Below, in pieces: positions 1 through 64,000 of a stretch of 64,000 bases of DNA. Under the pieces are notes generated by a model. It made no database searches, was not told where the DNA came from, and worked only from the letters and a program-made list of their open reading frames with translations. Location: NCBI GenBank assembly GCA_013203185.1, contig JABMOS010000019.1, forward strand, positions 4,405 to 68,404. The letters are read 5' to 3'. The DNA comes from Fidelibacterota bacterium (lineage in GTDB: Bacteria; Fidelibacterota; UBA8477; JABMPR01). Within the stretch, counting starts at the first letter, position 1; every line of letters begins with the position of its first letter. A program made the translations under genes and the position numbers.

Positions 1-74
1 GGGCTTAGCCCCATAAATTGATTAAAAGTTTGGAGTAGGATTCAAAAGTTTTAATCGTAAAGAAATGGGTTCCC

Positions 75-3000
75 ATGATGAGCAAGCATTTTTTTAGCCA
101 TGTAGCAGTACGTCATATCTGGTTAGTTCCCCTCCTGGTCATTCTGATGGCAGGTAGTCTGTGGAGTGCCGATGGTCTACGAGATATCAGCCACCTGAAG
201 GATCTGGGCGATCTCGATCACGATGGCAACAATGATTTTGGTGCTATTCGAAAGACTGCCAGTAATAGCTCCGAGCTGATCGCATTTGAAATGACACCCG
301 GTGGTAGTTTTGATATTACCTGGCGCTTTGCCCTGCCTGAAAACCTGGTTGGTGAGTGGGCTGATTTCACATTAACAGACTTGAATTTGAATGGCCGCCC
401 TGAATTCGTAGCTATTGCCAAATTAATTTCAGCCTCTGCAGGTAATAGTGCCCCGTGGGTGTACGGTTTTGAATGGTCTGGAAAAGATTTCGACTATGTC
501 CCAACCTTTCAATGGGGCTGGACACCGGATAATGGCCTCTATGCACGACCCACTCAGATTGAAGCAGGTGACGTTGACAATGATGGTCTCACAGAACTCA
601 TATTTTCACTTGGCGCCCCCCAGGCCAACCTTTTAATCGTTGAGTTTAAAGGCGATCTAAGCTCTTCAAATATCCAGATTGAATATGCCGGCTTACCTGA
701 AGAGATGGCACGGGTACCTGCTTCTATTCTTATGGCCATCAATGATATAGATCAGGATAAAAAAGAAGACATCGTCCTCTTTCAAAAACATGGAGACAAG
801 CTGAGTGTATCTGGAATTTTCTCCTCAGGTGAAGACAGCTATGCTACCCGAGATTTGACCGATCTGAAACTTGCAGGAGGAACTGGTGAAAGAGTGTCAG
901 CCACCGGGCTAGCTCTTGGTGACCTGGATGGTTCAGGCTTTGAGAAAATATATCTAGGCAGTTCAAAAGGGAATGTCTATCGATACAGTTCAAGAGATGG
1001 TGGTAAATTGTGGAAATCGTTTTCCAGCCCCATCAACCAACTTTTGTTTTCTGAAATAGATGGCGATGGTTACGCCGAATGCCTGCTTCGAGCTGGCGAT
1101 AGGGTCCACTTTCTAGAGCAGAGCAATCAAGGAGAAGCATTTGAAAACTTTGCACCCCTCTTTGACAAAGAGGTCTATGCTTCAAATGCCCTTCCCTTTC
1201 ATGACGGTCTCCTGCTGGAGAAATCCGGTCCGTATCAATTCATGGCTATTGCCCCCAATGAGGAGTATATCGCCGAAGCAACCATGGAGGCTGAAGAGGT
1301 AATTGAGTCCGCCCCTGTCGTGGAAGCTGAAACAATTGAAATCATGACGACTGAACCTGAACCTGAACCTGAATTTGTTGAGGAAGTTCCAGAAATACGG
1401 AGAAAACCCAAATCACCTGATGTAATTCTTCATGCTAGTGAAAGTTTTGTCCACGGGATTCCGCGCCAGGACGAGATAGATCCGGGCCAGGCATACGTCA
1501 AATTTAAGACCTACCCAGAAGGCATGCGTCTTGGCAAAGATTTTATCCTGAGATGGAGCCCTGGTGAGGACCAACTGGGATATCATCAAATTTCCTATTC
1601 ATTTGGACAGCAATTGGATACAGCCTTTACACTTTACGTAAACCACATCCCTGAAATTTTTTCTACGCCACCTCCACTGGCTCAAACCGGACAACAATAC
1701 CTTTACCAGGTTCAGTTGGAAGATTTAAATGAAGAGCAATATTTTGAATTTGAATTGATCTCTGCCCCTGCAGGTATGCAAGTTGATGAAGAAGGTCTGG
1801 TCCGCTGGCTTCCCAGTGACACTCAACTTGACTCACAGTATGTCACATTGAGTGTAAGTGACGGCTTTGAAAGAGTTCTACAAAAATTTACGCTATATGT
1901 GAATATTCTACCCCTGGTCCTAGAGAAACCTGGTCCTGTAGCTTTCATCAACGAACCCTATATCGGGCAAGTAAATATTCAGGACAAAAACAGTAATAAC
2001 AGTGCCCGACTCATTCCATTGCGGACACCTAAAAGTCTGGTTCTGGAGTCCTCTGGAAGAATCACCTGGACACCGGAATCTCAACAGACTGGCTTCCATG
2101 ATATTCTTTTTGAATTGACTGACGATATGTCCTCAATGCTGGATTCATTCACCATCTTTGTCAATACGCCACCTGTCATTATTTCAAAATATGAAGAGCA
2201 TGTACCAGTGGGTAAACCCTGGAACTACAAGGTCGAGGTTAATGACCCCAACAACAATCAGGATATTAGTTTTCTGTTATCAGAGAGTAGCATACCCAAC
2301 TTGACCATCAGTCGTCGTGGGCAGATTACTTGGACACCCACCGAGGCAGAACTGGGCAAGCAGACATTTACCATATCTGTATCTGATGGTCTGAGAGATG
2401 ATCTTCAAAAGGTGTCAGTCTACGTGAACGGTGCTCCTGTGCTGAGTAGTGTGAGCGACACCCTGGCAACTGTGGCCAGACCCTATACCACCACTCTGCC
2501 CGTTACAGACCTGAATAAGGATCAGCAATTAAATTTTGCATTTTTAACTGCTCCCAAGGGAATGAAAATTTCACCCACAGGTCAGATCACCTGGACCCCA
2601 ACCAAGGCAGAAAAGGGCTGGAATGAAATTTTTGTAAAAGTCTCAGACAAGTACAGTTCAGATACCTATAAATTTGCCGTCTATGCCAATGCACCTCCTG
2701 TGATCGTATCGAAAGCTGATACAATGGCTATCGCCGGCCAGGAGTACGTTTATAATATTAAGGCACTGGATTTAAATACAGACCAGCAACTGGTTTATAA
2801 GGTTTACGATGCACCAAAAGGTGTTCAACTCGTCGATGGTTCAGTCATTAAGTGGACGCCAGGAATTGACCAGATAAACCAGGCTCAATTTAAGGTAAGC
2901 GTTACTGACGGGTACATCACAAATGTGCAGAATGTGCAACTTTTTGTCAATGCATTGCCTGAAGTTACTTCAACGCCCTCACCGGTGGTTCTCATGGATC

Positions 3001-3308
3001 GTGAATATCGCTACCAAATTTCTTCAAGGGACCTCAATGAGGATGGTATTAGCTACACCAAGATCCTTTTGCCGAATGGTGCCGAGATGAATGAGGCAGA
3101 AGGTCTCATTACCTGGGTACCCGATGGTTCCAACGATGGCGCCAATAAGTTTATCATAGAAGTGACTGACTCGCGGGGCTCCTCAAGCTTTCATGAATTT
3201 GAAGTGAATGTTTTTCAGGATCCCAAAGCACCTATTCGACAGATGGGAGCCTTTCTGATTACACTGGCTGGAATCGGAGCTATGTTCATAATGAAATTCC
3301 TGTACTAA
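75..3308 (+). CDS. Large surface protein: N-terminal FG-GAP/VCBS-like repeats, seven He_PIG/cadherin-like Ig repeats, C-terminal membrane anchor
   Basis: Signal peptide (IWLVPLLVILMAGSLWSADG). Five Ca-loop-like DxDxDG motifs (DLDHDGNNDF, GDVDNDGLTELIF, NDIDQDKKEDIVL, GDLDGSGFEKIYL, SEIDGDGYAECLL). Acidic EPEPEPE linker. Seven ~95-aa repeats with (I/V)(T/R/K)W(T/L/V)P...(V)SDG...(Y/F)VN.PP. Extreme C-terminal hydrophobic helix GAFLITLAGIGAMFIMKFLY. Confidence 0.7.
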   Translation: MMSKHFFSHVAVRHIWLVPLLVILMAGSLWSADGLRDISHLKDLGDLDHDGNNDFGAIRKTASNSSELIAFEMTPGGSFDITWRFALPENLVGEWADFTLTDLNLNGRPEFVAIAKLISASAGNSAPWVYGFEWSGKDFDYVPTFQWGWTPDNGLYARPTQIEAGDVDNDGLTELIFSLGAPQANLLIVEFKGDLSSSNIQIEYAGLPEEMARVPASILMAINDIDQDKKEDIVLFQKHGDKLSVSGIFSSGEDSYATRDLTDLKLAGGTGERVSATGLALGDLDGSGFEKIYLGSSKGNVYRYSSRDGGKLWKSFSSPINQLLFSEIDGDGYAECLLRAGDRVHFLEQSNQGEAFENFAPLFDKEVYASNALPFHDGLLLEKSGPYQFMAIAPNEEYIAEATMEAEEVIESAPVVEAETIEIMTTEPEPEPEFVEEVPEIRRKPKSPDVILHASESFVHGIPRQDEIDPGQAYVKFKTYPEGMRLGKDFILRWSPGEDQLGYHQISYSFGQQLDTAFTLYVNHIPEIFSTPPPLAQTGQQYLYQVQLEDLNEEQYFEFELISAPAGMQVDEEGLVRWLPSDTQLDSQYVTLSVSDGFERVLQKFTLYVNILPLVLEKPGPVAFINEPYIGQVNIQDKNSNNSARLIPLRTPKSLVLESSGRITWTPESQQTGFHDILFELTDDMSSMLDSFTIFVNTPPVIISKYEEHVPVGKPWNYKVEVNDPNNNQDISFLLSESSIPNLTISRRGQITWTPTEAELGKQTFTISVSDGLRDDLQKVSVYVNGAPVLSSVSDTLATVARPYTTTLPVTDLNKDQQLNFAFLTAPKGMKISPTGQITWTPTKAEKGWNEIFVKVSDKYSSDTYKFAVYANAPPVIVSKADTMAIAGQEYVYNIKALDLNTDQQLVYKVYDAPKGVQLVDGSVIKWTPGIDQINQAQFKVSVTDGYITNVQNVQLFVNALPEVTSTPSPVVLMDREYRYQISSRDLNEDGISYTKILLPNGAEMNEAEGLITWVPDGSNDGANKFIIEVTDSRGSSSFHEFEVNVFQDPKAPIRQMGAFLITLAGIGAMFIMKFLY

Positions 3309-3327
3309 TCCTACTTCCAAACAGGAT

Positions 3328-3358
3328 AAAAAACCCATCGATCTCCGATGGGTTTTTT
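3328..3358. terminator. Bidirectional rho-independent terminator between convergent genes
   Basis: AAAAACCCATCG-atctc-CGATGGGTTTTTTT: perfect GC-containing stem flanked by an A-run and a T-run. Confidence 0.8.
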
Positions 3359-3386
3359 TATATCTAAAATTGTAAGTTGGTGTTCT

Positions 3387-4979
3387 TTACCGCAGTATTG
3401 AATTTACCATGAGAACCAGATCCTGAACAGTGACATAGGAGTCATAGTTCAAGTCTCCAGAAATGATGAGCTCTGGAGTTGATTCAATATTCCCCAGAAT
3501 CAAATTTACCATGATTACCACATCTTGAACATTGACGCTAAAGTCCTGATTCATATCGCCAGAGCCAGAAGGCCAGATTGAAGCCGCTAATACGGCATGG
3601 TGGAGGTTCAGCCTGCCGCCTGAGACCGTAATGCCCTCTAAGGAGGCTAGGGGATCAACAGAGGATAGTAGCAATGTCTTAAAGACTTCAGATGCAAGCG
3701 CAGGGCTGTCTTCATAATACTGGGCAAGTTCCTGACTGGCAGCAGCGTGCATAAGTGCTACAGCACCTGTCACGTGGGGCGTGGACATGGAGGTTCCATA
3801 TTTCGTAGAGGTGGACCCATTATAATTTGTGGATAAAACGCCGTATCCTGGGGCAGCTAAATCAATGCTAACTGCTCCATATCCAGCACTATTTACTTTT
3901 TCATCATCTTTGTTGGAATTGGTTACAGTAATCAGATAGGGGCTGGAACAGCTTGTTGGCAAGTCACCTAATACATCGACATCAACATTGGTGTTTGCCG
4001 TGGATGCGATGGACAGAATACCTGCTTCTCCCATAGTATTGTACATGTCGTTCCACACTGGGTATTCCAGTGAATCACAAGAAACATAATTGGCACCGAA
4101 GCTTGAATTCGCTGTGACAACAAAAGCGCCCTCTAAGCCGCCGGAATTCAACCAGGCCTGTTTTTGTTCGAGTACGTAGCTATATGCCTCCATGGCTATG
4201 GCAGTGGTGGTACTGGCTCCAGCTACAATCATGAGTTGTATATCCCAATTGATACCAGCTACCTGATTAGCGTTATTAGTCTGAGCACCTACCGTACCGG
4301 AAACATGGCTACCATGGCTTGCATCTAGATTTGTCTGAGGGATAGTTCCATTGTGACCATAGGCATTCCATCCCAGCGAATCGTCAACCCAACCATTTTC
4401 ATCATCATCAATCCCATTGCCTAAAGTATCCAATGGATTTGACCAGAGATTGGCCTGGAGATCAGGATGGTCAAGATCACACCCCCCATCAACAATTGCG
4501 GCAACAATATTTCTGCCCAGAACAGTTTGCCCCCCTGTGGTAATTTCCCAGGCTTCCGGTGCATCAATATCAGCGTCTTCGGTTCCAGAAGGATTACCAT
4601 TGGCATCAAAACCTGTATTATGAAAATTCCATTGAGATGTGTACAAGGGATCGTCTGGTGTGTTGCGTAAACTTAAAAAGTGATTGTTCTGAGCATATTT
4701 GATCTCAGGTACATCCTCAATACGACGCCTGGCCTTACCGAGCTGATTTTTGTTCAAGTCAACTTTCAGCAACCACAGATTCAGGGGCCGACTAACCTGT
4801 CTCACAATCTCAAGATTGCCATCCATGAGAATAATTTCAATATCCGCCTGTGTTAATCCCTCGTCAAAGCGGACCAGAAGTTCATCTTCTACAAATCCAG
4901 CAGGGCCACCATAAACAAGATTTACAATGAGAAGTGAGAATAATATGGTTTTTCGTATATATGTCATAACAAACTTCAT
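3387..4979 (-). CDS. Secreted S8 subtilisin-family serine protease with C-terminal dockerin-like double repeat
   Basis: Catalytic triad motifs AIVDGGCDLDHPDL (Asp), HGSHVSGTVGA (His), GTSMSTPHVTGAVAL (Ser). N-terminal signal and inhibitor-I9-like propeptide. C-terminal DMNQDFSVNVQDVVIMVNLILG and GDLNYDSYVTVQDLVLMVNSIL resemble type I dockerin Ca-binding repeats. Confidence 0.85.
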   Translation of the reverse strand: MKFVMTYIRKTILFSLLIVNLVYGGPAGFVEDELLVRFDEGLTQADIEIILMDGNLEIVRQVSRPLNLWLLKVDLNKNQLGKARRRIEDVPEIKYAQNNHFLSLRNTPDDPLYTSQWNFHNTGFDANGNPSGTEDADIDAPEAWEITTGGQTVLGRNIVAAIVDGGCDLDHPDLQANLWSNPLDTLGNGIDDDENGWVDDSLGWNAYGHNGTIPQTNLDASHGSHVSGTVGAQTNNANQVAGINWDIQLMIVAGASTTTAIAMEAYSYVLEQKQAWLNSGGLEGAFVVTANSSFGANYVSCDSLEYPVWNDMYNTMGEAGILSIASTANTNVDVDVLGDLPTSCSSPYLITVTNSNKDDEKVNSAGYGAVSIDLAAPGYGVLSTNYNGSTSTKYGTSMSTPHVTGAVALMHAAASQELAQYYEDSPALASEVFKTLLLSSVDPLASLEGITVSGGRLNLHHAVLAASIWPSGSGDMNQDFSVNVQDVVIMVNLILGNIESTPELIISGDLNYDSYVTVQDLVLMVNSILR

Positions 4980-5197
4980 TTCACTAAGCTAACCCCCAAA
5001 ATCCTTCCGGCAGGTGACCCACCACACAATCAGATTTTGCTTAGATGAGTAGTATAATCATGATTGTCGGAAAAAAGTGGTCTTTTTTTGATTGCTCTTG
5101 GTAACGGATGGAGCTTAAAAAGCTATCAATTAATTGAGGAGCCTTCCACGATAGAGGGCCAAAATGGCGAGCTATTTTTTAAGGTCTAGAAAATAAA

Positions 5198-6115
5198 TTA
5201 AAGATGATACCCAATGGATATCTGACTGATCCATCCAGCAGCGCCAAAACTCTGTGTCGCAGACTCAATGAGCATTCCCTGCCACTCAATTGCAAAACCG
5301 CCTGATGCCCCAGCGATAAAGTCAGATTCTGTGACACCGGTTTGAAGATCAAATCGATTGGAGTTCATACCTAGCCTTACCCTGAAATTTGGGTGAATCA
5401 ATATCTCAGCTCCCAGGGCGAGACTGATTTGTTCATTGAATCCGTATATCCCCTCCAGGTTGAGTCTCAGAGGTAAATGTGAGAGAATCTTAGACGTGCC
5501 AATATGCAATTGCGTCGGGAAATCCTCTTCGCTCTCACCTAGTGAAACAGAGGCCAGGTGGACGCCTACAGTGAGAGAATCCTCTTGATCATGATAAACC
5601 CCACCAAGATCATAATAAAACTCGCCACCAGTATTGCCATCAGCCAGCCTTGTAAATCGGCCAACGCGGCCGCCCAAGCGGACTCCTTCAGAGAACGTAA
5701 AGGCGTAGCCCAGAGCAGCAGCAAGCTCATGGTATCCAAAGGTGCCCTGATTATTACCCACAACATCAGTTTTGTCAAATATTCCATAATCAAAGTAGAT
5801 CAGTTCCGCGGAGATGCGGTGTCTCTCCATGGGTAGCACGCCACCTGCGGCGAACCCCTGAATCCCGACAAGATGATTCACAAAACCTATTTGACCCTGG
5901 AGTCCTTCAACAAAACTTGCGCTGGCAGGATTCCCCTGGATGTCAATATTTCCTGAGGCATCCACGGCTCGACTCCCACCCATGGCAGCTGAACGATTGC
6001 TGAAGGGGTAGGTCAATAGCTGGTGAGAGGGTGTTTCTCCAAGAGCTACACTGGCAAGCAATAATAAACTCAATGTGGATTTAGTGATAAGTAAGTTCAT
6101 GACCCTGTAATACAT
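5198..6115 (-). CDS. Outer-membrane beta-barrel, PorQ/PorV-like (T9SS-associated)
   Basis: Signal peptide. N-terminal LLTYPFSNRSAAMGGS...GNPAS...YFDYGIF pattern resembles the PorQ family signature (LP.SAR..ALGG ... NPS ... Y.NYG.F). Alternating beta-strand pattern; C-terminal aromatic (GYHL). Alternative start at 6100. Confidence 0.5.
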   Translation of the reverse strand: MYYRVMNLLITKSTLSLLLLASVALGETPSHQLLTYPFSNRSAAMGGSRAVDASGNIDIQGNPASASFVEGLQGQIGFVNHLVGIQGFAAGGVLPMERHRISAELIYFDYGIFDKTDVVGNNQGTFGYHELAAALGYAFTFSEGVRLGGRVGRFTRLADGNTGGEFYYDLGGVYHDQEDSLTVGVHLASVSLGESEEDFPTQLHIGTSKILSHLPLRLNLEGIYGFNEQISLALGAEILIHPNFRVRLGMNSNRFDLQTGVTESDFIAGASGGFAIEWQGMLIESATQSFGAAGWISQISIGYHL

Positions 6116-6257
6116 GCCTTAAAATGAATTTTGTTTCCAGATAAACACGACTTTTTTATTCATTTGTACTGTTTTGAAAAATAGAAATCCTTGTTGGAGA
6201 GTATTGCTGGACTAAAATATACGCTTCAGCCAGGAATATTTTTGTTGAGGGGAATCC

Positions 6258-8201
6258 ATGAATCGTCGCATCTCGCTGTGCCTTATATTGTTTACATCAC
6301 TCATTTACACCATTATATCTTGTGCTCCAGCTTCACTCTTTTCAGATTACTGGGACAAAATTGAACCACCAGAATTTGAACGAACCACATCCCCCGATGA
6401 AGACAGCCCAGATGCTGTGATAGTCTTTGATCTTGAAAGAATGCTTGTTGATCTACACGAGTGGGATATCGTCAGAGAACGCCATGTCCGCATCCAGATA
6501 TTTACTGAGGCAGGGAAAGAATGGGCCGATGTGAGAATTCCATTCTGGCACGACCATATAGTTTCTGAAATTAAAGCCCAAACAATTCTACCTGACGGTC
6601 GTCGAATAAAATTGGAGCAGGATGATATTTTTGAGGAAGGCACAGAAAAGAAATTGAGATATAAGGTCTTTGCACTACCGGGAGTAGAAGACCAATGCAT
6701 TATCGAGTATCAATATAAATATCGTACTACCTCCCTTGGTGTTGTACAACCAAAATACTTTCAAGACTACTTGCGAACAGAATACTCCAAATTCTCCATG
6801 ACCCTCCCTCAGGGATTTGAATACAATGCCACAACCAGAAACCTTCCTCGTGATTATTCTCAACCTGAAGAGATAGAATATGATTCGCCCTATGCAAAAA
6901 ACCTGCGGCGCTTTACCTGGGAATTTTATGATCTTGCCCCCATCAAAGATGAACCCTATATGTATAATAGAGAGGATCACCTCTTCTCCATCAACATGCA
7001 ACTGGTACGTTTTGTAAATCAATACAATGATATCACATTTATTGAGGAGTGGGAGGATCTGAACAAGATTGTTCTTGAAGAATATGACTCCTACTTCAGA
7101 AACTCAGGTCCCCTTGAGAAACTTCTGACAGAAATTAAGCCCCTGGATCCTGCACAAGGTATTCAACCCCGCGATGTTTTTCTGTTTGTTCGAGACGAAT
7201 TGACCAGATCATCATCATACAGTATCTGGCCAGATCCCATGCATGATGTTATCAAGCACCGGCAAGGATCACGCGTGGAAAAGAATTTGCTTCTCACGGC
7301 CCTCCTTCGTCAAGCTGGCTTTCAGGCTGATCCAGTCCTCATTGCACGTCGCAGTTATGGAAAGCTTAGTCTTTCCAGTCCAAACTTAAACAATTTTAAC
7401 CATGTCATCGTACGTCTTACAGAGGGCGAAAAACTTTCTCTTCTGGACGCAGGATTCCCGTATTCTACATATACACTTATGCCTTCTGATAACTACAGTG
7501 GTGTTGGACTTCTTGTGGCTGAGGGCGATGCCATGTTTATTCAATTCCCCACTGCAACCCAACCTAGCAAAAGGGACGTACTCACCAGCTGTAAACTGCA
7601 TGACTCTGGAAGTTTAACAGGAAGTTTTCAAATTAAATCCACTGGATTCTACGCCTCAAGACTTCGGGCTATTTATGCTGAAATAGAGGATGCTGAAAAA
7701 TTTGCCTATGATGAACTTGTAGATCACATTCCTGGTATTATCGTGGACAGTGTACACCTTGAGTTGAATTTGGAAGATATGCAAAAGTCGGTATTATCAA
7801 CCGTCCACTTTCAGATACCGGAATATTTTACCCCTGGTACGGACATGATCTATCTACCCACCACCTTTTTTCAGGGATTTCAGACCAATGAACTGGTGAG
7901 TGAGGATCGAACACATGCAATCGAGTTTAACTTCGCGATGAGGCTTCAAGAAATTGTTAACCTGGAATTGCCTCCTGGGTACGAGGTCATGGAAGCACCC
8001 AAACCTTCCAGCATTTCTGGTCCAGGAATCTTCTTTCAGAAGCAGGTTAAATCAACTGGAAAGATGGTACAATTCATCTGGAAACATCAGCTGGTGGAGA
8101 TTTTACAGCCTGCTGAAAAATACAAACAAATCCGACACTTCTATACTGAAGCTGTGGCAGCTGATCAAGGCGTGCTGGTGATAAAACGTAAGGATTCTTA
8201 G
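6258..8201 (+). CDS. DUF3857/transglutaminase-like lipoprotein, catalytic Cys replaced (pseudo-enzyme paralogue A)
   Basis: Lipoprotein-type signal (LIYTIISC). Domain order is as in DUF3857-transglutaminase core-DUF3858 proteins. The core region reads HRQGSRVEKNLLLTALLRQAGFQADPVLIARR...FNHVIVRL...LLDAG, so His and Asp are retained but Arg sits where the nucleophile Cys should be. Exactly 647 aa, the same length as the gene at 10081. Confidence 0.65.
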   Translation: MNRRISLCLILFTSLIYTIISCAPASLFSDYWDKIEPPEFERTTSPDEDSPDAVIVFDLERMLVDLHEWDIVRERHVRIQIFTEAGKEWADVRIPFWHDHIVSEIKAQTILPDGRRIKLEQDDIFEEGTEKKLRYKVFALPGVEDQCIIEYQYKYRTTSLGVVQPKYFQDYLRTEYSKFSMTLPQGFEYNATTRNLPRDYSQPEEIEYDSPYAKNLRRFTWEFYDLAPIKDEPYMYNREDHLFSINMQLVRFVNQYNDITFIEEWEDLNKIVLEEYDSYFRNSGPLEKLLTEIKPLDPAQGIQPRDVFLFVRDELTRSSSYSIWPDPMHDVIKHRQGSRVEKNLLLTALLRQAGFQADPVLIARRSYGKLSLSSPNLNNFNHVIVRLTEGEKLSLLDAGFPYSTYTLMPSDNYSGVGLLVAEGDAMFIQFPTATQPSKRDVLTSCKLHDSGSLTGSFQIKSTGFYASRLRAIYAEIEDAEKFAYDELVDHIPGIIVDSVHLELNLEDMQKSVLSTVHFQIPEYFTPGTDMIYLPTTFFQGFQTNELVSEDRTHAIEFNFAMRLQEIVNLELPPGYEVMEAPKPSSISGPGIFFQKQVKSTGKMVQFIWKHQLVEILQPAEKYKQIRHFYTEAVAADQGVLVIKRKDS

Positions 8202-8202
8202 C

Positions 8203-10038
8203 ATGACTTTACGCTTCGCCATAACTCTTATACTATTTTCTTCCTTTAGTATGGGAGGTGACCAGAGCATGGTCCTTGAGTCGCGGGAGACCCTGAAAAT
8301 CAAGTCAATTTCTCAAGCAGAGTATACTGTATACAAAAAAATTGTCATTCACGATGAAAAGGGGAAAGGCCTAGCGTCTGTGAGTATCGGGAGCAGCGAC
8401 TATGTTGAACTCAAAGCTGTAAAAGCCACTGTGTTTAATGAAAAGGGGAAACGCCAGGGCCGTTACAAGAAAAAACACTTCACCAAACATAAATCCAGCA
8501 TTTATGGGATTATTGGCAATGATGATGTAACGTATGAGATAAATCTTGCTGCGGTAACCACCCTACCATTTACAGTAGAGCTCGAATACACCCAGATCAT
8601 CAAAAGTCTCTTCTTTTGGCCTACCTGGAGCCCTCAGGATATTATTCCAGTACTCAGTGCCAGCTATACACTTGAAGTCCCACCTGGATATGAATTCAAC
8701 AGCTTCAGCCCCTCAGAGCTCTCCAGTACCAACCCAGCAAAGAACACCTATGTGTGGAGTCAAGTTGCCATCCCAGCCTGGCCAGATGAAATTGCAGTTC
8801 CTCCTGAAGTGTATGATAGGCACCGTGTGTTTTTTGCTCCTGATACCTTCAAATTGGACCAATACTCTGGATCTATGTCGACCTGGCAGGGGGTCGCAGA
8901 TTTCTATGAGTCCCTGGCTCAGACTCAATACGAATTGGATCCTGAATTGGTCAGTGACTTAGATTTAAAAACAGCTACAAGTCTGCAAGATAGTATATCT
9001 CAGATTTATGATTACGTCCAAAACACGACACGCTATGTGGGCATGGAATTAGGGATTCACGGTTGGAAACCACATAGCAGCCAATGGGTTTGTGAGAATA
9101 AATATGGTGACTGTAAAGATCTGGCCACCTTCTTTATTTCTCTTTTGAAGATGCATCAAATAGAGGCATACCCTGTCCTGATTCGTACTAGAAGCCATGG
9201 TGTCATCTATCCTGAGTTTCCCAACAGTCGTTTCAACCATGCTATCGCCTGTGTACCGATGGTAGATGACACCCTGTGGGTTGACTGTACTTCGGATGAA
9301 GCCACAGTGAATATGCTACCACGGAATGACCAGGGCTGTAATGTCGTATTGATTAATTCAAACAAGTCGCAACTGATTCAAACCCCTATACTTTCACCAG
9401 AATCAAATCAAATCAAATTCGAGGGGTTGGTAACATTTGAATCAAATGGATCAGCATCTCTTGAAGGAACCATCGAGTTCAGTGGGGTCAAAGCCAGCGA
9501 GACTCGATCGGGCATGAAACGTAGCACACTGGAAGAACGGCGAGAGTCCGTGATTGCCATGTTCCGTGAATCCGCTCCTGGTTTGGAACTGGGAGATTTT
9601 GAGGTTATCAATCTTGATAATAAGGACTTGCCCCTCATTGTCACATTGGTGGGAAATATCCCTCGCTTTGGCGGAAAAACAGGCAAGCGATACTTCGTGA
9701 ATGCCTCACTTCCTGGGGGAATTGGCTGGAGCGGGGAACACCCCTCACGTCGGACCATGCCCTATAATGCTGGGTTACCCTCGCTATACTCCTCCCATGT
9801 TATCCTCAACTTCAGTGATGAAATGACCATTGAATCACTACCCAGGGATATTCTATTGGAGACTGCTTTCGGTACATACAACCAGGAATATTCAGAAAAC
9901 TCTGGAACACTGGAAATGAACTTCCAGTTTAGAGATGTTCAAGCGGATATTCCATACGAACATTATACCGACTATTACCAATTTCGACAGTCCGTTAAAA
10001 AAGCAGGCTCAGCACAGATTGTTTTCCTCAAGAACTGA
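8203..10038 (+). CDS. DUF3857/transglutaminase-like protein with intact Cys-His-Asp core
   Basis: Signal peptide. Core NKYGDCKDLATFFISLLKMHQIEAYPVLIRTRS...FNHAIACVPM...LWVDCTSDEA matches the transglutaminase-like cysteine protease core (G.C.D, H, D). Starts 1 nt after the stop of the upstream paralogue. Confidence 0.7.
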   Translation: MTLRFAITLILFSSFSMGGDQSMVLESRETLKIKSISQAEYTVYKKIVIHDEKGKGLASVSIGSSDYVELKAVKATVFNEKGKRQGRYKKKHFTKHKSSIYGIIGNDDVTYEINLAAVTTLPFTVELEYTQIIKSLFFWPTWSPQDIIPVLSASYTLEVPPGYEFNSFSPSELSSTNPAKNTYVWSQVAIPAWPDEIAVPPEVYDRHRVFFAPDTFKLDQYSGSMSTWQGVADFYESLAQTQYELDPELVSDLDLKTATSLQDSISQIYDYVQNTTRYVGMELGIHGWKPHSSQWVCENKYGDCKDLATFFISLLKMHQIEAYPVLIRTRSHGVIYPEFPNSRFNHAIACVPMVDDTLWVDCTSDEATVNMLPRNDQGCNVVLINSNKSQLIQTPILSPESNQIKFEGLVTFESNGSASLEGTIEFSGVKASETRSGMKRSTLEERRESVIAMFRESAPGLELGDFEVINLDNKDLPLIVTLVGNIPRFGGKTGKRYFVNASLPGGIGWSGEHPSRRTMPYNAGLPSLYSSHVILNFSDEMTIESLPRDILLETAFGTYNQEYSENSGTLEMNFQFRDVQADIPYEHYTDYYQFRQSVKKAGSAQIVFLKN

Positions 10039-10080
10039 GCCCCTAAATCCATACCCACTTCCCACCCCAATTGAGGTAAT

Positions 10081-12024
10081 ATGAAAACTTTTATTGCACC
10101 ATCGCTTCTTGTCCTTTTCTTCATTGAGTTGCTTATCTCCTGCTCAGGCTCCAGCTTCAATTCTGATATCTGGGATAAGCATCCCTCAGAAAATTTTAAA
10201 CGGACCCAATCACCCTTTCCAGATAGCCCGGATGCCGTCGTCATTTTCGATAGAGAGGAAATCAAAGTTGACCCAGTTTATCATGACTTGCTGCACAAGA
10301 GGTATGTTCGTATACAAATATTCAGTGAAGCTGGGAAGGAGCATGCTAACATTGAAATTCCATATTGGTATTCAGATAAGATCTATGATATAAGGGCTCA
10401 AACAATCCTACCTGACGGCAGAAAGATCCAGCTGGATCCTGCTGATATATTTGACAAGGGGGTTGAAACTGGCTGGAGATATAAAACCTTTGCATTACCT
10501 GGTGTGGCGGCAAACTGTATTATTGATTACCAATATAGGGTACGGGACACCAATGCCAATTTTATCGGCCCAAAGTATTTTCAGAGTCAACTTTTTACTG
10601 AATATTCAAAACTGGTTTTGAGCATTCCTGATGAATACACCTATAACATCGCAGCATTGAATGCGCCTGCAGATTATATAGACCCAGAGGGTAAACTTCA
10701 TGCACTTACCCACAATGAGTATGAAAAGATCTATACATGGGAGTATAACAATCTTCACCCCATCAAAGATGTGGAGCACCTCTATAATTTGCCTGACCAA
10801 CTCTTCTCCCTGCATATGCAGATGGCTGTTTCCAGCCATCTGCCAATAGAAAAATCATTTTCGGAGCAATGGAGCAAACTTATTGAAATTTTGGTTGATC
10901 ATTATGACTCTTATCTTGACCCTGGGAATCGACTAAATGACCTTCTGGCAGAGGTTCCCATCTCGGATTCTGCTTCAGGAGTTTCTCCCAAGGATATCTA
11001 CCAATTCGTAAGGGATAATTTCGACCGGGAGCATTATTCTGGTATTATCACGGAGGAATTATCAGATGTGCTCAAGGAAAGGGCTGGAACAAAAGTTGAG
11101 AAGAATTTTTTAACGATTTCCCTATTACGTGTTGCTGGCTTTGAGGCTGACCCAGTTTTCATCAGCAGGCGCTCAAATGGAATCTTAAACGTTGGGTCGC
11201 CTACCCTGGAGAAAATAGATCATGCCCTGGTAAGGGTTAAGGAAAACGACCAATACACATTAATTGATGCCGGAAATGATTACGCCAGCTTCGATTATAT
11301 GCCAGCTGATAATTACTCTGGTATTGGTTTAATTCTAAGCTCGAATCCAGACTCAATTTTTTACCAATTCCCAGTGCGTCCCAAAGCCAGTCGAGAAGAC
11401 ATACTCACAACTGCGACAATTGATGATGACGGTAATCTTATAGGATCATTTGCTGTTCGGGCTACTGGCTTTTTTGCAGCTGAGATGAGGGAATTTTACT
11501 CGCTAACTGCAGAAGATAGCGCAAAGAGAAGTGCCCACTTTGCCAGGCTGATGCCGGAAATTCTGGTGGATAGTATTTCTCACAACACATCTCTAACGGA
11601 TCATGATAAAGCCATGACAACAACGGTCCACTTCCAAATACCTGGATTCTTAGATCTTTCAGGAGACCTCTGCTATGTCCCCACTACATATTACGGCAGG
11701 TTTGAGGCCAATGACTTAACTGCGGAAAAACGTGAACTTCCAGTTCAATTTGATTTCCCCTTTCATGTAAGAGAGACTGTTACAATTAATCTCCCTGCAA
11801 ACTGGGAAATAATAGAACTACCGAAAAATGTGAGTCTGAAAGGGCCGGGTATTGGATTTCAAAAACTATTTATGTCTCAAACAAATGGGTTCCAATTACT
11901 CTGGAGTTCACAGCTTGTAAAACTTCAACACCCCAATTCTAATTATCCAGTTTTGAAAAATTATTTCACCGAAGCTGTTGCCATAGATCAAAACAAGATC
12001 GTGGTGCGCAGGAAAAATCCATAG
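10081..12024 (+). CDS. DUF3857/transglutaminase-like lipoprotein, catalytic Cys replaced (pseudo-enzyme paralogue A-prime)
   Basis: Lipoprotein-type signal (ELLISC). Colinear with 6258..8201 over the full length, e.g. SPDAVVIFD / RYVRIQIFSEAGKE / AQTILPDGRKIQL / FALPGV. Core ERAGTKVEKNFLTISLLRVAGFEADPVFISRR...IDHALVRV...LIDAG has Lys in place of Cys. Confidence 0.65.
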   Translation: MKTFIAPSLLVLFFIELLISCSGSSFNSDIWDKHPSENFKRTQSPFPDSPDAVVIFDREEIKVDPVYHDLLHKRYVRIQIFSEAGKEHANIEIPYWYSDKIYDIRAQTILPDGRKIQLDPADIFDKGVETGWRYKTFALPGVAANCIIDYQYRVRDTNANFIGPKYFQSQLFTEYSKLVLSIPDEYTYNIAALNAPADYIDPEGKLHALTHNEYEKIYTWEYNNLHPIKDVEHLYNLPDQLFSLHMQMAVSSHLPIEKSFSEQWSKLIEILVDHYDSYLDPGNRLNDLLAEVPISDSASGVSPKDIYQFVRDNFDREHYSGIITEELSDVLKERAGTKVEKNFLTISLLRVAGFEADPVFISRRSNGILNVGSPTLEKIDHALVRVKENDQYTLIDAGNDYASFDYMPADNYSGIGLILSSNPDSIFYQFPVRPKASREDILTTATIDDDGNLIGSFAVRATGFFAAEMREFYSLTAEDSAKRSAHFARLMPEILVDSISHNTSLTDHDKAMTTTVHFQIPGFLDLSGDLCYVPTTYYGRFEANDLTAEKRELPVQFDFPFHVRETVTINLPANWEIIELPKNVSLKGPGIGFQKLFMSQTNGFQLLWSSQLVKLQHPNSNYPVLKNYFTEAVAIDQNKIVVRRKNP

Positions 12025-12039
12025 ATTTAGGTAAATAAA

Positions 12040-12061
12040 AGCCCCAACCGAAGTTGGGGCT
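12040..12061. terminator. Bidirectional terminator hairpin
   Basis: AGCCCCAAC-cgaa-GTTGGGGCT: perfect 9-bp stem with a GNRA-like loop, between convergent genes. A-rich upstream and T-containing downstream. Confidence 0.75.
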
Positions 12062-12086
12062 CATAATTTTGCATGGTTTGATACTC

Positions 12087-13790
12087 TTATTTAAGCAACA
12101 GCATCCTTTTAACTTCCTTAAAGGACCCGGCTTCAAGGCTATAGAAATAGGTGCCACTACTTAGCTCGCTGCCATCAAGATACAAATCATGTCTGCCAGC
12201 AGAAAAGTGTCCTTCAGCCAGCTTTGAGACTTCACGACCACTGATATCATACAGAATTAGACTAACCCTGCTGTCTTCAGGAAGTCCAAATGAAATAGCT
12301 GTCCTGGGGTTGAAGGGATTGGGAAAGTTATCTGCCAGGTAAAGCCTTTCAGGAAGCAGAGGAGCTATTACAGCAGCCTGATTTCGTCGAGCAAGAAATG
12401 TGGGATCCAATATCCCATAATTTTCACCAAAAATATATTCCAAACTTATATAGTTCGAAAAGGTCACCTCACCGCAATCAGGATCAGGTATGGTGAAGGA
12501 AAATGTATCATTAATAACATCAGGGGGTTCCAGGGTCATATTTGCTGTCCCACCCATGAGAGAAAACCCATCATCGAATAGAATTGAGACGTCAATACTG
12601 GTCTCTGCATCCATATGGGGACCAAAATCCTCAATGCCGCTTGAAGTGATGTCGCCGTTAAGACGATTCACATAAATTTCGAGTCCTGAATATTTACTAA
12701 TCTCGAAATAGGCTATATTCCCAGGGTTACGCGAATAAGTGATAAATACACCTGTCGCTTCATCGCTATAATCATAATACTCAAATCCATCTACAGTTTC
12801 ATAGGATGTCAGCCCTTCAATATCCAAAGCATAGGCTGATACGCCATCAGCGTAAAGCCTGAAGGAGATATCAAGACTTCCACCTGGTGTGGCTTCTTCT
12901 GAGGAACCCTCAAGAAAGAACTCATCTCTATTACCACCATTTTGCATTTCCTCAACATTCCCACACATCTCAATGGTTGCAAGACTGAACACATTGTCAA
13001 AATTCTCATAAGACATGCTGTATTCAGTTTCTCCTGGTGTTTGCGGGGGGATTACTTCAACATCAAAGGAGAAGCTATTATTGGTGAGATCAAATTCCCC
13101 GGGCGTGGCATCAGATATATCTACGGTAAAGGAAATGATTCCTGGTTCGCTAAAACTTAACCCGGTAAATATAACAGTTGTTGGCATTTCAGGGGAGATA
13201 TGTACGCCTGGCGTTGTCATGCTCACCCCATCTGCAGAAAGGTTCACATTTGCTATAGCACTGTTATCTCCCAGAACTTCCTGCAGGGTCGCATGAACAT
13301 TGAAAGGCTGGTCAACTTGAACAGTCAGGGGATAACCAACATCCTCTATGATGAGATCTGGGCGTAGGGTTACCTCTACATATTCTTTTAGCTTTACCTT
13401 CGTTTGGCCAACTTGAAATTTTACATCCACCTTGAGGGTGGCATAAAGGGGAGCTTCTGTCAGGGAGAACACAACCTGGTTATCCACTACTTCCAAATCC
13501 CGCTCATTAATGAGGTGACCACTGCCGTGACCTGAGGAGTGTTTCTTTCGGTGAATTTTTACTTTAATTTTTTCCAACTCTTCAGGTAGTGGAAAATTCA
13601 CCGGATCAGTGGTTATGAAATGGACCACCAATTCTGTATTCTCAGGCCCCATGAGGGCGGTCACATCCATACTGTATTCATTATTCCCATGGTCCTTGGC
13701 CGCCATAGCATTGCCTGGTGTCAAAAAGAACACGAGGGCCATGATACATAGGGTGGGCAGAATGAGGGCAGGTTTTCTAATCGCTAACAT
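12087..13790 (-). CDS. Secreted T9SS cargo protein of unknown function (CARDB-like domain, T9SS C-terminal sorting domain)
   Basis: C-terminus NFPNPFNPRTAISFGLPEDSRVSLILYDISGREV...GTYFYSLEAGSFKEVKRMLLLK is a typical T9SS type A CTD. PDLIIEDVGYPLTVQVDQPFNVHATL is CARDB-like. Start chosen at 13790 (AAGGAG 6 nt upstream, then signal peptide MLAIRKPALILPTLCIMALVFFLTPGNAMA); the ORF extends to 13829. Confidence 0.7.
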   Translation of the reverse strand: MLAIRKPALILPTLCIMALVFFLTPGNAMAAKDHGNNEYSMDVTALMGPENTELVVHFITTDPVNFPLPEELEKIKVKIHRKKHSSGHGSGHLINERDLEVVDNQVVFSLTEAPLYATLKVDVKFQVGQTKVKLKEYVEVTLRPDLIIEDVGYPLTVQVDQPFNVHATLQEVLGDNSAIANVNLSADGVSMTTPGVHISPEMPTTVIFTGLSFSEPGIISFTVDISDATPGEFDLTNNSFSFDVEVIPPQTPGETEYSMSYENFDNVFSLATIEMCGNVEEMQNGGNRDEFFLEGSSEEATPGGSLDISFRLYADGVSAYALDIEGLTSYETVDGFEYYDYSDEATGVFITYSRNPGNIAYFEISKYSGLEIYVNRLNGDITSSGIEDFGPHMDAETSIDVSILFDDGFSLMGGTANMTLEPPDVINDTFSFTIPDPDCGEVTFSNYISLEYIFGENYGILDPTFLARRNQAAVIAPLLPERLYLADNFPNPFNPRTAISFGLPEDSRVSLILYDISGREVSKLAEGHFSAGRHDLYLDGSELSSGTYFYSLEAGSFKEVKRMLLLK

Positions 13791-14101
13791 TGCAGTCTCC
13801 TTAAAAAGATATTCCCAGGGTTTTCTCAATAATTCTACAGACTCAGATCATAATTCCCATTGAATTGGGAAGAATTCAGAAGGATTAATCAGAATGGCTC
13901 AACTTAATTCAATTTGAAAGTCAATCAATTAAATTACGTGACTAATATTATCATCTTTAATTCGGATTATTTATACGCTCCCGAAATCAGAAAGAGTCGT
14001 GCACATGCAAATTGACATCTGGGATCAGGCTGTACTTCCTACGCCACTTTGGGAAGGCTAGGCTAGCATTTCCATATGAGATACTTTAGTTTGAGAGCCT
14101 T

Positions 14102-14971
14102 ATGAGCTTTTGGACCAGCATACTCGTCATACTTGTTTTACTCATCTTCATCACCCGCTTTTTTACCCTGAAAATGTATGCTCTCAAACCCAATAAACAT
14201 GATGATACCCCAGAAAAACTTGGCATTGGCTTTGAAGAAGTCCGGGTCCCTACAGAAAACAACAAAACCTTGTATGGGTGGTGGATACCTGCTGCCAAAA
14301 ATTCAAAGCACGCACCAACACTCATCCTGGTACACGGCTGGAGTCGAAACCTGGGACGTATGCTCCGCTATATCCAGCACCTTCATCCGCTAAATTATAA
14401 TCTCCTGGCCTTTGACGCCCGACATCATGGTTCCAGTGACCTGGATGACCACGCCTCCATGTACAAATTTGGAAGAGATGTCAAAGCGGCCGTACAATAC
14501 TCACTTTCACGCGATATTGATACGGACAGCATCGGTGTAATTGGTCTGTCAATTGGTGGCGCAGGCTCAACCTATGCAGCCGCCATAGAGCCTGCCATCA
14601 AAGCTGTGGTAACCGTGGGATCACCTGCACATCCTGTGGATGTCATGCAGCATGAATTTAAAAAGCATCATCTCCCCGCCTTTATCAGATGGCTCATTTT
14701 AAAACAGATCGAAATAAAAATTGGTGTTAAATATGAAGCCTTCGCCCCTGTAAACAATATTGCCCAGGCAGTGGCATCATTCCTGATCATCCATGGTGAG
14801 GATGATAAAGTGGTGCTGCCCTCTCAAGGAGATAAATTGAACAGGGCAGCCCGTCCAGGCCAATGTGATTATTGGCTAATTCCAGGGCGTGGACATTCCA
14901 ACTGTCACCATGAATCAGGGTTTTGGGAGCGTGTAGATACATTTTTTCAGACTAAATTTCAGAAAGGATAG
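14102..14971 (+). CDS. Membrane-anchored alpha/beta-fold hydrolase
   Basis: N-terminal TM helix. Nucleophile elbow GLSIGG, HGW oxyanion-type motif (LILVHGWS), C-terminal GRGHSNCHH supplying the His. Length and motif order are typical of alpha/beta hydrolases. Confidence 0.7.
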   Translation: MSFWTSILVILVLLIFITRFFTLKMYALKPNKHDDTPEKLGIGFEEVRVPTENNKTLYGWWIPAAKNSKHAPTLILVHGWSRNLGRMLRYIQHLHPLNYNLLAFDARHHGSSDLDDHASMYKFGRDVKAAVQYSLSRDIDTDSIGVIGLSIGGAGSTYAAAIEPAIKAVVTVGSPAHPVDVMQHEFKKHHLPAFIRWLILKQIEIKIGVKYEAFAPVNNIAQAVASFLIIHGEDDKVVLPSQGDKLNRAARPGQCDYWLIPGRGHSNCHHESGFWERVDTFFQTKFQKG

Positions 14972-14978
14972 GAAGATC

Positions 14979-15692
14979 ATGAATTTCAAATCTCGACTAC
15001 TAACCATATCAGTTTTAAGCGTTTTGCTTAGTCACTGTATCGCACCACAAAATCCACTGGCTGGGATTGATATTCCTGAGCCTGCCAATGCCGATGAAGG
15101 CTATTATTTTTTTAGGGCTGCCAGGATCGTCCGCTTCAAGCAGACAGATGATTTACTCCAGGCTAAACTTGATCTTGAGCGGGTCATCAAAGGGGATCAA
15201 CATATTCTATATCCAGAGGCATATCCCTTTTTAGTCGAGGTTTACAATCAGCTTGAAATCAGTGATAGTTCATCTTGGATTTATCCAGAAGCCTTTGCAA
15301 AAATGGAAGCAAATCCCAAACTATCGACCAAGTATGCAGATCAGTTTAAGGGCTGGCAAGAAGCCTACCCTGAATTTCCACCAGAATTTTTAGAAAAAGA
15401 CTACAAGCTTATGGATTCAGGGGCTGAGCCTGAGGGTGGTATGCAACGGTTTTATCAAATCCTCGAGTACCCCGAAATGGCTCAGGAAATGAATCGAACT
15501 GGCGTAAGCTGGTTTGCGATCATCATCGAAGCCGACGGCACGCTTTCTGATGTTCAATTATTGAAATCCAGTTATCCTGACCTGGATGAAGCCGCCTTGA
15601 AAGCTATTAATACAAGCAACTGGGTGGCGGCCAAATACCATGAGCGACCTGTCACCTTCCAAATCATATTGCCAGTACATTTTAGACTATAG
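14979..15692 (+). CDS. TonB C-terminal domain-containing periplasmic protein
   Basis: Signal peptide. The last ~85 aa (GGMQRFYQILEYPEMAQEMNRTGVSWFAIIIEADGTLSDVQLLKSSYPDLDEAALKAINTSNWVAAKYHERPVTFQIILPVHF) fit the TonB_C pattern (YP..A...G..G.V...F.I..DG...D..V..S....LD.AA..A......W..A......PV....P..F). Confidence 0.65.
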   Translation: MNFKSRLLTISVLSVLLSHCIAPQNPLAGIDIPEPANADEGYYFFRAARIVRFKQTDDLLQAKLDLERVIKGDQHILYPEAYPFLVEVYNQLEISDSSSWIYPEAFAKMEANPKLSTKYADQFKGWQEAYPEFPPEFLEKDYKLMDSGAEPEGGMQRFYQILEYPEMAQEMNRTGVSWFAIIIEADGTLSDVQLLKSSYPDLDEAALKAINTSNWVAAKYHERPVTFQIILPVHFRL

Positions 15693-15726
15693 ATCTATTG
15701 CGCTCATCAATTTAAGGGAATGAATT

Positions 15727-17109
15727 ATGAAGTATCCACCAGAACCGTTTAGAATTAAAACTGTTGAGGCCATCGCCCGCACCACGGATTGGGAGCGACT
15801 GGCTGTGATACAGGATGCTGGATATAATGTCTTCAATATTCCTGCAGAAAAAATTTATATCGATTTATTGACAGATAGCGGCACCAGTGCCATGAGTGAT
15901 AATCAGTGGGCTGGCATGATGAAGGGTGATGAATCCTACGCTGGCAGTAAAAATTACTTCCATTTTGAGGCGATGATCAACAAGATCTTTGGATTCAAAC
16001 ATGTGATTCCAACCCATCAGGGTCGCGTTGCTGAGAATTTGCTTTTTTCTACAATACTCAAGGATAAGAAGAATCTGGTTATCCCTAATAACAACCATTT
16101 TGATACGACACGCGCCAATGTGGAATACAATGGCGGCAGGGCTGCTGATCTGGTGATTGATATTGCCAAGGACACCCAGATTATTGATGATTTTAAGGGC
16201 AATATTGACCTGGATAAATTAGCCAGGCTTATTGAAGAAGTTGGGGCTGAGCGAATCCCCATTGGCATGCTCACCATTACCAACAATTCTGGCGGTGGTC
16301 AACCCGTTTCCATGGCCAATATCAGAGGAACTTCTGAATTGCTCCACAAACATGGCATTCCTTTTTATATCGATGCCTGTCGTTTTGCCGAAAATGCCTA
16401 TTTCATCAAGACCCGAGAAGCAGGTTATGAGAATAAGAGCATCCTGGAAATCGCCAATGAGATGTTCTCTTATGCTGATGGTTGTACCATGAGCGCCAAG
16501 AAAGATGCGCTGGTAAATATGGGTGGATTTTTCGCAACCAACGATGATGAACTGGCACAACAAATCACCAACCGCCTGATCCTGATTGAGGGGTTCCCCA
16601 CCTATGGTGGTCTGGCTGGTCGCGACCTGGAAGCCATTGCAATTGGTCTGGGAGAAGTTCTCCAGGAGGATTACCTGGCTTATAGAATTTCACAGGTGGA
16701 AGAACTGGGAGATCGACTTATAGACGCAGGTGTCCCAATCTTAAGGCCTACCGGTGGCCATGCAGTCTATCTGGATGCAAAAAACTTTCTACCCCATATC
16801 CCCCAATCTCAATTCCCTGGAATTGCCCTCACAGTTTCACTTTATACCCATGCTGGTATCCGAGCGGTGGAGATTGGCAGTCTCATGTTTGCCCATGAGG
16901 ATCCTGAATCAGGTGAGACCATTTATCCCGATCTAGAATTGGTACGATTGGCTATTCCTCGCAGGGTTTATACCAATAGTCAGATGCAGTATGTGGCAGA
17001 AAATATTATCGAGTTATATGAAGATAGAGAAAACATTAAGGGCTATGAGATCGAATATGAGGCTCAGGTGTTGCGCCACTTTACGGCGCGTTTAAAACCA
17101 CTAGGATAA
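15727..17109 (+). CDS. tnaA: Tryptophanase (beta-eliminating lyase family; tyrosine phenol-lyase not excluded)
   Basis: Near full-length colinearity with TnaA/TPL: YPPEPFRIKTVE, YIDLLTDSGTSAMSD.QWAGMM.GDE.YAGS, PTHQGR.AEN, GGQPVSMAN, PLP-lysine motif SAKKDALVNMGGF, RLAIPRRVYT. The FDTT motif (Asp rather than the Thr of the TPL FTTT motif) favours tryptophanase; this is recalled from memory. Confidence 0.8.
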   Translation: MKYPPEPFRIKTVEAIARTTDWERLAVIQDAGYNVFNIPAEKIYIDLLTDSGTSAMSDNQWAGMMKGDESYAGSKNYFHFEAMINKIFGFKHVIPTHQGRVAENLLFSTILKDKKNLVIPNNNHFDTTRANVEYNGGRAADLVIDIAKDTQIIDDFKGNIDLDKLARLIEEVGAERIPIGMLTITNNSGGGQPVSMANIRGTSELLHKHGIPFYIDACRFAENAYFIKTREAGYENKSILEIANEMFSYADGCTMSAKKDALVNMGGFFATNDDELAQQITNRLILIEGFPTYGGLAGRDLEAIAIGLGEVLQEDYLAYRISQVEELGDRLIDAGVPILRPTGGHAVYLDAKNFLPHIPQSQFPGIALTVSLYTHAGIRAVEIGSLMFAHEDPESGETIYPDLELVRLAIPRRVYTNSQMQYVAENIIELYEDRENIKGYEIEYEAQVLRHFTARLKPLG

Positions 17110-17117
17110 TCACAAAT

Positions 17118-17192
17118 AAAAAGCCCCTCGCGTCTTCCTGAGGTGTCATGCTGAGCTTGTCGAAGTGCTCTCGAAGGACGTGAGGGGTTTTT
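17118..17192. terminator. Long hairpin terminator between convergent genes, containing a REP-like inner motif
   Basis: Outer stem CCCCTCGCGTCTT (17124..17136) pairs with AAGGACGTGAGGGG (17174..17187), followed by TTTTT and preceded by AAAA. The loop carries GTCATGCTGAGCTTGTCGAAG. Confidence 0.7.
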
Positions 17193-17209
17193 CTCATCAA
17201 AAAATTGAA

Positions 17210-20200
17210 CTATTTAAGCAGCAACAACTTCCTGGTCTGGAGGTTATTCCCAGCCTGGACGCTTAAGAGATAGAGTCCAGCACTCACAGGTCTCCCAGAC
17301 TGATTCACACCAGCCCATACCATTTCATGATAGCCTGCTTCCTGACTGTTGTGATCCCATGATTGAACTTCTCGGCCATTCACATCAAAGATCTTAACCT
17401 GAACGTCTGAATCATCAGCCAGCTCGTAGGAGATGGTTGTGGCAGGATTGAATGGATTGGGAAAGTTCTTATGCAGGGCAAACTTTGCTATGCGAAATTC
17501 GATATCTTCCAGAACAATGGAAGTTGGTGTATAAGCGGATGTATAAGGAATATCAGTAAGACGATAGTCATATTTTACACCTGGCTTAGCCGTTTTATCA
17601 TAATAGATATAATCCGTTCTGGAGCTGGTACTTCCTTGTCCCTGAAGACCTTTATCTTTGGTATGATCAGAGATGAACGTCCAGTCATCAGTGCCAGACT
17701 TACGACGCTCAAGCATGAATCCAAGATTCTCAGTTTCAGACTCAGTGGCCCACTTCAGGACCATTTGACCCTTGACTGTGGATGCATTGAAAAAGGAGAG
17801 CTCAACAGGTAACGAATTATCAGCTAATGGAAGTGTTGGACTACTTACTGCCGCTTTGTTTGAGACTACAGCCCGCATACGAAAATCATGTTCTGTTATA
17901 GCCACCCATCCAGGACCCTGATCCTTTGAAGATCTGTTACTGATATTGGTTACTGCTTTAACCAAGGTAAAGTCGCCTCCCGAAGTATTATCCAGAACCA
18001 AGTGGAAATTCGTTGTCGCCGCAACACTCACCCCAGCAGCCGTCAACGAGACATAATTCCAGGTAAACTTGGCAATATCCGCACACGGAAGTTTTACTGT
18101 AGATCCCACTTTTGTACCGGGAATCCCACTGGCATCAGACCAAATTTCAAAAGATATGGAATCACTACTTGGAACTGTTTTGTGGGGATAAAAAAAGGCT
18201 CCCGTCACATCACCAGCCCCAGCCTCCCCAGTGCTAAATTTTACCGCTTCTTTCACAGTGTTACCAAATCCTTGATAAGCCGCAGTATCAACATCCCATA
18301 CATCATATGAGAGGGTCTTATGATTCAATGAGGTGGAACCACCAGCAGCAGCCAGTGCTTCAAAAATATTTAACTTTCCATATCCCCATTCAGTGTTGGG
18401 AACTGTACCTGTATATGTATCAGTATCAGCATTTTCATATAGGAGGGTCTTGACTGATGCAGCAGAAAGTGAAGAAGTGTGCTCTAATAGCAAGGCCACA
18501 GCCCCAGAAACGGATCCTGCAGCTACACTGGTGCCCTGCTCCACATGATATTTATCTGCAACAATTTCGAAGGCAGCAGTTGGTGTATAATCTTTAGAAG
18601 TGGTTGTAATCACCCCTTGGCCATGCGTCATGATGTCTGGTTTTTGAACCCCCAGCGTACGTGTGGGTCCAAAACTACTAAAGTAAGCATGGTCATCTGT
18701 TCCGTCTGGCTCATCTACACCTGCTACGCCGAGTGTTACATAACCCCCTGTAACCTTCCACCGCCACCTGGATGCATATGCGCCAACAGTGATGGCTGAA
18801 CTGGCGCTGCCAGGAGACGCAATCGTATAATTATGATCCCCAGCATCCCCATCTGATATGGTCGCCCCCATATTACTATCGTAGTGCAACCAAGCATGAT
18901 AGATCATATCGGATGTAGAGGCAGGAGTAGTAGTATCATTCGTTAACTGTAAGGTCCAGGTACCAGCATAAATATCTGCATTCCAATCAGCTACCAGCAG
19001 CTCGGTCATCCTATCCCCATTACTGTGATCAGTAGTAATGATGTTATTCATATCAACAAGATTATCCCCAATCGCCTGCCATCCCCCTGCATCTGTGCCA
19101 CTTGTTTTTGTTTTGCTGTAGGTACTGCCTGGAGAGACCAATGTAATAGTAGCATTGTCACCACTATCCCACCACAACTCTAACTTAAATTGATTGCCAC
19201 TAGCTGCTGTATTATCTGGAATCTCTATATAAATATTTTCGGTTGAACCATCAGCCACTACTCCAGTCACATGAATGTTTTCATTCCCAGCGTTCCCAGC
19301 AGCCACCACTGCAACTCTTCCAGCAGCAGTCCCATTAGAGGTAAAAGTGTTAACCGCGGCATCAAGAGTGCTGGTCCCATCATGGGCATTGGTCTGGCTG
19401 CCTAGACTAAGATTGACAACCACAGGTTTCTCAAGATCTGCTGCAATCTCTTTAGCATAAGTCAGTGCGTCTATAACATTGTTATTCTCAAAACTATCCG
19501 CCCCTGCTCTTACCACAATAATGTCAGCCTTGGGAGCAAGCCCTTTGTATTTTCCGTTTAATGCTGAAGCGCCATTCCCCGCAGCTGCGCCAGTGACCTC
19601 AGTTCCATGTCCATTGGTATCCTTGGTCCGAACAAAACCAGGTGAGCTGGCAAATTCATTTTCAATATGTGTCTTGGTATATTCAACCCCATAATGTAGA
19701 CCAGCAAAGTCAGATCCAGCTCTTCCAGCAGGAGTTTGCTCTGCTCCAGTAGAATCTAAGGTTTGATCCCAGATATACAGAATGCGACTCGTGGTGGGTG
19801 TATCTGGATCACGGAAATCTAGGTGTGTCCAATCAATTCCTGTATCGATAACCAATACGATGACACCGGTACCCTCATAAGCCGTACCCCCTAGATAACC
19901 ATCCTGAACCAAATCAGCTCCAGATAAGCCTACCGCCAGGTCATTGAGAGGATAAAGTATGTCTCCCTGAAAAACACTGGTGACTGCGTCAATTTCGGAG
20001 AGTTGAAGCAATTGTTCCCGAGTGAGTCTGGCCGTAGAAAAACCGGGGTAGTCAGAATTGGTTTGAATCCCGGCGGCTTTCACCGCTTCAATATCTGTAC
20101 TCCTAATTGTTACCGGATACAAGACTTCCTCTGAAGGACCTTTTACTGTCCGGGCTCTTGAAAGCGGAGTATCAACTAACTGTATATCTTTTGAGCTTCT

Positions 20201-20323
20201 CTTTCCAATTACGTTCTGAAGTTCGGGAGAAAGTTTCGCCATGGAGGTTCCTTCGATACTTTTTGAAAAAAGAATTCCTGGAATCAACAGAACCAATAAT
20301 GACTTGTAAATGGGATTATTCAT
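17210..20323 (-). CDS. Large secreted S8 subtilase with T9SS C-terminal sorting domain
   Basis: Triad motifs VLVIDTGIDWTHLDF (Asp), GHGTEVTGAAAG (His), GTSVAAGSVSGAVALL (Ser). C-terminal NFPNPFNPATTISYEL...VKIFDVNGREV...GLYLLSVQAGNNLQTRKLLLLK. Signal peptide. Confidence 0.85.
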   Translation of the reverse strand: MNNPIYKSLLVLLIPGILFSKSIEGTSMAKLSPELQNVIGKRSSKDIQLVDTPLSRARTVKGPSEEVLYPVTIRSTDIEAVKAAGIQTNSDYPGFSTARLTREQLLQLSEIDAVTSVFQGDILYPLNDLAVGLSGADLVQDGYLGGTAYEGTGVIVLVIDTGIDWTHLDFRDPDTPTTSRILYIWDQTLDSTGAEQTPAGRAGSDFAGLHYGVEYTKTHIENEFASSPGFVRTKDTNGHGTEVTGAAAGNGASALNGKYKGLAPKADIIVVRAGADSFENNNVIDALTYAKEIAADLEKPVVVNLSLGSQTNAHDGTSTLDAAVNTFTSNGTAAGRVAVVAAGNAGNENIHVTGVVADGSTENIYIEIPDNTAASGNQFKLELWWDSGDNATITLVSPGSTYSKTKTSGTDAGGWQAIGDNLVDMNNIITTDHSNGDRMTELLVADWNADIYAGTWTLQLTNDTTTPASTSDMIYHAWLHYDSNMGATISDGDAGDHNYTIASPGSASSAITVGAYASRWRWKVTGGYVTLGVAGVDEPDGTDDHAYFSSFGPTRTLGVQKPDIMTHGQGVITTTSKDYTPTAAFEIVADKYHVEQGTSVAAGSVSGAVALLLEHTSSLSAASVKTLLYENADTDTYTGTVPNTEWGYGKLNIFEALAAAGGSTSLNHKTLSYDVWDVDTAAYQGFGNTVKEAVKFSTGEAGAGDVTGAFFYPHKTVPSSDSISFEIWSDASGIPGTKVGSTVKLPCADIAKFTWNYVSLTAAGVSVAATTNFHLVLDNTSGGDFTLVKAVTNISNRSSKDQGPGWVAITEHDFRMRAVVSNKAAVSSPTLPLADNSLPVELSFFNASTVKGQMVLKWATESETENLGFMLERRKSGTDDWTFISDHTKDKGLQGQGSTSSRTDYIYYDKTAKPGVKYDYRLTDIPYTSAYTPTSIVLEDIEFRIAKFALHKNFPNPFNPATTISYELADDSDVQVKIFDVNGREVQSWDHNSQEAGYHEMVWAGVNQSGRPVSAGLYLLSVQAGNNLQTRKLLLLK

Positions 20324-20663
20324 AACCTATCTCCGTCCCTGAGGGATTTGCTTTTTGTGAAATTGATCAGTACATCTTTTCATTAATTTATGTCAAAGGT
20401 CGTGCCAGCAAAAAATATCACCTATAAATGCCTATTTCTACTGCTTCTATAGAATCTGGTAATTTAGGCTGAGCAGTCACATTTGTTAAGTAAATATTGC
20501 TTATTTCGGAGTTTTGTCGGATTATGGCGACAATAAATTGCTTTTCCAGATCAACTTTGAATACAGGAAAGTAGGCCAGAGCCAAAATTTCAGAATATTT
20601 CAAACGTCCACAGAAATAAAAAAGTGTTGTTCATAACCCCCTATCCGCTTCTAGTTTTAGGGC

Positions 20664-22250
20664 ATGTTTGTGAAACGCCTCATCTGCCTTCTTTTTCTTG
20701 TATCTGCACTCTTCGCTACTGAAAAGCCCTACTGGATATTTCTTGAATCAGAACCAGGTTCTCAAGAGGTAAGACTAACACCTCGGGCAGAACAACGACT
20801 TCAATTACGTGGATCAAAAAACCCCTTCGGCAAATATGCTGTCTCTGAATCTTACCTGGATCAACTTCGGACTGCAGGGTATCAAATCAGGCACACTTCC
20901 AGGTTTCTCAATGCAGTTAGTATCATCATTCACAACCCGGAGCAGTTATCTGCACTGCAAACTTTGCCTTTTGTCCTCTCCATAAAGCCTGTGGCTAGAC
21001 AGCCGCGTGACCGCAACGAGTCTTTCTCGGATGCAAGCCGTCTTGGCAGGCCCTCAACCCTTTCCTATGGTGCATCTGCTACCCAAAACGAGATGTTAAA
21101 TATCCCCGAGATCCACAACATGGGTTATGATGGGTCAGGCATAATTGTCGGCGTGTTTGATACTGGATTTCTCACGGAGCACCCTGCTTTTGACAACCTC
21201 GACGTTCTAGCCCAATATGATTTTATCGATCACGAGGTGGATGCTTCAGGTCCAGGACATGGGCATGGCATCAACGTCCTCAGTGCGCTTGGTGGCTATT
21301 TTCCTGGCGAACTCATCGGCCCGGCCTATAAAGCAACATATCTCCTCGCTCGCACGGAAGATTCTTTCAGTGAATCCCGGGCAGAAGAGGACAATTGGGT
21401 TGCGGCTCTTGAATGGGCTGACTCCCTGGGGGTTGACATCATCTCTACCTCTCTGAACTATTTTCAAGATTTTGATGACCCCAGTGAGGATTACCCTTTT
21501 TCCGCTCTGGATGGACAAACCACCATCAGCGCCATGGCAGCCAATATTGCTGCATCTCGAGGCATTCTGGTTGTAAACTCCGCAGGAAATGAAGGCTCCT
21601 CAGCCAGCAGCATCTGGCCACCTTCTGACAGCCCCCATGTGTTGTCTGTTGGATCAGTTAACACCCAACAAGACATCTCCTACTTTTCTGGACGCGGTCC
21701 CACCTATGATGGACGCATCAAACCTGATGTGGTTGCTCAGGGAAGCCTGGTCTACTTGGCTTCAGGAACCAATGGATATATCCGAGGTAACGGGACATCC
21801 TTTTCAGCGCCCCAAATCGCAGGTCTGGCAACCCTGCTGCTTCAGGCACACCCACAGCTTTCCCCTGATTCAGTGATTTCTATTTTTAAGAATCATGGGG
21901 ACAATGCCGCTGCCCCCAATAATTCATATGGCTGGGGCATTCCTGATCTATCAAGTCTTTTTCCTGAGTTGGAAGGGAGTAGCCCAAAGAATTGCGTGAT
22001 CTACCCCAATCCCAGTGGATTTGGGGAGCTTCGAATGGTACTGTCCAATCCCATATCAACCGCTCCAGAAATGGCCACGCTTTATGACATTCAGGGAAGA
22101 GAAATTGCCGCTCTTAGCATTATCCAGGAATCGGGAAGCGTTGTAAAAACAAACATCCCTTCCAGCTTGAATCTGGCGAGTCAGTTATTAATACTCTCAG
22201 TAAAAACAAACACCGCAGTTTACTCAGGTAAATTTATTCATTTGCGGTAG
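20664..22250 (+). CDS. Secreted S8 subtilase with T9SS-type C-terminal domain
   Basis: GVFDTGF (Asp), GHGHGINVLS (His), GNGTSFSAPQIAGLATLL (Ser). C-terminal VIYPNPSG...ATLYDIQGREIA...AVYSGKFIHLR. Signal peptide. Confidence 0.8.
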   Translation: MFVKRLICLLFLVSALFATEKPYWIFLESEPGSQEVRLTPRAEQRLQLRGSKNPFGKYAVSESYLDQLRTAGYQIRHTSRFLNAVSIIIHNPEQLSALQTLPFVLSIKPVARQPRDRNESFSDASRLGRPSTLSYGASATQNEMLNIPEIHNMGYDGSGIIVGVFDTGFLTEHPAFDNLDVLAQYDFIDHEVDASGPGHGHGINVLSALGGYFPGELIGPAYKATYLLARTEDSFSESRAEEDNWVAALEWADSLGVDIISTSLNYFQDFDDPSEDYPFSALDGQTTISAMAANIAASRGILVVNSAGNEGSSASSIWPPSDSPHVLSVGSVNTQQDISYFSGRGPTYDGRIKPDVVAQGSLVYLASGTNGYIRGNGTSFSAPQIAGLATLLLQAHPQLSPDSVISIFKNHGDNAAAPNNSYGWGIPDLSSLFPELEGSSPKNCVIYPNPSGFGELRMVLSNPISTAPEMATLYDIQGREIAALSIIQESGSVVKTNIPSSLNLASQLLILSVKTNTAVYSGKFIHLR

Positions 22251-22271
22251 TTTTTCTGCAATAAAACAAAA

Positions 22272-22294
22272 AGCCCCCGGTAAAACCGAGGGCT
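22272..22294. terminator. Terminator hairpin (T-run present for the minus-strand gene)
   Basis: AGCCCCCGGT-aaa-ACCGAGGGCT (one mismatch). On the minus strand it is followed by TTTTTGTTTTAT. Confidence 0.65.
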
Positions 22295-22319
22295 CTGTAT
22301 GTTCAATTGTGTTAATGGC

Positions 22320-23312
22320 TTATTTGAGATAAGCCATCCGTTTTACTTCTCTCAGGCCATTTGATTCAATAACATAGAGATAGACACCAGCGCTTAAAGT
22401 CTGAGGATTAAACTCTACATTGTGCGTACCAGCCTCAAGATATGCGTGGGCCAGATCAGCCACCTCAACGCCTCTCATATTGTAAACTTTCAACGTAGTG
22501 AGTCCTGCTTTGTCTAATGCAAACTCAATGGTAGTGCTGGGGTTAAAGGGATTTGGATAACTTTGAGTCGCAATTGAATGATGTTTGCTTAAAAGCGTCC
22601 CATCCAGCGCTAAGACATCGGCATCTGGAATTGCACCCTCTAGAATTTCCATATCAAAAACAAAAAGAAAATCAAGAATATCATTCTCAAATACTGCTCC
22701 AGAAATTTCCACAAGATCACCATTTTCGGGAAGCGTAAGCAAGGTGTCAGAATCCAAATGGAATTGCAGATGCATGAGGCGAAATTCTGCTAATCCATCA
22801 GCATCTATATCCAATAAATATGACGTCCGGAACGAATGAGAGCTGTCATTATCGCACCATTCTCCATCGTGATCATTATCACCATTATCGTCATCCTCAT
22901 TATCTTCATCGTCACCCTGATGGCCAAAACCACCACAACCCATAGAATCAATAACTGTCATTATGGTGCCTGATACGAATACACTGTCAAAACCTGTACT
23001 GTCATTATTCCACCAGCCATGATCATCATCACCATCGTAGTGGCCTCCAAATCCTGTGGAGTCATCACCACAACCCGGGCCATCGTGATCACCGCCATAG
23101 CCGGTTGAATCACATCCCGTACTATCACCAGGCCCCCAGCCATCGCCAGGTCCTCCGTGACCACCACCGTGATGACCGCCTCCACCCATTCCCTGGGCAG
23201 AAAGTATACTTGAGCTCATGATCATGATTGCGAAAGTCAACAGGATTGTGCCTAAATTTTTCTGATGCATTCTGATTCCCACTATTGTCTTTATTTTTTG
23301 TGACCTGTCCAA
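22320..23312 (-). CDS. T9SS cargo protein with Gly/His/Asp-rich low-complexity N-terminal half
   Basis: Signal peptide. GMGGGGHHGGGHGGPGDGWGPGDSTGCDSTGYGGDHDGPGCGDDSTGFGGHYDGDDDHGWWNNDSTGFD plus GDDEDNEDDDNGDNDHDGEW. C-terminal YPNPFNPSTTIEFAL...LKVYNMRGVEV...GVYLYVIESNGLREVKRMAYLK. Alternative start at 23270. Confidence 0.7.
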   Translation of the reverse strand: MDRSQKIKTIVGIRMHQKNLGTILLTFAIMIMSSSILSAQGMGGGGHHGGGHGGPGDGWGPGDSTGCDSTGYGGDHDGPGCGDDSTGFGGHYDGDDDHGWWNNDSTGFDSVFVSGTIMTVIDSMGCGGFGHQGDDEDNEDDDNGDNDHDGEWCDNDSSHSFRTSYLLDIDADGLAEFRLMHLQFHLDSDTLLTLPENGDLVEISGAVFENDILDFLFVFDMEILEGAIPDADVLALDGTLLSKHHSIATQSYPNPFNPSTTIEFALDKAGLTTLKVYNMRGVEVADLAHAYLEAGTHNVEFNPQTLSAGVYLYVIESNGLREVKRMAYLK

Positions 23313-23398
23313 TTTTTTAGAATATTTGAAATTCTACTATTACTCAAGTTAGACAATTTTAAACCCAATAGGATAAGATTTTTCACAAAAGCTTTTAC

Positions 23399-23433
23399 AT
23401 GACTGATCAGTCATTATATTGCTGACCGGTCAG
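23399..23433. promoter_or_regulatory. Two adjacent palindromic operator candidates upstream of tetR-efflux operon
   Basis: Perfect 16-bp palindrome ATGACTGATCAGTCAT (23399..23414) and perfect 12-bp palindrome CTGACCGGTCAG (23422..23433). They lie 22-56 bp upstream of the TetR start; AGGAG RBS at 23440. Confidence 0.6.
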
Positions 23434-23454
23434 TATATAGGAGATTAACTTTAG

Positions 23455-24069
23455 ATGACTTTGGACAAAAAGGAATTACGTAAAGAACAACACCGGCTGG
23501 AAATACTACAGACAGCTGAACGGATCTTTGCCCGTCAGGGATATCATACCACCACCATGGAAGCGGTGGCTGAGGAGTGCGGCTGGAGTAAGGGCACACT
23601 CTATCTCTACTTTAAAAGCAAGGAAGACTTATTTTTCTCAGTCTTATTTGAAAAGCTGGATCGATTCTCGGCTGCGCTACTGGCTGACTTAAAAGCCTCA
23701 GAAGGTGTAGAGGGAAAAATTAGAGGCCTCATTGATGCCCAATTCAGTTTTTTTACAGAAAATAAACACTTTTTTCAACTGGTCATCACCGAACAGGCGA
23801 AAGTCATGCACTCCTCAAATTCAGGTCTCAGGGAAGAGCTCATCCAGAAGCAACACTCCCATATCAATGAGATTTCCCAGGCATTGAGCGAGGGAATGAG
23901 AGATGACACATCTGTTCACGCATCAATACTCGCTGGAAGCATTGTCGGCGCAGTTAATCTTCACCTGGTATCCTGGCTCATGGCGCCCGAATCCATGGAT
24001 GTAGATTATTTAAAATCTCAAATCACCACACTATTCGTAAATGGAATATCTGCACATGAAAATATTTAG
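23455..24069 (+). CDS. TetR/AcrR family transcriptional regulator
   Basis: N-terminal HTH ILQTAERIFARQGYHTTTMEAVAEECGWSKGTLYLYFKSKEDLF; ~200 aa. First gene of the efflux operon. Confidence 0.9.
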   Translation: MTLDKKELRKEQHRLEILQTAERIFARQGYHTTTMEAVAEECGWSKGTLYLYFKSKEDLFFSVLFEKLDRFSAALLADLKASEGVEGKIRGLIDAQFSFFTENKHFFQLVITEQAKVMHSSNSGLREELIQKQHSHINEISQALSEGMRDDTSVHASILAGSIVGAVNLHLVSWLMAPESMDVDYLKSQITTLFVNGISAHENI

Positions 24070-25414
24070 ATTAATCCTGTTTCTCCCGCTCCTCCTGGGA
24101 GCACAAAACCAGAAAGCCCTCTCCATAGAAGAAAGCATTCACATGGCCCTGGAAAGAAACCCCAATATAAAAATGGCTCAGGAGAGGATAAATGATGCAA
24201 AGCAAAATGTTTATCAAGCACTTGGAACTGCCCTCCCGTCGGCAAGTTTCCAGGGTAGCCAGATCCTCGATGAAACCGTAAGACCCATTGATAACTTCTT
24301 CTATGTGCCTGGAGTGGTCCCTGACCCTGCCAACCCCATCACATTTCTCATGACAAATCCAACCTTGGATTTTGATATGACCAATGAATACCAGGTCGAC
24401 TTGCGAGTTACCCAGCCTCTCTTTACTGGTGGAAAAATTGCCCTGGGAACCCTAATGGCTCGAAACGGGTTAAACCTGATTCAATCACAATATGAAGACG
24501 AGAAAAACAATCTATCCTTTAATGTCATTCAAGCTTATTTGGGGATGTTGGTGACCCAGCAATTCCTGGATGTTGCCAATGAGGGCTATGAAACAGCAGT
24601 GGAATTTTTTGATATTTCTACCCTCTTATACGAACAAGGGATGATTTCCAAACTGGATTTGCTCCAGGCAGAAGTGCAAGCCGCTAATCTACTTCCCCAA
24701 AAAACCCAGGCCGAAAATGGGATCACCATGGCAGCTGCAGGCTTAAGAATGCTTCTTGGCCTGGAGCCTGAAACCAAAATTACGCTTACAGATTCCATGT
24801 CCTACAAGCCGGGAACCTATAGTCTGGATGATTTAAGACAGCAGGCTCTCATGAATCGTTCTGAACTCCAACAGCTGGATATCAGCAAATCGTTGAGTTC
24901 ATTGGGGGTTAAAATGGCCATGTCAGACTATTTGCCCACCGTGGCTCTGTCCTGGTCTTACTCCAAGTTTGGAGATGAGCTTGGTACCATGTCTGATTGG
25001 AATACAAGCAATATGCTGGCGGTTGGGGTGAGTTATAATCTCTTCAATGGCGGGATTCGTTTTTCCAAACTGCGTCAAGCCCGGATAGCAGAGCGACAGG
25101 TCAATTATGGCTACGATGCTCTGAAAGATGCCATTCTCCTTGAAGTGGAGCAGGTCTATTTGCGACTCATGGAAGCGGAAAAAAATATCCTGTCCCAGGA
25201 AAAGACAGTGGGGCAGGCTGTGGAAGCTGCTCGTCTGGCTAAAATTCAGTTTCGTGAAGGAACCATCACCAATCTTCAGGCAAATCAGATTCAGATCAAT
25301 CTGACGGTTGCCAAGGCAAACTACTTACAAGCATTATTCAATTACACGCTCGCCGAAGCCAGTATAAAAAAAGTTGTCGGCAAGTCTCTCCAAAATGAAG
25401 GAGCTACAAACTAA
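24056..25414 (+). CDS. TolC-family outer membrane efflux protein
   Basis: Signal peptide MKIFRLILFLPLLLGAQ. Two-repeat OEP architecture (LSIEESIHMALERNPNIKMAQERI..., second repeat LDDLRQQALMNRSELQQLD...). The ORF opens at 24041; 24056 gives a clean signal peptide. Overlaps the tetR stop. Confidence 0.85.
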   Translation: MKIFRLILFLPLLLGAQNQKALSIEESIHMALERNPNIKMAQERINDAKQNVYQALGTALPSASFQGSQILDETVRPIDNFFYVPGVVPDPANPITFLMTNPTLDFDMTNEYQVDLRVTQPLFTGGKIALGTLMARNGLNLIQSQYEDEKNNLSFNVIQAYLGMLVTQQFLDVANEGYETAVEFFDISTLLYEQGMISKLDLLQAEVQAANLLPQKTQAENGITMAAAGLRMLLGLEPETKITLTDSMSYKPGTYSLDDLRQQALMNRSELQQLDISKSLSSLGVKMAMSDYLPTVALSWSYSKFGDELGTMSDWNTSNMLAVGVSYNLFNGGIRFSKLRQARIAERQVNYGYDALKDAILLEVEQVYLRLMEAEKNILSQEKTVGQAVEAARLAKIQFREGTITNLQANQIQINLTVAKANYLQALFNYTLAEASIKKVVGKSLQNEGATN

Positions 25415-26490
25415 TGAAAACACTAAAACTGACCCTCATCCTGAGTCTCGCCTTGTCTCTAATTATTGGTTGCAGCAAAGATGAAGACGCAGATACCGCA
25501 GATGACTGGATCCGCAAGGCAGTTCCTGTTAAGGTAGCCACAGCCCAGGCACAAAACTTTGTCAGCTCTTTGTCTTATAATGGCTCTTTGCTTGCCATTC
25601 AAACCTCTCGGATCATACCAGAGATTCCTGGGAAAATTGAAGCGCTCTATGTCCAGATTGGTGATTATGTCCAGACGGGACAAACTCTGGTTCAAATGGA
25701 TATCAGTACCATGACCCTGCAGCACAAACAAGCGAAGGCTGGTCTTTCTGTAGCTCGGGCCAACCTGGCCGATGCCCAAAAAAACTGGGAGCGGGTTCAG
25801 ACCCTGCGCAGTGAAAATGCAGTTTCCCAACAACAGTTTGAAAAAATGAAACTGGGACTGGATGCTGCTCAGGCACAGATGAGCCAGGCACAAGCAGGCC
25901 TTGATCTTCTCAAAATGCAATTGGATAAAGCCACACTTACCGCCCCCTTTGCTGGCGTCATCACCCAAAGGGGTTTCAATAAAGGAGATTTGTTTAGTCC
26001 GGCCATCATGATGCCTGTTTTTACACTACAAGATGTCTCCTCCATAAAGGTCGAACTTCAGATTACTTCTCAGGAAATCATGAGCATCAAAAAAGGTCAA
26101 AATGCCACATTGAAAGTAGACTATTTGGATGAAGCTGTTCCTGGCAAAGTAACCCTGGTGGGTGTCGCCGCAGACCCCCTTTCAAAAACATTTTTTGTGG
26201 AGTGTCAATTCGACAATCGAACTGGGAATCTACGTGCTGGAACTTTTGGACAAGTGGATATATCCATTGAGGAAATAGAAAATGTCATGGTGGTTCCCCG
26301 GAACTCCGTCATTGATAAATCCCATATGTTTGTTGTTAAGGACAACATGGCCTATCAACGCGACGTTGAAGTACTGCAAACAAGTCTGGAGGAGTTGATT
26401 ATAGGAGCCGGTCTCTCTGAGGGTGAGCAATATGTTACCAGTGGAGCTTTTATTCTCACCGACAGCAGTCTTGTCCAGATTGAGGACTAA
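25414..26490 (+). CDS. RND efflux periplasmic adaptor (MFP/HlyD family)
   Basis: Lipoprotein signal (LIIGC), barrel-sandwich and coiled-coil pattern (GDYVQTGQTLVQMD ... LDKATLTAPFAGVIT). The start overlaps the TolC stop. Confidence 0.9.
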   Translation: MKTLKLTLILSLALSLIIGCSKDEDADTADDWIRKAVPVKVATAQAQNFVSSLSYNGSLLAIQTSRIIPEIPGKIEALYVQIGDYVQTGQTLVQMDISTMTLQHKQAKAGLSVARANLADAQKNWERVQTLRSENAVSQQQFEKMKLGLDAAQAQMSQAQAGLDLLKMQLDKATLTAPFAGVITQRGFNKGDLFSPAIMMPVFTLQDVSSIKVELQITSQEIMSIKKGQNATLKVDYLDEAVPGKVTLVGVAADPLSKTFFVECQFDNRTGNLRAGTFGQVDISIEEIENVMVVPRNSVIDKSHMFVVKDNMAYQRDVEVLQTSLEELIIGAGLSEGEQYVTSGAFILTDSSLVQIED

Positions 26491-26500
26491 GGAGTCTGCC

Positions 26501-29500
26501 ATGAAAATTGTTGATCTATCCGTCGATCGTAAGATCACCGTTACCATGATCACCTTGATTGTGATCCTGGGTGGCATCATTTCATTCACCAAATTGGGTC
26601 TGGATATGCTACCCGATGTTGAATTCCCCATGGTATCTGTGGTCACCGTTTACAGTGGCGCCAGCCCTGAAGATATTGAATCAATTGTTACAAAACCCAT
26701 TGAGCAGGCAATAGCTTCAGTTTCTGGAGTGAAAGGCGTCGTCTCCACCACGGTGGAAGGTATGTCCATGATTGCTGTGGAATTTGAGAGTGGGTCAAAT
26801 CTCGATTTTGCAGCCCAGGATCTCAGAGATCAGCTCGCCATGTTTGCTGACTTCCTACCTGATGACATTCAGACACCCCTAGTCATGAAATTTGATATGT
26901 CTGCCCTGCCCCTGCTGTTTTATGGTGTCACCAGTGAAGAGCGGCCCCTAAACGAGTTGGCCGAGTATATGGACGAAACTGCAGGTTATCGACTGGAACG
27001 CATTGAAGGTGTGGCCTCAGTCATCGTTCAATCACCTGAGGTAAGGGAAATTCAGGTTGAAATCGATCAGCATGCACTGGAAACCTCAGGAATAACCTTG
27101 AATCAGATCATCCAGATGATAGGGTTTGAAAATTTAAACATGCCTGCTGGTCGAATCGTTGAAGATCATAAAGATTTCCTGGTTCGAACCCGGGCTGAAT
27201 TTGCATCCCTGGCTGAAATAGAGGACCTGATTGTAGGGATCTCTCCCACAGGCAATCCTATAAAACTAAGACAAGTGGCAAAGGTTAAGGATACTGTTTC
27301 AGATTTACGCACAGAGATGCGGGTTCAGTCTAAACCAGGTGTCATGATGATTGTCACCAAACAATCTGGGGCAAACACTGTTAAAGTTGCCGATGCAGTT
27401 AAGGCTGAGCTGGCTGAACTGCAGGAAGTTTTACCCAGCGATATTGAGATGCATATCGGGATGGATATGTCCTCCAGTGTGAAGCTCACCGTAAACAGTA
27501 CTGGTCGGACCGCACTATTAGGTGGCGTTCTTGCCATGCTCATGATTTATTTTTTCCTGAGAAATATTCGACCCACACTGGCAGTTGGAATTGCCATTCC
27601 TGTTTCCATCGTCGTTACCTTTATACCGCTTAACGCCGTAGGTTATACCCTTAATCTCCTCACGCTGGGAGGGCTAGCTCTGGGTATAGGTATGCTGGTT
27701 GACAACGCAATTGTAGTTATCGAGAATGTCTTTCGACATCTGGAAGAGGGAAAAAGTCGCAAGGAGGCTGCTCGACTCGGTGCTTCAGAAGTTGGCATGG
27801 CCATCACCGCATCCACACTGACCACTCTGGCCGTATTTCTGCCCATGGCCATGGGCTCAGGTACTGCTGGTCAATTGGTTCGAGGGCTTGCGCTTTCCAT
27901 TTCCTTCTCCTTGTTGGCCTCACTCTTCGTCTCACTCACAATGGTGCCCATGATTGCTTCTGTCTTTTTTAAACCCCGTAGCAAAGTGGATTATACACTC
28001 AAGGCAGATGATTCCTGGATCGTCCGATTAAGAGCAATTTATACTGCAGCACTTACTGTGGTGCTTCAACATCGCTGGAAGACCCTGGGAGCTGCAACTC
28101 TGGCATTCATTATTTCCATGGCACTTATCCCAGTCGTCGGAACTGAATTCATGCCTGAGATGGATCAAGCCATGTTAATGATGAAGATCAAGCTGCCTGT
28201 AGGCTCAGCCCTGGAAGAAACAGACCAGGCAGTGAAGCAAGTGGAAAAAATTGCACTTTCAGAAGATGCCATACAGACCGTGATTGTATCAAATGGTGTC
28301 AATGAAGAAGATCGCGGCCAGAGTGGTGATATGGCCAATGCTGGTTCCCATGAAGGGATGATTATGATGGCTATGAAGCCAAAATCTCAGCGATCTCTTT
28401 CTACTACCATGATTGGTGAAAAAATTCGTGGTGAAATTCCAGCCATGCGTGATGTTACTATTCAGAGCATTGACTTTGGAGCAGCCATGGGTGGTGGTGG
28501 AGCTGATGTGGAAATCCAGGTTTTCGGAAAAGATTTTAAAGTCCTGGAAGAAATCAGCAAGAAGGTCGCCTCCATCATCGCCGAGGTAGAAGGTGTCACC
28601 GACATCAAATCCTCCATGGAAGAAGCAAAGCCTGAATACCATATTGCTTTAAATCGTGAAGAAATTAATCGCATGGGATTGGTCTCAGGACAAGTGGCCA
28701 ACACCATTAAAGCCTCCACCCTGGGTCAAGTAGCCACCCGCTACCGTTTTGCTGGTGACGAAACCAATGTGCGCATCAAATTCCGCGAAGATCAGCGAAA
28801 TTCCATACGCGATATTGGGCAAATCAAACTGACAACTCCCATGAAAACTCAAATCCCACTGGCCCAAGTTGCCTCAATTACCAGGGAAGAGGGACCAGTG
28901 AAGATCATTAGAGATAACCAGAGTCGCATGGTGCTGGTTACCGCCAGCATCCTGGATCGTGATCTGGGATCAGTTATGGAGGAGATCATCGAAATCCTTA
29001 AGCCCATTCAGGCAACTTTACCTGACGGGTATTTTGTGGAGTATGGTGGTCAATATGAGCAAATGATTGACACCTTCATTACTTTAGGTCAGGCTCTGGC
29101 ACTTGCCATCCTCCTCGTATTCATGGTTATGGCATCACAGTTTGAGTCATTGATTCACCCCCTGGTCATCATGGTTACCATTCCTCTGGCGTTGATAGGT
29201 GTGGTTATTGGATTTCTTATATCCGGTGTCACCATCAGTCTTACCAGTTTCATTGGATTCATTCTGCTTACAGGAATTGTGGTGAATAATGGCATTGTGT
29301 TGGTGGATTACATTAATCAATTGCGACGAAAAGGCATCGAGGCGACTGCTGCAATCATAGAAGGGGGATCCACAAGACTTCGCCCTGTCCTCATTACAGC
29401 CCTGACCACTATTTTTGGTATGCTTCCCATGGTTTTAGATTCCAGTGAAGGTGCCAAGATGCGCGCCCCCATGGCCATCACTGTAATTGGTGGATTGACG

Positions 29501-29602
29501 GCAGCAACTTTCCTCACACTGTTTGTAGTTCCTTCGCTCTACAGTCTGCTTGCAGACGCAGGGATTCGAAGAGCTGAAAGGAAGCAGTTGAAAAATGCCT
29601 AG
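26501..29602 (+). CDS. RND (AcrB/HAE1-type) efflux permease
   Basis: Start at 26501 preceded by AAGGAG (26489..26494). MKIVDLSVDRKITVTMITLIV, 12-TM/two-loop architecture, conserved GLALGIGMLVDNAIVVIEN and VVNNGIVLVDYINQLR motifs. The ORF-track start at 26423 is an upstream extension overlapping the MFP gene. Confidence 0.9.
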   Translation: MKIVDLSVDRKITVTMITLIVILGGIISFTKLGLDMLPDVEFPMVSVVTVYSGASPEDIESIVTKPIEQAIASVSGVKGVVSTTVEGMSMIAVEFESGSNLDFAAQDLRDQLAMFADFLPDDIQTPLVMKFDMSALPLLFYGVTSEERPLNELAEYMDETAGYRLERIEGVASVIVQSPEVREIQVEIDQHALETSGITLNQIIQMIGFENLNMPAGRIVEDHKDFLVRTRAEFASLAEIEDLIVGISPTGNPIKLRQVAKVKDTVSDLRTEMRVQSKPGVMMIVTKQSGANTVKVADAVKAELAELQEVLPSDIEMHIGMDMSSSVKLTVNSTGRTALLGGVLAMLMIYFFLRNIRPTLAVGIAIPVSIVVTFIPLNAVGYTLNLLTLGGLALGIGMLVDNAIVVIENVFRHLEEGKSRKEAARLGASEVGMAITASTLTTLAVFLPMAMGSGTAGQLVRGLALSISFSLLASLFVSLTMVPMIASVFFKPRSKVDYTLKADDSWIVRLRAIYTAALTVVLQHRWKTLGAATLAFIISMALIPVVGTEFMPEMDQAMLMMKIKLPVGSALEETDQAVKQVEKIALSEDAIQTVIVSNGVNEEDRGQSGDMANAGSHEGMIMMAMKPKSQRSLSTTMIGEKIRGEIPAMRDVTIQSIDFGAAMGGGGADVEIQVFGKDFKVLEEISKKVASIIAEVEGVTDIKSSMEEAKPEYHIALNREEINRMGLVSGQVANTIKASTLGQVATRYRFAGDETNVRIKFREDQRNSIRDIGQIKLTTPMKTQIPLAQVASITREEGPVKIIRDNQSRMVLVTASILDRDLGSVMEEIIEILKPIQATLPDGYFVEYGGQYEQMIDTFITLGQALALAILLVFMVMASQFESLIHPLVIMVTIPLALIGVVIGFLISGVTISLTSFIGFILLTGIVVNNGIVLVDYINQLRRKGIEATAAIIEGGSTRLRPVLITALTTIFGMLPMVLDSSEGAKMRAPMAITVIGGLTAATFLTLFVVPSLYSLLADAGIRRAERKQLKNA

Positions 29603-29630
29603 CTAGACAGATTTTTTTAACCTTAAATCA

Positions 29631-29659
29631 AAGGGGGTTGATAGTATCAGCCCCTTTTT
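29631..29659 (+). terminator. Rho-independent terminator of the efflux operon
   Basis: AAGGGGGTTGA-tagta-TCAGCCCCTTTTT. Confidence 0.75.
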
Positions 29660-29740
29660 CTTATCAGAAATGTCGTGGAGAATACATTTTCAATCAGGGG
29701 ATAACCTATTTTGTAGCAGAGAATAATTAATGGAGACCCC

Positions 29741-30370
29741 ATGTTCAAACTTTCAAGATCCTACTTCCTCTCAATTCTGTTAACAGCATTTATGGCGACC
29801 TGTGTCTGTGCTCAAGATCAGGTATCAGAAATAAAGGAAACACCTGGTATCGGTGATACCTTCCCCCACTTCCAGCTAACTGACACGGAATACCAATCCG
29901 TCGATTTATACGACTATTTCCAAAGCCAACCGGTTCTGTTGATATATTATCGCGGGGGCTGGTGACCATACTGCAATTTACAGTTGGGTCAACTGTTAGA
30001 AATAGAGGCTGAATTGATTGAATTAGGATATCGTATAGTCGCCGTAAGCCCTGATCGTCCTGCAGAGCTTACAAAGACCATCGACAAAAATGAATTAACC
30101 TATACACTGCTATCTGACAGCACCATGGGAGGTGCCAAATCCCTGGGGATTGCAGAACGATTTGGTAGTGTAAAGGTAGCAGCCTATAAATTAAACAATC
30201 AGAATATTGAGACGGCATCAGGCCAGGATCATCATCTTATACCAGTTCCCAGTGTCTACATCATCGGAAAGGATGGCATTATCCGTTTTGCACATACAGA
30301 TGAAAATCATCGCAGACGAATCGACACGTTTGAAATTTTGTCCAGAGCCCAAAGTCTTATCAAGGATTGA
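29741..30370 (+). CDS. Probable selenoprotein: periplasmic peroxiredoxin-like (AhpC/TSA, PRX_like2-type) redoxin with UGA-encoded Sec in a UxxC motif
   Basis: The ORFs 29741..29965 and 29984..30370 are in the same frame, separated by a single TGA (29963..29965). Read-through gives LLIYYRGGW-U-PYCNLQLGQLLEIEAELIELGYRIVAVSPD, i.e. the RG.WCP.C...L...(I/V)S.D redoxin signature with TGA at the catalytic Cys position. A SECIS-like hairpin follows. Signal peptide at the N-terminus. Confidence 0.6.
29980..29996 (+). promoter_or_regulatory. Candidate bacterial SECIS element
   Basis: ACAGTT-GGGTC-AACTGT: perfect 6-bp stem starting 14 nt after the TGA. The 5-nt apical loop contains GGUC, as in the E. 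coli fdhF SECIS loop. The stem can extend via ATTT/AAAT with a 3-nt bulge. Confidence 0.5.
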
Positions 30371-30566
30371 GGGGAACATAAGATTGTTGGCAAGTCTTTG
30401 CGAGGTCTGAACGACCGTGGCAATTTCAGGGTCGTGGATATAGCCCGAGCTATAAGGATATATCTTTTATTTTACAACGAATCTGACGAAGGTCACGCAG
30501 CTTGTTATGGTTATTCGTTCTTTTCGTTTATTTCGTTGTGAAAAAGACAAATGTAATGTCCCCGAT

Positions 30567-33500
30567 CTATCGATATTGTGCCAATTCATCTAAAAAGGCC
30601 TGTTGAACCTTAAAGCCTAGAGCTTTAGCCTTATCAGCATGGACAACGGCCAGCTTATTCTTTTTCACTGTGTAATAAAGGATGGCCAAGTTGTTGTGTG
30701 TCCCACTATGTTCTGGATCAATGGTCAACGCTTTTTTGTATTCCTCAATGGCTTGTTCATATTCACCCAGGTTCTGATACATGGCACCCAATCCAATAAT
30801 TGCATTGACGTAGTCAGGTTTCAATTTGATTGCCCTCTGGAAATCAACAATCGCCTCTTTATATTTCTGTTTCTGGATCAACATGACTGCCTGATTATAG
30901 AAATATCTGGGATCCGTACTTTTGTCTGATTTTTCTGTGCGAGGTGGCATCTGCACAGACACCTTGGGTTGATCCATGGCCATGGTAAGATTTTTTATTT
31001 CAACCTGAGCTTCTTTTAAACCAGGACGAATTTTGAGCACTTCCTCCAGGACAGCAATAGCTTCTTCATAATCGCCACCCATTGAATAAATCTGGCTTAT
31101 CCGGTAATAAGCCGGATAATACCCTGGATCCAGCGCTATGGTTTTTCCATAGGAAATCAAAGCCGAATCCATGATTCCTGCACCCATTTGAAGACGAGCA
31201 ATATTGAAATGTGCCATGGCCAGATTGGGATCAATCTTAACAGCAGCCTCATAGGCAGCTCGTGCATGGGTTTTTTCACCCGTTTGCTCAAAAACTGTCC
31301 CCAGGTTATTGAGGGCCTGGCTGTGTTCTGGATCTAACTCCAAGACGGTTTGATACGCAACAATGGCTTCTTCATTTCGTCCAGCATTCATACAGAATAA
31401 TCCCAAATTGAGATTTGCCTCTATGGGGTCGCTGCCCATTTCAATGATTTGCCGACAATATTTGATAGACTCATCAAACTCACCTAACTCGGCGTGAGCA
31501 TTGGCCAGAATGAAAAAGGATGCAAGTCGATTGGGGAGACTGGGTAATATTTCTGTGAGTTGATCTATTTGCATTTGGACAACCGTATCTCTCAATCCAA
31601 TGCTTTCAAACATGTTGTAATCATGGACAGTATTGTTCTTGCCGTACTCCACCAACATCTCGGCATACTCAGTCTTTTGTTCTGCTGTGGCTTCAGATAA
31701 ATCGACCATATCTTCGAAAGGGGAGTATACGGAGAGCATAAACCTGGCAAATTTGAGCTGGCCGTCTACATCAAGGACTTCCCGCATAACATTGGTTATC
31801 TCATCACTGAGGGTGCGTCTAGCAGCCAGGGTTCTCTCAACCGTTTTATCCACAAGATGCATCCGCTGTGGCGCCATAAATTCCAGAACAGGATGATCAT
31901 CGGTGTGACCAGGTCCTGAGCCAAAAAGAGCAGGCAGATTATCGCTCACAATAAGTCGGTATAATATCCTGGGATCTTCAATAATCAAATTGGGAGATTT
32001 TTGAAGCAGTGGTAAGTTTTTGAACGCATTTTCCAGGGAAAGCTGCTTCAGTCCCTTGAAGCCAACCAATAAATAATCATTCCCGCCAAGAAAAGATTTC
32101 ATTAATAAACTATTGGGGTAGACCTTTGTAAAAGTCCTTCCGATCATGGAGAAGGTGGTCCAGTCCATCTGATAAGAAGGTAACCATTGAATGAATACAC
32201 CATCCCAGTTCAGTCTGTTTTTTGTTAATCTAAAGAACTCTTCAGTAAATAAGTTTGCCAGCCCGGCCATCCATGGATTGGAGGGTTCTGAAGTAATGAC
32301 ATCATATATTTGATCCGTCAATTCCAGGTGAGCCCGGCCATCCTGAATAATCAGATTTGTAGCCGGATGCGAAAGGACATCATTATTTGTTTCACTAAAA
32401 AAATGGCTGGCTTCTACTACCTGTTCACTAATTTCAAGAATATCCAATCGGTCGAGATCATAGTACAGCGCTTCCCCAGCCGTCACCCCGCTAGCCAGAC
32501 CTAAAATCATCACATTCTTGGGTTGGGGGTGGAAGAGTAGGGGCAAATGTGCCAGCATGGTTTGAGTAGCCATGTCCGATTCAGATGAAGCATCTGCCTT
32601 GCCGCTATTGTATAGGACATATTGGGGCTTTCCAAATGGATCGATATCCTGCTCCACTGTGGTAAAACCACCGATACCATCCCCATAAAAAACCACCTCT
32701 GTTCCACTGATATTTGGCATGAAATCACGGGGGAGCTTTACCAGGGCATCCCACCAGCTGGTGGATTTCAGCATGTCTGCGTAGCCACTAAATCTATAAT
32801 ATTTGCCTGTAGCCAATTGCTCCCTGTCCCAGTGTGGGAATGCAAATGTGAGCAGCAGTCCAAAGATGCCGGCGCCAAGGAGTATGACCCTGGTTCTGGA
32901 CTTTTCGCCCTTGGGATAGAGAAGACCAGTAATAACCAAAACAGTAACTAGTTGGATACCAATAACCAGGCTCAGGCTATTTTCCTTGCCCAGCAGGGGA
33001 ATCAGAATGAATCCCGCAGAGAAGGATCCCAACAATGCACCGATGGTATTGATGGCGTATGCAAACCCAATTGATTTGCCGAGTTTTTGGATAGAACTGG
33101 TGTAAATCTTACCCACCAGTGGAAAGGTGGCTCCCAATACGATGGTCGGTCCCAGGAGCAGGACAAACAAGAGTATGCCTTTGGCAACGGAGAGTATGAT
33201 AAAATTATCCCTAAAACTGAATATCAATTTGGCGAAGAAAAACTGACTGTTTCCCAAAAACTGACTTACAAAAAGGGCCAGAATGGCTGCGCTCACCTGG
33301 GTAATAAGGAGCAGCCGGAAAGGATGTTTACTCCTGTCCGCCAGCCAACCAAAGAGAATGGCTCCCAGGGCCAGGCCAACAATGAAAGTGGTGAGAACTA
33401 TGGTGAAAGAATAGGTCGTGGGTCCTATAATCAGACCCAAGAGTCTGGTCCAAATAACCTCGTAAGCCATGGCAGCAAAACCTGAAACTGCAAAAAGAGC

Positions 33501-34277
33501 CAGGGCTGCTATTTGGTGGGAATGTGTATACTGGAAATCATCTTTGCTCTGAGAATGGATAGCGCCTTGGGCATCAGAAACAATTTCAGTTAATGCGGTT
33601 CGTTTGGCTACCCAACTAGCCAGAACAAAGGCAACGCCACCAATTATAAAATTTACTACCACCGCAAAACGCAGGGTGCCATCCACTCCCCATAACTTAA
33701 TGAGAAAAAATCCACTAAGAATTGAACCCACTGCTGCACCAATTGTATTGATAGCATACAAGCGACCAACCCGGGCACCGAGGTGACCCAAATTGGCTAC
33801 ATAAAAACGAATCAGAATGGGCAAGGTGGCACCCATAAGTGTTACGGGGATAATGAATAGAACAAATGCTCCAATGAGGATGACCGCATTGAATATGAGT
33901 AAATGTTCTGAGGATTGATTATAGATGGCGCTAAATATTGACTGGCTAGCCGCTATGAACCCGCCTAAAAGCAGAGCATAGACGCCGATACCAATCTCCA
34001 TGAGACCATAAAGTTGGATCAATTGCGAGGATTTTTGGATCTTATCAATGTATTTTCCTGCGAGGTAACTCCCTAACCCAAGCCCCCCCATGAAAACGGT
34101 AAGCACGATACTGATGGCGAAAGGTGCTGCCCCAATCACCTTGACAATCATCCTGGACCAGATAACCTGATAGAAAAGGCCGGTCATTCCAGAGCACAAA
34201 AATAGCACCAGGATAATGAGACCAATAAATCTGGGGTTATACGTTGGTGTCGATTCTGTTCGCTCTGGGTCAGTCAT
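30567..34277 (-). CDS. Fused polytopic membrane (MFS-like) / spermidine synthase-like / TPR-repeat protein
   Basis: N-terminal ~480 aa with ~12-14 hydrophobic helices. Central aminopropyltransferase-like methyltransferase fold (VMILGLASGVTAGEAL, LDILEISEQVVEAS, IIQDGRAHLE, YDVITSEPSNPWMAGLANLFTEEFF). C-terminal ~400 aa of TPR repeats (A..Y...L..DP......NLG...). Confidence 0.75.
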   Translation of the reverse strand: MTDPERTESTPTYNPRFIGLIILVLFLCSGMTGLFYQVIWSRMIVKVIGAAPFAISIVLTVFMGGLGLGSYLAGKYIDKIQKSSQLIQLYGLMEIGIGVYALLLGGFIAASQSIFSAIYNQSSEHLLIFNAVILIGAFVLFIIPVTLMGATLPILIRFYVANLGHLGARVGRLYAINTIGAAVGSILSGFFLIKLWGVDGTLRFAVVVNFIIGGVAFVLASWVAKRTALTEIVSDAQGAIHSQSKDDFQYTHSHQIAALALFAVSGFAAMAYEVIWTRLLGLIIGPTTYSFTIVLTTFIVGLALGAILFGWLADRSKHPFRLLLITQVSAAILALFVSQFLGNSQFFFAKLIFSFRDNFIILSVAKGILLFVLLLGPTIVLGATFPLVGKIYTSSIQKLGKSIGFAYAINTIGALLGSFSAGFILIPLLGKENSLSLVIGIQLVTVLVITGLLYPKGEKSRTRVILLGAGIFGLLLTFAFPHWDREQLATGKYYRFSGYADMLKSTSWWDALVKLPRDFMPNISGTEVVFYGDGIGGFTTVEQDIDPFGKPQYVLYNSGKADASSESDMATQTMLAHLPLLFHPQPKNVMILGLASGVTAGEALYYDLDRLDILEISEQVVEASHFFSETNNDVLSHPATNLIIQDGRAHLELTDQIYDVITSEPSNPWMAGLANLFTEEFFRLTKNRLNWDGVFIQWLPSYQMDWTTFSMIGRTFTKVYPNSLLMKSFLGGNDYLLVGFKGLKQLSLENAFKNLPLLQKSPNLIIEDPRILYRLIVSDNLPALFGSGPGHTDDHPVLEFMAPQRMHLVDKTVERTLAARRTLSDEITNVMREVLDVDGQLKFARFMLSVYSPFEDMVDLSEATAEQKTEYAEMLVEYGKNNTVHDYNMFESIGLRDTVVQMQIDQLTEILPSLPNRLASFFILANAHAELGEFDESIKYCRQIIEMGSDPIEANLNLGLFCMNAGRNEEAIVAYQTVLELDPEHSQALNNLGTVFEQTGEKTHARAAYEAAVKIDPNLAMAHFNIARLQMGAGIMDSALISYGKTIALDPGYYPAYYRISQIYSMGGDYEEAIAVLEEVLKIRPGLKEAQVEIKNLTMAMDQPKVSVQMPPRTEKSDKSTDPRYFYNQAVMLIQKQKYKEAIVDFQRAIKLKPDYVNAIIGLGAMYQNLGEYEQAIEEYKKALTIDPEHSGTHNNLAILYYTVKKNKLAVVHADKAKALGFKVQQAFLDELAQYR

Positions 34278-34370
34278 TGGATGGTCTCATCTTTTGATTA
34301 ATTATTAAACATATCTTTTCCGAAAGAGGTGATGCGCGCGAGATGCAGATGCCTAGCCAATCACATCACT

Positions 34371-35189
34371 CTATTTTAAATAGACCATTTTGATTGTCTG
34401 GAACTCTCCCCCTGAAGTCAATCGACACAAATACACTCCGGATTGAATTGATTCTCCCCTGCTATTTCTGCCATCCCAACTGATTTGATGCTGACCTGCT
34501 TGCAATGTATGTTTCACCAGTGTCTGGATATGGCGACCCGTCAAATCGTATATGGTCACCTCGGCCAGTGCGGAATTTGGGAGTGTGAATTCTATTGAAG
34601 TAGATGGATTGAAAGGGTTGGGGAAATTTTGCTCCAGCGAAATTTGATTTGGAACCAGTATTGGTTCTCCATCGATACCAACAATGATGGTCAAGTCATA
34701 GCTAAGCTGCATACTGTGAAAATTAGCATGCTCTGGTGGTGAAATAGTTTCTGTGGATCCCATAAAAGGAAATACAAAGGAATATAGCGGACCCTGAGAG
34801 TGTTGATCCGTCAACTCCAGGGTCAGGGAGTAATCTCCAACAGCCACTGTATCACCGTTAACATCTGTAAAATCCCATTGAGCTGTCCTTGTACCATGGC
34901 TGGAGGATGTTGCTCCTGTTACTCCATCAACTGTATTGCCACCAGAGATAAGGTTCCATGTGTATAAATACTGACGCCGGTTATTTCCCCATACCCTCAG
35001 CGTCTTGACAAAACTGCCCGAGCTTGACTCAATCCAGATTGCACCGACGTTGCGTGGTGAAAAGTTGCCCCCAGGAGAGGATGTGGTGACTTGAAAAGCA
35101 ATGGTCATAGTAGTATCAGAGGTTTGTGCGTTCAAGGTAGCTAAGAAACACAGAGCTCCCAGAAGTAGGTGTGAAAATTTGAATGTCAT
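34371..35189 (-). CDS. DUF2271-like secreted protein with T9SS C-terminal sorting domain
   Basis: SPRNVGAIWIESSSGSFVKTLRVWG..RRQYLYTW...VDGVTGATSSSHGTRTAQWDFTDVNGDTVAVGDYSLTLELTDQH resembles DUF2271. C-terminal NFPNPFNPSTSIEFTL...VTIYDLTGRHI...GVYLCRLTSGGEFQTIKMVYLK. Start at 35189 (GGAG upstream, signal peptide MTFKFSHLLLGALCFLATLNAQ); the ORF opens at 35234. Confidence 0.65.
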   Translation of the reverse strand: MTFKFSHLLLGALCFLATLNAQTSDTTMTIAFQVTTSSPGGNFSPRNVGAIWIESSSGSFVKTLRVWGNNRRQYLYTWNLISGGNTVDGVTGATSSSHGTRTAQWDFTDVNGDTVAVGDYSLTLELTDQHSQGPLYSFVFPFMGSTETISPPEHANFHSMQLSYDLTIIVGIDGEPILVPNQISLEQNFPNPFNPSTSIEFTLPNSALAEVTIYDLTGRHIQTLVKHTLQAGQHQISWDGRNSRGESIQSGVYLCRLTSGGEFQTIKMVYLK

Positions 35190-35421
35190 GCGGATGAATC
35201 TCCAGTTTGTTTTGCCTGCAATTAAATAAATCATGCAATATGGGAGATCAACCTAAAGCTATTGACTGAATTTCTCAATTATTAAATTTCAAAAACAGGG
35301 GATAACATCTTATTGAATCAATCACCTCCTCCTTTATCTTCTTTCACTTCATGAATCTATGAAAATGGCACTATCCATGCTTTGATTGAGACCGCTGAGT
35401 AGCAGTCCAGTAAAAAGATAA

Positions 35422-37404
35422 ATGGTGAAAATGAAACAAGCTGAAGCATTAAAAAATTACGCAGCCACCCGCAAAGCCATTGGCTATGTGGAGCGGCAAA
35501 AAGCCAAACCAAAAGATTATAAACGTATCGGTTTTAAGTCAGGCTTGGAAGTTCATCAGCAACTCAAGACCAAGAGCAAACTTTTCTGTCGCTGTCCCGC
35601 TGGCATCTACCATTCAGATGATGATTTTGATGCTGAGGTTATCCGTCATATGCGCCCCACCCTGAGTGAATTGGGTGAATATGATGGCACGGCCCTCATG
35701 GAATTCAAGACCCGCAAGAATATTACCTATCGTCTCAACAACAGGAGTGCTTGCACCTATGAAGTAGATGATACTCCCCCTTTCCACATCGATCCGGAAG
35801 CTTTGGAAATTGCCATAGAAATATCACTCCTCTCCAAACTGAATATTGTTGGTGAAGTTCACATCACCCGAAAACAATATCTGGATGGCAGTATCCCAAC
35901 CGGTTTCCAGAGGACAGCAATTCTTGGTGTGGAGGGAGAGATTCAACTTAAAAATAAAAAAGTGGGCCTCATCCAGCTCAGCATAGAAGAAGATTCATGC
36001 CGGGAAATTTCTGATATTGGTCATGAAAGGATTTACAAAACTGATCGTCTCGGTATGCCTCTCATCGAAACTGTCACCCAGCCAGAGCTGGAAACACCAG
36101 ATGAGCTGGCTGAAGCAGCGGAATACATCCGCTTTTTAAACCGCAGTACCGATAAAGTTCGTACGGGTATGGGGGCAGGTCGGGAAGATGTCAATGTGAG
36201 TTGTGCCGGTGGCAGCAGGGTCGAAATAAAGGGAGTCGCCCACAACAAATGGATCCCTGAACTTTCCCATAATGAAGCATTCCGTCAATGGGCACTCCTG
36301 AACATAAAGAGGCTCATCCATGATCGGGGTATCCAACAAAATAAATGGGTAATGAGCCACAAAGAGATCGATTATTCAATGCCAGAACTTTTGGCATCTC
36401 CTCTGAGAGAGAAACTGAATCGGAGAATGAAAGTCATCGCCATTAATCTTCCGAAACTTAAAGGAATTCTCTCTCACTTTATGCAACCTGGCCACAGTTT
36501 TGCTCATGAGATTAGTCATCGCTTGAAGGTAATCGCCTGTATCGAGCGTCCCAATATGACCCATTCTGAAAGCTTTAATCCACTTCTTAGTGATGAGGAG
36601 CTGGGCAAAATTTCAAAATGGCTGGGAGCTAAGAAAGACGATGCTCAGATTGTGCTCTGGGGACCCGCTGAGGACATTCCCACTGCCCTGGAAACCGTGG
36701 AAGAACGAATCCGTATGGCCTTTGAGGGCGTTCCTGAGGAAACCCGGAAATCCCTGCCTGATGGTACAACCATCTTTGAAAGAGTTCTCCCTGGAAGTGA
36801 TCGCATGTATCCCGACACAGATTCTGCACCCATTCCTCTCACTGTAGAATTCATTGATAAGCTGGGTAAAAATTTACCCCCAGATATTGCTGATCGTTAT
36901 GCGCAGATGAAGGCGTGGGGCATTCCATCGGATACCTGGAAATATCTCCTGAGTAAAAATATGGTCCCCCTCATCGAGAAAATTTGTGAGGGGCATGGCT
37001 ATACCCACAAATTCATTGGATCCTTCCTGGGACATACTTTCAAAAACATTGAGGGAAAACGCGAATTGCACAAAAACTTCTTCTATGAAAAAACCTATGA
37101 GCTGTTTCGCTATATCAAGGAGAAGAAGCTGGAGCCAGGTATTGCTAAGTATATGATGCCAGTGATATATGAATTTCCTGACATGCAGTTTAGCTCAGTA
37201 CTTACCTCTATCCAATTCAGACAGCGCAGTATGACAGACATTATAACTCCGATAAAATTTTTGCATGAAAAGTATCTAGAGAATACACCAGAAGTGAAGC
37301 CAGGAGATGATATAAACTGGCTTATGGGTCAGGTGCATCATCAAGCTATCGGAAATGTGGAAATGGCTGATCTGAGACAAAAGATCGGGACAATAATTAA
37401 ATGA
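35422..37404 (+). CDS. gatE: Glutamyl-tRNA(Gln) amidotransferase subunit E (archaeal-type GatE)
   Basis: Blocks colinear with archaeal GatE as I recall it: GFKSGLEVHQQLKTKSKLFCRCP, RHMRPTLSELGEYD, EVDDTPPFHIDPEALEIAIEISLL, TRKQYLDGSIPTGFQRT, LSIEEDSCRE, YKTDRLGMPLIETVT, GREDVNVS..GGSRVEIKGV, GVPEETRKSLPDGTTIFERVLPGSDRMYPDTD. At 660 aa it is longer than GatB. Confidence 0.8.
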   Translation: MVKMKQAEALKNYAATRKAIGYVERQKAKPKDYKRIGFKSGLEVHQQLKTKSKLFCRCPAGIYHSDDDFDAEVIRHMRPTLSELGEYDGTALMEFKTRKNITYRLNNRSACTYEVDDTPPFHIDPEALEIAIEISLLSKLNIVGEVHITRKQYLDGSIPTGFQRTAILGVEGEIQLKNKKVGLIQLSIEEDSCREISDIGHERIYKTDRLGMPLIETVTQPELETPDELAEAAEYIRFLNRSTDKVRTGMGAGREDVNVSCAGGSRVEIKGVAHNKWIPELSHNEAFRQWALLNIKRLIHDRGIQQNKWVMSHKEIDYSMPELLASPLREKLNRRMKVIAINLPKLKGILSHFMQPGHSFAHEISHRLKVIACIERPNMTHSESFNPLLSDEELGKISKWLGAKKDDAQIVLWGPAEDIPTALETVEERIRMAFEGVPEETRKSLPDGTTIFERVLPGSDRMYPDTDSAPIPLTVEFIDKLGKNLPPDIADRYAQMKAWGIPSDTWKYLLSKNMVPLIEKICEGHGYTHKFIGSFLGHTFKNIEGKRELHKNFFYEKTYELFRYIKEKKLEPGIAKYMMPVIYEFPDMQFSSVLTSIQFRQRSMTDIITPIKFLHEKYLENTPEVKPGDDINWLMGQVHHQAIGNVEMADLRQKIGTIIK

Positions 37405-37527
37405 TATCCAGATCAACTGCAAAGGGCGCGGAGCACGCCAAGAAAGTTGTGTATAAAACCTTTGCGCTCTTCGCGAACGCTGCGGTAAAAGAGTTTTTAA
37501 TATCGAATTTGAGAGAGAAATGATTCT

Positions 37528-38913
37528 ATGAGTGATGATATTTTTCAGGGGTATAAAGGGGATGCTCTGGCGACTCTGCAGAAATTCAGTGTTCGTGTCT
37601 GGGGTCTGGTTGAAATCCATACCACCCGAGGCACTTTTGATGGAACCGTGCTCCCCCGCTCTGAAAATGATGATGATCAGCATATCGTATTGAAAATCCA
37701 AACGGGCTACAACATTGGTATCGATATTGTGACCATTGAGAAAATGGTTGAAACAGGCTACCAGAAAGCCAATTATAAAATTCCCGAAAAAGCCTTCCCC
37801 TACTCAGATGATAAACCCAATGTGAAACTTTTTGGCACAGGCGGGACCATAGCCTCACGTCTGGACTATCGAACCGGTGCTGTTATCCCAGCCTTTTCTC
37901 CAGGTGAATTATATGGTGCTGTTCCCGAGTTGGCGGATATCTGTAATATCGACACAGAAAAACTATTTGCTGTTTTCAGTGAAAATATGGGTCCTGATCA
38001 GTATATGATTCTGGCAGAAAGCATTGGCAAGGAAATCGCCAACGGCACAGATGGTATTGTCATCGGTCACGGAACCGATACCCTCCACCACACAGCAGCT
38101 GCACTTTCCTTTATGGTCCAGGATTCACCCATCCCAATTATTCTTGTAGGATCGCAACGCTCATCGGATCGACCTTCCTCAGATGCAGCTCTCAATTTGA
38201 TACACGCATCCTATGCAGCCGGGCATGGCGATATTGCAGAAACCCTGGTGTGTATGTTCGGTCCTACTTCAGATGAATATGGCTTCCTCCATCGCGGAAC
38301 CCGAGTCAGAAAAATGCATAGTTCTTATCGCTCGACCTTTCGCACCATTGGCGATACACCGGCTGCCACCGTCACCCGCCAGGGTATCAAGATGATTAAA
38401 ACGGAATACAATCACCGCCGCAAAGACAAGACAGTAAAAATTATTCCCACCTTCAATGAGAAGGTTACCATGCTCTACTATTATCCACACATGAAAGGTG
38501 ATATTGTCGATGCATTGGTAGACGCTGGGTATAAGGGAATTGTGATTGTGGGAACAGGTCTAGGCCATGTTAACCGGGAGCTTTATCCTGCTCTGGAGAG
38601 AGCCAGAGACAAGGGCGTCTCAGTCTTTATGACCCTTCAGACTATCTGGGGTTATGCTCACATGTTCGTCTATGATACGGGTCGGGACATGATGGCCCTT
38701 GGTGTGACACCCCTGGGGAACATGTTGCCTGAGGTCGCCTGGGTCAAACTGGGGTGGGCATTGGGCCAAACAGAGGATCCCATCAAAATCAAAGAAATCA
38801 TGCTCACACCTATCAATGATGATATTACTGAAAGAGAGCCCTATAATGGCTATCTTGTTTATCAGGGTGGTGTGCCTGAGGTTGAAAATTTTGTCCGTAA
38901 ATTCAGGAAATAG
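37528..38913 (+). CDS. gatD: Glutamyl-tRNA(Gln) amidotransferase subunit D (archaeal-type GatD; asparaginase-like)
   Basis: GatD-specific N-terminal domain (GTFDGTVLPRSENDDDQHIVLKIQTGYNIGIDI). Asparaginase motifs FGTGGTIASRLDYRTGAV and GHGTDTLHHTAAALSF, GSQRSSDRPSSDA. 461 aa; adjacent to gatE. Confidence 0.8.
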   Translation: MSDDIFQGYKGDALATLQKFSVRVWGLVEIHTTRGTFDGTVLPRSENDDDQHIVLKIQTGYNIGIDIVTIEKMVETGYQKANYKIPEKAFPYSDDKPNVKLFGTGGTIASRLDYRTGAVIPAFSPGELYGAVPELADICNIDTEKLFAVFSENMGPDQYMILAESIGKEIANGTDGIVIGHGTDTLHHTAAALSFMVQDSPIPIILVGSQRSSDRPSSDAALNLIHASYAAGHGDIAETLVCMFGPTSDEYGFLHRGTRVRKMHSSYRSTFRTIGDTPAATVTRQGIKMIKTEYNHRRKDKTVKIIPTFNEKVTMLYYYPHMKGDIVDALVDAGYKGIVIVGTGLGHVNRELYPALERARDKGVSVFMTLQTIWGYAHMFVYDTGRDMMALGVTPLGNMLPEVAWVKLGWALGQTEDPIKIKEIMLTPINDDITEREPYNGYLVYQGGVPEVENFVRKFRK

Positions 38914-39061
38914 CCAGTGCATATTTGTCTATTAACCCTTCGAGGGCCTCCAGTCTACGCTTTTCAGCTTCGACTTGGCTGGCAGGGAGACAAACTTTTT
39001 ACCCTGCGTCATGCTGAGGTTCTCGAAGCATGAGATTACCATTAATGAAATTATCAAGAAT

Positions 39062-40162
39062 ATGAACATACCAGACCGATCAGAATATCTCAAGGGACTT
39101 GCCCAAACAGGCCAGAAAATCATGGGTGTGTTACCTGCCCTCTATCCCAGAGAGCTACTCTGGGCTTTCGATATTCATGCAGCTGAAATTTGGGATCCAC
39201 CAGGAGAAATACTCCACGCCAATGCCCATTTGCAGACGACTATCTGCCCCGTCGTAAAAAAAAGTCTAGAATTTATCCTCAAGGAACCGCAGACCATTAA
39301 TGCAGGGTACCTCTTCCCCCATACTTGTGACTCCCTTCAAAACCTGGGCACTCAGGTCAAAGACCTTATCGGCGTTTCCCTCCCTATCTACACATTTTAC
39401 AATCCCAAAGGCCGCTTTAACAACACGACGATAAAATATTACCAGGATATCCTCATAAATTTCCAATCTATACTGGAAGCAAGCCATGGACCCCTAGAAC
39501 CAGAGAAACTGAAGGCTGCATGTGTTCTGAGTCATAAAATCGATACCTACCTCATGGTAATCCAACAGGCCCGTATGACAGATCACCTCTCTTTGAGTAA
39601 CCATGAGTATTTCACTCTCATGCGAGCTCAGGAGTACCTGCTCCCTCAAGACTATTTGAGTTTACTTGAACAGGTGAATATTCTCGAGAAACCTGCTGAA
39701 TTTTCAAGAGCAAGACTGATGGTATCGGGAATCTTACCACCACTGCCAGAAATTTTGGTGTTTCTTGATGAATTAGGCGTGAGTATCGTAGCAGATGATT
39801 TACTGGCTGTTAGTCGACGCATTCCAAAATTTGCCATGGATCCCCCTGGTTCACCTCTGGACTATTTGACAGATCGCTTCTTTGTTTTGCCACCCTGCTC
39901 TACCCGTGGGGGAGATCTTGATGAGAGAGTACATTACCTGAGTAATCGTTTGAAAGAGAGTAAAGCTCATGGTCTGCTATTCGACATGGTAAAATTCTGC
40001 GAACCTGAATTGTTTGATCATCGTCTCCTGGTGAAAACCTTTCGAGAACGAAAAACCCCTGTCTTAACCCTGGAAACTGAGCTGGAGGACCACATCTCTG
40101 GTCAGGATAAAACGCGAATAGAAGCATTTACTGAGCGTCTCTTTGAGATAGTTTCAACATGA
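39062..40162 (+). CDS. 2-hydroxyacyl-CoA dehydratase / benzoyl-CoA reductase family subunit (BcrC/BadD/HgdB family)
   Basis: Family-typical pattern (GVLPALYPRELLWAFDIH, HTCDSLQNL, PPCSTRGG, DMVKFCEPELFD). Start moved to 39062 because the 38975 extension runs through an intergenic hairpin/REP-like motif. The stop overlaps the next gene (ATGA). Confidence 0.7.
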   Translation: MNIPDRSEYLKGLAQTGQKIMGVLPALYPRELLWAFDIHAAEIWDPPGEILHANAHLQTTICPVVKKSLEFILKEPQTINAGYLFPHTCDSLQNLGTQVKDLIGVSLPIYTFYNPKGRFNNTTIKYYQDILINFQSILEASHGPLEPEKLKAACVLSHKIDTYLMVIQQARMTDHLSLSNHEYFTLMRAQEYLLPQDYLSLLEQVNILEKPAEFSRARLMVSGILPPLPEILVFLDELGVSIVADDLLAVSRRIPKFAMDPPGSPLDYLTDRFFVLPPCSTRGGDLDERVHYLSNRLKESKAHGLLFDMVKFCEPELFDHRLLVKTFRERKTPVLTLETELEDHISGQDKTRIEAFTERLFEIVST

Positions 40163-41481
40163 GTATCAGAGCAGAATTAAAATATAAAATCATGAAAGAT
40201 TATGGTGCTCCGGTCCTCATGGCATTTCAGAATGTCAGGAGGCGGAAACCCCGTCCCACCCCAGCGGCATTTGGATCACCTTTGGATTCAAATCAACGTT
40301 TAAAAGAAATTCTCAGTCGTCATTACTTTCTCTCCAGGTATGCACCTGGTGTCAAAAAAGTAGCCTGGGTAACCAGTGGCGCTCCAGTGGAACTCCTGCG
40401 AGCCTTTGATTTCTATACCATATATCCTGAAAACCATTCGGCTCTGGTGGGAGCCAAAAAACAGGGTGCTGACTACTGTGGAATTGCCGAAGGAGATGGT
40501 TTTAGCCAGGATTTATGTTCCTATGCCCGTATCGATCTGGGACATATGCTGTCCGGGAAAACGCCGGCTGGAAAGCTTCCCAAACCAGACCTGCTGTTTT
40601 GCTCAAACAACATCTGTCAAACCGTCCTGTATTGGTACAAAGCCATTGCTCATGAACTTGATATTCCTCTGATCCATTTTGATGCTCCCTTTGTTACCAC
40701 GGAGCAGACTGAAGCTGATATTAATTATATGGCTCAGCAACTACAGGATATGATCCCTATCCTTGAGCGGGTATCAGGACGGGTATTTTATCTGAATATT
40801 TTTGAAGAAATCCTAGAGCGCTCCATGGAGACTTCAAAGACCTGGGGTGCCATCCTAGATGCCATGAAGGCTCAACCTGCGCCCATGACTATCTTTGATG
40901 CCTTTGGTCATCTTGCGCCCATCGTTTCCCTCCGTGGACTGCCCGTTGCCCAGGATTACTATCATATATTGATGGATGAGATCAATACGCGAGTCACTCA
41001 GGGAATTGGGGCCATCAGTGATGAGCGCTACCGCTTGATCTGGGACAATATTGCCATCTGGTACAAGGTTCGATTTTTGGCTACCTTTTTTGCTGAGAGA
41101 AAAATGAATTTTGTCACCGCCACCTATACCAATGCCTGGGCTGAGACAACAGGATATCTTGATGTAAAAGATCCCTGGAGGTCAATGGCTAAAACCTATG
41201 GACAAATCATTCTGAATAACAATTTAAAGCATCGTTTGGATTTGATGAAAGGAATGATCAAAACCTATGCAGTAGATGGAATGGTCATGCATTCAACCCG
41301 AAGCTGTAAACCCTATTCTGTGGGTCAATTTGATTTACGCAAAGCCATCACGGCTGACCTCGATCTGCCTGCAGTTATTCTGGATGCTGACATCGCTGAC
41401 GAAAGGGTCTGGTCAGAGCAGCAGATTCAAACTCGCCTGGAAGCCTTTTGTGAAACCCTGGAAGGATCAAAATATGGCTGA
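40159..41481 (+). CDS. 2-hydroxyacyl-CoA dehydratase family subunit (HgdA-like partner subunit)
   Basis: VAWVTSGAPVELLRAFDFYTIYPENH, DLCSYARIDLG, SNNICQTV, VMHSTRSCKPYSVGQ are conserved Cys-containing blocks of the HgdA/HgdB family. Translationally coupled on both sides. Confidence 0.7.
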   Translation: MSIRAELKYKIMKDYGAPVLMAFQNVRRRKPRPTPAAFGSPLDSNQRLKEILSRHYFLSRYAPGVKKVAWVTSGAPVELLRAFDFYTIYPENHSALVGAKKQGADYCGIAEGDGFSQDLCSYARIDLGHMLSGKTPAGKLPKPDLLFCSNNICQTVLYWYKAIAHELDIPLIHFDAPFVTTEQTEADINYMAQQLQDMIPILERVSGRVFYLNIFEEILERSMETSKTWGAILDAMKAQPAPMTIFDAFGHLAPIVSLRGLPVAQDYYHILMDEINTRVTQGIGAISDERYRLIWDNIAIWYKVRFLATFFAERKMNFVTATYTNAWAETTGYLDVKDPWRSMAKTYGQIILNNNLKHRLDLMKGMIKTYAVDGMVMHSTRSCKPYSVGQFDLRKAITADLDLPAVILDADIADERVWSEQQIQTRLEAFCETLEGSKYG

Positions 41482-42283
41482 TCTGTATTTCTCTGGCGTG
41501 GATGTAGGTTCACTCAGTACTGATGTTTCCATCATTGATCATGGAGGGAAGGTGCTTTCTGAAATTGTCATCCCCACAGGTGTCAACGGTTCTGAAGCAG
41601 CTGAACAAGCATTTAACGCTGCCCTGAAACTAGCCGATCTCACCCGGGATAGCATCACAGGCATCACCGCCACGGGCTATGGACGCGCTTCTGTGGCTTT
41701 TGCCACTGGGAAAACGACTGAAATCAGTTGCCATGGTGTTGGTGCCCATCACCTGTTCCCAAAGACAGGCACCGTAATCGATATTGGCGGGCAGGACAGT
41801 AAGGTGATTCAAATTGACAGGCAGGGTCGCATGCTTGATTTTACCATGAACGATAAGTGTGCCGCTGGAACAGGTCGTTTTCTCGAGGTCATGGCCAACC
41901 GCCTGGATCTTAATCTGGATGAATTGAGTAGTCCTCTAAATATTGAAGGAGATTCCGCCCCTATCAGTAGCACTTGTACTGTTTTTGCTGAGAGTGAGGT
42001 CATCTCCTTGCTGGCCAAAAACACCCCGCGCAAAGAAATTGTACATGGTCTGCAACGTTCAATCGTAAACCGGATCTGGAGTATGGTCACCTCAATTGGT
42101 ATTGAAGGCGAAGTGACCTTGACTGGAGGGGTTGCCCATAATAAGGGTCTGGTAGCACTGTTGGAGGAGAAACTGGGCCTTACTTTAAATATTCCAGAAA
42201 ACCCACAGACTGTGGGTGCCCTGGGCGGTGCTCATATAGCCCGTAGAACTTATCAAAACAGTCTGGAAGCAGATTCAATTTAA
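41474..42283 (+). CDS. ATP-dependent [4Fe-4S] activase of the BcrAD/BadFG/HgdC family
   Basis: Start MADLYFSGVDVGSLSTD (ASKHA phosphate-1 motif) at 41474, overlapping the upstream stop (ATGGCTGA). DIGGQDSKVI, cluster-ligand blocks DKCAAGTGRFLE and STCTVFAESEVISL, GGVAHNKGLV. The 41276 ORF start is an out-of-context upstream extension. Confidence 0.85.
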   Translation: MADLYFSGVDVGSLSTDVSIIDHGGKVLSEIVIPTGVNGSEAAEQAFNAALKLADLTRDSITGITATGYGRASVAFATGKTTEISCHGVGAHHLFPKTGTVIDIGGQDSKVIQIDRQGRMLDFTMNDKCAAGTGRFLEVMANRLDLNLDELSSPLNIEGDSAPISSTCTVFAESEVISLLAKNTPRKEIVHGLQRSIVNRIWSMVTSIGIEGEVTLTGGVAHNKGLVALLEEKLGLTLNIPENPQTVGALGGAHIARRTYQNSLEADSI

Positions 42284-42333
42284 CCATTCAGGAACTTCTG
42301 GGGTCAAAGAGGTTAAATACAAAGAGGTGCGAT

Positions 42334-42822
42334 ATGAAATTTAGCAAACTTATTATACTGGTACTTATCCTTACAATAACTGTACAGGCCAGCCCCCGCT
42401 CAAGAAGAAATCACCATCACCCTGTGAGAAATTATCATCACTCCTATTACCCCCATCGTTACAACAACTACTATTCAGCATATGGATACTATGGCTATTA
42501 TTCTAGACCCGTTGTGGTCACCACCCAATCCACTACCACATATCCAACTAATCTGGTGGCAATTACTGCCGAAAGTGTGGCCGAAGATATTGGCGCATTA
42601 AATGGTATGGTGACCCGTGGTGTGATTAGTGAAAAGGATTTTGAACGAGCCAAGAAGACACTTCTCAACCGCATCGGTATGTCTATGAATCCAGATGCTC
42701 AAGTAGCAACTACTGAAGAATTGATTGGACAAATCGAAACATTGCACCAGATGCACTCACGACAACTCATCACTGAAAAAGAGTACAAGAAACAAAAAAA
42801 TAAACTGTTGGCAATGATTTAG
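42334..42822 (+). CDS. Secreted protein with His/Tyr/Arg-rich region and two SHOCT-like C-terminal repeats
   Basis: Signal peptide. RSRRNHHHPVRNYHHSYYPHRYNNYYSAYGYYGYYSRP. Two repeats of the SHOCT-type pattern (GVISEKDFERAKKTLLNRI; QLITEKEYKKQKNKLLAMI). Confidence 0.55.
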   Translation: MKFSKLIILVLILTITVQASPRSRRNHHHPVRNYHHSYYPHRYNNYYSAYGYYGYYSRPVVVTTQSTTTYPTNLVAITAESVAEDIGALNGMVTRGVISEKDFERAKKTLLNRIGMSMNPDAQVATTEELIGQIETLHQMHSRQLITEKEYKKQKNKLLAMI

Positions 42823-42826
42823 TCGA

Positions 42827-43609
42827 TTACTCATAAACAACATCAGTTATCTCTACATCCACATAGGTAAAGTCATTTTTGGGAAATTTCCAGATTGCCC
42901 GTCCCCTGACTCCCAGGCGTAGCCCTCCCATCTCCTCATATTTATCAACAGGTGTCACCCAGGGTCTCAGAACCATGTCTTTACCTTCAGTAGCATAGCG
43001 ATCACATTCAAAACGGGTGATTTGACCAATCTCATTGAAGTAAAAGACTCCTTCAACAGATTTTTTATCTATGGTAAAAGTTGCCTTTGCTGAAAGGGAG
43101 TCCCCTGCTTCCCAGGAAATGTGATCATCCAGTAATGCCTGGGGGAACCAGATTATCTCAGAAAGGTAGCGTGTCATGGCACCCTGGTCCATTTCAGGTC
43201 CTTTGGCATTTACCAGTGGAATAAGTCCAAAAAGTTTAATCTTCATACTACCGCACCCATCTCTAAGAGCGTCTGTGCCTTTAACGATTACAAGAGGGGC
43301 CATTTTCATTCGAACTTTCCACTCAAATGATGCCTCAGCTATATTGTAAATCTGGGTTGCTTTAAAGGGAGTCCAGGATTTGTCTGGAGCCATTTTAAAC
43401 AATCCGGTCTGCTTGATTGTGGCCTTTTTGATGTAGGGTGTTCCCACGACCTGGCTATACTCCATAAAGCGTTTTACCGGCTCAGGCAGTTTTTCCAGAT
43501 CTGATACTTGAATAATTCCTCGATTGTCTTCCATATGACTTCCCCTTCCCCAGATCGTTAGACTGATCATGAGGGTTAAAATGACAATTTTTAAACCTTT
43601 AGTTTTCAT
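42827..43609 (-). CDS. Secreted hypothetical protein (DUF6544-like, unverified)
   Basis: Signal peptide. LPEPVKRFMEYSQVVG ... FEWKVRMKMAPL..VKGTDAL.DG.GSMKIKLFGLIPLVNAKGPEMDQGAMTRYLSEIIWFPQALL resembles my recollection of DUF6544. Co-oriented with MarR and 2 nt downstream of it. Confidence 0.4.
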   Translation of the reverse strand: MKTKGLKIVILTLMISLTIWGRGSHMEDNRGIIQVSDLEKLPEPVKRFMEYSQVVGTPYIKKATIKQTGLFKMAPDKSWTPFKATQIYNIAEASFEWKVRMKMAPLVIVKGTDALRDGCGSMKIKLFGLIPLVNAKGPEMDQGAMTRYLSEIIWFPQALLDDHISWEAGDSLSAKATFTIDKKSVEGVFYFNEIGQITRFECDRYATEGKDMVLRPWVTPVDKYEEMGGLRLGVRGRAIWKFPKNDFTYVDVEITDVVYE

Positions 43610-43611
43610 GA

Positions 43612-44070
43612 TTATACACCCAATTTTTCAGCGCTGATGCTGATGAGTTTTGCAATAGTGTCTCGGGTGGTTATGATATCCTCAAGACGTACATCCCCAA
43701 AAAGAGAGCTGATATAACCTTCATCTTGTTCTACTCTGGACTCCCAGACATCGGCATTCTTTTGAGTCAGACGGAAACGGAGAATGCGCTTATCTGAAGC
43801 GTCCTGGAAAATCTCGAGAAAGCCTGATTTTTCCAGACTGGAAGCCAGTTGTTTCACATTCTGCCGCGAAGACCCCATGACCTGAGTCAATTGATTCAGG
43901 GTTGGCGGTACTTTAAAAAAAACGTGGAGGGTCACGAGGAGTAGCCACTGCTTGGTGGTAACCCCTATGCTGGCCAATTCCTGATCCCCCAAATTTTGCC
44001 ACCGCTGTGCCAGCAAAAATATCATTCCAAAAATCTCTTTTTTATGTTCTAAACTCTGATCTGCGATCAT
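43612..44070 (-). CDS. MarR family transcriptional regulator
   Basis: Winged-HTH block TTKQWLLLVTLHV...PTLNQLTQVMGSSRQNVKQLASSLEKSGFLEIFQDASDKRILRFRLTQKN; 152 aa. Confidence 0.85.
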   Translation of the reverse strand: MIADQSLEHKKEIFGMIFLLAQRWQNLGDQELASIGVTTKQWLLLVTLHVFFKVPPTLNQLTQVMGSSRQNVKQLASSLEKSGFLEIFQDASDKRILRFRLTQKNADVWESRVEQDEGYISSLFGDVRLEDIITTRDTIAKLISISAEKLGV

Positions 44071-44084
44071 ACCACCTCCATTTT

Positions 44085-44100
44085 ATGCAATATATTGCAT
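44085..44100. promoter_or_regulatory. Candidate MarR operator in divergent promoter region
   Basis: Perfect 16-bp AT-rich palindrome ATGCAATATATTGCAT, 15 bp upstream of the marR start. It is followed by a degenerate copy, TATGTAATATGTTAC. Confidence 0.55.
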
Positions 44101-44206
44101 ATTTATGTAATATGTTACCTTTTTCTTTTATTTTATAGATATTTCTTGAGTTCTGGTGCATGGTGGTTAGCATGCGTGGGTCAGAAATGTCTTAAAGGAA
44201 ACGACC

Positions 44207-44746
44207 ATGTACCCCTATCTCAGAACTGTAAAAACCATAATCGCAGCCAAATATCGTAACTCACTGAATTTTGGTGACACCGGTATTTTACATCTCCGAG
44301 CGCGCTTAACTGACATTGACCACTATGGCGAAATCAATAACGGAAGGCAATTGACTCTCATGGATCTGGGACGTTATGATCTTGGGGTTCGGGGTGGTTT
44401 AATGGAACTCATCTCAGAAAAGAAATGGGGGTTTGCAGTTGGCGGGTCAAGCATTCGCTATCGCCGCAGAATAACCCTGTGGAAAAAGTTCCAATTGCAT
44501 AGTGAAGTCATCGGTCACGATGGACGATGGTTCTACTTTCTCCAAAAATTGTGTCAGGGAAAAACTATCTGCTCCTCCGCGCTGATCAAGGCTGGGGTCG
44601 TTTCAAAAAATGGATTGGTTCCTGCTGCGAAGGTCATGGAAGAATTTCCAGGTAATACCTGGACGGGTGAATTACCTGACTGGGTTAAAGCCTGGATTGA
44701 TGCGGAAAGCCAGCGACCCTGGCCTGCAAATCCCCCCAAATATTAG
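44207..44746 (+). CDS. Hotdog-fold acyl-CoA thioesterase-like protein
   Basis: LTDIDHYGEINNGRQLTLMDLGRYDL..R.G...........AVGGSSIRYRRRITLWKKFQL...VIG.DGRWFYF pattern is typical of 4HBT-type thioesterases. Confidence 0.55.
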   Translation: MYPYLRTVKTIIAAKYRNSLNFGDTGILHLRARLTDIDHYGEINNGRQLTLMDLGRYDLGVRGGLMELISEKKWGFAVGGSSIRYRRRITLWKKFQLHSEVIGHDGRWFYFLQKLCQGKTICSSALIKAGVVSKNGLVPAAKVMEEFPGNTWTGELPDWVKAWIDAESQRPWPANPPKY

Positions 44747-44786
44747 AGATATATTAATAGCGTATTTACGATGAGGAATTCAACCC

Positions 44787-45542
44787 TCAGGAAATTAATC
44801 CACCATCCACAGAGAGCGTGGTTCCATGAATAAAAGAAGCTTCGTCTGAAGCCAAAAATGCGTAGGCTGCAGCCACTTCTGAGGGCTCACCTATGCGCTG
44901 CATGGGAATTTTTTTCACCATCATTTGTATGACTTTTTCAGGAACATTTTTAATCATTTCTGTAGCAATAAACCCAGGAGCTACAGCATTAACTCGGACG
45001 CCTTTAGACCCCAACTCCCTGGCCCAAACTTGAGTCATTCCTATGACGCCTGCTTTAGAAGCCACATAATTAGTCTGGCCGAAATTCCCATAGAGCCCCA
45101 CGACTGAACTGGCATTCAGGATGACACCTGAGCCCTGGGTAACCATTTGTTTGGCAGCTGCCTGACCACAGATAAATACCGCCTTTAAATTCACATCAAT
45201 AACCTCATCAAATGCAGCTCCTTCCATTTTAAGGAGTGTTGCATCTCTGGTGATACCGGCATTGTTGATCAGGATATCCAGTTGACCATGTTTTTTAACA
45301 ATATCTGCTATAGCTGCATTAACAGAATCTTCATCAGTTACATCCACTGCTCGAAATTCAAGTCGATTATCCGGAGTCTGAAGTGCAGTTATGAGAGCAC
45401 CACCCATTTCCTGGTTAATATCCCATGCGGATACGATGGCGCCTTCTGCCAGGAATTTTTCCACAGTCGCCCTGCCAATTCCGGCTGCACCACCAGTAAT
45501 AACCGCAACTTTTGACTCTAATTTACGCATTCGCTCCTCCAT
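44787..45542 (-). CDS. Short-chain dehydrogenase/reductase (FabG-like 3-oxoacyl reductase)
   Basis: TGGAAGIG cofactor motif, NNAG, catalytic Y..SK (YVASKAGVIGMT); 251 aa. Confidence 0.85.
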   Translation of the reverse strand: MEERMRKLESKVAVITGGAAGIGRATVEKFLAEGAIVSAWDINQEMGGALITALQTPDNRLEFRAVDVTDEDSVNAAIADIVKKHGQLDILINNAGITRDATLLKMEGAAFDEVIDVNLKAVFICGQAAAKQMVTQGSGVILNASSVVGLYGNFGQTNYVASKAGVIGMTQVWARELGSKGVRVNAVAPGFIATEMIKNVPEKVIQMMVKKIPMQRIGEPSEVAAAYAFLASDEASFIHGTTLSVDGGLIS

Positions 45543-45553
45543 GAAACCCCAGA

Positions 45554-48500
45554 TCAGCTTGTTCCCTGCGCCTTTAATTCCTGCATGGCAGGTTCAATAT
45601 CCTCTGGAGTAACACTTACCCCGTGATAAAGCTTCATCCACAGCACTCTAACCTTATTGGTCACAAGGTAACCGGCGGGTAAAACCACCAAGATAAGGAA
45701 GGTTCCAAAAAGTAGGCCGTAGGCCAGGGAAATCGCCATGGGAATCAGAAACTGGGCCTGGCGACTGGTTTCAAAAATTAATGGGGCTAATCCAAATGCA
45801 GTGGTGAAAGTGGTTAGTAGAATAGGTCGCAAACGGCTCACACCGGCATCAAATACAGCATCATACAACAGCATCCCCTCTCGCAGATTTCGATTGATCT
45901 TATCAACTAGAACAATGCTATCATTTACAATTATACCCGTGAGTGCAAGAATACCATATATGGAAAGCGTATTCACCTGAATGCCATGCAATCCGTGGCC
46001 CCAGAAGGCACCAATAACCCCAAAGGGAATTAAGCCAAAGATGAGTAGGGCCTGGATATAGGATCGGAAGACCAGGATCAAGAGAATGAACATCCCTGCA
46101 AACGCCAGAGGGAAAGTTCGCTGAAAACTGGCACCTGTCTTTGCCTGATCCCGGGATTGACCTTCATATGAGACCGTTACACCCTGAACCTGCCCCAGAA
46201 CCCTTGGTATCACCTGTTCACGAATCTCTGCCAAAATGGGAGGAAGATCCAGACTGGCGTCTGAGAGGTCAGCCTCAACGGTGAGCTCTCGTTTTTTATC
46301 CAGGTGGCTGATCGAGGTAATACCCCGCTTTAAAGTATACTCGGCCAGCTCGCCAAAGGGATATTCAGACCCATCTTGAGTCCTAATTTGCATGCGGTCA
46401 AGAAAACCGAGAGAGGAGCGATCCTCAGGTGAATATCTAACCCAGACACGCACCTCATCCTGACCACGCTGAATACGCTGAACTTCCTGGCCAAAGAAAC
46501 CCTGACGGACCTGCCCGGCCACATCTCTTAAAGTAAGGCCCAGTGAATATGCACGGGGTTTCAAGGAAATATCGATCTCCCGCCTGCCTTCTTTGCTACC
46601 CAGGGAGACATCTTGCAGAGTAGAGAATTGTTCAAGCTCCTCAGTAAGAAGAACACTGGCTTTTCTAAGTTCATCAATATTGCTACCCAGCAGACTTACC
46701 TGGACTGGCTTACCAAAGAAACTGGCCCGGCCAAATGATATCTTTTGCGCCTCTGGAACAGATCCGATGGCCTCTCGAAGCCTGTTGCCTATGATATAAC
46801 TATCCATACCTCTTTTCTCGCCATCCAGCAACTGCAAAGTCAATTTTCCAGCATGGCTCCCATTATCCCCAAAATCATTGGCGCCTATATCACGCTTGAT
46901 GCCCAGAATGAGTTGCTCCCCATCCTCGCGCTCAGCGCTCATCTCCGTATTGACCTCCCAAACCACGGTCTCAATCTTCCTTAATATCCGATCCACATCT
47001 GCCTCTTGTCGGCCAGCCACAAGGCTGACATTCACAGGCAGGGTATCTCCATCAATAAAAGGGAAAAATGTAAAACCGATGAAACCGCCGCTGAAAAGCC
47101 CCATAGTAACCAGTACTGTAGCAATCGGTGCACTAACAGTGATCCATTTGTGATCAAGGGCGAATTTTAAGGAGGGTGCATACATCCCATGGGTCATAAA
47201 ATGAATGATTTTTTCGATCCGTTTTCTCACCGCCGAATCTTTTGCGTGATCATGTAACCCTTTGGAGTGTGCCAGGTGGGCCGGAAGAATGAGAAATGAC
47301 TCTATGAGTGAAAAAATGAGAGCTGCAACAACTACTGCAGCCAGATTCCAGATAAAGCGACCTAAAAAACCATCCAGATAAAAGAAGGGAAGAAAGACCA
47401 GAATGGTTGTCATTACAGAAGTTGTGACTGGACCCACCATGATAATAGTTCCGTCAATGGCAGCCCGTATACCCTTTTTACCCTGCTCAAATTGAGAGAA
47501 GATTGATTCAGAGACAACGATTGCATCATCTACTAAAATTCCGATGACAATGATCATCCCAAAAAGGGAGATAACATTTAGAGTAATCCCGGCAAAACTT
47601 AAGACCAGGAACATACCTGCAAATGAGAAAGGAATACCTATGGCGACCCAGAAAGATATCCGTAGATTGAGGAAAAAGCTCAAACTCAGAACCACCAGAA
47701 TTAATCCGATAAACCCATTATTAATCAAGAGATCAATACGTTGCCGCAAGCTGATAGTATTGTCATTCAGCACCATGGCTTCTATGACCGTATTCTCCTC
47801 GTTAAATTCTATGACCATCTGCTTGGCCAGGGCAGCCACTTCAAGCACATTTTCTTCTTTGGTCTTGTCAATGTTCAAAACAACAGCTGTTTGATTGTTA
47901 TAATAGGTCTTATCAGGTGTGTCTGCCCAGCGCTCGCGAACAGTGGCTACATCTTTGAGATAGATCAGATTGCCATCACTATCCCCCCTAAGAACTAACT
48001 TTTCAAGATTTGCAGCTGTGTATTCCCTTCCATAGGCTCGAATGAGAATTTCTTCATCCAGGGTTTCAAATTTACCTCCGGATAGATTGACATTTTCAGC
48101 TTGTACTCTACGAGATATCTCATCAAAGGAGAGTTTATACCGCCTCAGATCCGCTTCAGAAACTTCAATTGAAATCTCAACACCTGGATATCCTTGAATA
48201 GCTACCTGGGAAATCGTAGGTGTTGCAATGAGACGGTCCCGTAAATCCTCGGCATAGATCTTCATTGTTCGAAGGTCTGTTTCTCCGAAGAGGACGATTG
48301 ATAGCGCTCGACTCCGAAATTTTCGCTGAAATACAACAGGTTTCTCTGCGCCAAGAGGGAAGGAACTGATACGATCCACTGCATTTTTAACTTCAGTTAG
48401 GACCTTGTCCATATCAGCACCACTGATGGTTTCCACACTTACAAGTCCAACATTTTCACTTGAGGTGGAAGTGACTCTGTCAATCCCATCCAGTCCATCC

Positions 48501-48715
48501 AGGTTTTCTTCTATTTTGAGGATCACACCTTCTTCAACTTCCTCAGGTGAAGCCCCAGGATAAAGAACTTGAATGGAAATCTGACTTGGTTCTATCTCCG
48601 GAAATGTTGAATATCGGAGATTACTGAGAGCGATCCCTCCAAACAACAATACCGAAAATAGCAAAACATTGGTCCAGATGGGGTACCGAGCAAAAAATTC
48701 AATGACACGTCTCAT
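45554..48715 (-). CDS. RND efflux permease (AcrB family), second copy
   Basis: 1053 aa. MRRVIEFFARYPIWTNVLLFSVLLFG. 12-TM/two-periplasmic-loop layout. Conserved GILVDDAIVVSESI and IIVNDSIVLVDKINR motifs. Confidence 0.9.
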   Translation of the reverse strand: MRRVIEFFARYPIWTNVLLFSVLLFGGIALSNLRYSTFPEIEPSQISIQVLYPGASPEEVEEGVILKIEENLDGLDGIDRVTSTSSENVGLVSVETISGADMDKVLTEVKNAVDRISSFPLGAEKPVVFQRKFRSRALSIVLFGETDLRTMKIYAEDLRDRLIATPTISQVAIQGYPGVEISIEVSEADLRRYKLSFDEISRRVQAENVNLSGGKFETLDEEILIRAYGREYTAANLEKLVLRGDSDGNLIYLKDVATVRERWADTPDKTYYNNQTAVVLNIDKTKEENVLEVAALAKQMVIEFNEENTVIEAMVLNDNTISLRQRIDLLINNGFIGLILVVLSLSFFLNLRISFWVAIGIPFSFAGMFLVLSFAGITLNVISLFGMIIVIGILVDDAIVVSESIFSQFEQGKKGIRAAIDGTIIMVGPVTTSVMTTILVFLPFFYLDGFLGRFIWNLAAVVVAALIFSLIESFLILPAHLAHSKGLHDHAKDSAVRKRIEKIIHFMTHGMYAPSLKFALDHKWITVSAPIATVLVTMGLFSGGFIGFTFFPFIDGDTLPVNVSLVAGRQEADVDRILRKIETVVWEVNTEMSAEREDGEQLILGIKRDIGANDFGDNGSHAGKLTLQLLDGEKRGMDSYIIGNRLREAIGSVPEAQKISFGRASFFGKPVQVSLLGSNIDELRKASVLLTEELEQFSTLQDVSLGSKEGRREIDISLKPRAYSLGLTLRDVAGQVRQGFFGQEVQRIQRGQDEVRVWVRYSPEDRSSLGFLDRMQIRTQDGSEYPFGELAEYTLKRGITSISHLDKKRELTVEADLSDASLDLPPILAEIREQVIPRVLGQVQGVTVSYEGQSRDQAKTGASFQRTFPLAFAGMFILLILVFRSYIQALLIFGLIPFGVIGAFWGHGLHGIQVNTLSIYGILALTGIIVNDSIVLVDKINRNLREGMLLYDAVFDAGVSRLRPILLTTFTTAFGLAPLIFETSRQAQFLIPMAISLAYGLLFGTFLILVVLPAGYLVTNKVRVLWMKLYHGVSVTPEDIEPAMQELKAQGTS

Positions 48716-48723
48716 GTTCGATC

Positions 48724-49887
48724 CTAGATCTCTACATCAAGACTTGGTATAGGTTTGGCCGGCATACCAGCTGAGACACCCTGGAGGAGCTCTGAAACCA
48801 ACGTGTCGCCAGGTGCCAATCCGTCATTGAGGATATAGAAGTCCCCTTCTTCAAAGGCTATTCCAATCTCCTGATAGACGAACTTTGAATCTTTCACCAA
48901 GAAAACATAGGACTCTTCATAAACCGCTTTTCGAGAAACTTTCATCGCATTAGGAATGTTTTTGGCCACGATATCAGCTCTTAGAAATATGCCGGCGGTA
49001 GGTGTCACATTTGCAGTGTCATCCAATTTTATGTAGGCAAATATTGACTGGGATCTTGTATCGATAACATTGCCAATCCGGTCGATATGACCCAGCCACT
49101 TGATGGAGCCATCTGGTGTGGTCAGATTCACTTTTGAATTGGCTTTGATCCAGGCGATATCAGCTGCAGGGACCTGTATTTCTACTTCCAGTTCATCCAG
49201 GTTGATGATTTCAGCCAGGCGAGTTCCAGGGGCAGCAGTGCTTCCTACTCTGAGCTGGGCACTGACGATGGAGCCGTTGAATGGAGCATAGAAATAGTGC
49301 TTGGCCGCACGAATCTCAAGATCTTGAACAGCAAAATATAATTTATAGATGTTATAGCGAGCCAGGAGGGCTTTTAATCTCTGGTCATCCGCGCCTGGGA
49401 GAGGTCCGATAGAATTGTCAAAATTGATGGAATCAAAATAGGTTTGCCACGTTTGAAAGATCTCAGGGGTACTGACCTTAATCTCTGGCATGAGGGTCGC
49501 GAGAGCAGTGAGTAGATCACTTTTTGTACTATTCAGCTGCAACTTGATCTGGCGGTCATCAACCTTGAGCAGGAGGTCTCCTTTTCTAAAGGATTGAGCC
49601 GGCTGGAATTTGATAGTACCAGGCTTGAGTGTCCCAGATACCTCGCTTATCAAACTCACTGGTTGACTCGAAGCAAGGGTTCCAAAGGTTGTTAGCCTGG
49701 CTTGAACATCCCCTAACTCTACGATCCGTGTTTCCACAAGACGCGGTTTAACCATGGCTGTACGTTTGGGCTGATCATCCTTAAAAGACGCAAGTACCTT
49801 CATGATCAGAAATGCGAGGATCAAGACAATCACAGGTGATACTACTATTAATTTGCGTTTCATTTTTTTCCTTTTTCCATCATCCAC
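48724..49887 (-). CDS. RND efflux periplasmic adaptor (MFP/HlyD family), second copy
   Basis: N-terminal TM anchor, lipoyl-like hairpin (FRKGDLLLKVDD ... YFYAPFNGSIV), beta-barrel C-terminus. 8 nt upstream of the RND gene. Confidence 0.8.
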   Translation of the reverse strand: MDDGKRKKMKRKLIVVSPVIVLILAFLIMKVLASFKDDQPKRTAMVKPRLVETRIVELGDVQARLTTFGTLASSQPVSLISEVSGTLKPGTIKFQPAQSFRKGDLLLKVDDRQIKLQLNSTKSDLLTALATLMPEIKVSTPEIFQTWQTYFDSINFDNSIGPLPGADDQRLKALLARYNIYKLYFAVQDLEIRAAKHYFYAPFNGSIVSAQLRVGSTAAPGTRLAEIINLDELEVEIQVPAADIAWIKANSKVNLTTPDGSIKWLGHIDRIGNVIDTRSQSIFAYIKLDDTANVTPTAGIFLRADIVAKNIPNAMKVSRKAVYEESYVFLVKDSKFVYQEIGIAFEEGDFYILNDGLAPGDTLVSELLQGVSAGMPAKPIPSLDVEI

Positions 49888-50086
49888 TGGGGATAAAGTT
49901 TATTCGTCAATCATAAAATGTGCGATATGCGCGTTTTATCTTAATACTATTTCACTCTAAGTCAAGGAAACCCTTTTACTTAATAAACTCAATTAATCCA
50001 ATGCAAAATTCGCAAAATACCTACCTCGAAAGTTCCAGAACTTTGATTTTCGTAGACACTCTTATTTTGATGAAATAGCGGTGAGT

Positions 50087-51049
50087 TTAGTCTAGAAACC
50101 TGGGACGTTGGTAAGTCGCTTGAACAGGTCTAAGACGTTTCATAGTATTAGTTCGTGGTGCCGTAAGCAATGCTTTTGTCACATCAACTCTTATGGTGTA
50201 GGCACCCTTCTCATCATCTTCAGAATTACCTGGATCCAGGTAGTCCCAGTATTTTTTTACAATAAAATAATAATTACCTGAAACCCCACAGGTCCATTCC
50301 AGTCTGGGGTCTACGTTTGACGAGGTTTGGTCGTCATTGTAGCTAATGCTATCACCACTTTCAGAATAAAGTGATATGGTCAAATCAATATCCGTACTTG
50401 GACCTGCCTCAGCTTCAATGATATAACTGGTTCCCCCAAGCGCTTCAAAAATGTAATAGTCCTCATCATCACAGAAGGCCGAGTAGTGATTTTGTATGGT
50501 CCCAGCAGCAGAAATAGAGGTCGCCTGACTTAAAGTTCCATCTGGCTCATACGTGTCATTTGTGAGCTGTGAAAGATCCGACCATGAGGGAGGGGGAATA
50601 TCGGATCCATATTCAATAAGGGTGAGCACATCATTGTCACTATTTAGGGTGAGCAGCACATCACTTATACTATAGTAAAGGTCCGTACCATCTTCAAAAA
50701 CAATTGATGTATCTGTTACTGAATCAATTAGTCTTATATCCAGATTAAAGGTTGAGTCACATTGATTTATTTCGTTTTCATAGGATAAATAATTGTCTTC
50801 AGAGATGTCAATTATCCAGGCCTCTTCAAGGGGTTTTGCACTATAGTCAGTGGTTGTCCCCTCAATGGTTGCAGTTTGAACAATATAATCTCCAACAATA
50901 TCTGAGGTGTAGTCAATGACAGCATCCTCACATGCCACCATAACTAGTCCCAAATAAAACAAGCTACCTATCTTTAGCCATCGATTCAAATCTGATCCTT
51001 TAAAGTTATACGCGCTTGCAAAAACTATCTCTCCAGAGAAGACATGCAA
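50087..51049 (-). CDS. Hypothetical lipoprotein with C-terminal pre-peptidase (PPC)-like domain
   Basis: Lipobox-like LGLVMVAC. C-terminal YEPDGTLSQATSI...DEDYYIFEALGGTSYIIEA......DLTISLY...G......DD......DPRLEW....SGNYYFIV........GAYTIRV matches the PPC/bacterial pre-peptidase C-terminal pattern. The true start is uncertain. Confidence 0.55.
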   Translation of the reverse strand: MHVFSGEIVFASAYNFKGSDLNRWLKIGSLFYLGLVMVACEDAVIDYTSDIVGDYIVQTATIEGTTTDYSAKPLEEAWIIDISEDNYLSYENEINQCDSTFNLDIRLIDSVTDTSIVFEDGTDLYYSISDVLLTLNSDNDVLTLIEYGSDIPPPSWSDLSQLTNDTYEPDGTLSQATSISAAGTIQNHYSAFCDDEDYYIFEALGGTSYIIEAEAGPSTDIDLTISLYSESGDSISYNDDQTSSNVDPRLEWTCGVSGNYYFIVKKYWDYLDPGNSEDDEKGAYTIRVDVTKALLTAPRTNTMKRLRPVQATYQRPRFLD

Positions 51050-51193
51050 TAACTATTGTGAGCCGAATAGGAATTTGCTCCGCTTACAATTGTGGATTTC
51101 CAGATGTACGCTTTGTCATTTAGATGACAGTAAGTATTTCAGGTGCTGAGTATTCTCATGGCAGAAGTTAAAACTCGTTGAAAGGAGTTAATT

Positions 51194-51730
51194 TTGAAAC
51201 TGAAATATTTGAGTACCCTGATTGTCACCCTTCTCCCACTACTAAGCTGGGCAAATATCACCATTACTGAGGCCAATGGGACCTTTGAGGGTCTGGGCCA
51301 CGCCAGAACGCACGACTTCCCTGTGGTAGCCCGAATTTTCACAGTTGCTGTGAGTGATGCTGATACCAGCGGAAACCGATCCGTCAGTGTTGAGGTATCG
51401 GTGAATGACCTTCATACAGGGAATGGCATGCGTGATTCCCATATGCGTATGTCGGTTTTAGACCGAAAAAAGCATCCTCTCATAACCTTTAAATCTGAAG
51501 TGAACTTACCTGAATTTAAGCCTGGCGAGGTTCCCCTGGCTGGTAATCTTCAAGTCAATGGGATAACAAAGCCCTATACGTTGATGCTGAATCTGAACCA
51601 GGTAGCAGGAAAATGGAATGCCACTGGCAGTTTTCTCATCATACCGACTGATTTTGATTTACCCCTGGTTGGAATGGGCCCCATGAAAGTGCTTGATAAA
51701 GTAAATTTGGACCTGGATATTACTTTTTAG
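51194..51730 (+). CDS. YceI-like periplasmic protein
   Basis: Signal peptide. VSVNDLHTGNGMRDSHMR..VLD..KHPLITFKS ... NLQVNGITKP resembles the YceI family pattern. Confidence 0.6.
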   Translation: MKLKYLSTLIVTLLPLLSWANITITEANGTFEGLGHARTHDFPVVARIFTVAVSDADTSGNRSVSVEVSVNDLHTGNGMRDSHMRMSVLDRKKHPLITFKSEVNLPEFKPGEVPLAGNLQVNGITKPYTLMLNLNQVAGKWNATGSFLIIPTDFDLPLVGMGPMKVLDKVNLDLDITF

Positions 51731-51768
51731 CAGGCTATTAGCTGCATTTTTCAATTGTAAGTTCAAGG

Positions 51769-51803
51769 GCACCCTGTTTTTAATACTAATTCAGGGTGCT
51801 TTT
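51769..51803 (+). terminator. Terminator hairpin after the yceI-like gene
   Basis: GCACCCTG (51769..51776) pairs with CAGGGTGC (51792..51799), followed by TTTTG. Confidence 0.55.
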
Positions 51804-51863
51804 GTTAAGTTGAACCACCTTACAATCACAAAGAAAATAGAATACTAAGGCTTTGAATCAGTT

Positions 51864-53138
51864 ATGACAATTTCAGGGGAAAATCAGGATTTAAGAGGGC
51901 TGTTTATTGACAGGTACAATAGGGTTCGAGGATTTACCGAGCAACTATGTGAGCCCCTGGAGAAGGAAGATTATGTCATCCAATCCATGCCTGATGTAAG
52001 CCCAACACGCTGGCACCTGGCCCATACCAGCTGGTTTTTTGAAACCTTTATACTCAAACCAGAACTCAAGAATTATAAGACCCCGAACGAGCTCTACAAT
52101 TATCTCTTCAACTCCTACTATAATGCAGTTGGTCAACAGTTCCCACGGCCTCAAAGAGGACTCCTGAGCCGTCCAACCGTTAAGGAAGTTTTTGCCTATC
52201 GTCATCATGTCGATGAGGAAATGCTTCGCCTTTTTGAGACGCTAGATGAACACAAAATATCGGCGCTTGAATCAATTCTTATTTTAGGTTTAAACCATGA
52301 GCAGCAGCACCAGGAACTCATGCTCACTGATATCAAGCATGTCTTTTTTAAAAATCCGCTTTACCCGTCCTACTCTCAAATTGTTCAGGTAAATGGGTCA
52401 CACAGCTCCGAAGAATTACAGTGGTCATCTTTCCCAGGCGCGCGGGTTCAACATGGATTCTCAGGAGGCAGCTTCAGTTTTGACAATGAAACACCCCGAC
52501 ATGATGTTCTCATTCAACCTTTTGAATTAGGCAATCGGCTTGTGACCAACCGCGAGTATCTGTCGTTCATGGGAGATGGCGGATATAGTCAGGCAGCTCT
52601 CTGGCTTTCTGATGGGTGGGCATTGATCAATAAAGACAACTGGAAAGCCCCCTTATATTGGGTTAAAAATGATGAAAATTGGTTTGAGTTTACCCTTGGC
52701 GGTCTCTCTCCGCTTCATCTTGACAACCCCGTCGCTCATATCAGTTATTATGAAGCTGATGCTTTTGCAAACTGGAGTGGGGCGCGACTACCCAGCGAAC
52801 ATGAGTGGGAATGCGCTGCACAAAATATCCAAATCCAGGGCAACTTTGTTCAGAGCCAATTATTTCAGCCTGCGCCATCAGATTCACCCACCAAATTAAG
52901 TCAAATGTTTGGGGATGTCTGGGAATGGACCCGCAGTCCCTACTCTCCCTATCCTGGATTTAAATCTGCCAGTGGTGCTGTCGGTGAATACAATGGGAAA
53001 TTCATGTCCAACCAAATGGTATTGCGGGGTGGCTCCTGCGTTAGCAGCTGTGACCATTTGCGACACACGTACCGTAACTTCTTTTATCCCCACTCACGCT
53101 GGCAGTTTATGGGCATTCGCCTAGCCAGGGATGTATAG
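51864..53138 (+). CDS. egtB: Ergothioneine biosynthesis sulfoxide synthase EgtB (DinB-like plus FGE-sulfatase-like domains)
   Basis: DinB-type metal site blocks SPTRWHLAHTSWFFETF and LNHEQQHQELMLTDIKH. FGE-like C-terminal domain (VTNREYLSFM, YYEADAFANWSGARLPSEHEWE, GDVWEWTRSPYSPYPGF, VLRGGSCVS). At 424 aa it lacks the extra methyltransferase domain of OvoA. Confidence 0.85.
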   Translation: MTISGENQDLRGLFIDRYNRVRGFTEQLCEPLEKEDYVIQSMPDVSPTRWHLAHTSWFFETFILKPELKNYKTPNELYNYLFNSYYNAVGQQFPRPQRGLLSRPTVKEVFAYRHHVDEEMLRLFETLDEHKISALESILILGLNHEQQHQELMLTDIKHVFFKNPLYPSYSQIVQVNGSHSSEELQWSSFPGARVQHGFSGGSFSFDNETPRHDVLIQPFELGNRLVTNREYLSFMGDGGYSQAALWLSDGWALINKDNWKAPLYWVKNDENWFEFTLGGLSPLHLDNPVAHISYYEADAFANWSGARLPSEHEWECAAQNIQIQGNFVQSQLFQPAPSDSPTKLSQMFGDVWEWTRSPYSPYPGFKSASGAVGEYNGKFMSNQMVLRGGSCVSSCDHLRHTYRNFFYPHSRWQFMGIRLARDV

Positions 53139-53147
53139 GACCTCCTT

Positions 53148-53993
53148 ATGACTTCACCGAAAACGCCCTGGAAGCAACTGCTACCCCTCAATGACAATCG
53201 ACTATTAGAGGCCCGAGGACAACTCCACCAGGCTGTTCAACTCCTGACTGCTGTGAATATTTCTTTTGTTGAGCACAAGGCTGATGATAGCCATACAGCA
53301 CTTCTGTGGGATTCTGACTCCCTGACTTTTTTGAGTCAACCCTTTGGACCTGGAAATAATTTTCAGATCGGCTTACGTCCGGAGGATTTAGCGTGCCTTG
53401 TCTTTCAAAATAATGAGATGTTATTAAATCTGAGATTGAATGGAACAACGCTGGAACAGGTTGCTTCAGATTTACAGTTCTTTCTGGAAGACCACGGCCT
53501 CACCAGGAATGTCTTTACCATGGAGAGACATTTTGAATTGCCAGCCTATCCAGATCGCTGGGCCAGTCCCTTCGATACATCGGATCAGGCTGCATTTGAT
53601 GTGCTTTCTAATGCCTATGCCAACGCATATCCAATGATCAATGAAATTGCCCACAAAGATAGCAGGGCTAGCACTCTGTTAACATGGCCCCATCATTTTG
53701 ACATGGCTGTTTTAATGACTCCCAGCGAGGGGAAATCCATCGGTGTGGGTATGTCACCTGGAGATGCCAGCTATACGAAACCCTACTACTATGTAAATAC
53801 TTGGCCTTACCCATCTGATGATCAAGTGAATGATAGACCTCTCACCTTTGGTAAGTGGCACACCGAAGACTGGAAGGGCATGGTCTTAACTCTGGATCAA
53901 ATCGATAATGCGAAAAAACCCGAAGCGCAAAAATCAATAGTGGAAACATTTCTAAAGGACTCCCTACACCACGCAACAGAGATTACTGAGTAA
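53148..53993 (+). CDS. Hypothetical protein inside the egt operon (possibly DUF5996-like, unverified)
   Basis: No signal peptide and no motif I can assign with confidence. Weak resemblance to my recollection of DUF5996 (WPHHFDMAVL, KPYYYVNTWPYP). 9 nt after egtB and 13 nt before the ABC ATPase. Confidence 0.5.
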   Translation: MTSPKTPWKQLLPLNDNRLLEARGQLHQAVQLLTAVNISFVEHKADDSHTALLWDSDSLTFLSQPFGPGNNFQIGLRPEDLACLVFQNNEMLLNLRLNGTTLEQVASDLQFFLEDHGLTRNVFTMERHFELPAYPDRWASPFDTSDQAAFDVLSNAYANAYPMINEIAHKDSRASTLLTWPHHFDMAVLMTPSEGKSIGVGMSPGDASYTKPYYYVNTWPYPSDDQVNDRPLTFGKWHTEDWKGMVLTLDQIDNAKKPEAQKSIVETFLKDSLHHATEITE

Positions 53994-54006
53994 GCCGCCA
54001 TATCGT

Positions 54007-54759
54007 ATGATACAACTTCGGGACATTAGCAAAAGTTTTAACGGGCATGAGGTCATTCATGACCTCTCTCTTGAGATACCTCAAGGCCAGACGGTGGTTC
54101 TCATTGGTCCCAGTGGATGTGGAAAATCTACACTCCTGAGACTCATGATCGGATTGTTATGGCCTGACAAGGGCAATATCTCTCTTTTTCAACAGGACTT
54201 ATCCAAAACCAATGTTGAAAAACTGCGCCAACAAGTAGGTTTTGTACTCCAGGATGGTGGATTGTTCCCCCATTTGACTGCAGTCCAGAACATGCGCCTT
54301 ATGGCAGACTATTTACATCATGATCCAAAGAAAATTGAACATCGTATTGCTGAATTATGTGAATTGACCCATATCTCTTCAGACCTGCTAAAACACTATC
54401 CCACTGAGTTATCAGGAGGTCAGGTTCAACGGATCGCCCTCATGCGTGCTCTCATGCTGGATCCCCAGATATTGTTTTTAGATGAACCATTGGGAGCGCT
54501 GGACCCCCTGAATAGGGTCAGTTTGCAGGAAGAGATGAAGAGTATCTTTAGTCAACTGGGGAAAACTGTGGTCCTGGTGACCCATGATATGGGGGAAGCT
54601 GCCTCGCTTGCTGACTTGATTGTGATAATGAAAGATGGTTATCTGCTTCAATATGATACCCTCTCCAATCTTTCAGCCCAGCCTGCAGATCCCTTTGTTA
54701 CCGAATTTATAAATGCCCAGAGAAAACCCTGGCAGCTCCTTGAGGATCAGATAAAATGA
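54007..54759 (+). CDS. ABC transporter ATP-binding protein, OpuBA/OpuCA (quaternary amine) type without CBS domains
   Basis: Walker A GPSGCGKST, Q-loop, signature LSGGQ, Walker B ILFLDEP, H-loop VTHD. The C-terminal PADPFVTEFI is typical of the betaine/choline family. ATGA overlap with the next gene. Confidence 0.85.
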   Translation: MIQLRDISKSFNGHEVIHDLSLEIPQGQTVVLIGPSGCGKSTLLRLMIGLLWPDKGNISLFQQDLSKTNVEKLRQQVGFVLQDGGLFPHLTAVQNMRLMADYLHHDPKKIEHRIAELCELTHISSDLLKHYPTELSGGQVQRIALMRALMLDPQILFLDEPLGALDPLNRVSLQEEMKSIFSQLGKTVVLVTHDMGEAASLADLIVIMKDGYLLQYDTLSNLSAQPADPFVTEFINAQRKPWQLLEDQIK

Positions 54760-56267
54760 AGCGTCTGGTCACTTTCACTTATCTGCTCTTGAGTATGCTT
54801 TTCGCAGATATTGCACAGGCAGAATCTGCTTCAGAGATTCGAATAGGGTCAAAGAAGTTCACTGAATCAGTGATTTTGAGTGAACTTATCACCCAACACC
54901 TCCAAAACAACAATGTTTCAGCATCACACAAAGATCAACTTGGTGGAACCCGATTGCTCTGGAATGCTCTGGTCCAGGGGGAACTGGATATCTATCCCGA
55001 CTATACAGGCACGATTATATACGAAATACTGCAAGGTAATGAGATTTCATCAGATGCAGATATCAAGGCTGCTCTTGCTCAGTATGGCGTGAGTATGACA
55101 GATCCTTTGGGTTTCAATAATACTTATGCCCTGGGGGTTACACCGCCGACTGCTAGAAAGTTCTCACTCGAAAAGATTAGCGATTTAGAACAACATCCCA
55201 AACTCAAGTTTGGTTTTACCAATGAGTTTATGGATCGTGAGGATGGGTGGCCCGGCCTAAGAAATCATTACCAACTACCCCAAACCGAAGTCCGCGGTTT
55301 AGATCATGACCTGGCATATAAGGGGCTGGAGGCAGGCTCCATTGACCTCATTGATCTCTATTCAACGGATGCTGAAATCGCCTATTATCAATTAAGTGTT
55401 TTGGAAGATGACAAGAGCTACTTCCCTGATTACCGAGCAGTAATACTCTATAGAACTGATCTGCTAGATCGCTCCCCAGGGGTTCAAAACTATTTAGCTC
55501 AGCTAAGTGGAAGTATTTCAGAGACTGAGATGATCCAGATGAATTCTGCCGTCAAATTGGATGGTCACAGTGAGGCTGAAGTAGCACAGAGTTTCTTGAA
55601 TATTAAGTTTAATACGCTCTCCAAAATCAAAGTCTCTACAAGACTTGACCGATTAATCGCAACCACATCAGAGCATTTATTCCTGGTCTGTATTTCTCTG
55701 GGCGCGGCCATTCTGGTAGCCATTCCCCTGGGGATCTGGGGCGCCAGGAATGAAACCCTAGGTCAGATTATTCTTAGTATAGTGGGTATTATACAGACCA
55801 TACCTTCACTGGCATTGCTGGTTTTCATGATCCCTCTCCTGGGAATTGGTGGACCACCTGCACTGGTAGCCTTATTCCTCTATAGCCTGCTTCCTATCGT
55901 ACGAAATACTTTAAGTGGTTTAACGGGACTTCCCCTTGCGGTACAGGAATCAGCTCGAGCCCTTGGTCTACCCCCAGCAGCTCAACTAAGACTAATCGAA
56001 CTCCCCCTGGCTGCTCGTTCGATTCTGGCAGGCATAAAAATATCAGCAGTTATTAATGTCGGTACGGCAACGCTGGGCGCTTTGATTGGCGCAGGTGGAT
56101 ATGGCCAACCTATACTCACCGGAATTAGACTGGACGATACCAGCCTCATTCTCGAAGGTGCAATTCCGGCTGCGGTTCTTGCGCTGCTTGTTCAATGGAG
56201 TTTTGATTTTGCTGAACGCACTTTACTCTCACCTGGATTACAAAGGAAACAGGATTCTGTATCATGA
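54756..56267 (+). CDS. Fused substrate-binding domain (N-terminal) and permease (C-terminal) of an OpuB/OpuC-type quaternary-amine ABC transporter
   Basis: Signal peptide. SBP block IRIGSKKFTESVILSELI...LGGTRLLWNALVQGELDIYPDYTGTI. Then a 5-6 TM permease with IPSLALLVFMIPLLGIGGPPALVALFLYSLLPIVRNT and the EAA-like ESARALG. ATGA overlap with egtD. Confidence 0.8.
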   Translation: MKRLVTFTYLLLSMLFADIAQAESASEIRIGSKKFTESVILSELITQHLQNNNVSASHKDQLGGTRLLWNALVQGELDIYPDYTGTIIYEILQGNEISSDADIKAALAQYGVSMTDPLGFNNTYALGVTPPTARKFSLEKISDLEQHPKLKFGFTNEFMDREDGWPGLRNHYQLPQTEVRGLDHDLAYKGLEAGSIDLIDLYSTDAEIAYYQLSVLEDDKSYFPDYRAVILYRTDLLDRSPGVQNYLAQLSGSISETEMIQMNSAVKLDGHSEAEVAQSFLNIKFNTLSKIKVSTRLDRLIATTSEHLFLVCISLGAAILVAIPLGIWGARNETLGQIILSIVGIIQTIPSLALLVFMIPLLGIGGPPALVALFLYSLLPIVRNTLSGLTGLPLAVQESARALGLPPAAQLRLIELPLAARSILAGIKISAVINVGTATLGALIGAGGYGQPILTGIRLDDTSLILEGAIPAAVLALLVQWSFDFAERTLLSPGLQRKQDSVS

Positions 56268-57286
56268 CTGAAACACTTAGTTCACCCCAGATTATCAAGG
56301 CTCAAGATCATATTGAAAACCCGACTATGGCTTTTGCCAAGGACGTACTTACAGGGCTAAACAAATCACCCAAGCGGCTGTCTTCTGTCTATTTCTATGA
56401 TGAACGCGGCTCCCAAATATTTGAAGAAATTTGCGATCTCGAGGAATATTATCTCACACGAAAGGAAACTGAAATTCTTCAGCGTTCTGCAGCAGAAATC
56501 ATTTCAAAACTGCCTCCCAACACCCATCTCGTGGAATTGGGAAGTGGTAGCTCAACAAAAACCAGGATATTGTTGGAAGCAGCCCTGGCAAGCTTTGGCA
56601 CTACTCAATATTCACCCATCGATGTTTCAGCTGAAATCCTGACAGATACCGTGAAAGATCTCAACCAGCGCTATCCAGATCTCCAGTTGGAAGCCATCGC
56701 AGGCCGCTATGAGTTTGGTATGGATTATATCCTTAAAAACAGCACCTCATCCAAATGTATTATGTGGCTAGGTTCCAGTATTGGAAATTTAACCCGAATT
56801 GAAGCAGCACAATTTTTGCGTGAAGTCCGCAAAACCATGGGTGATCAGGACAGCTTGCTCCTGGGAATTGATCTCCGTAAAGGACCTGAAATTCTGGAAC
56901 CAGCATATGATGATGCCCAAGGTGTCACCGCTGACTTCAACCTGAATTTACTTGATCGTATCAACTCTGAGTTGGGTGGTACTTTTAAGCGTAACAACTT
57001 CCACCATCAGGCTGTTTATAATGTCGATGAAGGTCGTATAGAAATGTATCTGGTCAGCGACATCGACCAGGAAACAGAAATCAAAAATATTGGAGCCAAA
57101 ATCTCATTCCATAAGGATGAGAAAATCTTGACTGAATATTCATATAAGTATTCACACTCTGAAATTACGGCTCTCGCAGAAGCCTCAGGCTTTTTTCTGG
57201 AGCAACAATGGTTGGATGATTCCGGCTGGTTTAGTCTGAATTGTTTTAAACCCCAAACTAACGCGGCTGAATTGCGCGCCCTATAA
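56264..57286 (+). CDS. egtD: L-histidine N-alpha-methyltransferase EgtD (hercynine synthase)
   Basis: YFYDERGSQIFEEICDLEEYYLTRKETEIL, LVELGSGSSTKTRILLEA, YSPIDVS, WLGSSIGN, ..TEYSYKY: the canonical EgtD/dimethylhistidine methyltransferase blocks. Confidence 0.85.
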   Translation: MTETLSSPQIIKAQDHIENPTMAFAKDVLTGLNKSPKRLSSVYFYDERGSQIFEEICDLEEYYLTRKETEILQRSAAEIISKLPPNTHLVELGSGSSTKTRILLEAALASFGTTQYSPIDVSAEILTDTVKDLNQRYPDLQLEAIAGRYEFGMDYILKNSTSSKCIMWLGSSIGNLTRIEAAQFLREVRKTMGDQDSLLLGIDLRKGPEILEPAYDDAQGVTADFNLNLLDRINSELGGTFKRNNFHHQAVYNVDEGRIEMYLVSDIDQETEIKNIGAKISFHKDEKILTEYSYKYSHSEITALAEASGFFLEQQWLDDSGWFSLNCFKPQTNAAELRAL

Positions 57287-57297
57287 AGGAGTATCAA

Positions 57298-57579
57298 ATG
57301 AAAGCCATTTGGAACGACAAAATTATTGCTGAAAGTGACAAAACCATCATCATCGAAGGGAATCATTATTTCCCTGTTGAATCAGTGAATCCCACATATC
57401 TCAAAGACAGTGAAACCCATACTATCTGCCACTGGAAAGGAACTGCTAGCTATCACCACATTGAAGTAGATGGCCAGGATAACCCAGATGCCGCATGGTA
57501 CTACCCGGACCCCTTAGATGCTGCTCAACCTATCAAAGACCATATTGCCTTTTGGAAGGGTGTCGAAGTTATCCAGTAG
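57298..57579 (+). CDS. DUF427 domain protein
   Basis: IAESDKTIIIEGNHYFP...V.......S.THT.C.WKG.ASYH.I.V.G..N.DAAWYYPDP...A..IK..IAFW.GV matches the DUF427 pattern; 93 aa. Confidence 0.7.
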   Translation: MKAIWNDKIIAESDKTIIIEGNHYFPVESVNPTYLKDSETHTICHWKGTASYHHIEVDGQDNPDAAWYYPDPLDAAQPIKDHIAFWKGVEVIQ

Positions 57580-57779
57580 TCCTCAATAGACTGGATAGTA
57601 CTTGCACAGCTTTCAATCATCCCTAAAATATGAGCACGCTTTAATAATCGTATCTTGGTCCTGCTGATTTACTCCATCAATATTTTTCTATTGGTGAATT
57701 AAAGTGCAGGACAGTTCTCTAAAAGCAGGTATTTGAGAGTAACAATTCTCAGATCAATCATAATGAAAAGGAAAACAGC

Positions 57780-58394
57780 ATGAAAAAAGTATCATTTAGT
57801 ATTTTGTTTGTTTTGTTAAGTGTTGGCCTCTTTGCAGGTCTTCCTGTTGGTGAGAATGCACCTCTCCTGGAGCTCTCCGGTGACGCTGGAGGTAGAGTGG
57901 ATGATACTGCATGGAGCAGCAGTGAACTAGTTGGAAAAGTTTGGGTGGTTGTCCATGCCGATCCAGATGAGAGTGAAATGAACAATGCAGCCACAGAAGC
58001 TTTAAAGGCTAAAGATTATGATTTAGACTATTACGGTTCTGTTGCCCTGATAAACATGGCCGCAACCTGGAAACCAAATTTTGCCATCAACCTGATTCTT
58101 ACAGGAAAACAGAAGGACTATCCCAGTACCGTCTATGTACGCGACAATGACAACCTGGTGGGCGAAAAATGGGGTCTGGCAAATGACTCAAACAACATGG
58201 TCGTTTTTGATCCCACAGGGAGAGTGATTTTTAGTGTGGATGGTCAGGTTTCCGACAATGATATCAAAAAGATGATCGCTATGATCAATGTTGAAATTGA
58301 ATTATTGAGAAACCCCCCCCCTCCACCAGAAGAAGAAGTTGATGAGACCATGGAAATGGAAGAAGCTGCAGAAGATACCGAGGCCACTGAATAG
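57780..58394 (+). CDS. YtfJ-family periplasmic (thioredoxin-fold-like) protein with Pro/Glu-rich tail
   Basis: Signal peptide. Colinear with my recollection of E. coli YtfJ (W.S..LVGKV.V..H.A.......N......A.KA........Y......IN...A........ ... VV.D..GRV.....G). C-terminal NPPPPPEEEVDETMEMEEAAEDTEATE. Confidence 0.55.
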   Translation: MKKVSFSILFVLLSVGLFAGLPVGENAPLLELSGDAGGRVDDTAWSSSELVGKVWVVVHADPDESEMNNAATEALKAKDYDLDYYGSVALINMAATWKPNFAINLILTGKQKDYPSTVYVRDNDNLVGEKWGLANDSNNMVVFDPTGRVIFSVDGQVSDNDIKKMIAMINVEIELLRNPPPPPEEEVDETMEMEEAAEDTEATE

Positions 58395-58420
58395 TTAAAA
58401 AATAAGCCCTAATCGTTATA

Positions 58421-58454
58421 AAAAGACCATCTGTCACCAGGTGGTCTTTTTTTT
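58421..58454. terminator. Bidirectional rho-independent terminator
   Basis: AAAA-GACCATCTG-tcac-CAGGTGGTC-TTTTTTTT (9-bp stem with one G-U), between convergent genes. Confidence 0.8.
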
Positions 58455-58459
58455 AATCT

Positions 58460-59248
58460 TTACCAGTCAATTCCTCCTGGACAGGTAATCCAGATGCACA
58501 ATTTGGGCGGGAGTTTTTGCTGCTTTTTCAAGTAACTGAATAAGGTACCCATAAAAATTGGATCCCAAGTTTGACCAGTCACTTTGCGCACATCCCTCAT
58601 CACCTTTATGCGCTCCTTTAGGCCTGGTTTCCAGAGACCGGCTGATTTCCTTAGACTCATATATTTAAGAATTCGTATCCCCAAGGGTTGCGTTAATACA
58701 CCGGTTACACCATCAGTTTGCCGGGCAATACTTGTGAGGAGATCACCAGAAGCTACTGCCACCACATGGTGAAAATCTTCGCCAGTTGTCTTGATCGTTT
58801 CTTTCACGGCATTTTGAGTGGGAAGATCAGATCCAAGGCTCCCGCCAATGCTCATAAAATGATGTCCAGATCTAGCTTTTCTTTTTTGCCTGTTAAACGC
58901 CAAACTCATAGACCATGAAGAATCCACCTTTTGGATGATGTTCTCTCGAGAATCTAGTAATGTGGTCATGGCTTTTTCGTAAGGTCCTCCTCCATAGTGG
59001 GTACCATAAAGATGGATCATCACCTCAGGCAAGAGGCTGGATAGCGTATAGGCAGTATGGGAACCTGCATAAGAAAGCAAGTGGATGTGTTTTACATCTT
59101 CAAGTTCTTGTACAAATTGCTCAAGAGCGCGTCTTTTTTTACCGCCACCATCTGGGAGTAAATCCTCACGAACAAGGGCTACTTGCTCAACGTTCAACCA
59201 TCGTGCTAACTTCTGGTCAAACTCGATCTGAGTCGATAGCGTGGTCAT
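58460..59248 (-). CDS. Short DcyD/ACC-deaminase-like (fold-type II PLP) protein
   Basis: Blocks parallel to D-cysteine desulfhydrase as recalled: VREDLLPDGGGKKRRALEQF (cf. KRDD..P...GGNKLRKLEF, PLP lysine), SIGGSLGS (cf. PVGGSNALG), VVAVASGD, DPIFMGTLF (cf. DPVYTGKA), WITCPGG (cf. FIHTGG). Only 262 aa. Confidence 0.45.
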   Translation of the reverse strand: MTTLSTQIEFDQKLARWLNVEQVALVREDLLPDGGGKKRRALEQFVQELEDVKHIHLLSYAGSHTAYTLSSLLPEVMIHLYGTHYGGGPYEKAMTTLLDSRENIIQKVDSSWSMSLAFNRQKRKARSGHHFMSIGGSLGSDLPTQNAVKETIKTTGEDFHHVVAVASGDLLTSIARQTDGVTGVLTQPLGIRILKYMSLRKSAGLWKPGLKERIKVMRDVRKVTGQTWDPIFMGTLFSYLKKQQKLPPKLCIWITCPGGIDW

Positions 59249-60300
59249 CTTGCTAATAGTTTTGACAGCCTTGGCGCTACATATTGAGAACCAATCATAA
59301 ACTTCATTGGGGGCCCAAAGAACATTTCTGTTGAGGGTCCGATAAAGTATAAGTCCCGCATGGAACTCATAAAATTTTTGTCAATACGGGGCATGGCAGC
59401 TCTCATTTCAAGGCTATTTCGCAAATCTTCAGCCAAAAAACTCATATGATTTAGCGTGTAATTGTAGCCTGTAGCAGAAATGACATGATCATAGTTATTT
59501 AAATCCGGTAAGCTTGAAAACCTGTCAACATCAGCCAGCTTAATTTTGTGATCCGGCGTCATGGTGGTTGCAGAAAATATCGAGAACAAATATTGAACGA
59601 GACGATGAGGTAAGCGTCGGAAGAGACCTGCACTTTTTACAACCAGGTTGAATATCCATTTAGGCAGATCCAATGGTTCAGAGTAGAACCGGGGTTCTTT
59701 TCGGGCATACCAATGAACCTGGTTATCATTTTTCCTGCAAACTTCCATGGCTTCTGCTGCGGATTGCCCCGCACCAACAACCAATACCCTTTTTCCCTGT
59801 AAGGCTTCGATTTCCTGGGTGTAATAGCTGTGAATGACATCACTGGCCTCAGAGAATTCTGTTGGAACATTAAGATGGTGTGCCACACCAGTGGCAATCA
59901 CCACTTGTTTGGCTTCCAAGACTGCTCCAGATTCCAGTTCTGCCTGGAAATAGCTCTTTTTCTTTGACAGATTCGCCAAATATTCTGGTTGAATATCATA
60001 GGGTACTTGAGCCAACACCCACTCAACGTATTGACGGTATTCCTTTACACCTATGCGTTCACTTGATATACCTATGGGGAGGCCATTTTTTGCGCGAAAG
60101 TTTTGTATGGAATAGGTGCGATGTGGATGAGCAATTTCTGAAGTTGCCATTTCTGATCGTAATGAGGCATCTGTGAAAGTATGATTTCTCCAGAGCTCCA
60201 TGGGCTTGCCAATTATCTTAAAATCCAACCCTAATTCTGACATGTAGTTCGCCAGGGATAGGCCATATGGTCCTGCTCCCACGATTAATACTGGAATCAT
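59245..60300 (-). CDS. FAD/NAD(P)-binding oxidoreductase, flavin monooxygenase-like
   Basis: Two Rossmann dinucleotide motifs: N-terminal MIPVLIVGAGPYGLSLA and central KRVLVVGAGQSAAE, plus an ATG motif (VISATGY). Start placed at 60300 (GGGAG upstream, 4 nt after the Lgt-like stop); the ORF opens at 60339. 4-nt overlap with the downstream gene. Confidence 0.7.
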   Translation of the reverse strand: MIPVLIVGAGPYGLSLANYMSELGLDFKIIGKPMELWRNHTFTDASLRSEMATSEIAHPHRTYSIQNFRAKNGLPIGISSERIGVKEYRQYVEWVLAQVPYDIQPEYLANLSKKKSYFQAELESGAVLEAKQVVIATGVAHHLNVPTEFSEASDVIHSYYTQEIEALQGKRVLVVGAGQSAAEAMEVCRKNDNQVHWYARKEPRFYSEPLDLPKWIFNLVVKSAGLFRRLPHRLVQYLFSIFSATTMTPDHKIKLADVDRFSSLPDLNNYDHVISATGYNYTLNHMSFLAEDLRNSLEMRAAMPRIDKNFMSSMRDLYFIGPSTEMFFGPPMKFMIGSQYVAPRLSKLLAR

Positions 60301-60304
60301 ATTG

Positions 60305-61315
60305 TCACCAACTCCCAATTTTTCTGCCATGGGTTCCATAGGCCAACCCCATTATCACTGGAGCCAGGATGAGCACACCAAGGCTAGCCCGCAGACTCTG
60401 GAAACCGCTGCTAAGACTAACTTCTGCTACTGAAAACCCGCCCATAAATACATAGACCATGATCCCGAAACTCAGAACCATAAATGATACGCTAAACCAT
60501 TGCCAGATAGTCAACCCGAAAAAATAAACTCTGGGAAATTCACCCCGTAAAAACTCAATAGTAAAGCGTTTTATTCCATATAGTCCCATATAGATAGCAG
60601 CCAACATACCAATTGGCCGGCCATCCCAGAATAGGCTTAGCGATAGTATCGATAAGTAAATAGCTGTATTGACCAGCACTGAATACAGTTGGGTCGGATG
60701 CAATCGCTTGCCTCTAAGTTCTGGATTAAAGCGCAACACCTTTGTCCTGGAATCGAAGTAGCGAATTCCTGGCTGATGATCAGTAGTACATTCTCTTCCA
60801 TGGCAGCATCCATAGTTCAGACATCCTAATCGTCCAAATGCTTGAGCTAATGGGACACCCAGTGCGAAGGCATCCAGAAGTGCCAACATGGGGATATTGT
60901 TAAAAGAGGCGAAAGCTGTTATCATTAGCAATCCTCCCGTAAGACTACCCCACAATCCAAAACTTACAGTACGGATATACTCAATAAATGTTTTTTCACC
61001 TGAGAGCCAAGTTTTTATATCTAAAAATCTTGTCATTATATATCCAGATACGGGTGCCACCAGTGCGATGAATAAGGCGAGTTGACTAATCTGGAAATTT
61101 TGAGGTACAATCTGGTAGGCCCCCAGGTAAAAGATGACATGGAGAGCGGCCAATAAGGTTCCCACACCTACAAATAGACCAAAACCCACTAGAGTGAAGG
61201 ATTGCCCCTGATATAGTACAACAGGACCAAAATCACCACCCCCGGTGAGCGACTTTGCTCTCGCCCCTCCGGTATCCGTTAAACCGTCTATCGTTTCTAC
61301 TCGTTCATTCATCAT
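60305..61315 (-). CDS. Divergent prolipoprotein diacylglyceryl transferase (Lgt) family membrane protein
   Basis: Polytopic. Lgt-like blocks AFGRLGCLNYGCCHGR (cf. E. coli GAGRLGNFINGELWGR), LHPTQLYSVL (cf. RHPSQLYEL), GLYGIKRFTIEFLR (cf. GYGAFRIIVEFFR). The Asn and Glu of the signature motif are replaced by Cys. Confidence 0.6.
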   Translation of the reverse strand: MMNERVETIDGLTDTGGARAKSLTGGGDFGPVVLYQGQSFTLVGFGLFVGVGTLLAALHVIFYLGAYQIVPQNFQISQLALFIALVAPVSGYIMTRFLDIKTWLSGEKTFIEYIRTVSFGLWGSLTGGLLMITAFASFNNIPMLALLDAFALGVPLAQAFGRLGCLNYGCCHGRECTTDHQPGIRYFDSRTKVLRFNPELRGKRLHPTQLYSVLVNTAIYLSILSLSLFWDGRPIGMLAAIYMGLYGIKRFTIEFLRGEFPRVYFFGLTIWQWFSVSFMVLSFGIMVYVFMGGFSVAEVSLSSGFQSLRASLGVLILAPVIMGLAYGTHGRKIGSW

Positions 61316-61338
61316 TTCAGCCCTTGAATTCAGTTATA

Positions 61339-61361
61339 ATTGTGACTTATTCGATCACAAT
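61339..61361. promoter_or_regulatory. Inverted repeat, candidate TetR operator in divergent promoter region
   Basis: ATTGTGA-N9-TCACAAT lies between the Lgt-like operon (minus) and the tetR gene (plus). Confidence 0.4.
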
Positions 61362-61451
61362 ATAGGCTTCACAAAGATTTTACGTGTCAGCATGATTACA
61401 TTTTAAGAAAAGAATGATTTGGAATAAATGAATGATCGTTTATTATAGAGA

Positions 61452-62024
61452 GTGAGAGTTAAAGACGAACATAAGCAACAGGCCATAATCAGTGCAACTA
61501 TTGCCCTGGTAAATGAGATAGGTTTTGCCTCCAGCTCCGTATCCAAGATCGCCAAACGGGCTGAAGTTTCACCAGCAACTATTTACATCTATTACAAAAA
61601 TAAAGATGATTTGCTGGTTTCCACTTATGTAACCATTAAGACCTGTCTCGGCGATGCTTTGATGGCAGATTTTGATGCCTCGCTCCCGGTGGAGGATGCC
61701 TTGATGAACACAGGTGTCAACCTCTTCAATTATATCTCTGCTAATTCTGAGTTATTCTATTTTACAGAGCAATTTGCTAATTCACCCTATAACGATCTGG
61801 TGGATAAGGAAAAAATTGAAGCCGCTTTCCTACCTTTATTGGATGTCCTGAAGCAGGGTATTAAAGATAAAATCATCAAGGACGTGCCATTTGAGCTCAT
61901 CTTCTCCCACCTGTACTACCCCATCTTTGGTTTAGCAAATCCACGTTTAAATCCGGATTTTAAAGCTACACCAGACAATGTTAGAGCAGTCATGTCCATG
62001 GCCTGGGATGCTATAAAAGTATGA
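61452..62024 (+). CDS. TetR/AcrR family transcriptional regulator
   Basis: HTH IISATIALVNEIGFASSSVSKIAKRAEVSPATIYIYYKNKDDLL. GTG start per the ORF track. Confidence 0.85.
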   Translation: MRVKDEHKQQAIISATIALVNEIGFASSSVSKIAKRAEVSPATIYIYYKNKDDLLVSTYVTIKTCLGDALMADFDASLPVEDALMNTGVNLFNYISANSELFYFTEQFANSPYNDLVDKEKIEAAFLPLLDVLKQGIKDKIIKDVPFELIFSHLYYPIFGLANPRLNPDFKATPDNVRAVMSMAWDAIKV

Positions 62025-62044
62025 TTCGGGGTACACTAACATCT

Positions 62045-62102
62045 ATAACCAGGCTTCGCTTCACCCGCCGCTGTTGGCGGGGTTTTAGCTACGCCGTGGT
62101 TA
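62045..62102 (+). terminator. Nested hairpin element / probable terminator downstream of tetR
   Basis: Inner hairpin CCCGCC-gctgtt-GGCGGG followed by GTTTT (62064..62086). It is enclosed by the outer pairing ATAACCAGG (62045..62053) / CCGTGGTTAT (62093..62102). Confidence 0.5.
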
Positions 62103-62178
62103 TCCGCCTCAACGATTCAACCATATCCCGCCCAGATCGTGAATTAGTCGGATAAAAAAAATTTACAAGGATAACTGA

Positions 62179-63357
62179 ATGAATATTCGTTTAAATAAAT
62201 CACTAAAAAGAACAGGAAAGATCATCATCAGCTTATTGTTGATCCTTACTGGTTCCGTTTTTACCATCAATACCGTCTTCTCGGCGGCCAAATATGATCA
62301 AGGAGACAATCCTTTGAAAAAAATCCAAGCTTCCCCTCAATACAAGGACGGGAAATTCACAAATCCCAAAGTGTTGGAAATGAATCCTGGCTTTGGCATG
62401 ATAAAAAAGTACCTATTTGGTAAGGAACAGCGCTCCCCTGAAGAAATCCTTCCTCAAAATAAAATTGACCTCACTCTCCTCGAATCTGCTGACAGCTCTT
62501 ATCTAAAAGTCACCAATGCAGGACACTCCTCCCTTCTCATCCACATGGATGGATATCGCATCCTTACAGACCCGGTTTATGAGGCTAAACTCACGCCTGT
62601 AGGCCCCACTCGTTTTAACAAGGATATCCCAATTGATCCCACCGAGTTAAAGAATATTGATGTGGTGGTTATTTCCCATAATCATTATGATCACCTCAAC
62701 AAATACTCCATCAAGACCATTCACCCTGAAGTTGCTCGCTTTATCGTCCCGCTAGGCGTTGGAGCACAACTAGAAAAATGGGGCGTTCCCCGTGAGAAGA
62801 TTACCGAACTGGATTGGTGGGATTCCTTTGATTACGATGAAAAGCTAACCATCACCTCTACCCCCAGCCAACACTTTTCCGGTCGAGGACTTGCTGATCG
62901 TAATGAAACCTTATGGACCTCGTATGTCATTGCCAGCCTGGACCACAATATCTACTTCAGTGGAGATTCTGGCTATTTCGATGGCTTCAAAACCATCGGT
63001 GAGAAATACGGACCCTTTGATATCGCATTTATGGAGTGTGGAGCCTATAACAAGGAGTGGGCAGATGTCCATATGTTTCCAGAGCAGACCGTTCAAGCCT
63101 CTCTGGATCTAAAGGCCCATTATGTCTGGCCCATTCACTGGGGCACCTTCAACCTGGCTCTCCATGATTGGTTCGATCCCATGAAGCGAGTTACCATTGC
63201 TGCTGAAGCAAACGGTGTACGCTTGCTGACCCCCATATTTGGCCAAGTTGTCGAGTATCCTGGTAGAATGCAGACCAAAAAATGGTGGGCGCCCTACTTA
63301 CCTGAGAGGCCAACTGTGATGGATGTTGAACCCAATGCACAAATTGATACACCTTAA
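62179..63357 (+). CDS. MBL-fold metallo-hydrolase (NAPE-PLD-like) with N-terminal membrane anchor
   Basis: HxHxDH motif in VVISHNHYDHLN, downstream FSGDSGY and His-containing blocks. TM/signal helix at the N-terminus. Confidence 0.8.
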   Translation: MNIRLNKSLKRTGKIIISLLLILTGSVFTINTVFSAAKYDQGDNPLKKIQASPQYKDGKFTNPKVLEMNPGFGMIKKYLFGKEQRSPEEILPQNKIDLTLLESADSSYLKVTNAGHSSLLIHMDGYRILTDPVYEAKLTPVGPTRFNKDIPIDPTELKNIDVVVISHNHYDHLNKYSIKTIHPEVARFIVPLGVGAQLEKWGVPREKITELDWWDSFDYDEKLTITSTPSQHFSGRGLADRNETLWTSYVIASLDHNIYFSGDSGYFDGFKTIGEKYGPFDIAFMECGAYNKEWADVHMFPEQTVQASLDLKAHYVWPIHWGTFNLALHDWFDPMKRVTIAAEANGVRLLTPIFGQVVEYPGRMQTKKWWAPYLPERPTVMDVEPNAQIDTP

Positions 63358-63375
63358 GGAGATGAGGGGTCTAGA

Positions 63376-64000
63376 ATGATGCCTGTTAAAGCAATTATTA
63401 CAGGATCAACTGGAATGATTGGTGAAGGTGTAATTCATGAATGTTTAAATCATCCAAAGGTGGAATCCATATTGGTGATCAACCGTAAAAGTTGTGGTGT
63501 TGAGCATCCAAAAGTGAAAGAGATCATCCACAATGATTTTTCGGATTTCTCCTCAATTGAAGATGAACTCAAAGGTTACAACACCGGCTATCTCATCATG
63601 GGTGTATCTGCAGCAGGGATGAGCGAAGACCGGTACACACACCTTACCTATGATTTAACCATGGCTTTGGCGAGACCCTTAAAAAAACTGAATCCCGAAA
63701 TGACAATATGTTATGTATCTGGAGCAGGCACAGACTCTTCTGAGAAAGGACGAATGATGTGGGCTCGCGTCAAAGGGAAAACGGAAAACAATTTGTTAAA
63801 CATGGGCTTCAAGCAGGCATATATGTTTCGTCCAGGGTTTCTCGAGCCCACGCCGGGGTTGAAAAACAGTGCCAAATTCTACAAATACCTCAAACCCGTG
63901 ACACCTATCCTCCGTAGACTATTTCCAAAATATGTGTCATCCCTCAAGGAGATTGGATTAGCGATGATTCATGTAGCAATTGAGGGCTCTCATAGGCAAA
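63376..64000 (+). CDS. NAD(P)H-binding atypical SDR/epimerase-like protein (3-prime partial, runs off the window)
   Basis: My own translation gives MMPVKAIITGSTGMIGEGVIHECL... with a Rossmann TGxxGxxG motif. The frame is open to the window end. Confidence 0.65.
   Translation, partial: MMPVKAIITGSTGMIGEGVIHECLNHPKVESILVINRKSCGVEHPKVKEIIHNDFSDFSSIEDELKGYNTGYLIMGVSAAGMSEDRYTHLTYDLTMALARPLKKLNPEMTICYVSGAGTDSSEKGRMMWARVKGKTENNLLNMGFKQAYMFRPGFLEPTPGLKNSAKFYKYLKPVTPILRRLFPKYVSSLKEIGLAMIHVAIEGSHRQ

Follow-up and report, generated by a model that had tools for sequence, protein, structure and literature searches.

A probable selenocysteine codon and a short bSECIS-type hairpin in a Prx-like oxidoreductase gene of Marinimicrobia

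Main

Selenoproteins with a peroxiredoxin (Prx)-like scaffold have been described from both metagenomes and bacterial genomes. The Sargasso Sea selenoproteome contains a 'Prx-like protein' with a UXXC motif (PMC1088965), the GOS selenoproteome lists 'Prx-like 1, pfam00578, UxxC' with 225 selenocysteine (Sec) and 2,740 Cys sequences, along with a neighbouring Prx-like/AhpD-like selenoprotein pair in GOS read(s) (PMC2398784), and selenoproteins termed "Prx-like thiol:disulfide oxidoreductase" are found in Geobacter, Syntrophus and Desulfotalea (PMC1794560). The misannotation of such genes, the selenoprotein family itself and a model of the bacterial SECIS (bSECIS) element are all documented already (PMC1088965, PMC2398784, PMC13188914, PMC13326102). 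Assignment of the Prx-like UxxC form to Marinimicrobia/SAR406 was not found in the literature searched, and a search combining Marinimicrobia/SAR406 with selenocysteine, selenoprotein or selenophosphate found no relevant paper. Members of Marinimicrobia/SAR406 occur widely in deep-ocean waters and oxygen-minimum zones.

Here we describe a gene in a 64-kb stretch of DNA (the window) that a first-pass annotation had taken for a probable Sec-encoding, peroxiredoxin-like gene split in two by ORF callers. Positions 29741-30370 very probably encode one exported thioredoxin (Trx)-fold oxidoreductase of the AhpC/TSA superfamily, with the active site Sec75-Pro-Tyr-Cys78, decoded via a minimal bSECIS hairpin. 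Export of this redoxin, binding of SelB, the actual insertion of selenium and the redox substrate are predictions that accompany this reading.

Results

One reading frame spans an in-frame TGA

The gene and the features that define its protein product are as follows.

29741..30370, + strand: selenoprotein gene of 209 codons plus stop, for a predicted exported Prx-like (AhpC/TSA fold) UxxC oxidoreductase (sequence, ORF list and PF00578)
29732..29735, + strand: GGAG, Shine-Dalgarno-like, 5 nt 5' of the ATG (read from the sequence; putative function)
29741..29812, + strand: predicted type I signal peptide (MFKLSRSYFLSILLTAFMATCVCA, followed by QDQ; by sequence inspection)
29963..29965, + strand: putative Sec-encoding TGA, residue 75 (invariant Cys in the alignment; TGA kept in 38 distinct variants)
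29963..29974, + strand: redox motif U-P-Y-C, a thioredoxin-like UxxC (translation, alignments and an AlphaFold model of the Cys homologue P0019)
30368..30370, + strand: the gene's genuine stop, likewise TGA (same end position in aligned homologues)

From the ATG at 29741, the frame is open past the TGA at 29963-29965, which lies in the codon context GGC TGG TGA CCA TAC TGC (G-W-U-P-Y-C), to the TGA at 30368-30370. The sequence and the ORF list agree with the initial description of two same-frame ORFs parted only by the first TGA and of a 209-amino-acid product on read-through (74 + 1 + 134). When Cys is substituted at the stop, residues 37-183 of the protein are recognised as PF00578 (AhpC-TSA; E = 9.6e-26; 90.6 bits, cut-off 26), and tblastn in relatives aligns residues 1-208 as a single segment that spans the TGA. 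On inspection, its leader has a basic N-region, a hydrophobic core of 13 residues and V-C-A preceding Gln, and a comparable in-frame N-terminal hydrophobic leader is present in all Sec-type and Cys-type homologues.

The TGA had been placed at the first Cys of an RG.WCP.C motif, and it does fall on the invariant Cys of YRGGW-C-P-Y-C in homologues. In an alignment with 38 full-length homologues, the column is Cys throughout, and Y70-R-G-G-W-C75-P and C78 are likewise invariant. A tblastn survey of this column over 90 loci found TGA in the window and in L001-L014, and TGC or TGT in the remaining 76 loci, which belong to other lineages and comprise 75 distinct sequences; homologues thus carry either Cys or an in-frame TGA here, as had been anticipated. 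The four genome records in this set are L011-L014, from the MAGs JABHBL01, CAZDVD01, JADHVL01 and JAERTJ01; three of them are labelled Neomarinimicrobiota and one Lentisphaeria. A metagenome scan with GGNTGGTGACCNTAYTGYNNNYTNCARYTNGG added 44 contigs to the 15 sequences formed by the window and L001-L014, and together these yield 38 distinct variants of the TGA and downstream sequence, all of which keep the TGA. The variants come from many independent assemblies, reach down to ~65% protein identity and occur in two different genomic contexts. On a rough neighbour-joining tree, the Sec forms make up two pure clades of 14 and 18 distinct sequences plus one singleton, and the clade of 14 includes the window and the Marinimicrobia genomes.

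Sec at a thioredoxin-type position

The first-pass label 'peroxiredoxin-like' holds for the AhpC/TSA fold and needs qualifying for the active site, where Sec sits at the N-terminal position of a thioredoxin-type CxxC and the second Cys occupies the peroxidatic column. When the redoxin is aligned to the solved structure of the BCP peroxiredoxin 2cx3 (E = 5.7e-10), Cys78 corresponds to the peroxidatic Cys, Sec75 to the Ser/Thr and Arg71 to the Pro of the peroxiredoxin active site. The columns of R71 and residue 75 are invariant (R and C) in full-length homologues, and the PxxxT/SxxC motif is not found. Because Sec75 falls at Thr/Ser and Cys78 at the peroxidatic Cys, the redoxin is not a canonical peroxiredoxin. 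Cys directly before a helix is the arrangement of thioredoxin-type CxxC proteins, and in the AlphaFold model of P0019 (pLDDT 92.4) the first Cys immediately precedes helix 73-83. BCP/PrxQ and ResA/TlpA structures fit this model to a similar degree, at no more than 23% identity; Foldseek against 3hjp gave TM-scores of 0.70 (query-normalised) and 0.89 (target-normalised). Scores against NCBIfam families were all below cut-off: 58.4 bits for BCP (NF006960; cut-off 140), 50.6 for SelL-related (NF040769; 120), 41.5 for ResA (170), 21.8 for DsbE (123), 20.8 for PrxQ (260) and 20.6 for PrxU (270).

A candidate bSECIS hairpin lies 14 nt past the TGA

The perfect 17-nt stem-loop reported just downstream of the TGA was recovered.

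29980..29996, + strand: bSECIS-type hairpin, ACAGUU/AACUGU 6-bp stem with loop GGGUC (or 7-bp stem with loop GGU)

It reads ACAGTT-GGGTC-AACTGT and starts 14 nt past the TGA. The bSECIS model (PMC13188914, Fig. 2A) describes a loop of 3-9 nt, a stem of 4-16 bp, a G in the first two loop positions, a UGA-to-loop distance of 16-37 nt and a minimum free energy (MFE) of -7.5 kcal/mol or lower. With its 5-nt loop opened by GG, 6-bp stem and 20 nt from UGA to loop, the hairpin agrees with the geometric rules, and the loop GGGUC fits the model pattern N1-G-[G/U]-N-N2 with a G-C closing pair. Its folding energy is weaker than the -7.5 kcal/mol threshold when it is folded alone (-5.7 to -6.2 kcal/mol) and reaches -7.9 kcal/mol only in a constrained 48-nt fold; the hairpins of relatives range from -8.6 to -10 kcal/mol.

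Left unconstrained, the 48 nt from the UGA adopt another fold (-12.2 kcal/mol) that joins UGACC to GGUCA, and in this isolated 48-nt fold the hairpin has a pairing probability of ~0.002. The UGACC/GGUCA fold needs the UGA and the next nucleotides, which would be expected to lie inside the ribosome during decoding. It was rejected as a candidate element because it has zero covariation and its pairs are broken where the loop varies. The RNAalifold consensus, which is different again and weak (-2.56 kcal/mol), was also rejected, being without compensatory change and with pairs that break when the loop varies. Rfam gave zero matches at gathering thresholds over the whole window, and at E <= 10 only three weak unrelated matches, none of them a SECIS, in the 201-nt region 29900-30100. 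The whole window was also scanned for every TGA that is flanked by open frame and accompanied by a bSECIS-like hairpin; the site at 29963 ranked top and was the sole one in a real coding frame.

Decoding of the UGA and the search for Sec machinery

Genes for SelA, SelB, SelD and tRNA-Sec are absent from the 64-kb window, from ~10 kb past its 3' end and from all fetched loci. Extension of the contig by exact-protein look-ups, which covered ~10 kb 3' and 80 bp 5' of the window, found no sel genes. ARAGORN detected zero tRNA or tmRNA genes in the window and only tRNA-Gln, tRNA-Glu and tRNA-Arg in related loci, and a Pfam scan of the 44 large window ORFs found no SelA, SelB or SelD domains. E. coli SelA, SelB and SelD, searched by tblastn against the window and all loci (1.6 Mb), gave one weak GTPase match in an unrelated Cys-type locus.

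This absence from all sequence searched (window, extension and loci), together with the zero matches to Rfam SECIS models, is what a read-through of the UGA without any Sec system could draw on. Hairpin-stimulated near-cognate decoding by Cys or Trp, or some other route, would then yield a full-length, selenium-free protein. Such decoding is nonetheless highly unlikely, given that the hairpin conforms to SelB-type bSECIS elements in its loop, stem, loop G and spacing and resembles the fdhF minihelix, that the recoded site is the redox-active Cys of a CxxC, the classic Sec position, and that selenoproteins of this family have been described before (PMC1088965, PMC2398784, PMC1794560). Furthermore, TGA terminates 12 of the window's 45 large ORFs, next to 17 ended by TAG and 16 by TAA; elsewhere it is an ordinary stop, there is no global reassignment, and the redoxin gene itself ends in TGA. 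A shade less probable again is a lineage that lacks the canonical SelA/SelB/SelD/tRNA-Sec system altogether and in which the UGA and GGU-loop hairpin drive another recoding event, for instance one in which the hairpin stimulates incorporation of Cys or some other residue, or a divergent route that does not involve SelB. If that were true, the element would only look like a SECIS and would work by a new mechanism.

Gene callers split the locus and its relatives in the same way

In public annotation, this gene and its relatives are systematically divided in two, and in the window the second piece is given a TTG start.

29984..29986, + strand: TTG taken by gene callers as the start (a false one) of a 128-aa fragment (ORF list; within the hairpin)

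That the second ORF owes its start to a TTG within the hairpin had been pointed out, and the coordinates of the two features agree with it (29984-29986 inside 29980-29996). The further expectation that such a gene would be annotated as fragments is matched by the databases. In a search of 5.8 billion non-redundant proteins, the closest protein, P0001, is 99% identical, 128 aa long, encoded on a 72,892-bp contig and named 'redoxin domain-containing protein' by NCBI. Database matches above ~65% identity are all fragments (114-148 aa, 52-61% query coverage), and those at or below 52% identity are full length (~190-250 aa) with Cys. Fetched contigs of relatives carry a separate called upstream ORF of 57-86 aa (76-aa examples among them) that ends 18 nt 5' of the fragment start, the same split as in the window.

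Gene callers predict exactly the two ORFs that would be expected if the locus made two products, a 74-aa exported peptide ending at the UGA and an independent 128-aa cytoplasmic protein initiated at TTG 29984. We consider such a pair less probable than either of the alternative decoding routes above. The split would cut the Trx fold before the active-site helix, with loss of the CxxC motif, the signal peptide and two beta-strands, full-length homologues are all single chains, and the TTG lies inside the hairpin with no Shine-Dalgarno-like motif seen just upstream.

The hairpin covaries in Sec forms

Across the 38 variants, the six proposed hairpin pairs are paired in 92.1% of cells, compared with 11-41% in a control in which the 3' partner was slid by 1-3 nt. 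Compensatory changes occur at three of the six pairs (A-U<->G-C, G-C<->A-U and U-A<->C-G). Pair 1 is A-U in 15 variants, G-C in 10, C-G in 1 and U-A in 1; pair 4 is G-C in 29, G-U in 8 and A-U in 1; and pair 5 is U-A in 26 and C-G in 9. Cells changed on both sides number 22, versus 5.3 in shuffles, and none of 500 shuffles was as high. Among distinct variants encoding LQLGQL, 23 of 24 have six of six Watson-Crick pairs. The 18 nt TACAGTTGGGTCAACTGT do not vary among Marinimicrobia-type sequences, even at synonymous sites, while adjacent codons vary freely.

Codons for LQLGQL are intrinsically self-complementary, as those for Gln (CAG/CAA) and Leu (CUG/UUG) are reverse complements, and the hairpin might accordingly be a mere by-product of the peptide, with any Sec insertion directed by another element. 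L015, the sole Cys-type locus with LQLGQL, also forms a weaker hairpin (4 Watson-Crick and 2 G-U pairs), and the structure of lowest predicted free energy is another one. The covariation nevertheless makes a by-product extremely unlikely: synonymous choices in Sec forms are always complementary, with compensatory double changes at three pairs, one covarying pair reaches into the following codon, at its first position, where the change alters the amino acid, and the alternative fold shows no covariation. The Gly-Gln that provides the loop and 3' arm is missing from most of the 75 distinct Cys-form sequences; the mean for Cys forms is 4.2 of 6 pairs, compared with 5.5 of 6 for Sec forms. The locus is a compact example in which the SECIS lies wholly inside a conserved peptide, LQLGQL, and covaries via synonymous Leu/Gln codon swaps.

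Both halves of the frame are under purifying constraint

Relative to its relatives, the window has dN/dS of 0.05-0.15 over the 40 codons 5' of the TGA (dS ~1-2.3) and of 0.02-0.14 over the 50 codons 3' of it, and synonymous sites are saturated (dS >= 1). Low dN/dS on both sides implies that both halves are translated in one frame and that the stop is old, which rules out a pseudogene or a sequencing error. A lone in-frame stop within a conserved domain does look like a fresh nonsense mutation, and NCBI annotates the 3' fragment only, yet a pseudogene, or an assembly or sequencing error for TGC/TGT, is effectively refuted by an identical TGA across 38 distinct variants, which were recovered in many independent assemblies and two genomic contexts, and by dN/dS that stays low on both sides of the TGA at dS of at least 1.

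Genomic context and a second candidate selenoprotein

Upstream of the redoxin gene lies a cluster encoding TetR, an outer-membrane factor, a membrane-fusion protein and an RND pump (23455-29602), followed by a candidate terminator.

29630..29665, + strand: terminator-like hairpin (29630-29658) and U-run after the RND-pump gene (-17.3 kcal/mol, z = -4.4; putative function)

With this hairpin in between, the redoxin gene is probably transcribed separately from the pump cluster; scanning its surroundings for promoter and terminator patterns gave no useful information. On the 3' side, a convergent gene encodes a protein of 1,236 aa that contains MFS, spermine-synthase and TPR domains. L007-L013 share the window's synteny. 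The context differs in the sister group L001, L005 and L099 of the same pure-Sec clade, which has LeuRS, CutA1, tRNA genes, DUF3179 and a rotamase gene.

In these same three loci, an adjacent divergent AhpD-like gene (PF02627) has an in-frame TGA in the motif E-C-H-Y-U. Starting 10 nt past this TGA is a hairpin, ACGGAG-CGGGU-CUCCGU, with a similar GGGU loop, and a homology search with the read-through product confirmed the family and returned full-length Cys homologues. On these sequence features, the AhpD-like gene is likely a second selenoprotein gene.

Discussion

On the Sec reading, a ribosome at the UGA (29963-29965) would have the hairpin, 14 nt downstream, just outside its mRNA channel. 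The GGU-containing loop would be bound by SelB-GTP-Sec-tRNA(Sec), and selenocysteine would be delivered in place of termination. Since the hairpin is made of Leu-Gln-Leu-Gly-Gln-Leu codons, RNA signal and protein sequence constrain each other. The mature redoxin is probably periplasmic. There, the selenolate of Sec75, at the N-terminal CxxC position, may act as the nucleophile and Cys78 as the resolving residue, with formation of a selenenylsulfide, and the protein would reduce disulfides and/or peroxides.

These results point to selenium use by at least this Marinimicrobia clade, with Sec retained in an exported redox enzyme, and such use bears on trace-element demand in deep-ocean and oxygen-minimum waters. 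Stored fragments of close relatives lack the signal peptide and the active site. Because close relatives are stored as fragments, redox and functional inventories of Marinimicrobia/SAR406 overlook the redoxin.

Comparison with known systems shows where the redoxin fits. It has its fold in common with BCP/PrxQ peroxiredoxins (2cx3, 3hjp) but does not keep their PxxxT/SxxC active site. ResA, TlpA and DsbE are likewise exported Trx-fold proteins with CxxC at a helix N-terminus, and structure matches to such proteins rank as high as those to peroxiredoxins; however, the redoxin scores far under the ResA and DsbE family cut-offs. As judged from sequence, the motif YRGGW-C/U-PYC together with SPDRP, TLLSD and HHLLPVP defines a putative family separate from ResA/TlpA/DsbE. 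SelL and SelL-related proteins share with it a Prx-like scaffold, Sec in a CxxC-type motif and aquatic hosts, and differ in that SelL has UxxU where the redoxin has UxxC, with the NF040769 score under cut-off.

The E. coli fdhF SECIS was the model for the initial remark that the loop contains GGUC. The fdhF sequence was confirmed by matches of 100% identity to 5,413 E. coli records, and on folding it gave a GGUC loop. Its minimal 17-nt upper stem-loop is, like the redoxin element, a short hairpin in a coding region, with loop GGUC compared with G-GGU-C in the redoxin. The 19-nt fdhF minihelix has the same energy as the redoxin hairpin (-5.7 kcal/mol), at 18 nt rather than 20 nt from UGA to loop. 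Unlike fdhF, the redoxin hairpin has neither a bulged stem U nor a conserved lower helix towards the UGA, and outside the loop the two have no sequence similarity.

Closest of all are the Prx-like 1 and Prx-like thiol:disulfide oxidoreductase selenoproteins, with which the redoxin has in common PF00578, UxxC rather than the TxxU of Sec-peroxiredoxins, a marine metagenomic origin and Cys homologues that far outnumber Sec homologues. Domain, motif and habitat, rather than direct sequence comparison, suggest that it belongs to this Prx-like UxxC subfamily. The pairing of neighbouring Prx-like and AhpD-like genes seen in GOS recurs in L001, L005 and L099. The suggestion that Sec/Cys pairs at this position were already known from marine Prx-like proteins is in line with the 'Prx-like protein' (PMC1088965) and 'Prx-like 1' (PMC2398784) entries. 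With the redoxin, a well-known selenoprotein family gains a new member from Marinimicrobia; it adds nothing conceptually new, and its value lies mainly in annotation and ecology.

A second Sec candidate beside the Prx-like gene

In the sister lineage, the Prx-like gene adjoins a gene for an AhpD-like protein (PF02627, 'peroxidase-related enzyme'), at these positions:

L001, 2000-2590 (-)
L005, ~2000-2590 (-)
L099, ~1330-2000 (+)

It also occurs in L098, L118 and L128. Its E-C-H-Y-U (CxxU) motif contains an in-frame TGA, and 10 nt 3' of this UGA begins a hairpin, ACGGAG-CGGGU-CUCCGU. Full-length Cys homologues are ~180 aa; this is probably a second selenoprotein gene.

One genome record with TGA at the redoxin Sec column, L012 (CAZDVD010000008.1), carries the label 'uncultured Lentisphaeria bacterium'. 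The Sec-type redoxin that it encodes shares 81% identity with the window protein and groups within a clade whose other members are Neomarinimicrobiota MAGs; the L012 MAG may have a wrong taxonomic label or be chimeric.

Genomic neighbourhood of the redoxin gene

A strong terminator-like hairpin of 13 bp (window 29630-29665, +; -17.3 kcal/mol, z = -4.4) lies immediately 3' of the RND transporter gene, with UUUUUCUU after it; the pattern-based terminator scan missed this hairpin. The window also encodes:

75-23312, densely clustered secreted-protein genes
35422-37404 (+), GatE
37528-38913 (+), GatD
38975-42283 (+), two HGD-D family subunits and a BcrAD/BadFG-type ATPase
51864-57286 (+), ergothioneine-type cluster, by EgtB and EgtD family scores
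54007-54759, OpuA-type ABC transporter ATPase
54756-56267, OpuA-type fused binding-protein/permease
57780-58394 (+), YtfJ_HI0045 family protein (PF09695), function unknown
59245-60339, Pyr_redox-type flavoprotein

The secreted-protein cluster, whose content fits a protein-degrading lifestyle, includes three S8 subtilases, two of which carry a dockerin domain or a Por_Secre_tail/T9SS sorting domain. It also contains three DUF3857/transglutaminase-like paralogues (6258-12024), a large He_PIG/FG-GAP/cadherin-like protein and other proteins with T9SS tails. The HGD-D subunits and ATPase constitute a 2-hydroxyacyl-CoA dehydratase-type system plus its activator, and thus suggest anaerobic amino-acid fermentation.

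EgtB scores 578 bits on TIGR03440 (cut-off 360) and only 338 on the selenoneine synthase SenA model, below its cut-off of 420; EgtD scores 363 (cut-off 291). Between their genes are the OpuA-type transporter and a 281-aa protein matching no family. The YtfJ_HI0045 gene is close to both the ergothioneine genes and the flavoprotein gene.

An archaeal-type amidotransferase

The neighbouring GatE (NF003107, 460.5 versus a cut-off of 456; TIGR00134, 394 versus 320) and GatD (NF003217, 484 versus 310; TIGR02153, 483 versus 324) genes both exceed NCBIfam equivalog cut-offs, and the pair encodes the archaeal-type Glu-tRNA(Gln) amidotransferase on a bacterial (Marinimicrobia) contig. Because GatDE is usually considered archaea-specific, its presence here may reflect horizontal transfer or contamination.

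Follow-up and report, generated by a model that had tools for sequence, protein, structure and literature searches.

A probable GatDE-type tRNA-dependent amidotransferase of a bacterial subfamily in a Fidelibacterota genome

Introduction

What is an archaeal type of tRNA-dependent amidotransferase doing in a diderm bacterium? The question is raised by adjacent gatE and gatD genes in a 64,000-nucleotide stretch of contig JABMOS010000019.1 from a marine bacterium of the Fidelibacterota (Marinimicrobia; assembly GCA_013203185.1), referred to here as the window. For 25 years GatDE has been held to be exclusive to archaea and to have evolved jointly with their unusual tRNA(Gln) (PMC2330236, PMC2811023, PMC9499178). 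This view supports arguments on the absence of GlnRS from archaea and on the possible presence of both amidotransferases in LUCA (PMC2330236, PMC2811023, PMC9499178). The enzyme expected in bacteria is GatCAB, which carries out the same three-step transamidation and whose GatB subunit is a paralogue of GatE, with a cradle and a helical/YqeY tail. GatB differs from GatE in having a 3-10 turn that is longer by two residues and a tail motif rich in Lys, and in lacking the insertion domain; the glutaminase of GatCAB is the amidase-family GatA, whereas GatD belongs to the asparaginase family.

Results

Identification of the gatE and gatD genes

The gatE gene (35422..37404, + strand) encodes the predicted tRNA-dependent kinase/transamidase subunit of 660 aa. 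Its product is 100% identical to NQV41020.1, for which GenBank places the start three codons downstream at 35431, giving 657 aa. The protein scored 394.1 bits against TIGR00134 gatE_arch (cut-off 319.55) and narrowly passed NF003107 (460.5 bits, cut-off 456), aligning to profile positions 4-620 of 630 and so over its full length, while all GatB models failed on the same ORF (41-115 bits, cut-offs of at least 314). The best PDB sequence matches were 2D6F_C (1.7e-87) and 1ZQ1_C, from the GatDE enzymes of M. thermautotrophicus and P. abyssi, respectively. An AF2 model (pLDDT 82.8) gave 1zq1_C and 2d6f_D as the best Foldseek matches (E ~6e-38, TM 0.75), and the match to GatB was far weaker (E ~1e-18). 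The modelled fold is closest to the archaeal GatDE crystal structures. HMM coverage, AF2 and Foldseek recover the four-domain GatE architecture of cradle, AspRS-like insertion, helical and tail domains, with an alpha/beta insertion predicted at about residues 300-435 and, over residues 475-660, a helical C-terminus (pLDDT ~90). The Pfam GAD and GatB_Yqey domains are sub-threshold in the window GatE and detected in its relatives, GatB_Yqey also in deeper bacterial GatE. An identity as GatB was ruled out by the curated cut-offs and by the architecture (insertion domain, loop and tail).

Relative to archaeal GatE, the window GatE is longer by about 30 aa at its N-terminus. Among columns conserved in at least 95% of 81 archaeal GatE representatives, it keeps 63 of 69, including three Mg2+ ligands. 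Alignment with 2D6F_C places these + strand codons at 35554..35556 (His45, equivalent to M. thermautotrophicus His15), 35986..35988 (Glu189, Glu157) and 36067..36069 (Glu216, Glu184); the Mg2+-binding role of the M. thermautotrophicus residues has been described (PMC2330236).

The gatD gene (37528..38913, + strand) encodes the predicted asparaginase-type glutaminase subunit of 461 aa and is identical in product to NQV41021.1. It passed NF003217 with 484.3 bits (cut-off 310) and TIGR02153 gatD_arch with 482.6 bits (cut-off 324), contains the Pfam domains GatD_N (PF18195), Asparaginase (PF00710) and Asparaginase_C (PF17763), and has 2D6F_A as its best PDB sequence match (3.7e-111). Alignment with 2D6F_A and motif position show that the nucleophile and the Thr-Asp-Lys triad are all kept: Thr107 in TGGTIAS (37846..37848), Thr183-Asp184 of HGTDT (38074..38079) and Lys262 of VRKMHS (38311..38313), all on the + strand. 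We take their M. thermautotrophicus counterparts to be Thr101, Thr177-Asp178 and Lys254. The Thr nucleophile and Thr-Lys-Asp triad of GatD have been described previously (PMC2330236). The GatD core (aa ~97-434) also resembles the AnsA-family type I L-asparaginases, with which it has catalytic motifs in common and whose model TIGR00519 it matches at 362.9 bits, below the GatD equivalog score of 484. A stand-alone asparaginase was ruled out by this higher score, by the additional N-terminal GatD_N domain and by the adjoining gatE, to which gatD is coupled genetically and evolutionarily.

The sequence blocks by which a preliminary description of this DNA had recognised the pair were all present, GLEVHQQL starting at aa 41, RPTLSELG at 78, TGFQRT at 160 and GVPEETRK at 436 of GatE, and TGGTIAS at 104 and HGTDT at 181 of GatD. 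Its diagnosis of a true GatE-GatD pair is borne out by the profile searches.

Remodelled elements of GatE

In its own tRNA(Gln), archaeal GatDE reads the A1-U72 pair and the D-loop (PMC2330236, PMC9499178), features that are absent from bacterial tRNA(Gln). The window pair has the two subunits, the domains and the catalytic residues of the archaeal enzyme, but differs from it in three elements of GatE that face the tRNA or, probably, GluRS. The first is the short basic loop KVRTGMGAGRED (aa 245-256; 36154..36189, + strand), which stands in place of the GatB 3-10 turn and adjoins tRNA base pair 1:72 in GatE (PMC2811023). It has the GatE-type length, two residues shorter than that of GatB. The archaeal consensus is K-V-K-R(96%)-G-L-G-T-I-R-Q-D, and its Arg is replaced by Thr248 in the window GatE. 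Within the window's subclade 88% of sequences carry Thr here, as do 47% of bacterial GatE overall, and Arg is found in 40%. The second element, located by aligning named GatE sequences from archaea and bacteria, is the motif VIACIERPNMTHSESFNPL of the AspRS-like insertion domain (aa 370-388; 36529..36585, + strand). It is the bacterial-clade counterpart of archaeal HxDELPxYGI with an insertion of 3-4 residues, and the D-E columns, conserved in at least 95% of archaeal sequences, are lost. The third, placed with the named GatE alignment, is the YqeY-like tail motif NWLMGQVHHQAIGNVEM (aa 632-648; 37315..37365, + strand), where the LRG(K/R)xxG of archaeal and deep-branching bacterial GatE has become QAIGN in the window's subclade. 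The tail region is confidently predicted by AF2 to be helical (pLDDT ~90), and a role of the GatE tail motif in tRNA discrimination has been described (PMC2811023). Neither archaeal-type recognition element, the loop Arg or the tail motif, is found in the window GatE. Deeper bacterial GatE keep the tail motif and often the loop Arg, so that the ancestral bacterial GatDE looks like a conventional Glu-AdT.

As the reason for these motif changes, we infer adaptation to bacterial tRNA(Gln), with U1-A72 in place of A1-U72, and to bacterial GluRS. Since loop, tail and insertion domain are all altered, the enzyme might instead use a different substrate and perform the same chemistry in another role, acting on another or an additional aminoacyl-tRNA such as Asp-tRNA(Asn), or making amide amino acids in a tRNA-dependent manner beside a GlnRS or GatCAB that takes care of translation. 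In favour of such a role, all three recognition elements deviate from the archaeal consensus, and there are bacteria, Bacteroidetes among them, in which GlnRS and AsnRS coexist with an amidotransferase (PMC4206432). We nevertheless regard it as unlikely: the AspRS-like insertion domain is kept, and modelling suggests that it would clash with class II AspRS (PMC2330236); deeper bacterial GatE have the archaeal-type tail and often the loop Arg; and no neighbouring gene hints at another pathway.

Distribution and phylogeny

Close relatives of the window GatE were found in at least 137 GTDB bacterial species, and deeper relatives in Calditrichia, KSB1, Latescibacteria, Krumholzibacteria, Aminicenantes and Desulfobacterota. 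Occurrence clusters in the FCB group and a few other phyla. The preliminary description would have counted it against its own reading if GatDE were common and already annotated in this bacterial clade, and GatDE is both; the pair is no special or isolated case, and its transfer is old and shared by many phyla. In neighbour-joining trees rooted with GatB or AnsA outgroups, bacterial GatE formed one clade (95.5% of bootstraps) nested in archaeal diversity, with archaeal monophyly at 0%; named members of the clade are all bacteria and those outside it all archaea. The GatD tree, which contained just six archaeal sequences, agreed, with bacteria monophyletic at 100%, bacteria plus Heimdallarchaeota at 93% and archaea alone at 0.2%. 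A Heimdallarchaeota sequence is the sister of bacterial GatD at this 93%, whereas Heimdall as sister of the bacterial clade received only 19.5% in the GatE tree. The proteins are 36-49% identical to archaeal GatE and GatD, and 57-96% identical inside the window's subclade. Distances among GatE sequences track those among GatD sequences (r = 0.92, Mantel p <= 0.001), and dN/dS was 0.035-0.054 for gatE and 0.018-0.024 for gatD; selection on both genes is strongly purifying.

Because the bacterial GatE clade is nested within archaea and the GatD tree agrees, the data point to a single old transfer from archaea into bacteria, with later spread among the latter, and the archaeal origin that had been offered in the preliminary description as one of several options finds support here. 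The donor was possibly Asgard- or Heimdall-like. GatD is 76-84% identical across different bacterial phyla, which fits later lateral spread. Alternatively, bacterial GatDE could be a vertical relic of a LUCA-age enzyme lost by most bacteria. The scenario of Sheppard and Soll, as relayed in a passage of PMC9499178, places GatDE in LUCA, and the bacterial clade is indeed old, diverse and monophyletic. We consider a relic improbable, however, given the outgroup-rooted nesting within archaea, the near absence of archaeal monophyly in both trees, the high GatD identity between phyla and the concentration in few phyla.

Genomic context and authenticity

The two genes lie on the + strand exactly at the positions given above, separated by a 123 bp gap between ORFs (37405..37527). 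In several sister Marinimicrobia this spacer is 17 bp, and in deeper bacterial lineages the genes overlap. The spacer was not a repeat within the DNA compared, its RNA fold was not significant (z = -1.53), and promoter and terminator scans over 35.1-39.2 kb gave nothing beyond shuffle expectation. Of 80 GTDB loci, about 70 have the two genes adjacent with gatE before gatD, and the arrangement was also seen in Latescibacteria, Calditrichia, a closed 6-Mb genome and the deepest bacterial branch. This order is fixed in bacteria, in contrast to the variable order in sampled archaea.

The flanks are bacterial and diderm, as described earlier, with genes for T9SS-tail proteins, a PorQ-like protein, TetR/TolC/RND adaptor/RND permease, TonB_C and Lgt. 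GC is flat and the GC3 of gatED is within 1 sd; its tetranucleotide distance has z = 1.24, and its genes rank 30 and 33 of 38 in codon usage. The window shares its RND/SpeE-TPR/gatED/hgd gene order with 9-12 independent Marinimicrobia assemblies, gatED sits between bacterial genes on closed chromosomes of 4-6 Mb, and identical GatD occurs on up to 142 contigs. As far as sequence can tell, composition, codon usage and recurrent synteny rule out a chimeric assembly as well as archaeal contamination of a bacterial bin, and we give such an artefact practically no credence; the pair is native to this genome.

Genes for 2-hydroxyacyl-CoA dehydratase follow gatED in Marinimicrobia. They could suggest, together with the general capacity of homologues to be recruited, that the pair amidates a small molecule or peptide and not a tRNA. 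This seems very unlikely, as linkage to the dehydratase genes is confined to one lineage (10-12 Marinimicrobia loci), and the full-length tRNA-binding architecture of cradle, insertion, helical and tail domains is under strong purifying selection. Across phyla only gatE and gatD themselves are conserved as neighbours, the rest being lineage-specific housekeeping or envelope genes.

Searches for partners or competitors were negative within their scope. No gatC, gatA or gatB gene was found in the 64-kb window, no tRNA(Gln) in the window or in 46 loci, and no Rfam match in the window. In 1.43 Mb of bacterial DNA gatA, gatB and glnS were absent, but only about 0.5 matches would be expected by chance, which makes this absence uninformative. 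An amidase adjoining gatED at one locus (L059) was considered as GatA and rejected, being a generic PF01425 amidase with 32% identity to GatA.

Discussion

Family membership, catalytic residues, predicted fold, operon conservation, purifying selection, native composition and phylogenetic position are established for this gene pair. We consider it likely that gatE and gatD encode a functional GatDE-type tRNA-dependent amidotransferase that converts Glu-tRNA(Gln) to Gln-tRNA(Gln) and belongs to a bacterial subfamily transferred once; amidation of Glu-tRNA(Gln) is the most likely function. Both the substrate and the complex we infer from relatedness to the archaeal enzyme; the linkage of the two genes and their correlated evolution also favour a single complex. 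GatE and GatD would form a heterodimeric enzyme, probably alpha2-beta2, in which GatE would take up Glu-tRNA(Gln) supplied by a non-discriminating GluRS and phosphorylate its gamma-carboxyl with ATP and Mg2+ held by His45, Glu189 and Glu216. Gln or Asn would then be hydrolysed by GatD through the Thr107 nucleophile and the Thr183-Asp184-Lys262 triad, and the ammonia would pass through an intramolecular tunnel to GatE, yielding Gln-tRNA(Gln). One transferred gatE-gatD unit would subsequently have spread through the FCB group and other mostly anaerobic or uncultivated phyla.

A more far-reaching version, which we put forward tentatively and consider less likely than not, is that the transfer came from a possibly Heimdall-like archaeon, that the recognition elements were re-tuned, and that GatDE is now the only or principal route to Gln-tRNA(Gln), having replaced GatCAB or GlnRS. 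This would hold for whole lineages within Marinimicrobia, Bacteroidales, Calditrichota, KSB1, Latescibacterota, Aminicenantia and others. GlnRS, AsnRS and GatCAB have been reported together in some Bacteroidetes (PMC4206432), and GatDE would therefore be redundant there.

The premise of the preliminary description, that GatDE is archaea-specific, is still stated in the literature, including reviews up to 2022 (PMC2811023, PMC8007984, PMC9499178), but is contradicted by the databases. The family is not restricted to Archaea, since the present host is a bacterium and at least 137 bacterial GTDB species, some with closed chromosomes, also encode it, with bacterial neighbours throughout. In the library searched, no paper connects GatDE with Marinimicrobia, Bacteroidetes (as host), Aminicenantes, Latescibacteria, KSB1 or Calditrichaeota, and none contains the phrase 'bacterial GatDE'. 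NQV41020.1 and NQV41021.1 are already named GatE and GatD in GenBank. The surprise is real relative to publications and not to databases; as these already label the genes correctly, what is new concerns the literature and the biology but not the annotation.

A large and strongly selected bacterial GatDE clade indicates that the enzyme can work, or was re-tuned to work, in bacterial translation. It provides natural sequence variants at the very elements thought to read tRNA, and makes testable which first base pair and which D-loop are read, whether the enzyme pairs with bacterial GluRS, and whether GatCAB or GlnRS has been displaced. The clade also matters for annotation-based reconstructions of metabolism in the abundant Marinimicrobia of the ocean and in anaerobic Bacteroidales. 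If true, a re-tuned GatDE serving as the main route would be a natural experiment in the co-evolution of an amidotransferase with tRNA identity.

Identity of the GatE-GatD pair

Both open reading frames proposed in the preliminary description as an archaeal-type GatE-GatD pair are present exactly as given there, at 35422-37404 (gatE, 660 aa) and 37528-38913 (gatD, 461 aa), on the same (+) strand and separated by a 123 bp spacer. The GatE protein passes two curated NCBIfam equivalog models, NF003107 (460.5 bits, cut-off 456) and TIGR00134 gatE_arch (394.1 bits, cut-off 319.55), with a match spanning profile positions 4-620 of 630, and GatD clears both GatD equivalogs (484.3 bits, cut-off 310; 482.6 bits, cut-off 324) and contains the Pfam domains GatD_N, Asparaginase and Asparaginase_C. 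The closest solved structures for both subunits are the archaeal GatDE complexes 2D6F and 1ZQ1 (E = 1.7e-87 and 9.2e-84, respectively, for GatE; 3.7e-111 and 3.6e-108 for GatD). An AlphaFold2 model of GatE (pLDDT 82.8, pTM 0.80) is matched to GatE from 1ZQ1 and 2D6F with E ~6e-38 (TM 0.75), and to GatB chains with only ~1e-18. All GatB models scored 41-115 bits against GatE, with cut-offs of at least 314, and thus the alternative of a GatB beside a plain asparaginase is excluded and the assignment as a true GatE-GatD pair stands.

Genomic setting

The surroundings of the pair are bacterial, as had been recognised from the sequence, and include genes for T9SS-tail proteins, a PorQ-like protein, a TetR/TolC/RND adaptor/RND permease set, TonB_C and Lgt. 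An assembly chimera, raised as a possibility in the preliminary description, is ruled out by composition and synteny. GC is flat through the region, the tetranucleotide distance between the gatE-gatD segment and the window mean is z = 1.24, GC3 of both genes is within 1 sd, and in codon usage both correlate more closely with the remaining window than most genes do (ranks 30 and 33 of 38). The order RND pump, SpeE-like/TPR protein, gatE, gatD and 2-hydroxyacyl-CoA dehydratase genes is shared by 9-12 Marinimicrobia loci from independent assemblies.

The dehydratase genes, encoding HadC/HadB-like subunits and an ATP-dependent activase (38975-42283, + strand), begin 62 bp past gatD. Their synteny with the pair is found in 10-12 Marinimicrobia loci and is absent from other phyla, so they are probably unrelated to GatDE function. 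Across phyla only gatE and gatD are conserved together, and the remaining neighbours are lineage-specific.

Further along the + strand, egtB (51864-53138; TIGR03440, 577.9 bits, cut-off 360) and egtD (56264-57286; TIGR03438, 363.1 bits, cut-off 290.9) flank an ABC ATPase (54007-54759), a fused OsmF-like binding protein/ProW-like permease (54756-56267) and an unknown ORF, and 51864-57286 looks like an ergothioneine biosynthesis and betaine-type transporter cluster of a Marinimicrobia genome. Three tandem paralogous ORFs of 611-647 aa (6258-12024, +), the first with a DUF3857 domain, have no NCBIfam match, and a tryptophanase/tyrosine phenol-lyase family gene (NF009709, 688 bits) lies at 15727-17109 (+).

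Distribution among bacteria

The two proteins are already deposited in GenBank under the names GatE and GatD (NQV41020.1 and NQV41021.1, from a Candidatus Marinimicrobia (Neomarinimicrobiota) MAG), and a 90%-identity cluster-mate of GatD occurs on 142 contigs. With one genome scanned for each GTDB species, GatE relatives turned up in at least 137 genomes, a lower bound because the queries were exact 8-residue patterns from the window's GatE and favour close relatives. The pair is not an isolated case. The best 80 of the 137 matches share 57-91% identity with the window's GatE, include two closed chromosomes of ~4 Mb, and are labelled Neomarinimicrobiota, Aminicenantes, Chlorobiota and many Bacteroidales/Bacteroidota families. 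In about 70 of these 80 loci gatE is followed by gatD on the same strand with gaps of 5-340 bp; in the others, gatD is displaced by an inserted gene, located elsewhere, or lost to the contig end. Loci L045 and L055 have a GH16 protein or M28 peptidase gene inserted between the two. In the closed Bacteroidales chromosomes OY781965.2 and OY764079.1, a CNNM/CorC transporter and a SurA-like PPIase follow gatE, and gatD is not found within 10 kb of it.

When 1.84 billion 50%-identity representatives were searched exhaustively, 602 proteins matched at E <= 1e-30, and they fall into three bands of identity to the window's GatE: one representative at 62%, a second band at 42-53% and a third at 32-38%. 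Named members of the second band are all bacterial (Deltaproteobacteria/Desulfaltia, CSSED10-310, Calditrichia, KSB1, Latescibacteria, Krumholzibacteria, Aminicenantes and a 'Clostridiales' MAG); those of the third are all archaeal (Heimdall-, Odin- and Parvarchaeota, Thermoprotei, Acidilobaceae and Desulfurococcaceae). Four contexts of the more distant bacterial GatE, the deepest branch included, have gatE and gatD adjacent or overlapping, with SecA, DnaA, sigma-70, PNPase, ThiI, Mur ligases, MraZ, RsmH and Lnt genes as neighbours. Several PLSDB records of 2-3.7 Mb (CP090106.1, NZ_CP084075.1, CP031304.1 and others) carry essential genes such as gatB or an archaeal gatE; records of this size look like chromosomes or chromids that were entered as plasmids.

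Phylogeny and origin

In a neighbour-joining tree of GatE (133 sequences, 435 columns, 200 bootstraps, rooted with four bacterial GatB), the 47 sequences of the bacterial band all group in a single clade with 95.5% bootstrap support (84.5% with the deepest branch included), and the window's subclade, the FCB-type proteins, has 100%. Archaeal GatE is monophyletic to the exclusion of this clade in 0% of bootstraps. A GatD tree of 16 bacterial and 6 archaeal sequences, rooted with E. coli AnsA, places the bacteria together at 100%, bacteria with Heimdallarchaeota at 93% and archaea alone at 0.2%. Nesting of the bacterial clades among archaeal sequences in both trees supports horizontal acquisition from archaea, one of the three possibilities raised in the preliminary description. 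Pairwise identities of GatE and GatD are correlated over 65 loci (r = 0.92, Mantel p <= 0.001), which indicates that the subunits travelled together.

We take these trees to reflect a single old transfer of the pair from archaea to bacteria. The donor was possibly Asgard-like, which is a lead and not a result, since the trees are distance-based and the archaeal GatD sample is small; candidate sisters of the bacterial GatE clade are Heimdall (19.5% of bootstraps) and an Asgard-containing group (40%). Gene arrangement varies among the six archaeal loci sampled. The genes are divergent in Heimdall, gatD precedes gatE in Thermoprotei and in Parvarchaeota, two loci have gatE by itself, and the overlapping gatE-gatD order of bacteria appears in the Odinarchaeota locus alone. 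In the Parvarchaeota/Jingweiarchaeum locus (L097, 3066-7869) the glutamine synthetase gene glnA directly precedes gatD, which is followed by a small ORF and gatE, and AlaRS- and AspRS-like genes lie a few kb downstream.

Later lateral spread among bacteria is suggested by GatD identities of 76-84% among Marinimicrobia, Bacteroidales, Aminicenantes and Chlorobiota, and by the occurrence of Aminicenantes-labelled MAGs in both GatE subclades (L051 and L053 in the window's, P0342 and P0360 among the deep members). This split itself points to transfer between bacteria, to two lineages or to binning errors. Three loci labelled Lentisphaeria or Eubacteriales (L003, L013 and L059) group with Marinimicrobia/Bacteroidales-type sequences and may be mis-binned.

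Catalytic residues and predicted function

The predicted catalytic machinery of the pair is intact. His15, Glu157 and Glu184 of M. thermautotrophicus GatE, Mg2+ ligands that are essential by mutagenesis (PMC2330236), align with H45, E189 and E216, and 63 of the 69 columns with at least 95% conservation across 81 archaeal GatE representatives are retained. GatD has the TGGTIAS threonine (T107) and the Thr-Asp-Lys triad of HGTDT/VRKMHS (T183, D184, K262). Measured against Marinimicrobia orthologues, gatE has a dN/dS of 0.035-0.054 and gatD one of 0.018-0.024; the values are approximate as dS is near saturation, but both genes are constrained at housekeeping level. In the window's subclade ~30 extra N-terminal residues precede the archaeal GatE start (35422-35511, aa 1-30; M. 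thermautotrophicus residue 2 aligns with residue 32), and aa 4-19 of this extension are modelled as a confident helix.

Three elements of GatE differ from the archaeal enzyme. Two of them read the tRNA (PMC2811023): a short, conserved basic loop that lies next to the first base pair in place of the GatB 3-10 turn, and a tail-domain motif in place of the GatB Lys-rich motif. The third is the insertion domain. Loop length in the bacterial proteins is of the GatE type, but the Arg of K-V-K-R-G (96% in archaea) is Thr in 88% of the window's subclade (Thr 47%, Arg 40% in all bacterial GatE). The archaeal tail motif LRG(K/R)xDG is kept by deep bacterial lineages, whereas the window's subclade has QA(I/L)GN, and owing to this replacement Pfam GatB_Yqey no longer detects the tail of the window's GatE, a region confidently modelled as helical. 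Throughout the bacterial clade, the archaeal insertion-domain motif HxDELPxYGI is remodelled to ...PNxxHSE... with a 3-4 residue insertion. The first pair of bacterial tRNA(Gln) is U1-A72. In archaea, GatDE recognises tRNA(Gln) by its A1-U72 pair and D-loop and complexes with archaeal GluRS (PMC2330236, PMC9499178), and from this we infer that the loop, tail and insertion-domain changes are adaptations to bacterial partners.

The same changes could equally signal a changed substrate. Conventional Glu-tRNA(Gln) amidation is nevertheless the preferred and likely reading: architecture and catalytic residues are fully conserved, the insertion domain specific to GatE is retained, deep bacterial members carry archaeal-like motifs, and purifying selection is strong. 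GlnRS and GatCAB genes are absent from the 64-kb window and from 1.43 Mb of related bacterial DNA, where the absence is uninformative as only ~0.5 chance matches were expected; no tRNA(Gln) gene was found in the window or in 46 loci.

GatDE has been called an 'archaeal signature protein' (PMC2330236, 2008) that 'occurs exclusively in archaea' (PMC2811023, 2009) or 'only in archaea' (PMC8007984, 2021), and all the consulted papers that treat its distribution, PMC9499178 among them, confine it to archaea. Searches of open-access PMC and bioRxiv that paired GatDE with these bacterial phyla, or used the phrase 'bacterial GatDE', returned nothing relevant, and a report in a subscription journal is possible. 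The window's pair is a real GatDE operon, functional-looking and set in a genuine bacterial genome, and an ordinary member of a large monophyletic bacterial subfamily that is correctly labelled in databases and not reflected in the open-access literature. Its presence here is not unique. Bacterial GatDE as a phenomenon is moderately surprising to specialists, and makes it possible to ask, by direct test, how tRNA(Gln) is recognised and how the indirect pathway evolved.

Follow-up and report, generated by a model that had tools for sequence, protein, structure and literature searches.

The closest described relatives of the system reported here are found in the 2-hydroxyacyl-CoA dehydratase / benzoyl-CoA reductase (BCR/HAD) superfamily. 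[quoted passage not shown] They have a single-cubane accessory subunit and are served by a single (homodimeric) activator gene, whereas class I benzoyl-CoA reductases have two different ATPase subunits, and loss of a sub-cluster has been proposed for the origin of the dehydratases from reductases. In Clostridioides difficile, (R)-2-hydroxyisocaproyl-CoA dehydratase consists of the alpha-beta HGD-D heterodimer HadBC and HadI, the product of a single separate activator gene (PDB 3O3M/3O3N, 4EHT). The same architecture is seen in (R)-2-hydroxyglutaryl-CoA dehydratase, HgdAB plus HgdC, of Acidaminococcus fermentans and Clostridium symbiosum (PDB 1HUX for HgdC). The class I benzoyl-CoA reductases BzdNOPQ and MbdONPQ (PDB 8S02, 9G87, 9GAI) are members of the same superfamily and share its ATP-driven electron injection. 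Finally, DCCP with DCCP-R from Carboxydothermus hydrogenoformans (PDB 6ENO, 7YYL) and YjiM/YjiL from E. coli are enzyme-plus-activator systems with no pathway context, and DCCP/DCCP-R pairs have been described as stand-alone (PMC7317905). DCCP is a homodimer of a single subunit with a seven-Cys motif (CX19CX18-19CX29CX166-170CX32-34CX32C).

The window, by which we mean the whole stretch of 64,000 nucleotides that was analyzed, carries a trio of open reading frames on the forward strand with a related organization. They encode a beta (accessory, electron-storing) subunit of 366 amino acids (39062..40162), an alpha (catalytic) subunit of 440 amino acids (40159..41481) and an ATP-dependent activator, or 'archerase', of 269 amino acids with an ASKHA fold (41474..42283), here called the activase. 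As the preliminary description had it, the genes are translationally coupled by overlaps, ATGA at 40159-40162 and ATGGCTGA at 41474-41481, and specify two HGD-D subunits plus one activator. Family scores lie far above the cut-offs: Pfam HGD-D matches beta with 167 bits and alpha with 234 bits, and the activase matches Pfam BcrAD_BadFG with 195 bits and NCBIfam TIGR00241 (acyl-CoA dehydratase activase) with 262 bits against a cut-off of 125. Eight relatives, whose reading frames can only be 365-366 amino acids long, back the start of beta at 39062. All three frames are intact, and the trio is under strong purifying selection, given dN/dS values of 0.03-0.09 (0.03-0.04 for alpha and 0.08-0.09 for beta). 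A promoter and terminator scan of positions 35000-44500 returned fewer sites than were found in shuffled sequence and so carries no information. Judged by its sequence, the module is a complete and well-conserved ATP-driven Fe-S radical enzyme of the BCR/HAD superfamily.

Within the clade to which the module belongs, four alpha cysteines (C107, C120, C153 and C383; n=74 sequences), four beta cysteines (C62, C89, C279 and C313; n=65 sequences) and three activase cysteines (C86, C129 and C168; 56/56 members) are invariant. Alpha C120 (40516-40518), C153 (40615-40617) and C383 (41305-41307) align with BzdO Cys95/128/380 (numbering after PMC11971306) and with HadB C84/C117/C346. They are the proposed ligands of what would be a three-Cys [4Fe-4S] site with one open iron. 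The proposed cluster cysteines of beta, from alignment and a Cys census, are C62 (39245-39247), C89 (39326-39328) and C313 (39998-40000). A further census position, C279 (39896-39898), is also a Cys in HadC but has no equivalent in HgdB. Beta has Cys at four of the six positions that ligate the DCCP double cubane, the same four as HadC, with P25 and L248 at the other two of the six [8Fe-9S] ligand positions found in BzdN. In the activase, C129 (41858-41860, MNDKCAAGTGRF) and C168 (41975-41977, SSTCTVFAESEV) fall in motifs that align in HgdC, HadI and MbdQ, and are predicted to provide the two cysteines per monomer of a bridging [4Fe-4S] cluster. The claim of conserved Cys ligands in all three proteins therefore withstood careful alignment, with no core ligand cysteine lost. 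Outside the clusters, alpha W70, E91 and Y122 align with BzdO Trp46, Glu65 and Tyr97, and Y122, the equivalent of the thioester-binding Tyr97, is invariant. Because HadB also conserves these three residues, they do not discriminate between a reductase and a dehydratase. In BzdO, Glu65 and His131 are catalytic residues beside the aqua-[4Fe-4S] cluster. The position of BzdO His131 is Val156 in alpha, and MbdO lacks a His there as well.

HadBC is the nearest of the described systems by both sequence and predicted fold. The best PDB match of beta is HadC (3o3m_B, 87 bits), and alpha scores 223 bits against HadB and about 140 bits against MbdO and BzdO. A Foldseek search with an AF2 model of alpha (pLDDT 74) gave TM scores of 0.82/0.90 to HadB and 0.77-0.79 to BzdO and MbdO, and the modeled fold also matches DCCP. 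Despite sharing the three alpha ligands and the four-Cys beta pattern, alpha has only about 33% identity to HadB, and its N-terminus is about 40 residues longer, including a predicted helix (residues 3-24). The window also has no linked hadA-type CoA-transferase, ldhA-type dehydrogenase or acdB-etfBA genes. The best PDB match of the activase is MbdQ (222 bits), ahead of HadI (204 bits) and HgdC (194 bits), and both Cys motifs align in each case; the hgd genes, however, accompany gctAB and gcd (locus L130), and nothing comparable is present in the window. The class I benzoyl-CoA reductases resemble the module in the length and N-terminal helix of alpha, whose Foldseek alignment spans 439 columns with BzdO versus 405 with HadB. 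They differ in having two different ATPase subunits instead of one ATPase gene, in the six-Cys double cubane of their accessory subunit, and in their low identity to alpha (24-26%), and no aromatic-degradation genes occur in the window. The DCCP systems are stand-alone like the module, but here there are two different subunits, neither with the full seven-Cys motif. Similarity to DCCP amounts to only 27-37 bits, and with the NCBIfam double_cubane model, whose cut-off is 350, the scores are 74 and 57 bits.

The phylogenetic placement that had been proposed as a check was carried out for alpha, using a tree in which HadB and HgdA were the characterized dehydratases and FldBC and LcdAB were absent. 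Alpha falls in its own clade with Desulfobacterota proteins that are about 62% identical to it (support 100; 99 together with the sister clade). HadB and HgdA form a separate nine-row clade, also with support of 100, and the window clade is likewise separate from the benzoyl-CoA reductases. Alpha scores 283 bits against the NCBIfam HadB equivalog model, well short of its cut-off of 750, and HadB is more distant from it than about 70 other representative clusters are. The source names of the nearest clusters are generic, and literature searches returned no paper characterizing this clade. On these comparisons the module is not an orthologue of a characterized enzyme and belongs to a distinct, uncharacterized clade. 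It is present in 19/22 congeneric genomes; elsewhere in the phylum, orthologues were found only in 2/4 sampled genomes of one other family. The clade occurs mainly in Desulfobacterota, as well as in two separate Marinimicrobia lineages, and the window genus sits on a long stem branch (0.99). Over-long alpha matches in three loci (L030, L036 and L062) were considered as inteins and rejected, as they come from a paralogous beta gene or a duplicated fragment.

In most Desulfobacterota orthologues there are five additional conserved cysteines, which correspond to alpha C44 and C97 and beta C77, C109 and C250. In beta, C109 is found in 40/44 of the Desulfobacterota sequences, C250 in 36/44 and C77 in 25/44. 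The window genus lacks all five (0/17 for those of beta). Of the beta positions, C109 has a Cys of MbdN opposite it in the alignment, and C250 is two residues away from where a double-cubane ligand would be. The extra cysteines hint that the ancestral form had a larger cluster and performed reductase-type chemistry.

The preliminary description called the module an orphan. Among the annotated genes of the 64-kb window (ORFs annotated, with Pfam run on part of them) there is indeed no CoA-transferase, 2-hydroxyacid dehydrogenase, acyl-CoA dehydrogenase or ETF. Moreover, orphan status is a property of the whole clade, since the beta-alpha-activase trio is the sole conserved unit across 80 related loci and no pathway gene is consistently linked to it. 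Sister-clade loci are stand-alone as well, with a Ser/Thr kinase adjoining in 3/4. The position between gatD and a secreted SHOCT protein is correct for this locus, but the gatD adjacency is lineage-specific. The gatE-gatD pair, encoding an archaeal-type Glu-tRNA(Gln) amidotransferase (35422..38913, + strand; NCBIfam GatE 460 bits, GatD 484 bits), lies directly upstream, 148 nt from the module. Close relatives have the pair in the adjoining position in 11 loci, whereas TnaA and an S8 peptidase take its place in loci L019 and L006. With adjacency in one sub-lineage only, gatDE was rejected as a partner, and it is not part of the module. The SHOCT gene (42334..42822, +; Pfam SHOCT), whose product has a signal-like N-terminus and a His/Tyr-rich segment, starts 50 nt downstream of the activase gene and has a dN/dS of 0.07-0.10. 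The gene stands behind the activase gene in almost every complete locus of the window genus (family count 13 loci) and in no Desulfobacterota locus. It is a conserved neighbor in this genus only, and a functional link is a candidate at most. A convergent gene for a DUF6544/DUF6920 protein (42827..43609, - strand; Pfam 259 and 232 bits) stands beside the module in roughly half the loci of the genus, in both sub-lineages. A hotdog-fold (4HBT_2) thioesterase (44207..44746, +; Pfam 4HBT_2 51 bits) is encoded 2 kb downstream of the module, and its family is found within a few genes of the module in six close relatives (the window and L008, L009, L010, L012 and L016) but not in the L019 sub-lineage. 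We regard it, speculatively, as a candidate for freeing the acid from a CoA product. Tryptophanase adjoins in some congeners; it was rejected as a partner because 134/201 sampled genomes of the phylum have it, irrespective of whether they carry the module. In Desulfobacterota, one lineage has a class I/II aminotransferase gene directly downstream, at times with a CN_hydrolase, another has a class V aminotransferase, and one has acyl-CoA dehydrogenase and ETF genes after the module with a CoA_transf_3 gene 8 kb away. The aminotransferase neighbors are suggestive and are confined to related loci, being absent from the window. Secreted peptidases abound around the module, in keeping with amino-acid catabolism.

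The lack of a CoA-transferase partner holds for the neighborhood and not for the genome. A genome search, recommended in the same description, found a family I CoA-transferase pair (C16) and two AcetylCoA_hydro-type (Cat1-type) CoA-transferases (C106 and C59). The family I pair sits in a KamA-like / aminotransferase / thiolase cluster, and the neighbors of one Cat1-type transferase are an AlaDH-like gene and a 2-oxoacid oxidoreductase. Also encoded are four acyl-CoA dehydrogenases, one ETF pair, an ADP-forming acyl-CoA synthetase away from the module, and PFOR plus two further 2-oxoacid:ferredoxin oxidoreductases. The single other BcrAD_BadFG match above the cut-off is an unrelated 1436-aa fusion protein. 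Family III CoA-transferases (CoA_transf_3) were found in 0/23 genomes of the genus, and the sole D-2-hydroxyacid dehydrogenase (2-Hacid_dh) is a SerA-like protein of about 526 amino acids. The usual route to (R)-2-hydroxyacyl-CoA is therefore not evident, although other CoA-transferase types exist in the genome and might still serve it. As to lifestyle, two haem-copper oxidase genes, one a cbb3-like CcoN-CcoO fusion, point to a micro-oxic or facultative organism and not a strict anaerobe. The lifestyle argument of the earlier proposal is weak on this account and because of the tryptophanase distribution above.

The explanation that we consider probable, if only just, is that the trio is a complete and functional two-component radical enzyme of the ketyl-radical dehydratase type that acts on an acyl thioester. 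The activator would be a homodimeric ASKHA ATPase whose [4Fe-4S] cluster is bridged by C129 and C168 of each monomer and reduced by ferredoxin, for which PFOR and the two further oxidoreductases are available. Upon ATP hydrolysis it would inject one low-potential electron into the beta [4Fe-4S] cluster (C62, C89 and C313), from which the electron would pass to the catalytic cluster of alpha (C120, C153 and C383) with its open iron. The substrate at this site, an acyl thioester and most likely a CoA ester, would be held by Y122 and Y323 and reduced to a ketyl-type radical. The chemistry would most likely be HAD-like: a 2-hydroxyacyl-CoA would lose its alpha-hydroxyl to give an enoyl-CoA, or the reverse, and the electron would be recycled. 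Throughout its clade, the enzyme always travels as a stand-alone beta-alpha-activase unit. This reading is consistent with the HadC-identical Cys pattern of beta, the single activase gene, the closer match of alpha to HadB than to BzdO/MbdO (TM 0.78 for the latter), Val156 and the invariant Y122. The invariant ligands, low dN/dS and presence in 19/22 congeners speak for a working enzyme, and the thioester- and ferredoxin-related enzymes elsewhere in the genome and the peptidase-rich surroundings are compatible with it. It is opposed by the separation from the HadB/HgdA clade, the absence of linked pathway genes and of family III CoA-transferases, the lone SerA-like dehydrogenase, the BzdO/MbdO-like N-terminus of the alpha model and the extra Desulfobacterota cysteines.

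Several of these opposing observations would suit a reductase that uses ATP to drive a two-electron reduction, in the manner of BCR or DCCP, in place of a redox-neutral dehydratase. Its substrate would be an unsaturated or aromatic thioester or some other low-potential compound. We regard this reading as possible but doubtful. The length and helix of alpha, its longer alignment with BzdO, the extra beta cysteines of Desulfobacterota, the unlinked and in part missing 2-hydroxyacid pathway enzymes and the DCCP-like isolation of the module all lean this way. The conserved Glu65, Trp46 and Tyr97 equivalents would too, were they not shared by HadB. Weighing on the other side are the single ATPase gene, the exact HadC match of a window beta without the extra cysteines, the missing His131 equivalent, and sequence and tree evidence, in which the clade goes with the HADs and the BCRs form the outgroup. 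Another reading, which seems improbable, is an ordinary dehydratase of the Had, Hgd, Lcd or Fld type that serves a Stickland-type or glutamate fermentation and whose CoA-transferase and dehydrogenase genes lie at other places in the genome. The genome does offer CoA-transferases, acyl-CoA dehydrogenases and ETF, one Desulfobacterota lineage has such genes near the module, and FldBC and LcdAB were outside the comparison. Nevertheless, alpha is remote from the HadB equivalog and lies outside the strongly supported HadB+HgdA clade, the family I and one of the Cat1-type transferases belong to other gene clusters, and CoA_transf_3 is missing from every genome of the genus. Still less credible is the reading that the module came by horizontal transfer and has since lost its function in this lineage. 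The patchy distribution in the phylum, long stem branch and five lost cysteines would be expected of such a relic, but the selection on all three genes, intact and coupled frames, near-universal presence in the genus and retention of every core ligand would not.

A more tentative idea than the reductase is that the clade represents a third functional type within the superfamily. Its members would be self-contained ATP-driven Fe-S enzymes, independent of dedicated pathway genes, and their substrate would be some thioester or other metabolite that is common in marine anaerobes; the cluster complement would have been remodeled within one orthologous group. Desulfobacterota-type members, keeping the five extra cysteines, may then hold a larger double-cubane-like cluster, and the Marinimicrobia genus would have lost all five on its long stem branch and kept only the HadC-type pattern. 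If so, the loss could show in living organisms the sub-cluster loss invoked for the origin of dehydratases; alternatively, a lineage that encounters oxygen could have rid itself of exposed cysteines. In any case, the clade offers a tractable orthologue pair, with and without the extra cysteines, whose comparison could link cluster type to chemistry.

Orphan modules of this kind are common, and the window alone adds one more to a long list. The few enzymes studied so far cover a minor part of the sequence diversity of the BCR/HAD superfamily, as the roughly 70 clusters closer than HadB illustrate. In oxygen-deficient ocean water Marinimicrobia are abundant, and a radical enzyme primed by ATP that is under strong selection throughout one of their genera and shared with marine sulfate reducers points to an unrecognized anaerobic reaction in marine carbon or amino-acid turnover.

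The module consists of three genes on the forward strand encoding, in order, a 366-aa beta subunit (39062-40162), a 440-aa alpha subunit (40159-41481) and a 269-aa activase (41474-42283). Both subunits match the Pfam HGD-D family (167 bits for beta and 234 bits for alpha), and the activase matches Pfam BcrAD_BadFG (195 bits) as well as the NCBIfam model TIGR00241, "acyl-CoA dehydratase activase" (262 bits). The architecture given in the preliminary description, two HGD-D subunits with an ATP-dependent activase, is thus confirmed, as is the coupling of the three genes: beta and alpha overlap by ATGA (40159-40162), and alpha and activase by ATGGCTGA (41474-41481). The activase begins at 41474 rather than at the ATG further upstream in the long ORF, and the beta start at 39062 is backed by eight relatives, in which no ORF length other than 365-366 aa is possible. 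The module's genes are intact and under selection, with dN/dS values against congeners of 0.03-0.04 for alpha, 0.03-0.06 for the activase and 0.08-0.09 for beta. They supply the only HGD-D pair in the genome, a Marinimicrobia MAG of 3.07 Mb in 155 contigs that is 82% complete.

Conserved cysteine ligands had been proposed for all three proteins, and clade-wide alignments bear this out: C107, C120, C153 and C383 are invariant in 74 alpha sequences, C62, C89, C279 and C313 in 65 beta sequences, and C86, C129 and C168 in 56 activase sequences. In the benzoyl-CoA reductase subunit BzdO, Cys95, Cys128 and Cys380 ligate the catalytic aqua-[4Fe-4S] cluster, and coordination in HadB, from the dehydratase HadBC, is the same (PMC11971306). 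The aligned counterparts in alpha are C120, C153 and C383. Both bridging-cluster motifs of the dehydratase activators HgdC and HadI were found in the window activator. The [8Fe-9S] double cubane of the double-cubane cluster proteins (DCCP) has six defined ligands (DCCP review, PMC7317905), and these positions map by alignment to P25, C62, C89, L248, C279 and C313 of the window beta subunit, which therefore has Cys at only four of the six. These are precisely the four of HadC, which holds a single cubane plus an extra sulfide (PMC11971306, PMC7317905). On the strength of this match, the window enzyme is predicted to be dehydratase-type, with two single cubanes in the alpha-beta pair and one in the activator dimer.

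The favored reading, to which we incline with some caution, is ketyl-radical dehydration, or the reverse hydration, of an acyl-CoA; the enzyme could instead be an ATP-dependent reductase, which we consider rather doubtful. Alpha shares several features with the benzoyl-CoA reductases. W70, E91 and Y122, invariant in a 17-sequence clade alignment, align with Trp46, Glu65 and the thioester-binding Tyr97 of BzdO, and the alignment with BzdO spans all 440 residues including the N-terminal helix, where HadB is about 40 residues shorter. HadB also has all three of the aligned residues, however, and the position of BzdO His131 is occupied by Val156 in the window protein. The closest PDB entries are HadB, at 223 bits, and HadC, at 87 bits; the reductase subunits MbdO and BzdO follow at about 140 bits, and then DCCP. 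Similarly, the best structural match of an AlphaFold2 model of alpha (pLDDT 74, pTM 0.77) is HadB, with TM scores of 0.82/0.90 as compared to 0.77-0.79 for BzdO and MbdO.

HadB itself is not a close relative. Alpha scores 283 bits against the NCBIfam HadB equivalog model, for which 750 are required, and among the 2120 family members recovered by a full HMMER scan of 1.84 billion representatives, the nearest clusters beyond the window's own are 45-48% identical, with the HadB cluster ranking 74th at 33% identity. The phylogenetic placement proposed in the preliminary description was carried out for alpha as a maximum likelihood tree of 90 sequences, in which HadB and HgdA represent the characterized dehydratases. 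In this tree, the window protein falls in a group with sequences from Marinimicrobia and Desulfobacterota (support 100), to which four metagenomic clusters are sister (support 99), apart from a separate 9-row clade uniting HadB and HgdA (support 100) and from the outgroup formed by MbdO and its relatives (support 100).

The module was described as lying between gatD and a SHOCT protein without its usual companions, and the window annotation agrees: gatE and gatD lie 5', and a SHOCT protein, a DUF6544 protein, a MarR regulator and a hotdog thioesterase lie on the 3' side, with no CoA-transferase, 2-hydroxyacid dehydrogenase, acyl-CoA dehydrogenase or ETF among the annotated window genes. Most of these encode secreted S8 peptidases, T9SS-tagged proteins, TonB, tryptophanase and efflux systems. 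Orphan status is a property of the whole clade. A protein search returned more than 3000 homologues, those at 80-94% identity being from Marinimicrobia and the 437-aa orthologues at about 62% identity from Desulfobacterota MAGs; in all, the clade is present in roughly 190 species genomes. When 80 species-level loci were fetched, their genes called and the neighbors clustered, the sole common unit was beta-alpha-activase. Of 78 loci, 66 have beta and 59 the activase, and most of the missing genes can be put down to contig ends or high-GC miscalls. The SHOCT (13 loci) and DUF6544 neighbors are restricted to the window's genus, and the gatE-gatD adjacency to one of its sub-lineages, another having a hydrolase, TnaA and an S8 peptidase in that position. 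This is seen when window 14102-22250 is set against loci L006 and L019: in L019, these three genes lie immediately 5' of the module. Their window counterparts are 17 kb upstream, and the intervening stretch of about 13 kb holds a TetR/OMF/MFP/RND efflux operon, a selenoprotein gene and a gene for a 1236-aa fusion protein, then gatED.

Outside the genus, the module is directly followed by a class I/II aminotransferase, sometimes then a CN_hydrolase, in one Desulfobacterota lineage, by a class V aminotransferase in another, and by an acyl-CoA dehydrogenase with ETF in one lineage. The class I/II gene is directly 3' of the activase in five Desulfobacteraceae loci (L041, L044, L048, L077 and L083), with CN_hydrolase next in L044, L077 and L083. 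This pair resembles the glutamine transaminase and omega-amidase couple, which hints at a tie to 2-oxo-acid/amino-acid interconversion in that lineage. Sister-clade loci are stand-alone to the same degree. In three of the four, a Ser/Thr protein kinase gene adjoins the beta-alpha pair or is two genes off, and one such gene overlaps the beta start.

The claim that there is no CoA-transferase partner holds only for the neighborhood, as CoA-transferases are encoded elsewhere in the genome. A family I CoA-transferase pair was found in a cluster behind an XRE/cupin regulator (contig C16, 3326-8896), along with what we read from the sequence as a 538-aa KamA-like enzyme, a class III aminotransferase and a thiolase; only the CoA-transferase A and B assignments come from CoA_trans Pfam matches. 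The cluster resembles a module for the fermentation of lysine or beta-amino acids. There are also two AcetylCoA_hydro-type CoA-transferases, one of them adjoining an AlaDH-like gene and a 2-oxoacid:ferredoxin oxidoreductase. Four acyl-CoA dehydrogenases, one ETF pair, PFOR, two other 2-oxoacid oxidoreductases and an ADP-forming acyl-CoA synthetase are encoded as well. Given these ferredoxin-reducing and CoA-handling enzymes, reduced ferredoxin and CoA esters are available. A classical route to (R)-2-hydroxyacyl-CoA is not evident: family III CoA-transferases (HadA/FldA type) are absent from this genome and all 22 other genomes of the genus, and the only protein of the D-2-hydroxyacid dehydrogenase family that the genus encodes is SerA-like, about 526 aa long, and was not found in the window's incomplete MAG. 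A 1436-aa ORF (contig C21, 16083-20393, forward strand) looks like a fused double activase because it carries two BcrAD_BadFG ATPase domains; it has no HGD-D match and gives the genome a second ATP-driven Fe-S activase-type system, unrelated to the module.

In a 200-genome sample of the phylum, the window's genus has orthologues (at least 59% identity) in 19 of its 22 genomes, and one other family has them in two genomes. About 26 further Marinimicrobia genomes have only distant paralogues, 30-37% identical to alpha. This different HGD-D system often has two alpha-like genes about 5 kb apart (for example, G123:C5:61574-68038, G170:C20:5353-11697 and G164:C22:3919-10258). In a 73-member clade tree, the window's genus forms a single clade on a long stem of 0.99 substitutions per site, and a second Marinimicrobia lineage is nested within Desulfobacterota, which suggests separate transfers.

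Desulfobacterota-type orthologues (L024-L087) have five further conserved cysteines (window numbering): alpha C97 (52 of 53) and C44 (38 of 53), and beta C109 (40 of 44), C250 (36 of 44) and C77 (25 of 44). Beta C250 is two residues off a double-cubane ligand position, in an equally long loop, and C109 aligns with a Cys of the reductase subunit MbdN. None of the five was found in 17 sequences from the window's genus, where a different set is conserved, namely alpha C148 and C431 and beta C154. Such a pattern may reflect a larger cluster in the enzymes from Desulfobacterota, or no more than the loss of dispensable cysteines in an oxygen-exposed lineage, and cluster type may differ within one orthologous group.

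The sample-style tags of the closest relatives (BS150m, SI036/SI053 bins, BH) are, from the tags alone, presumed to denote oxygen-deficient marine basins. The genome has two haem-copper oxidase genes (C8:25537-27654 and C97:15980-17677), one encoding a 705-aa CcoN-CcoO-like fusion with a CFNCH haem c motif, which we take to be a cbb3-type high-affinity oxidase. Respiration of oxygen at low tension is therefore probable, and a micro-oxic or facultative lifestyle describes the organism better than strict anaerobiosis; tryptophanase, cited in the preliminary description in favor of an anoxic or micro-oxic lifestyle, is uninformative either way. Overall, the observations in the preliminary description stand, as does most of their interpretation: the three genes encode a dehydratase-type enzyme of the benzoyl-CoA reductase/2-hydroxyacyl-CoA dehydratase superfamily that is complete, under selection and part of an unstudied stand-alone clade.
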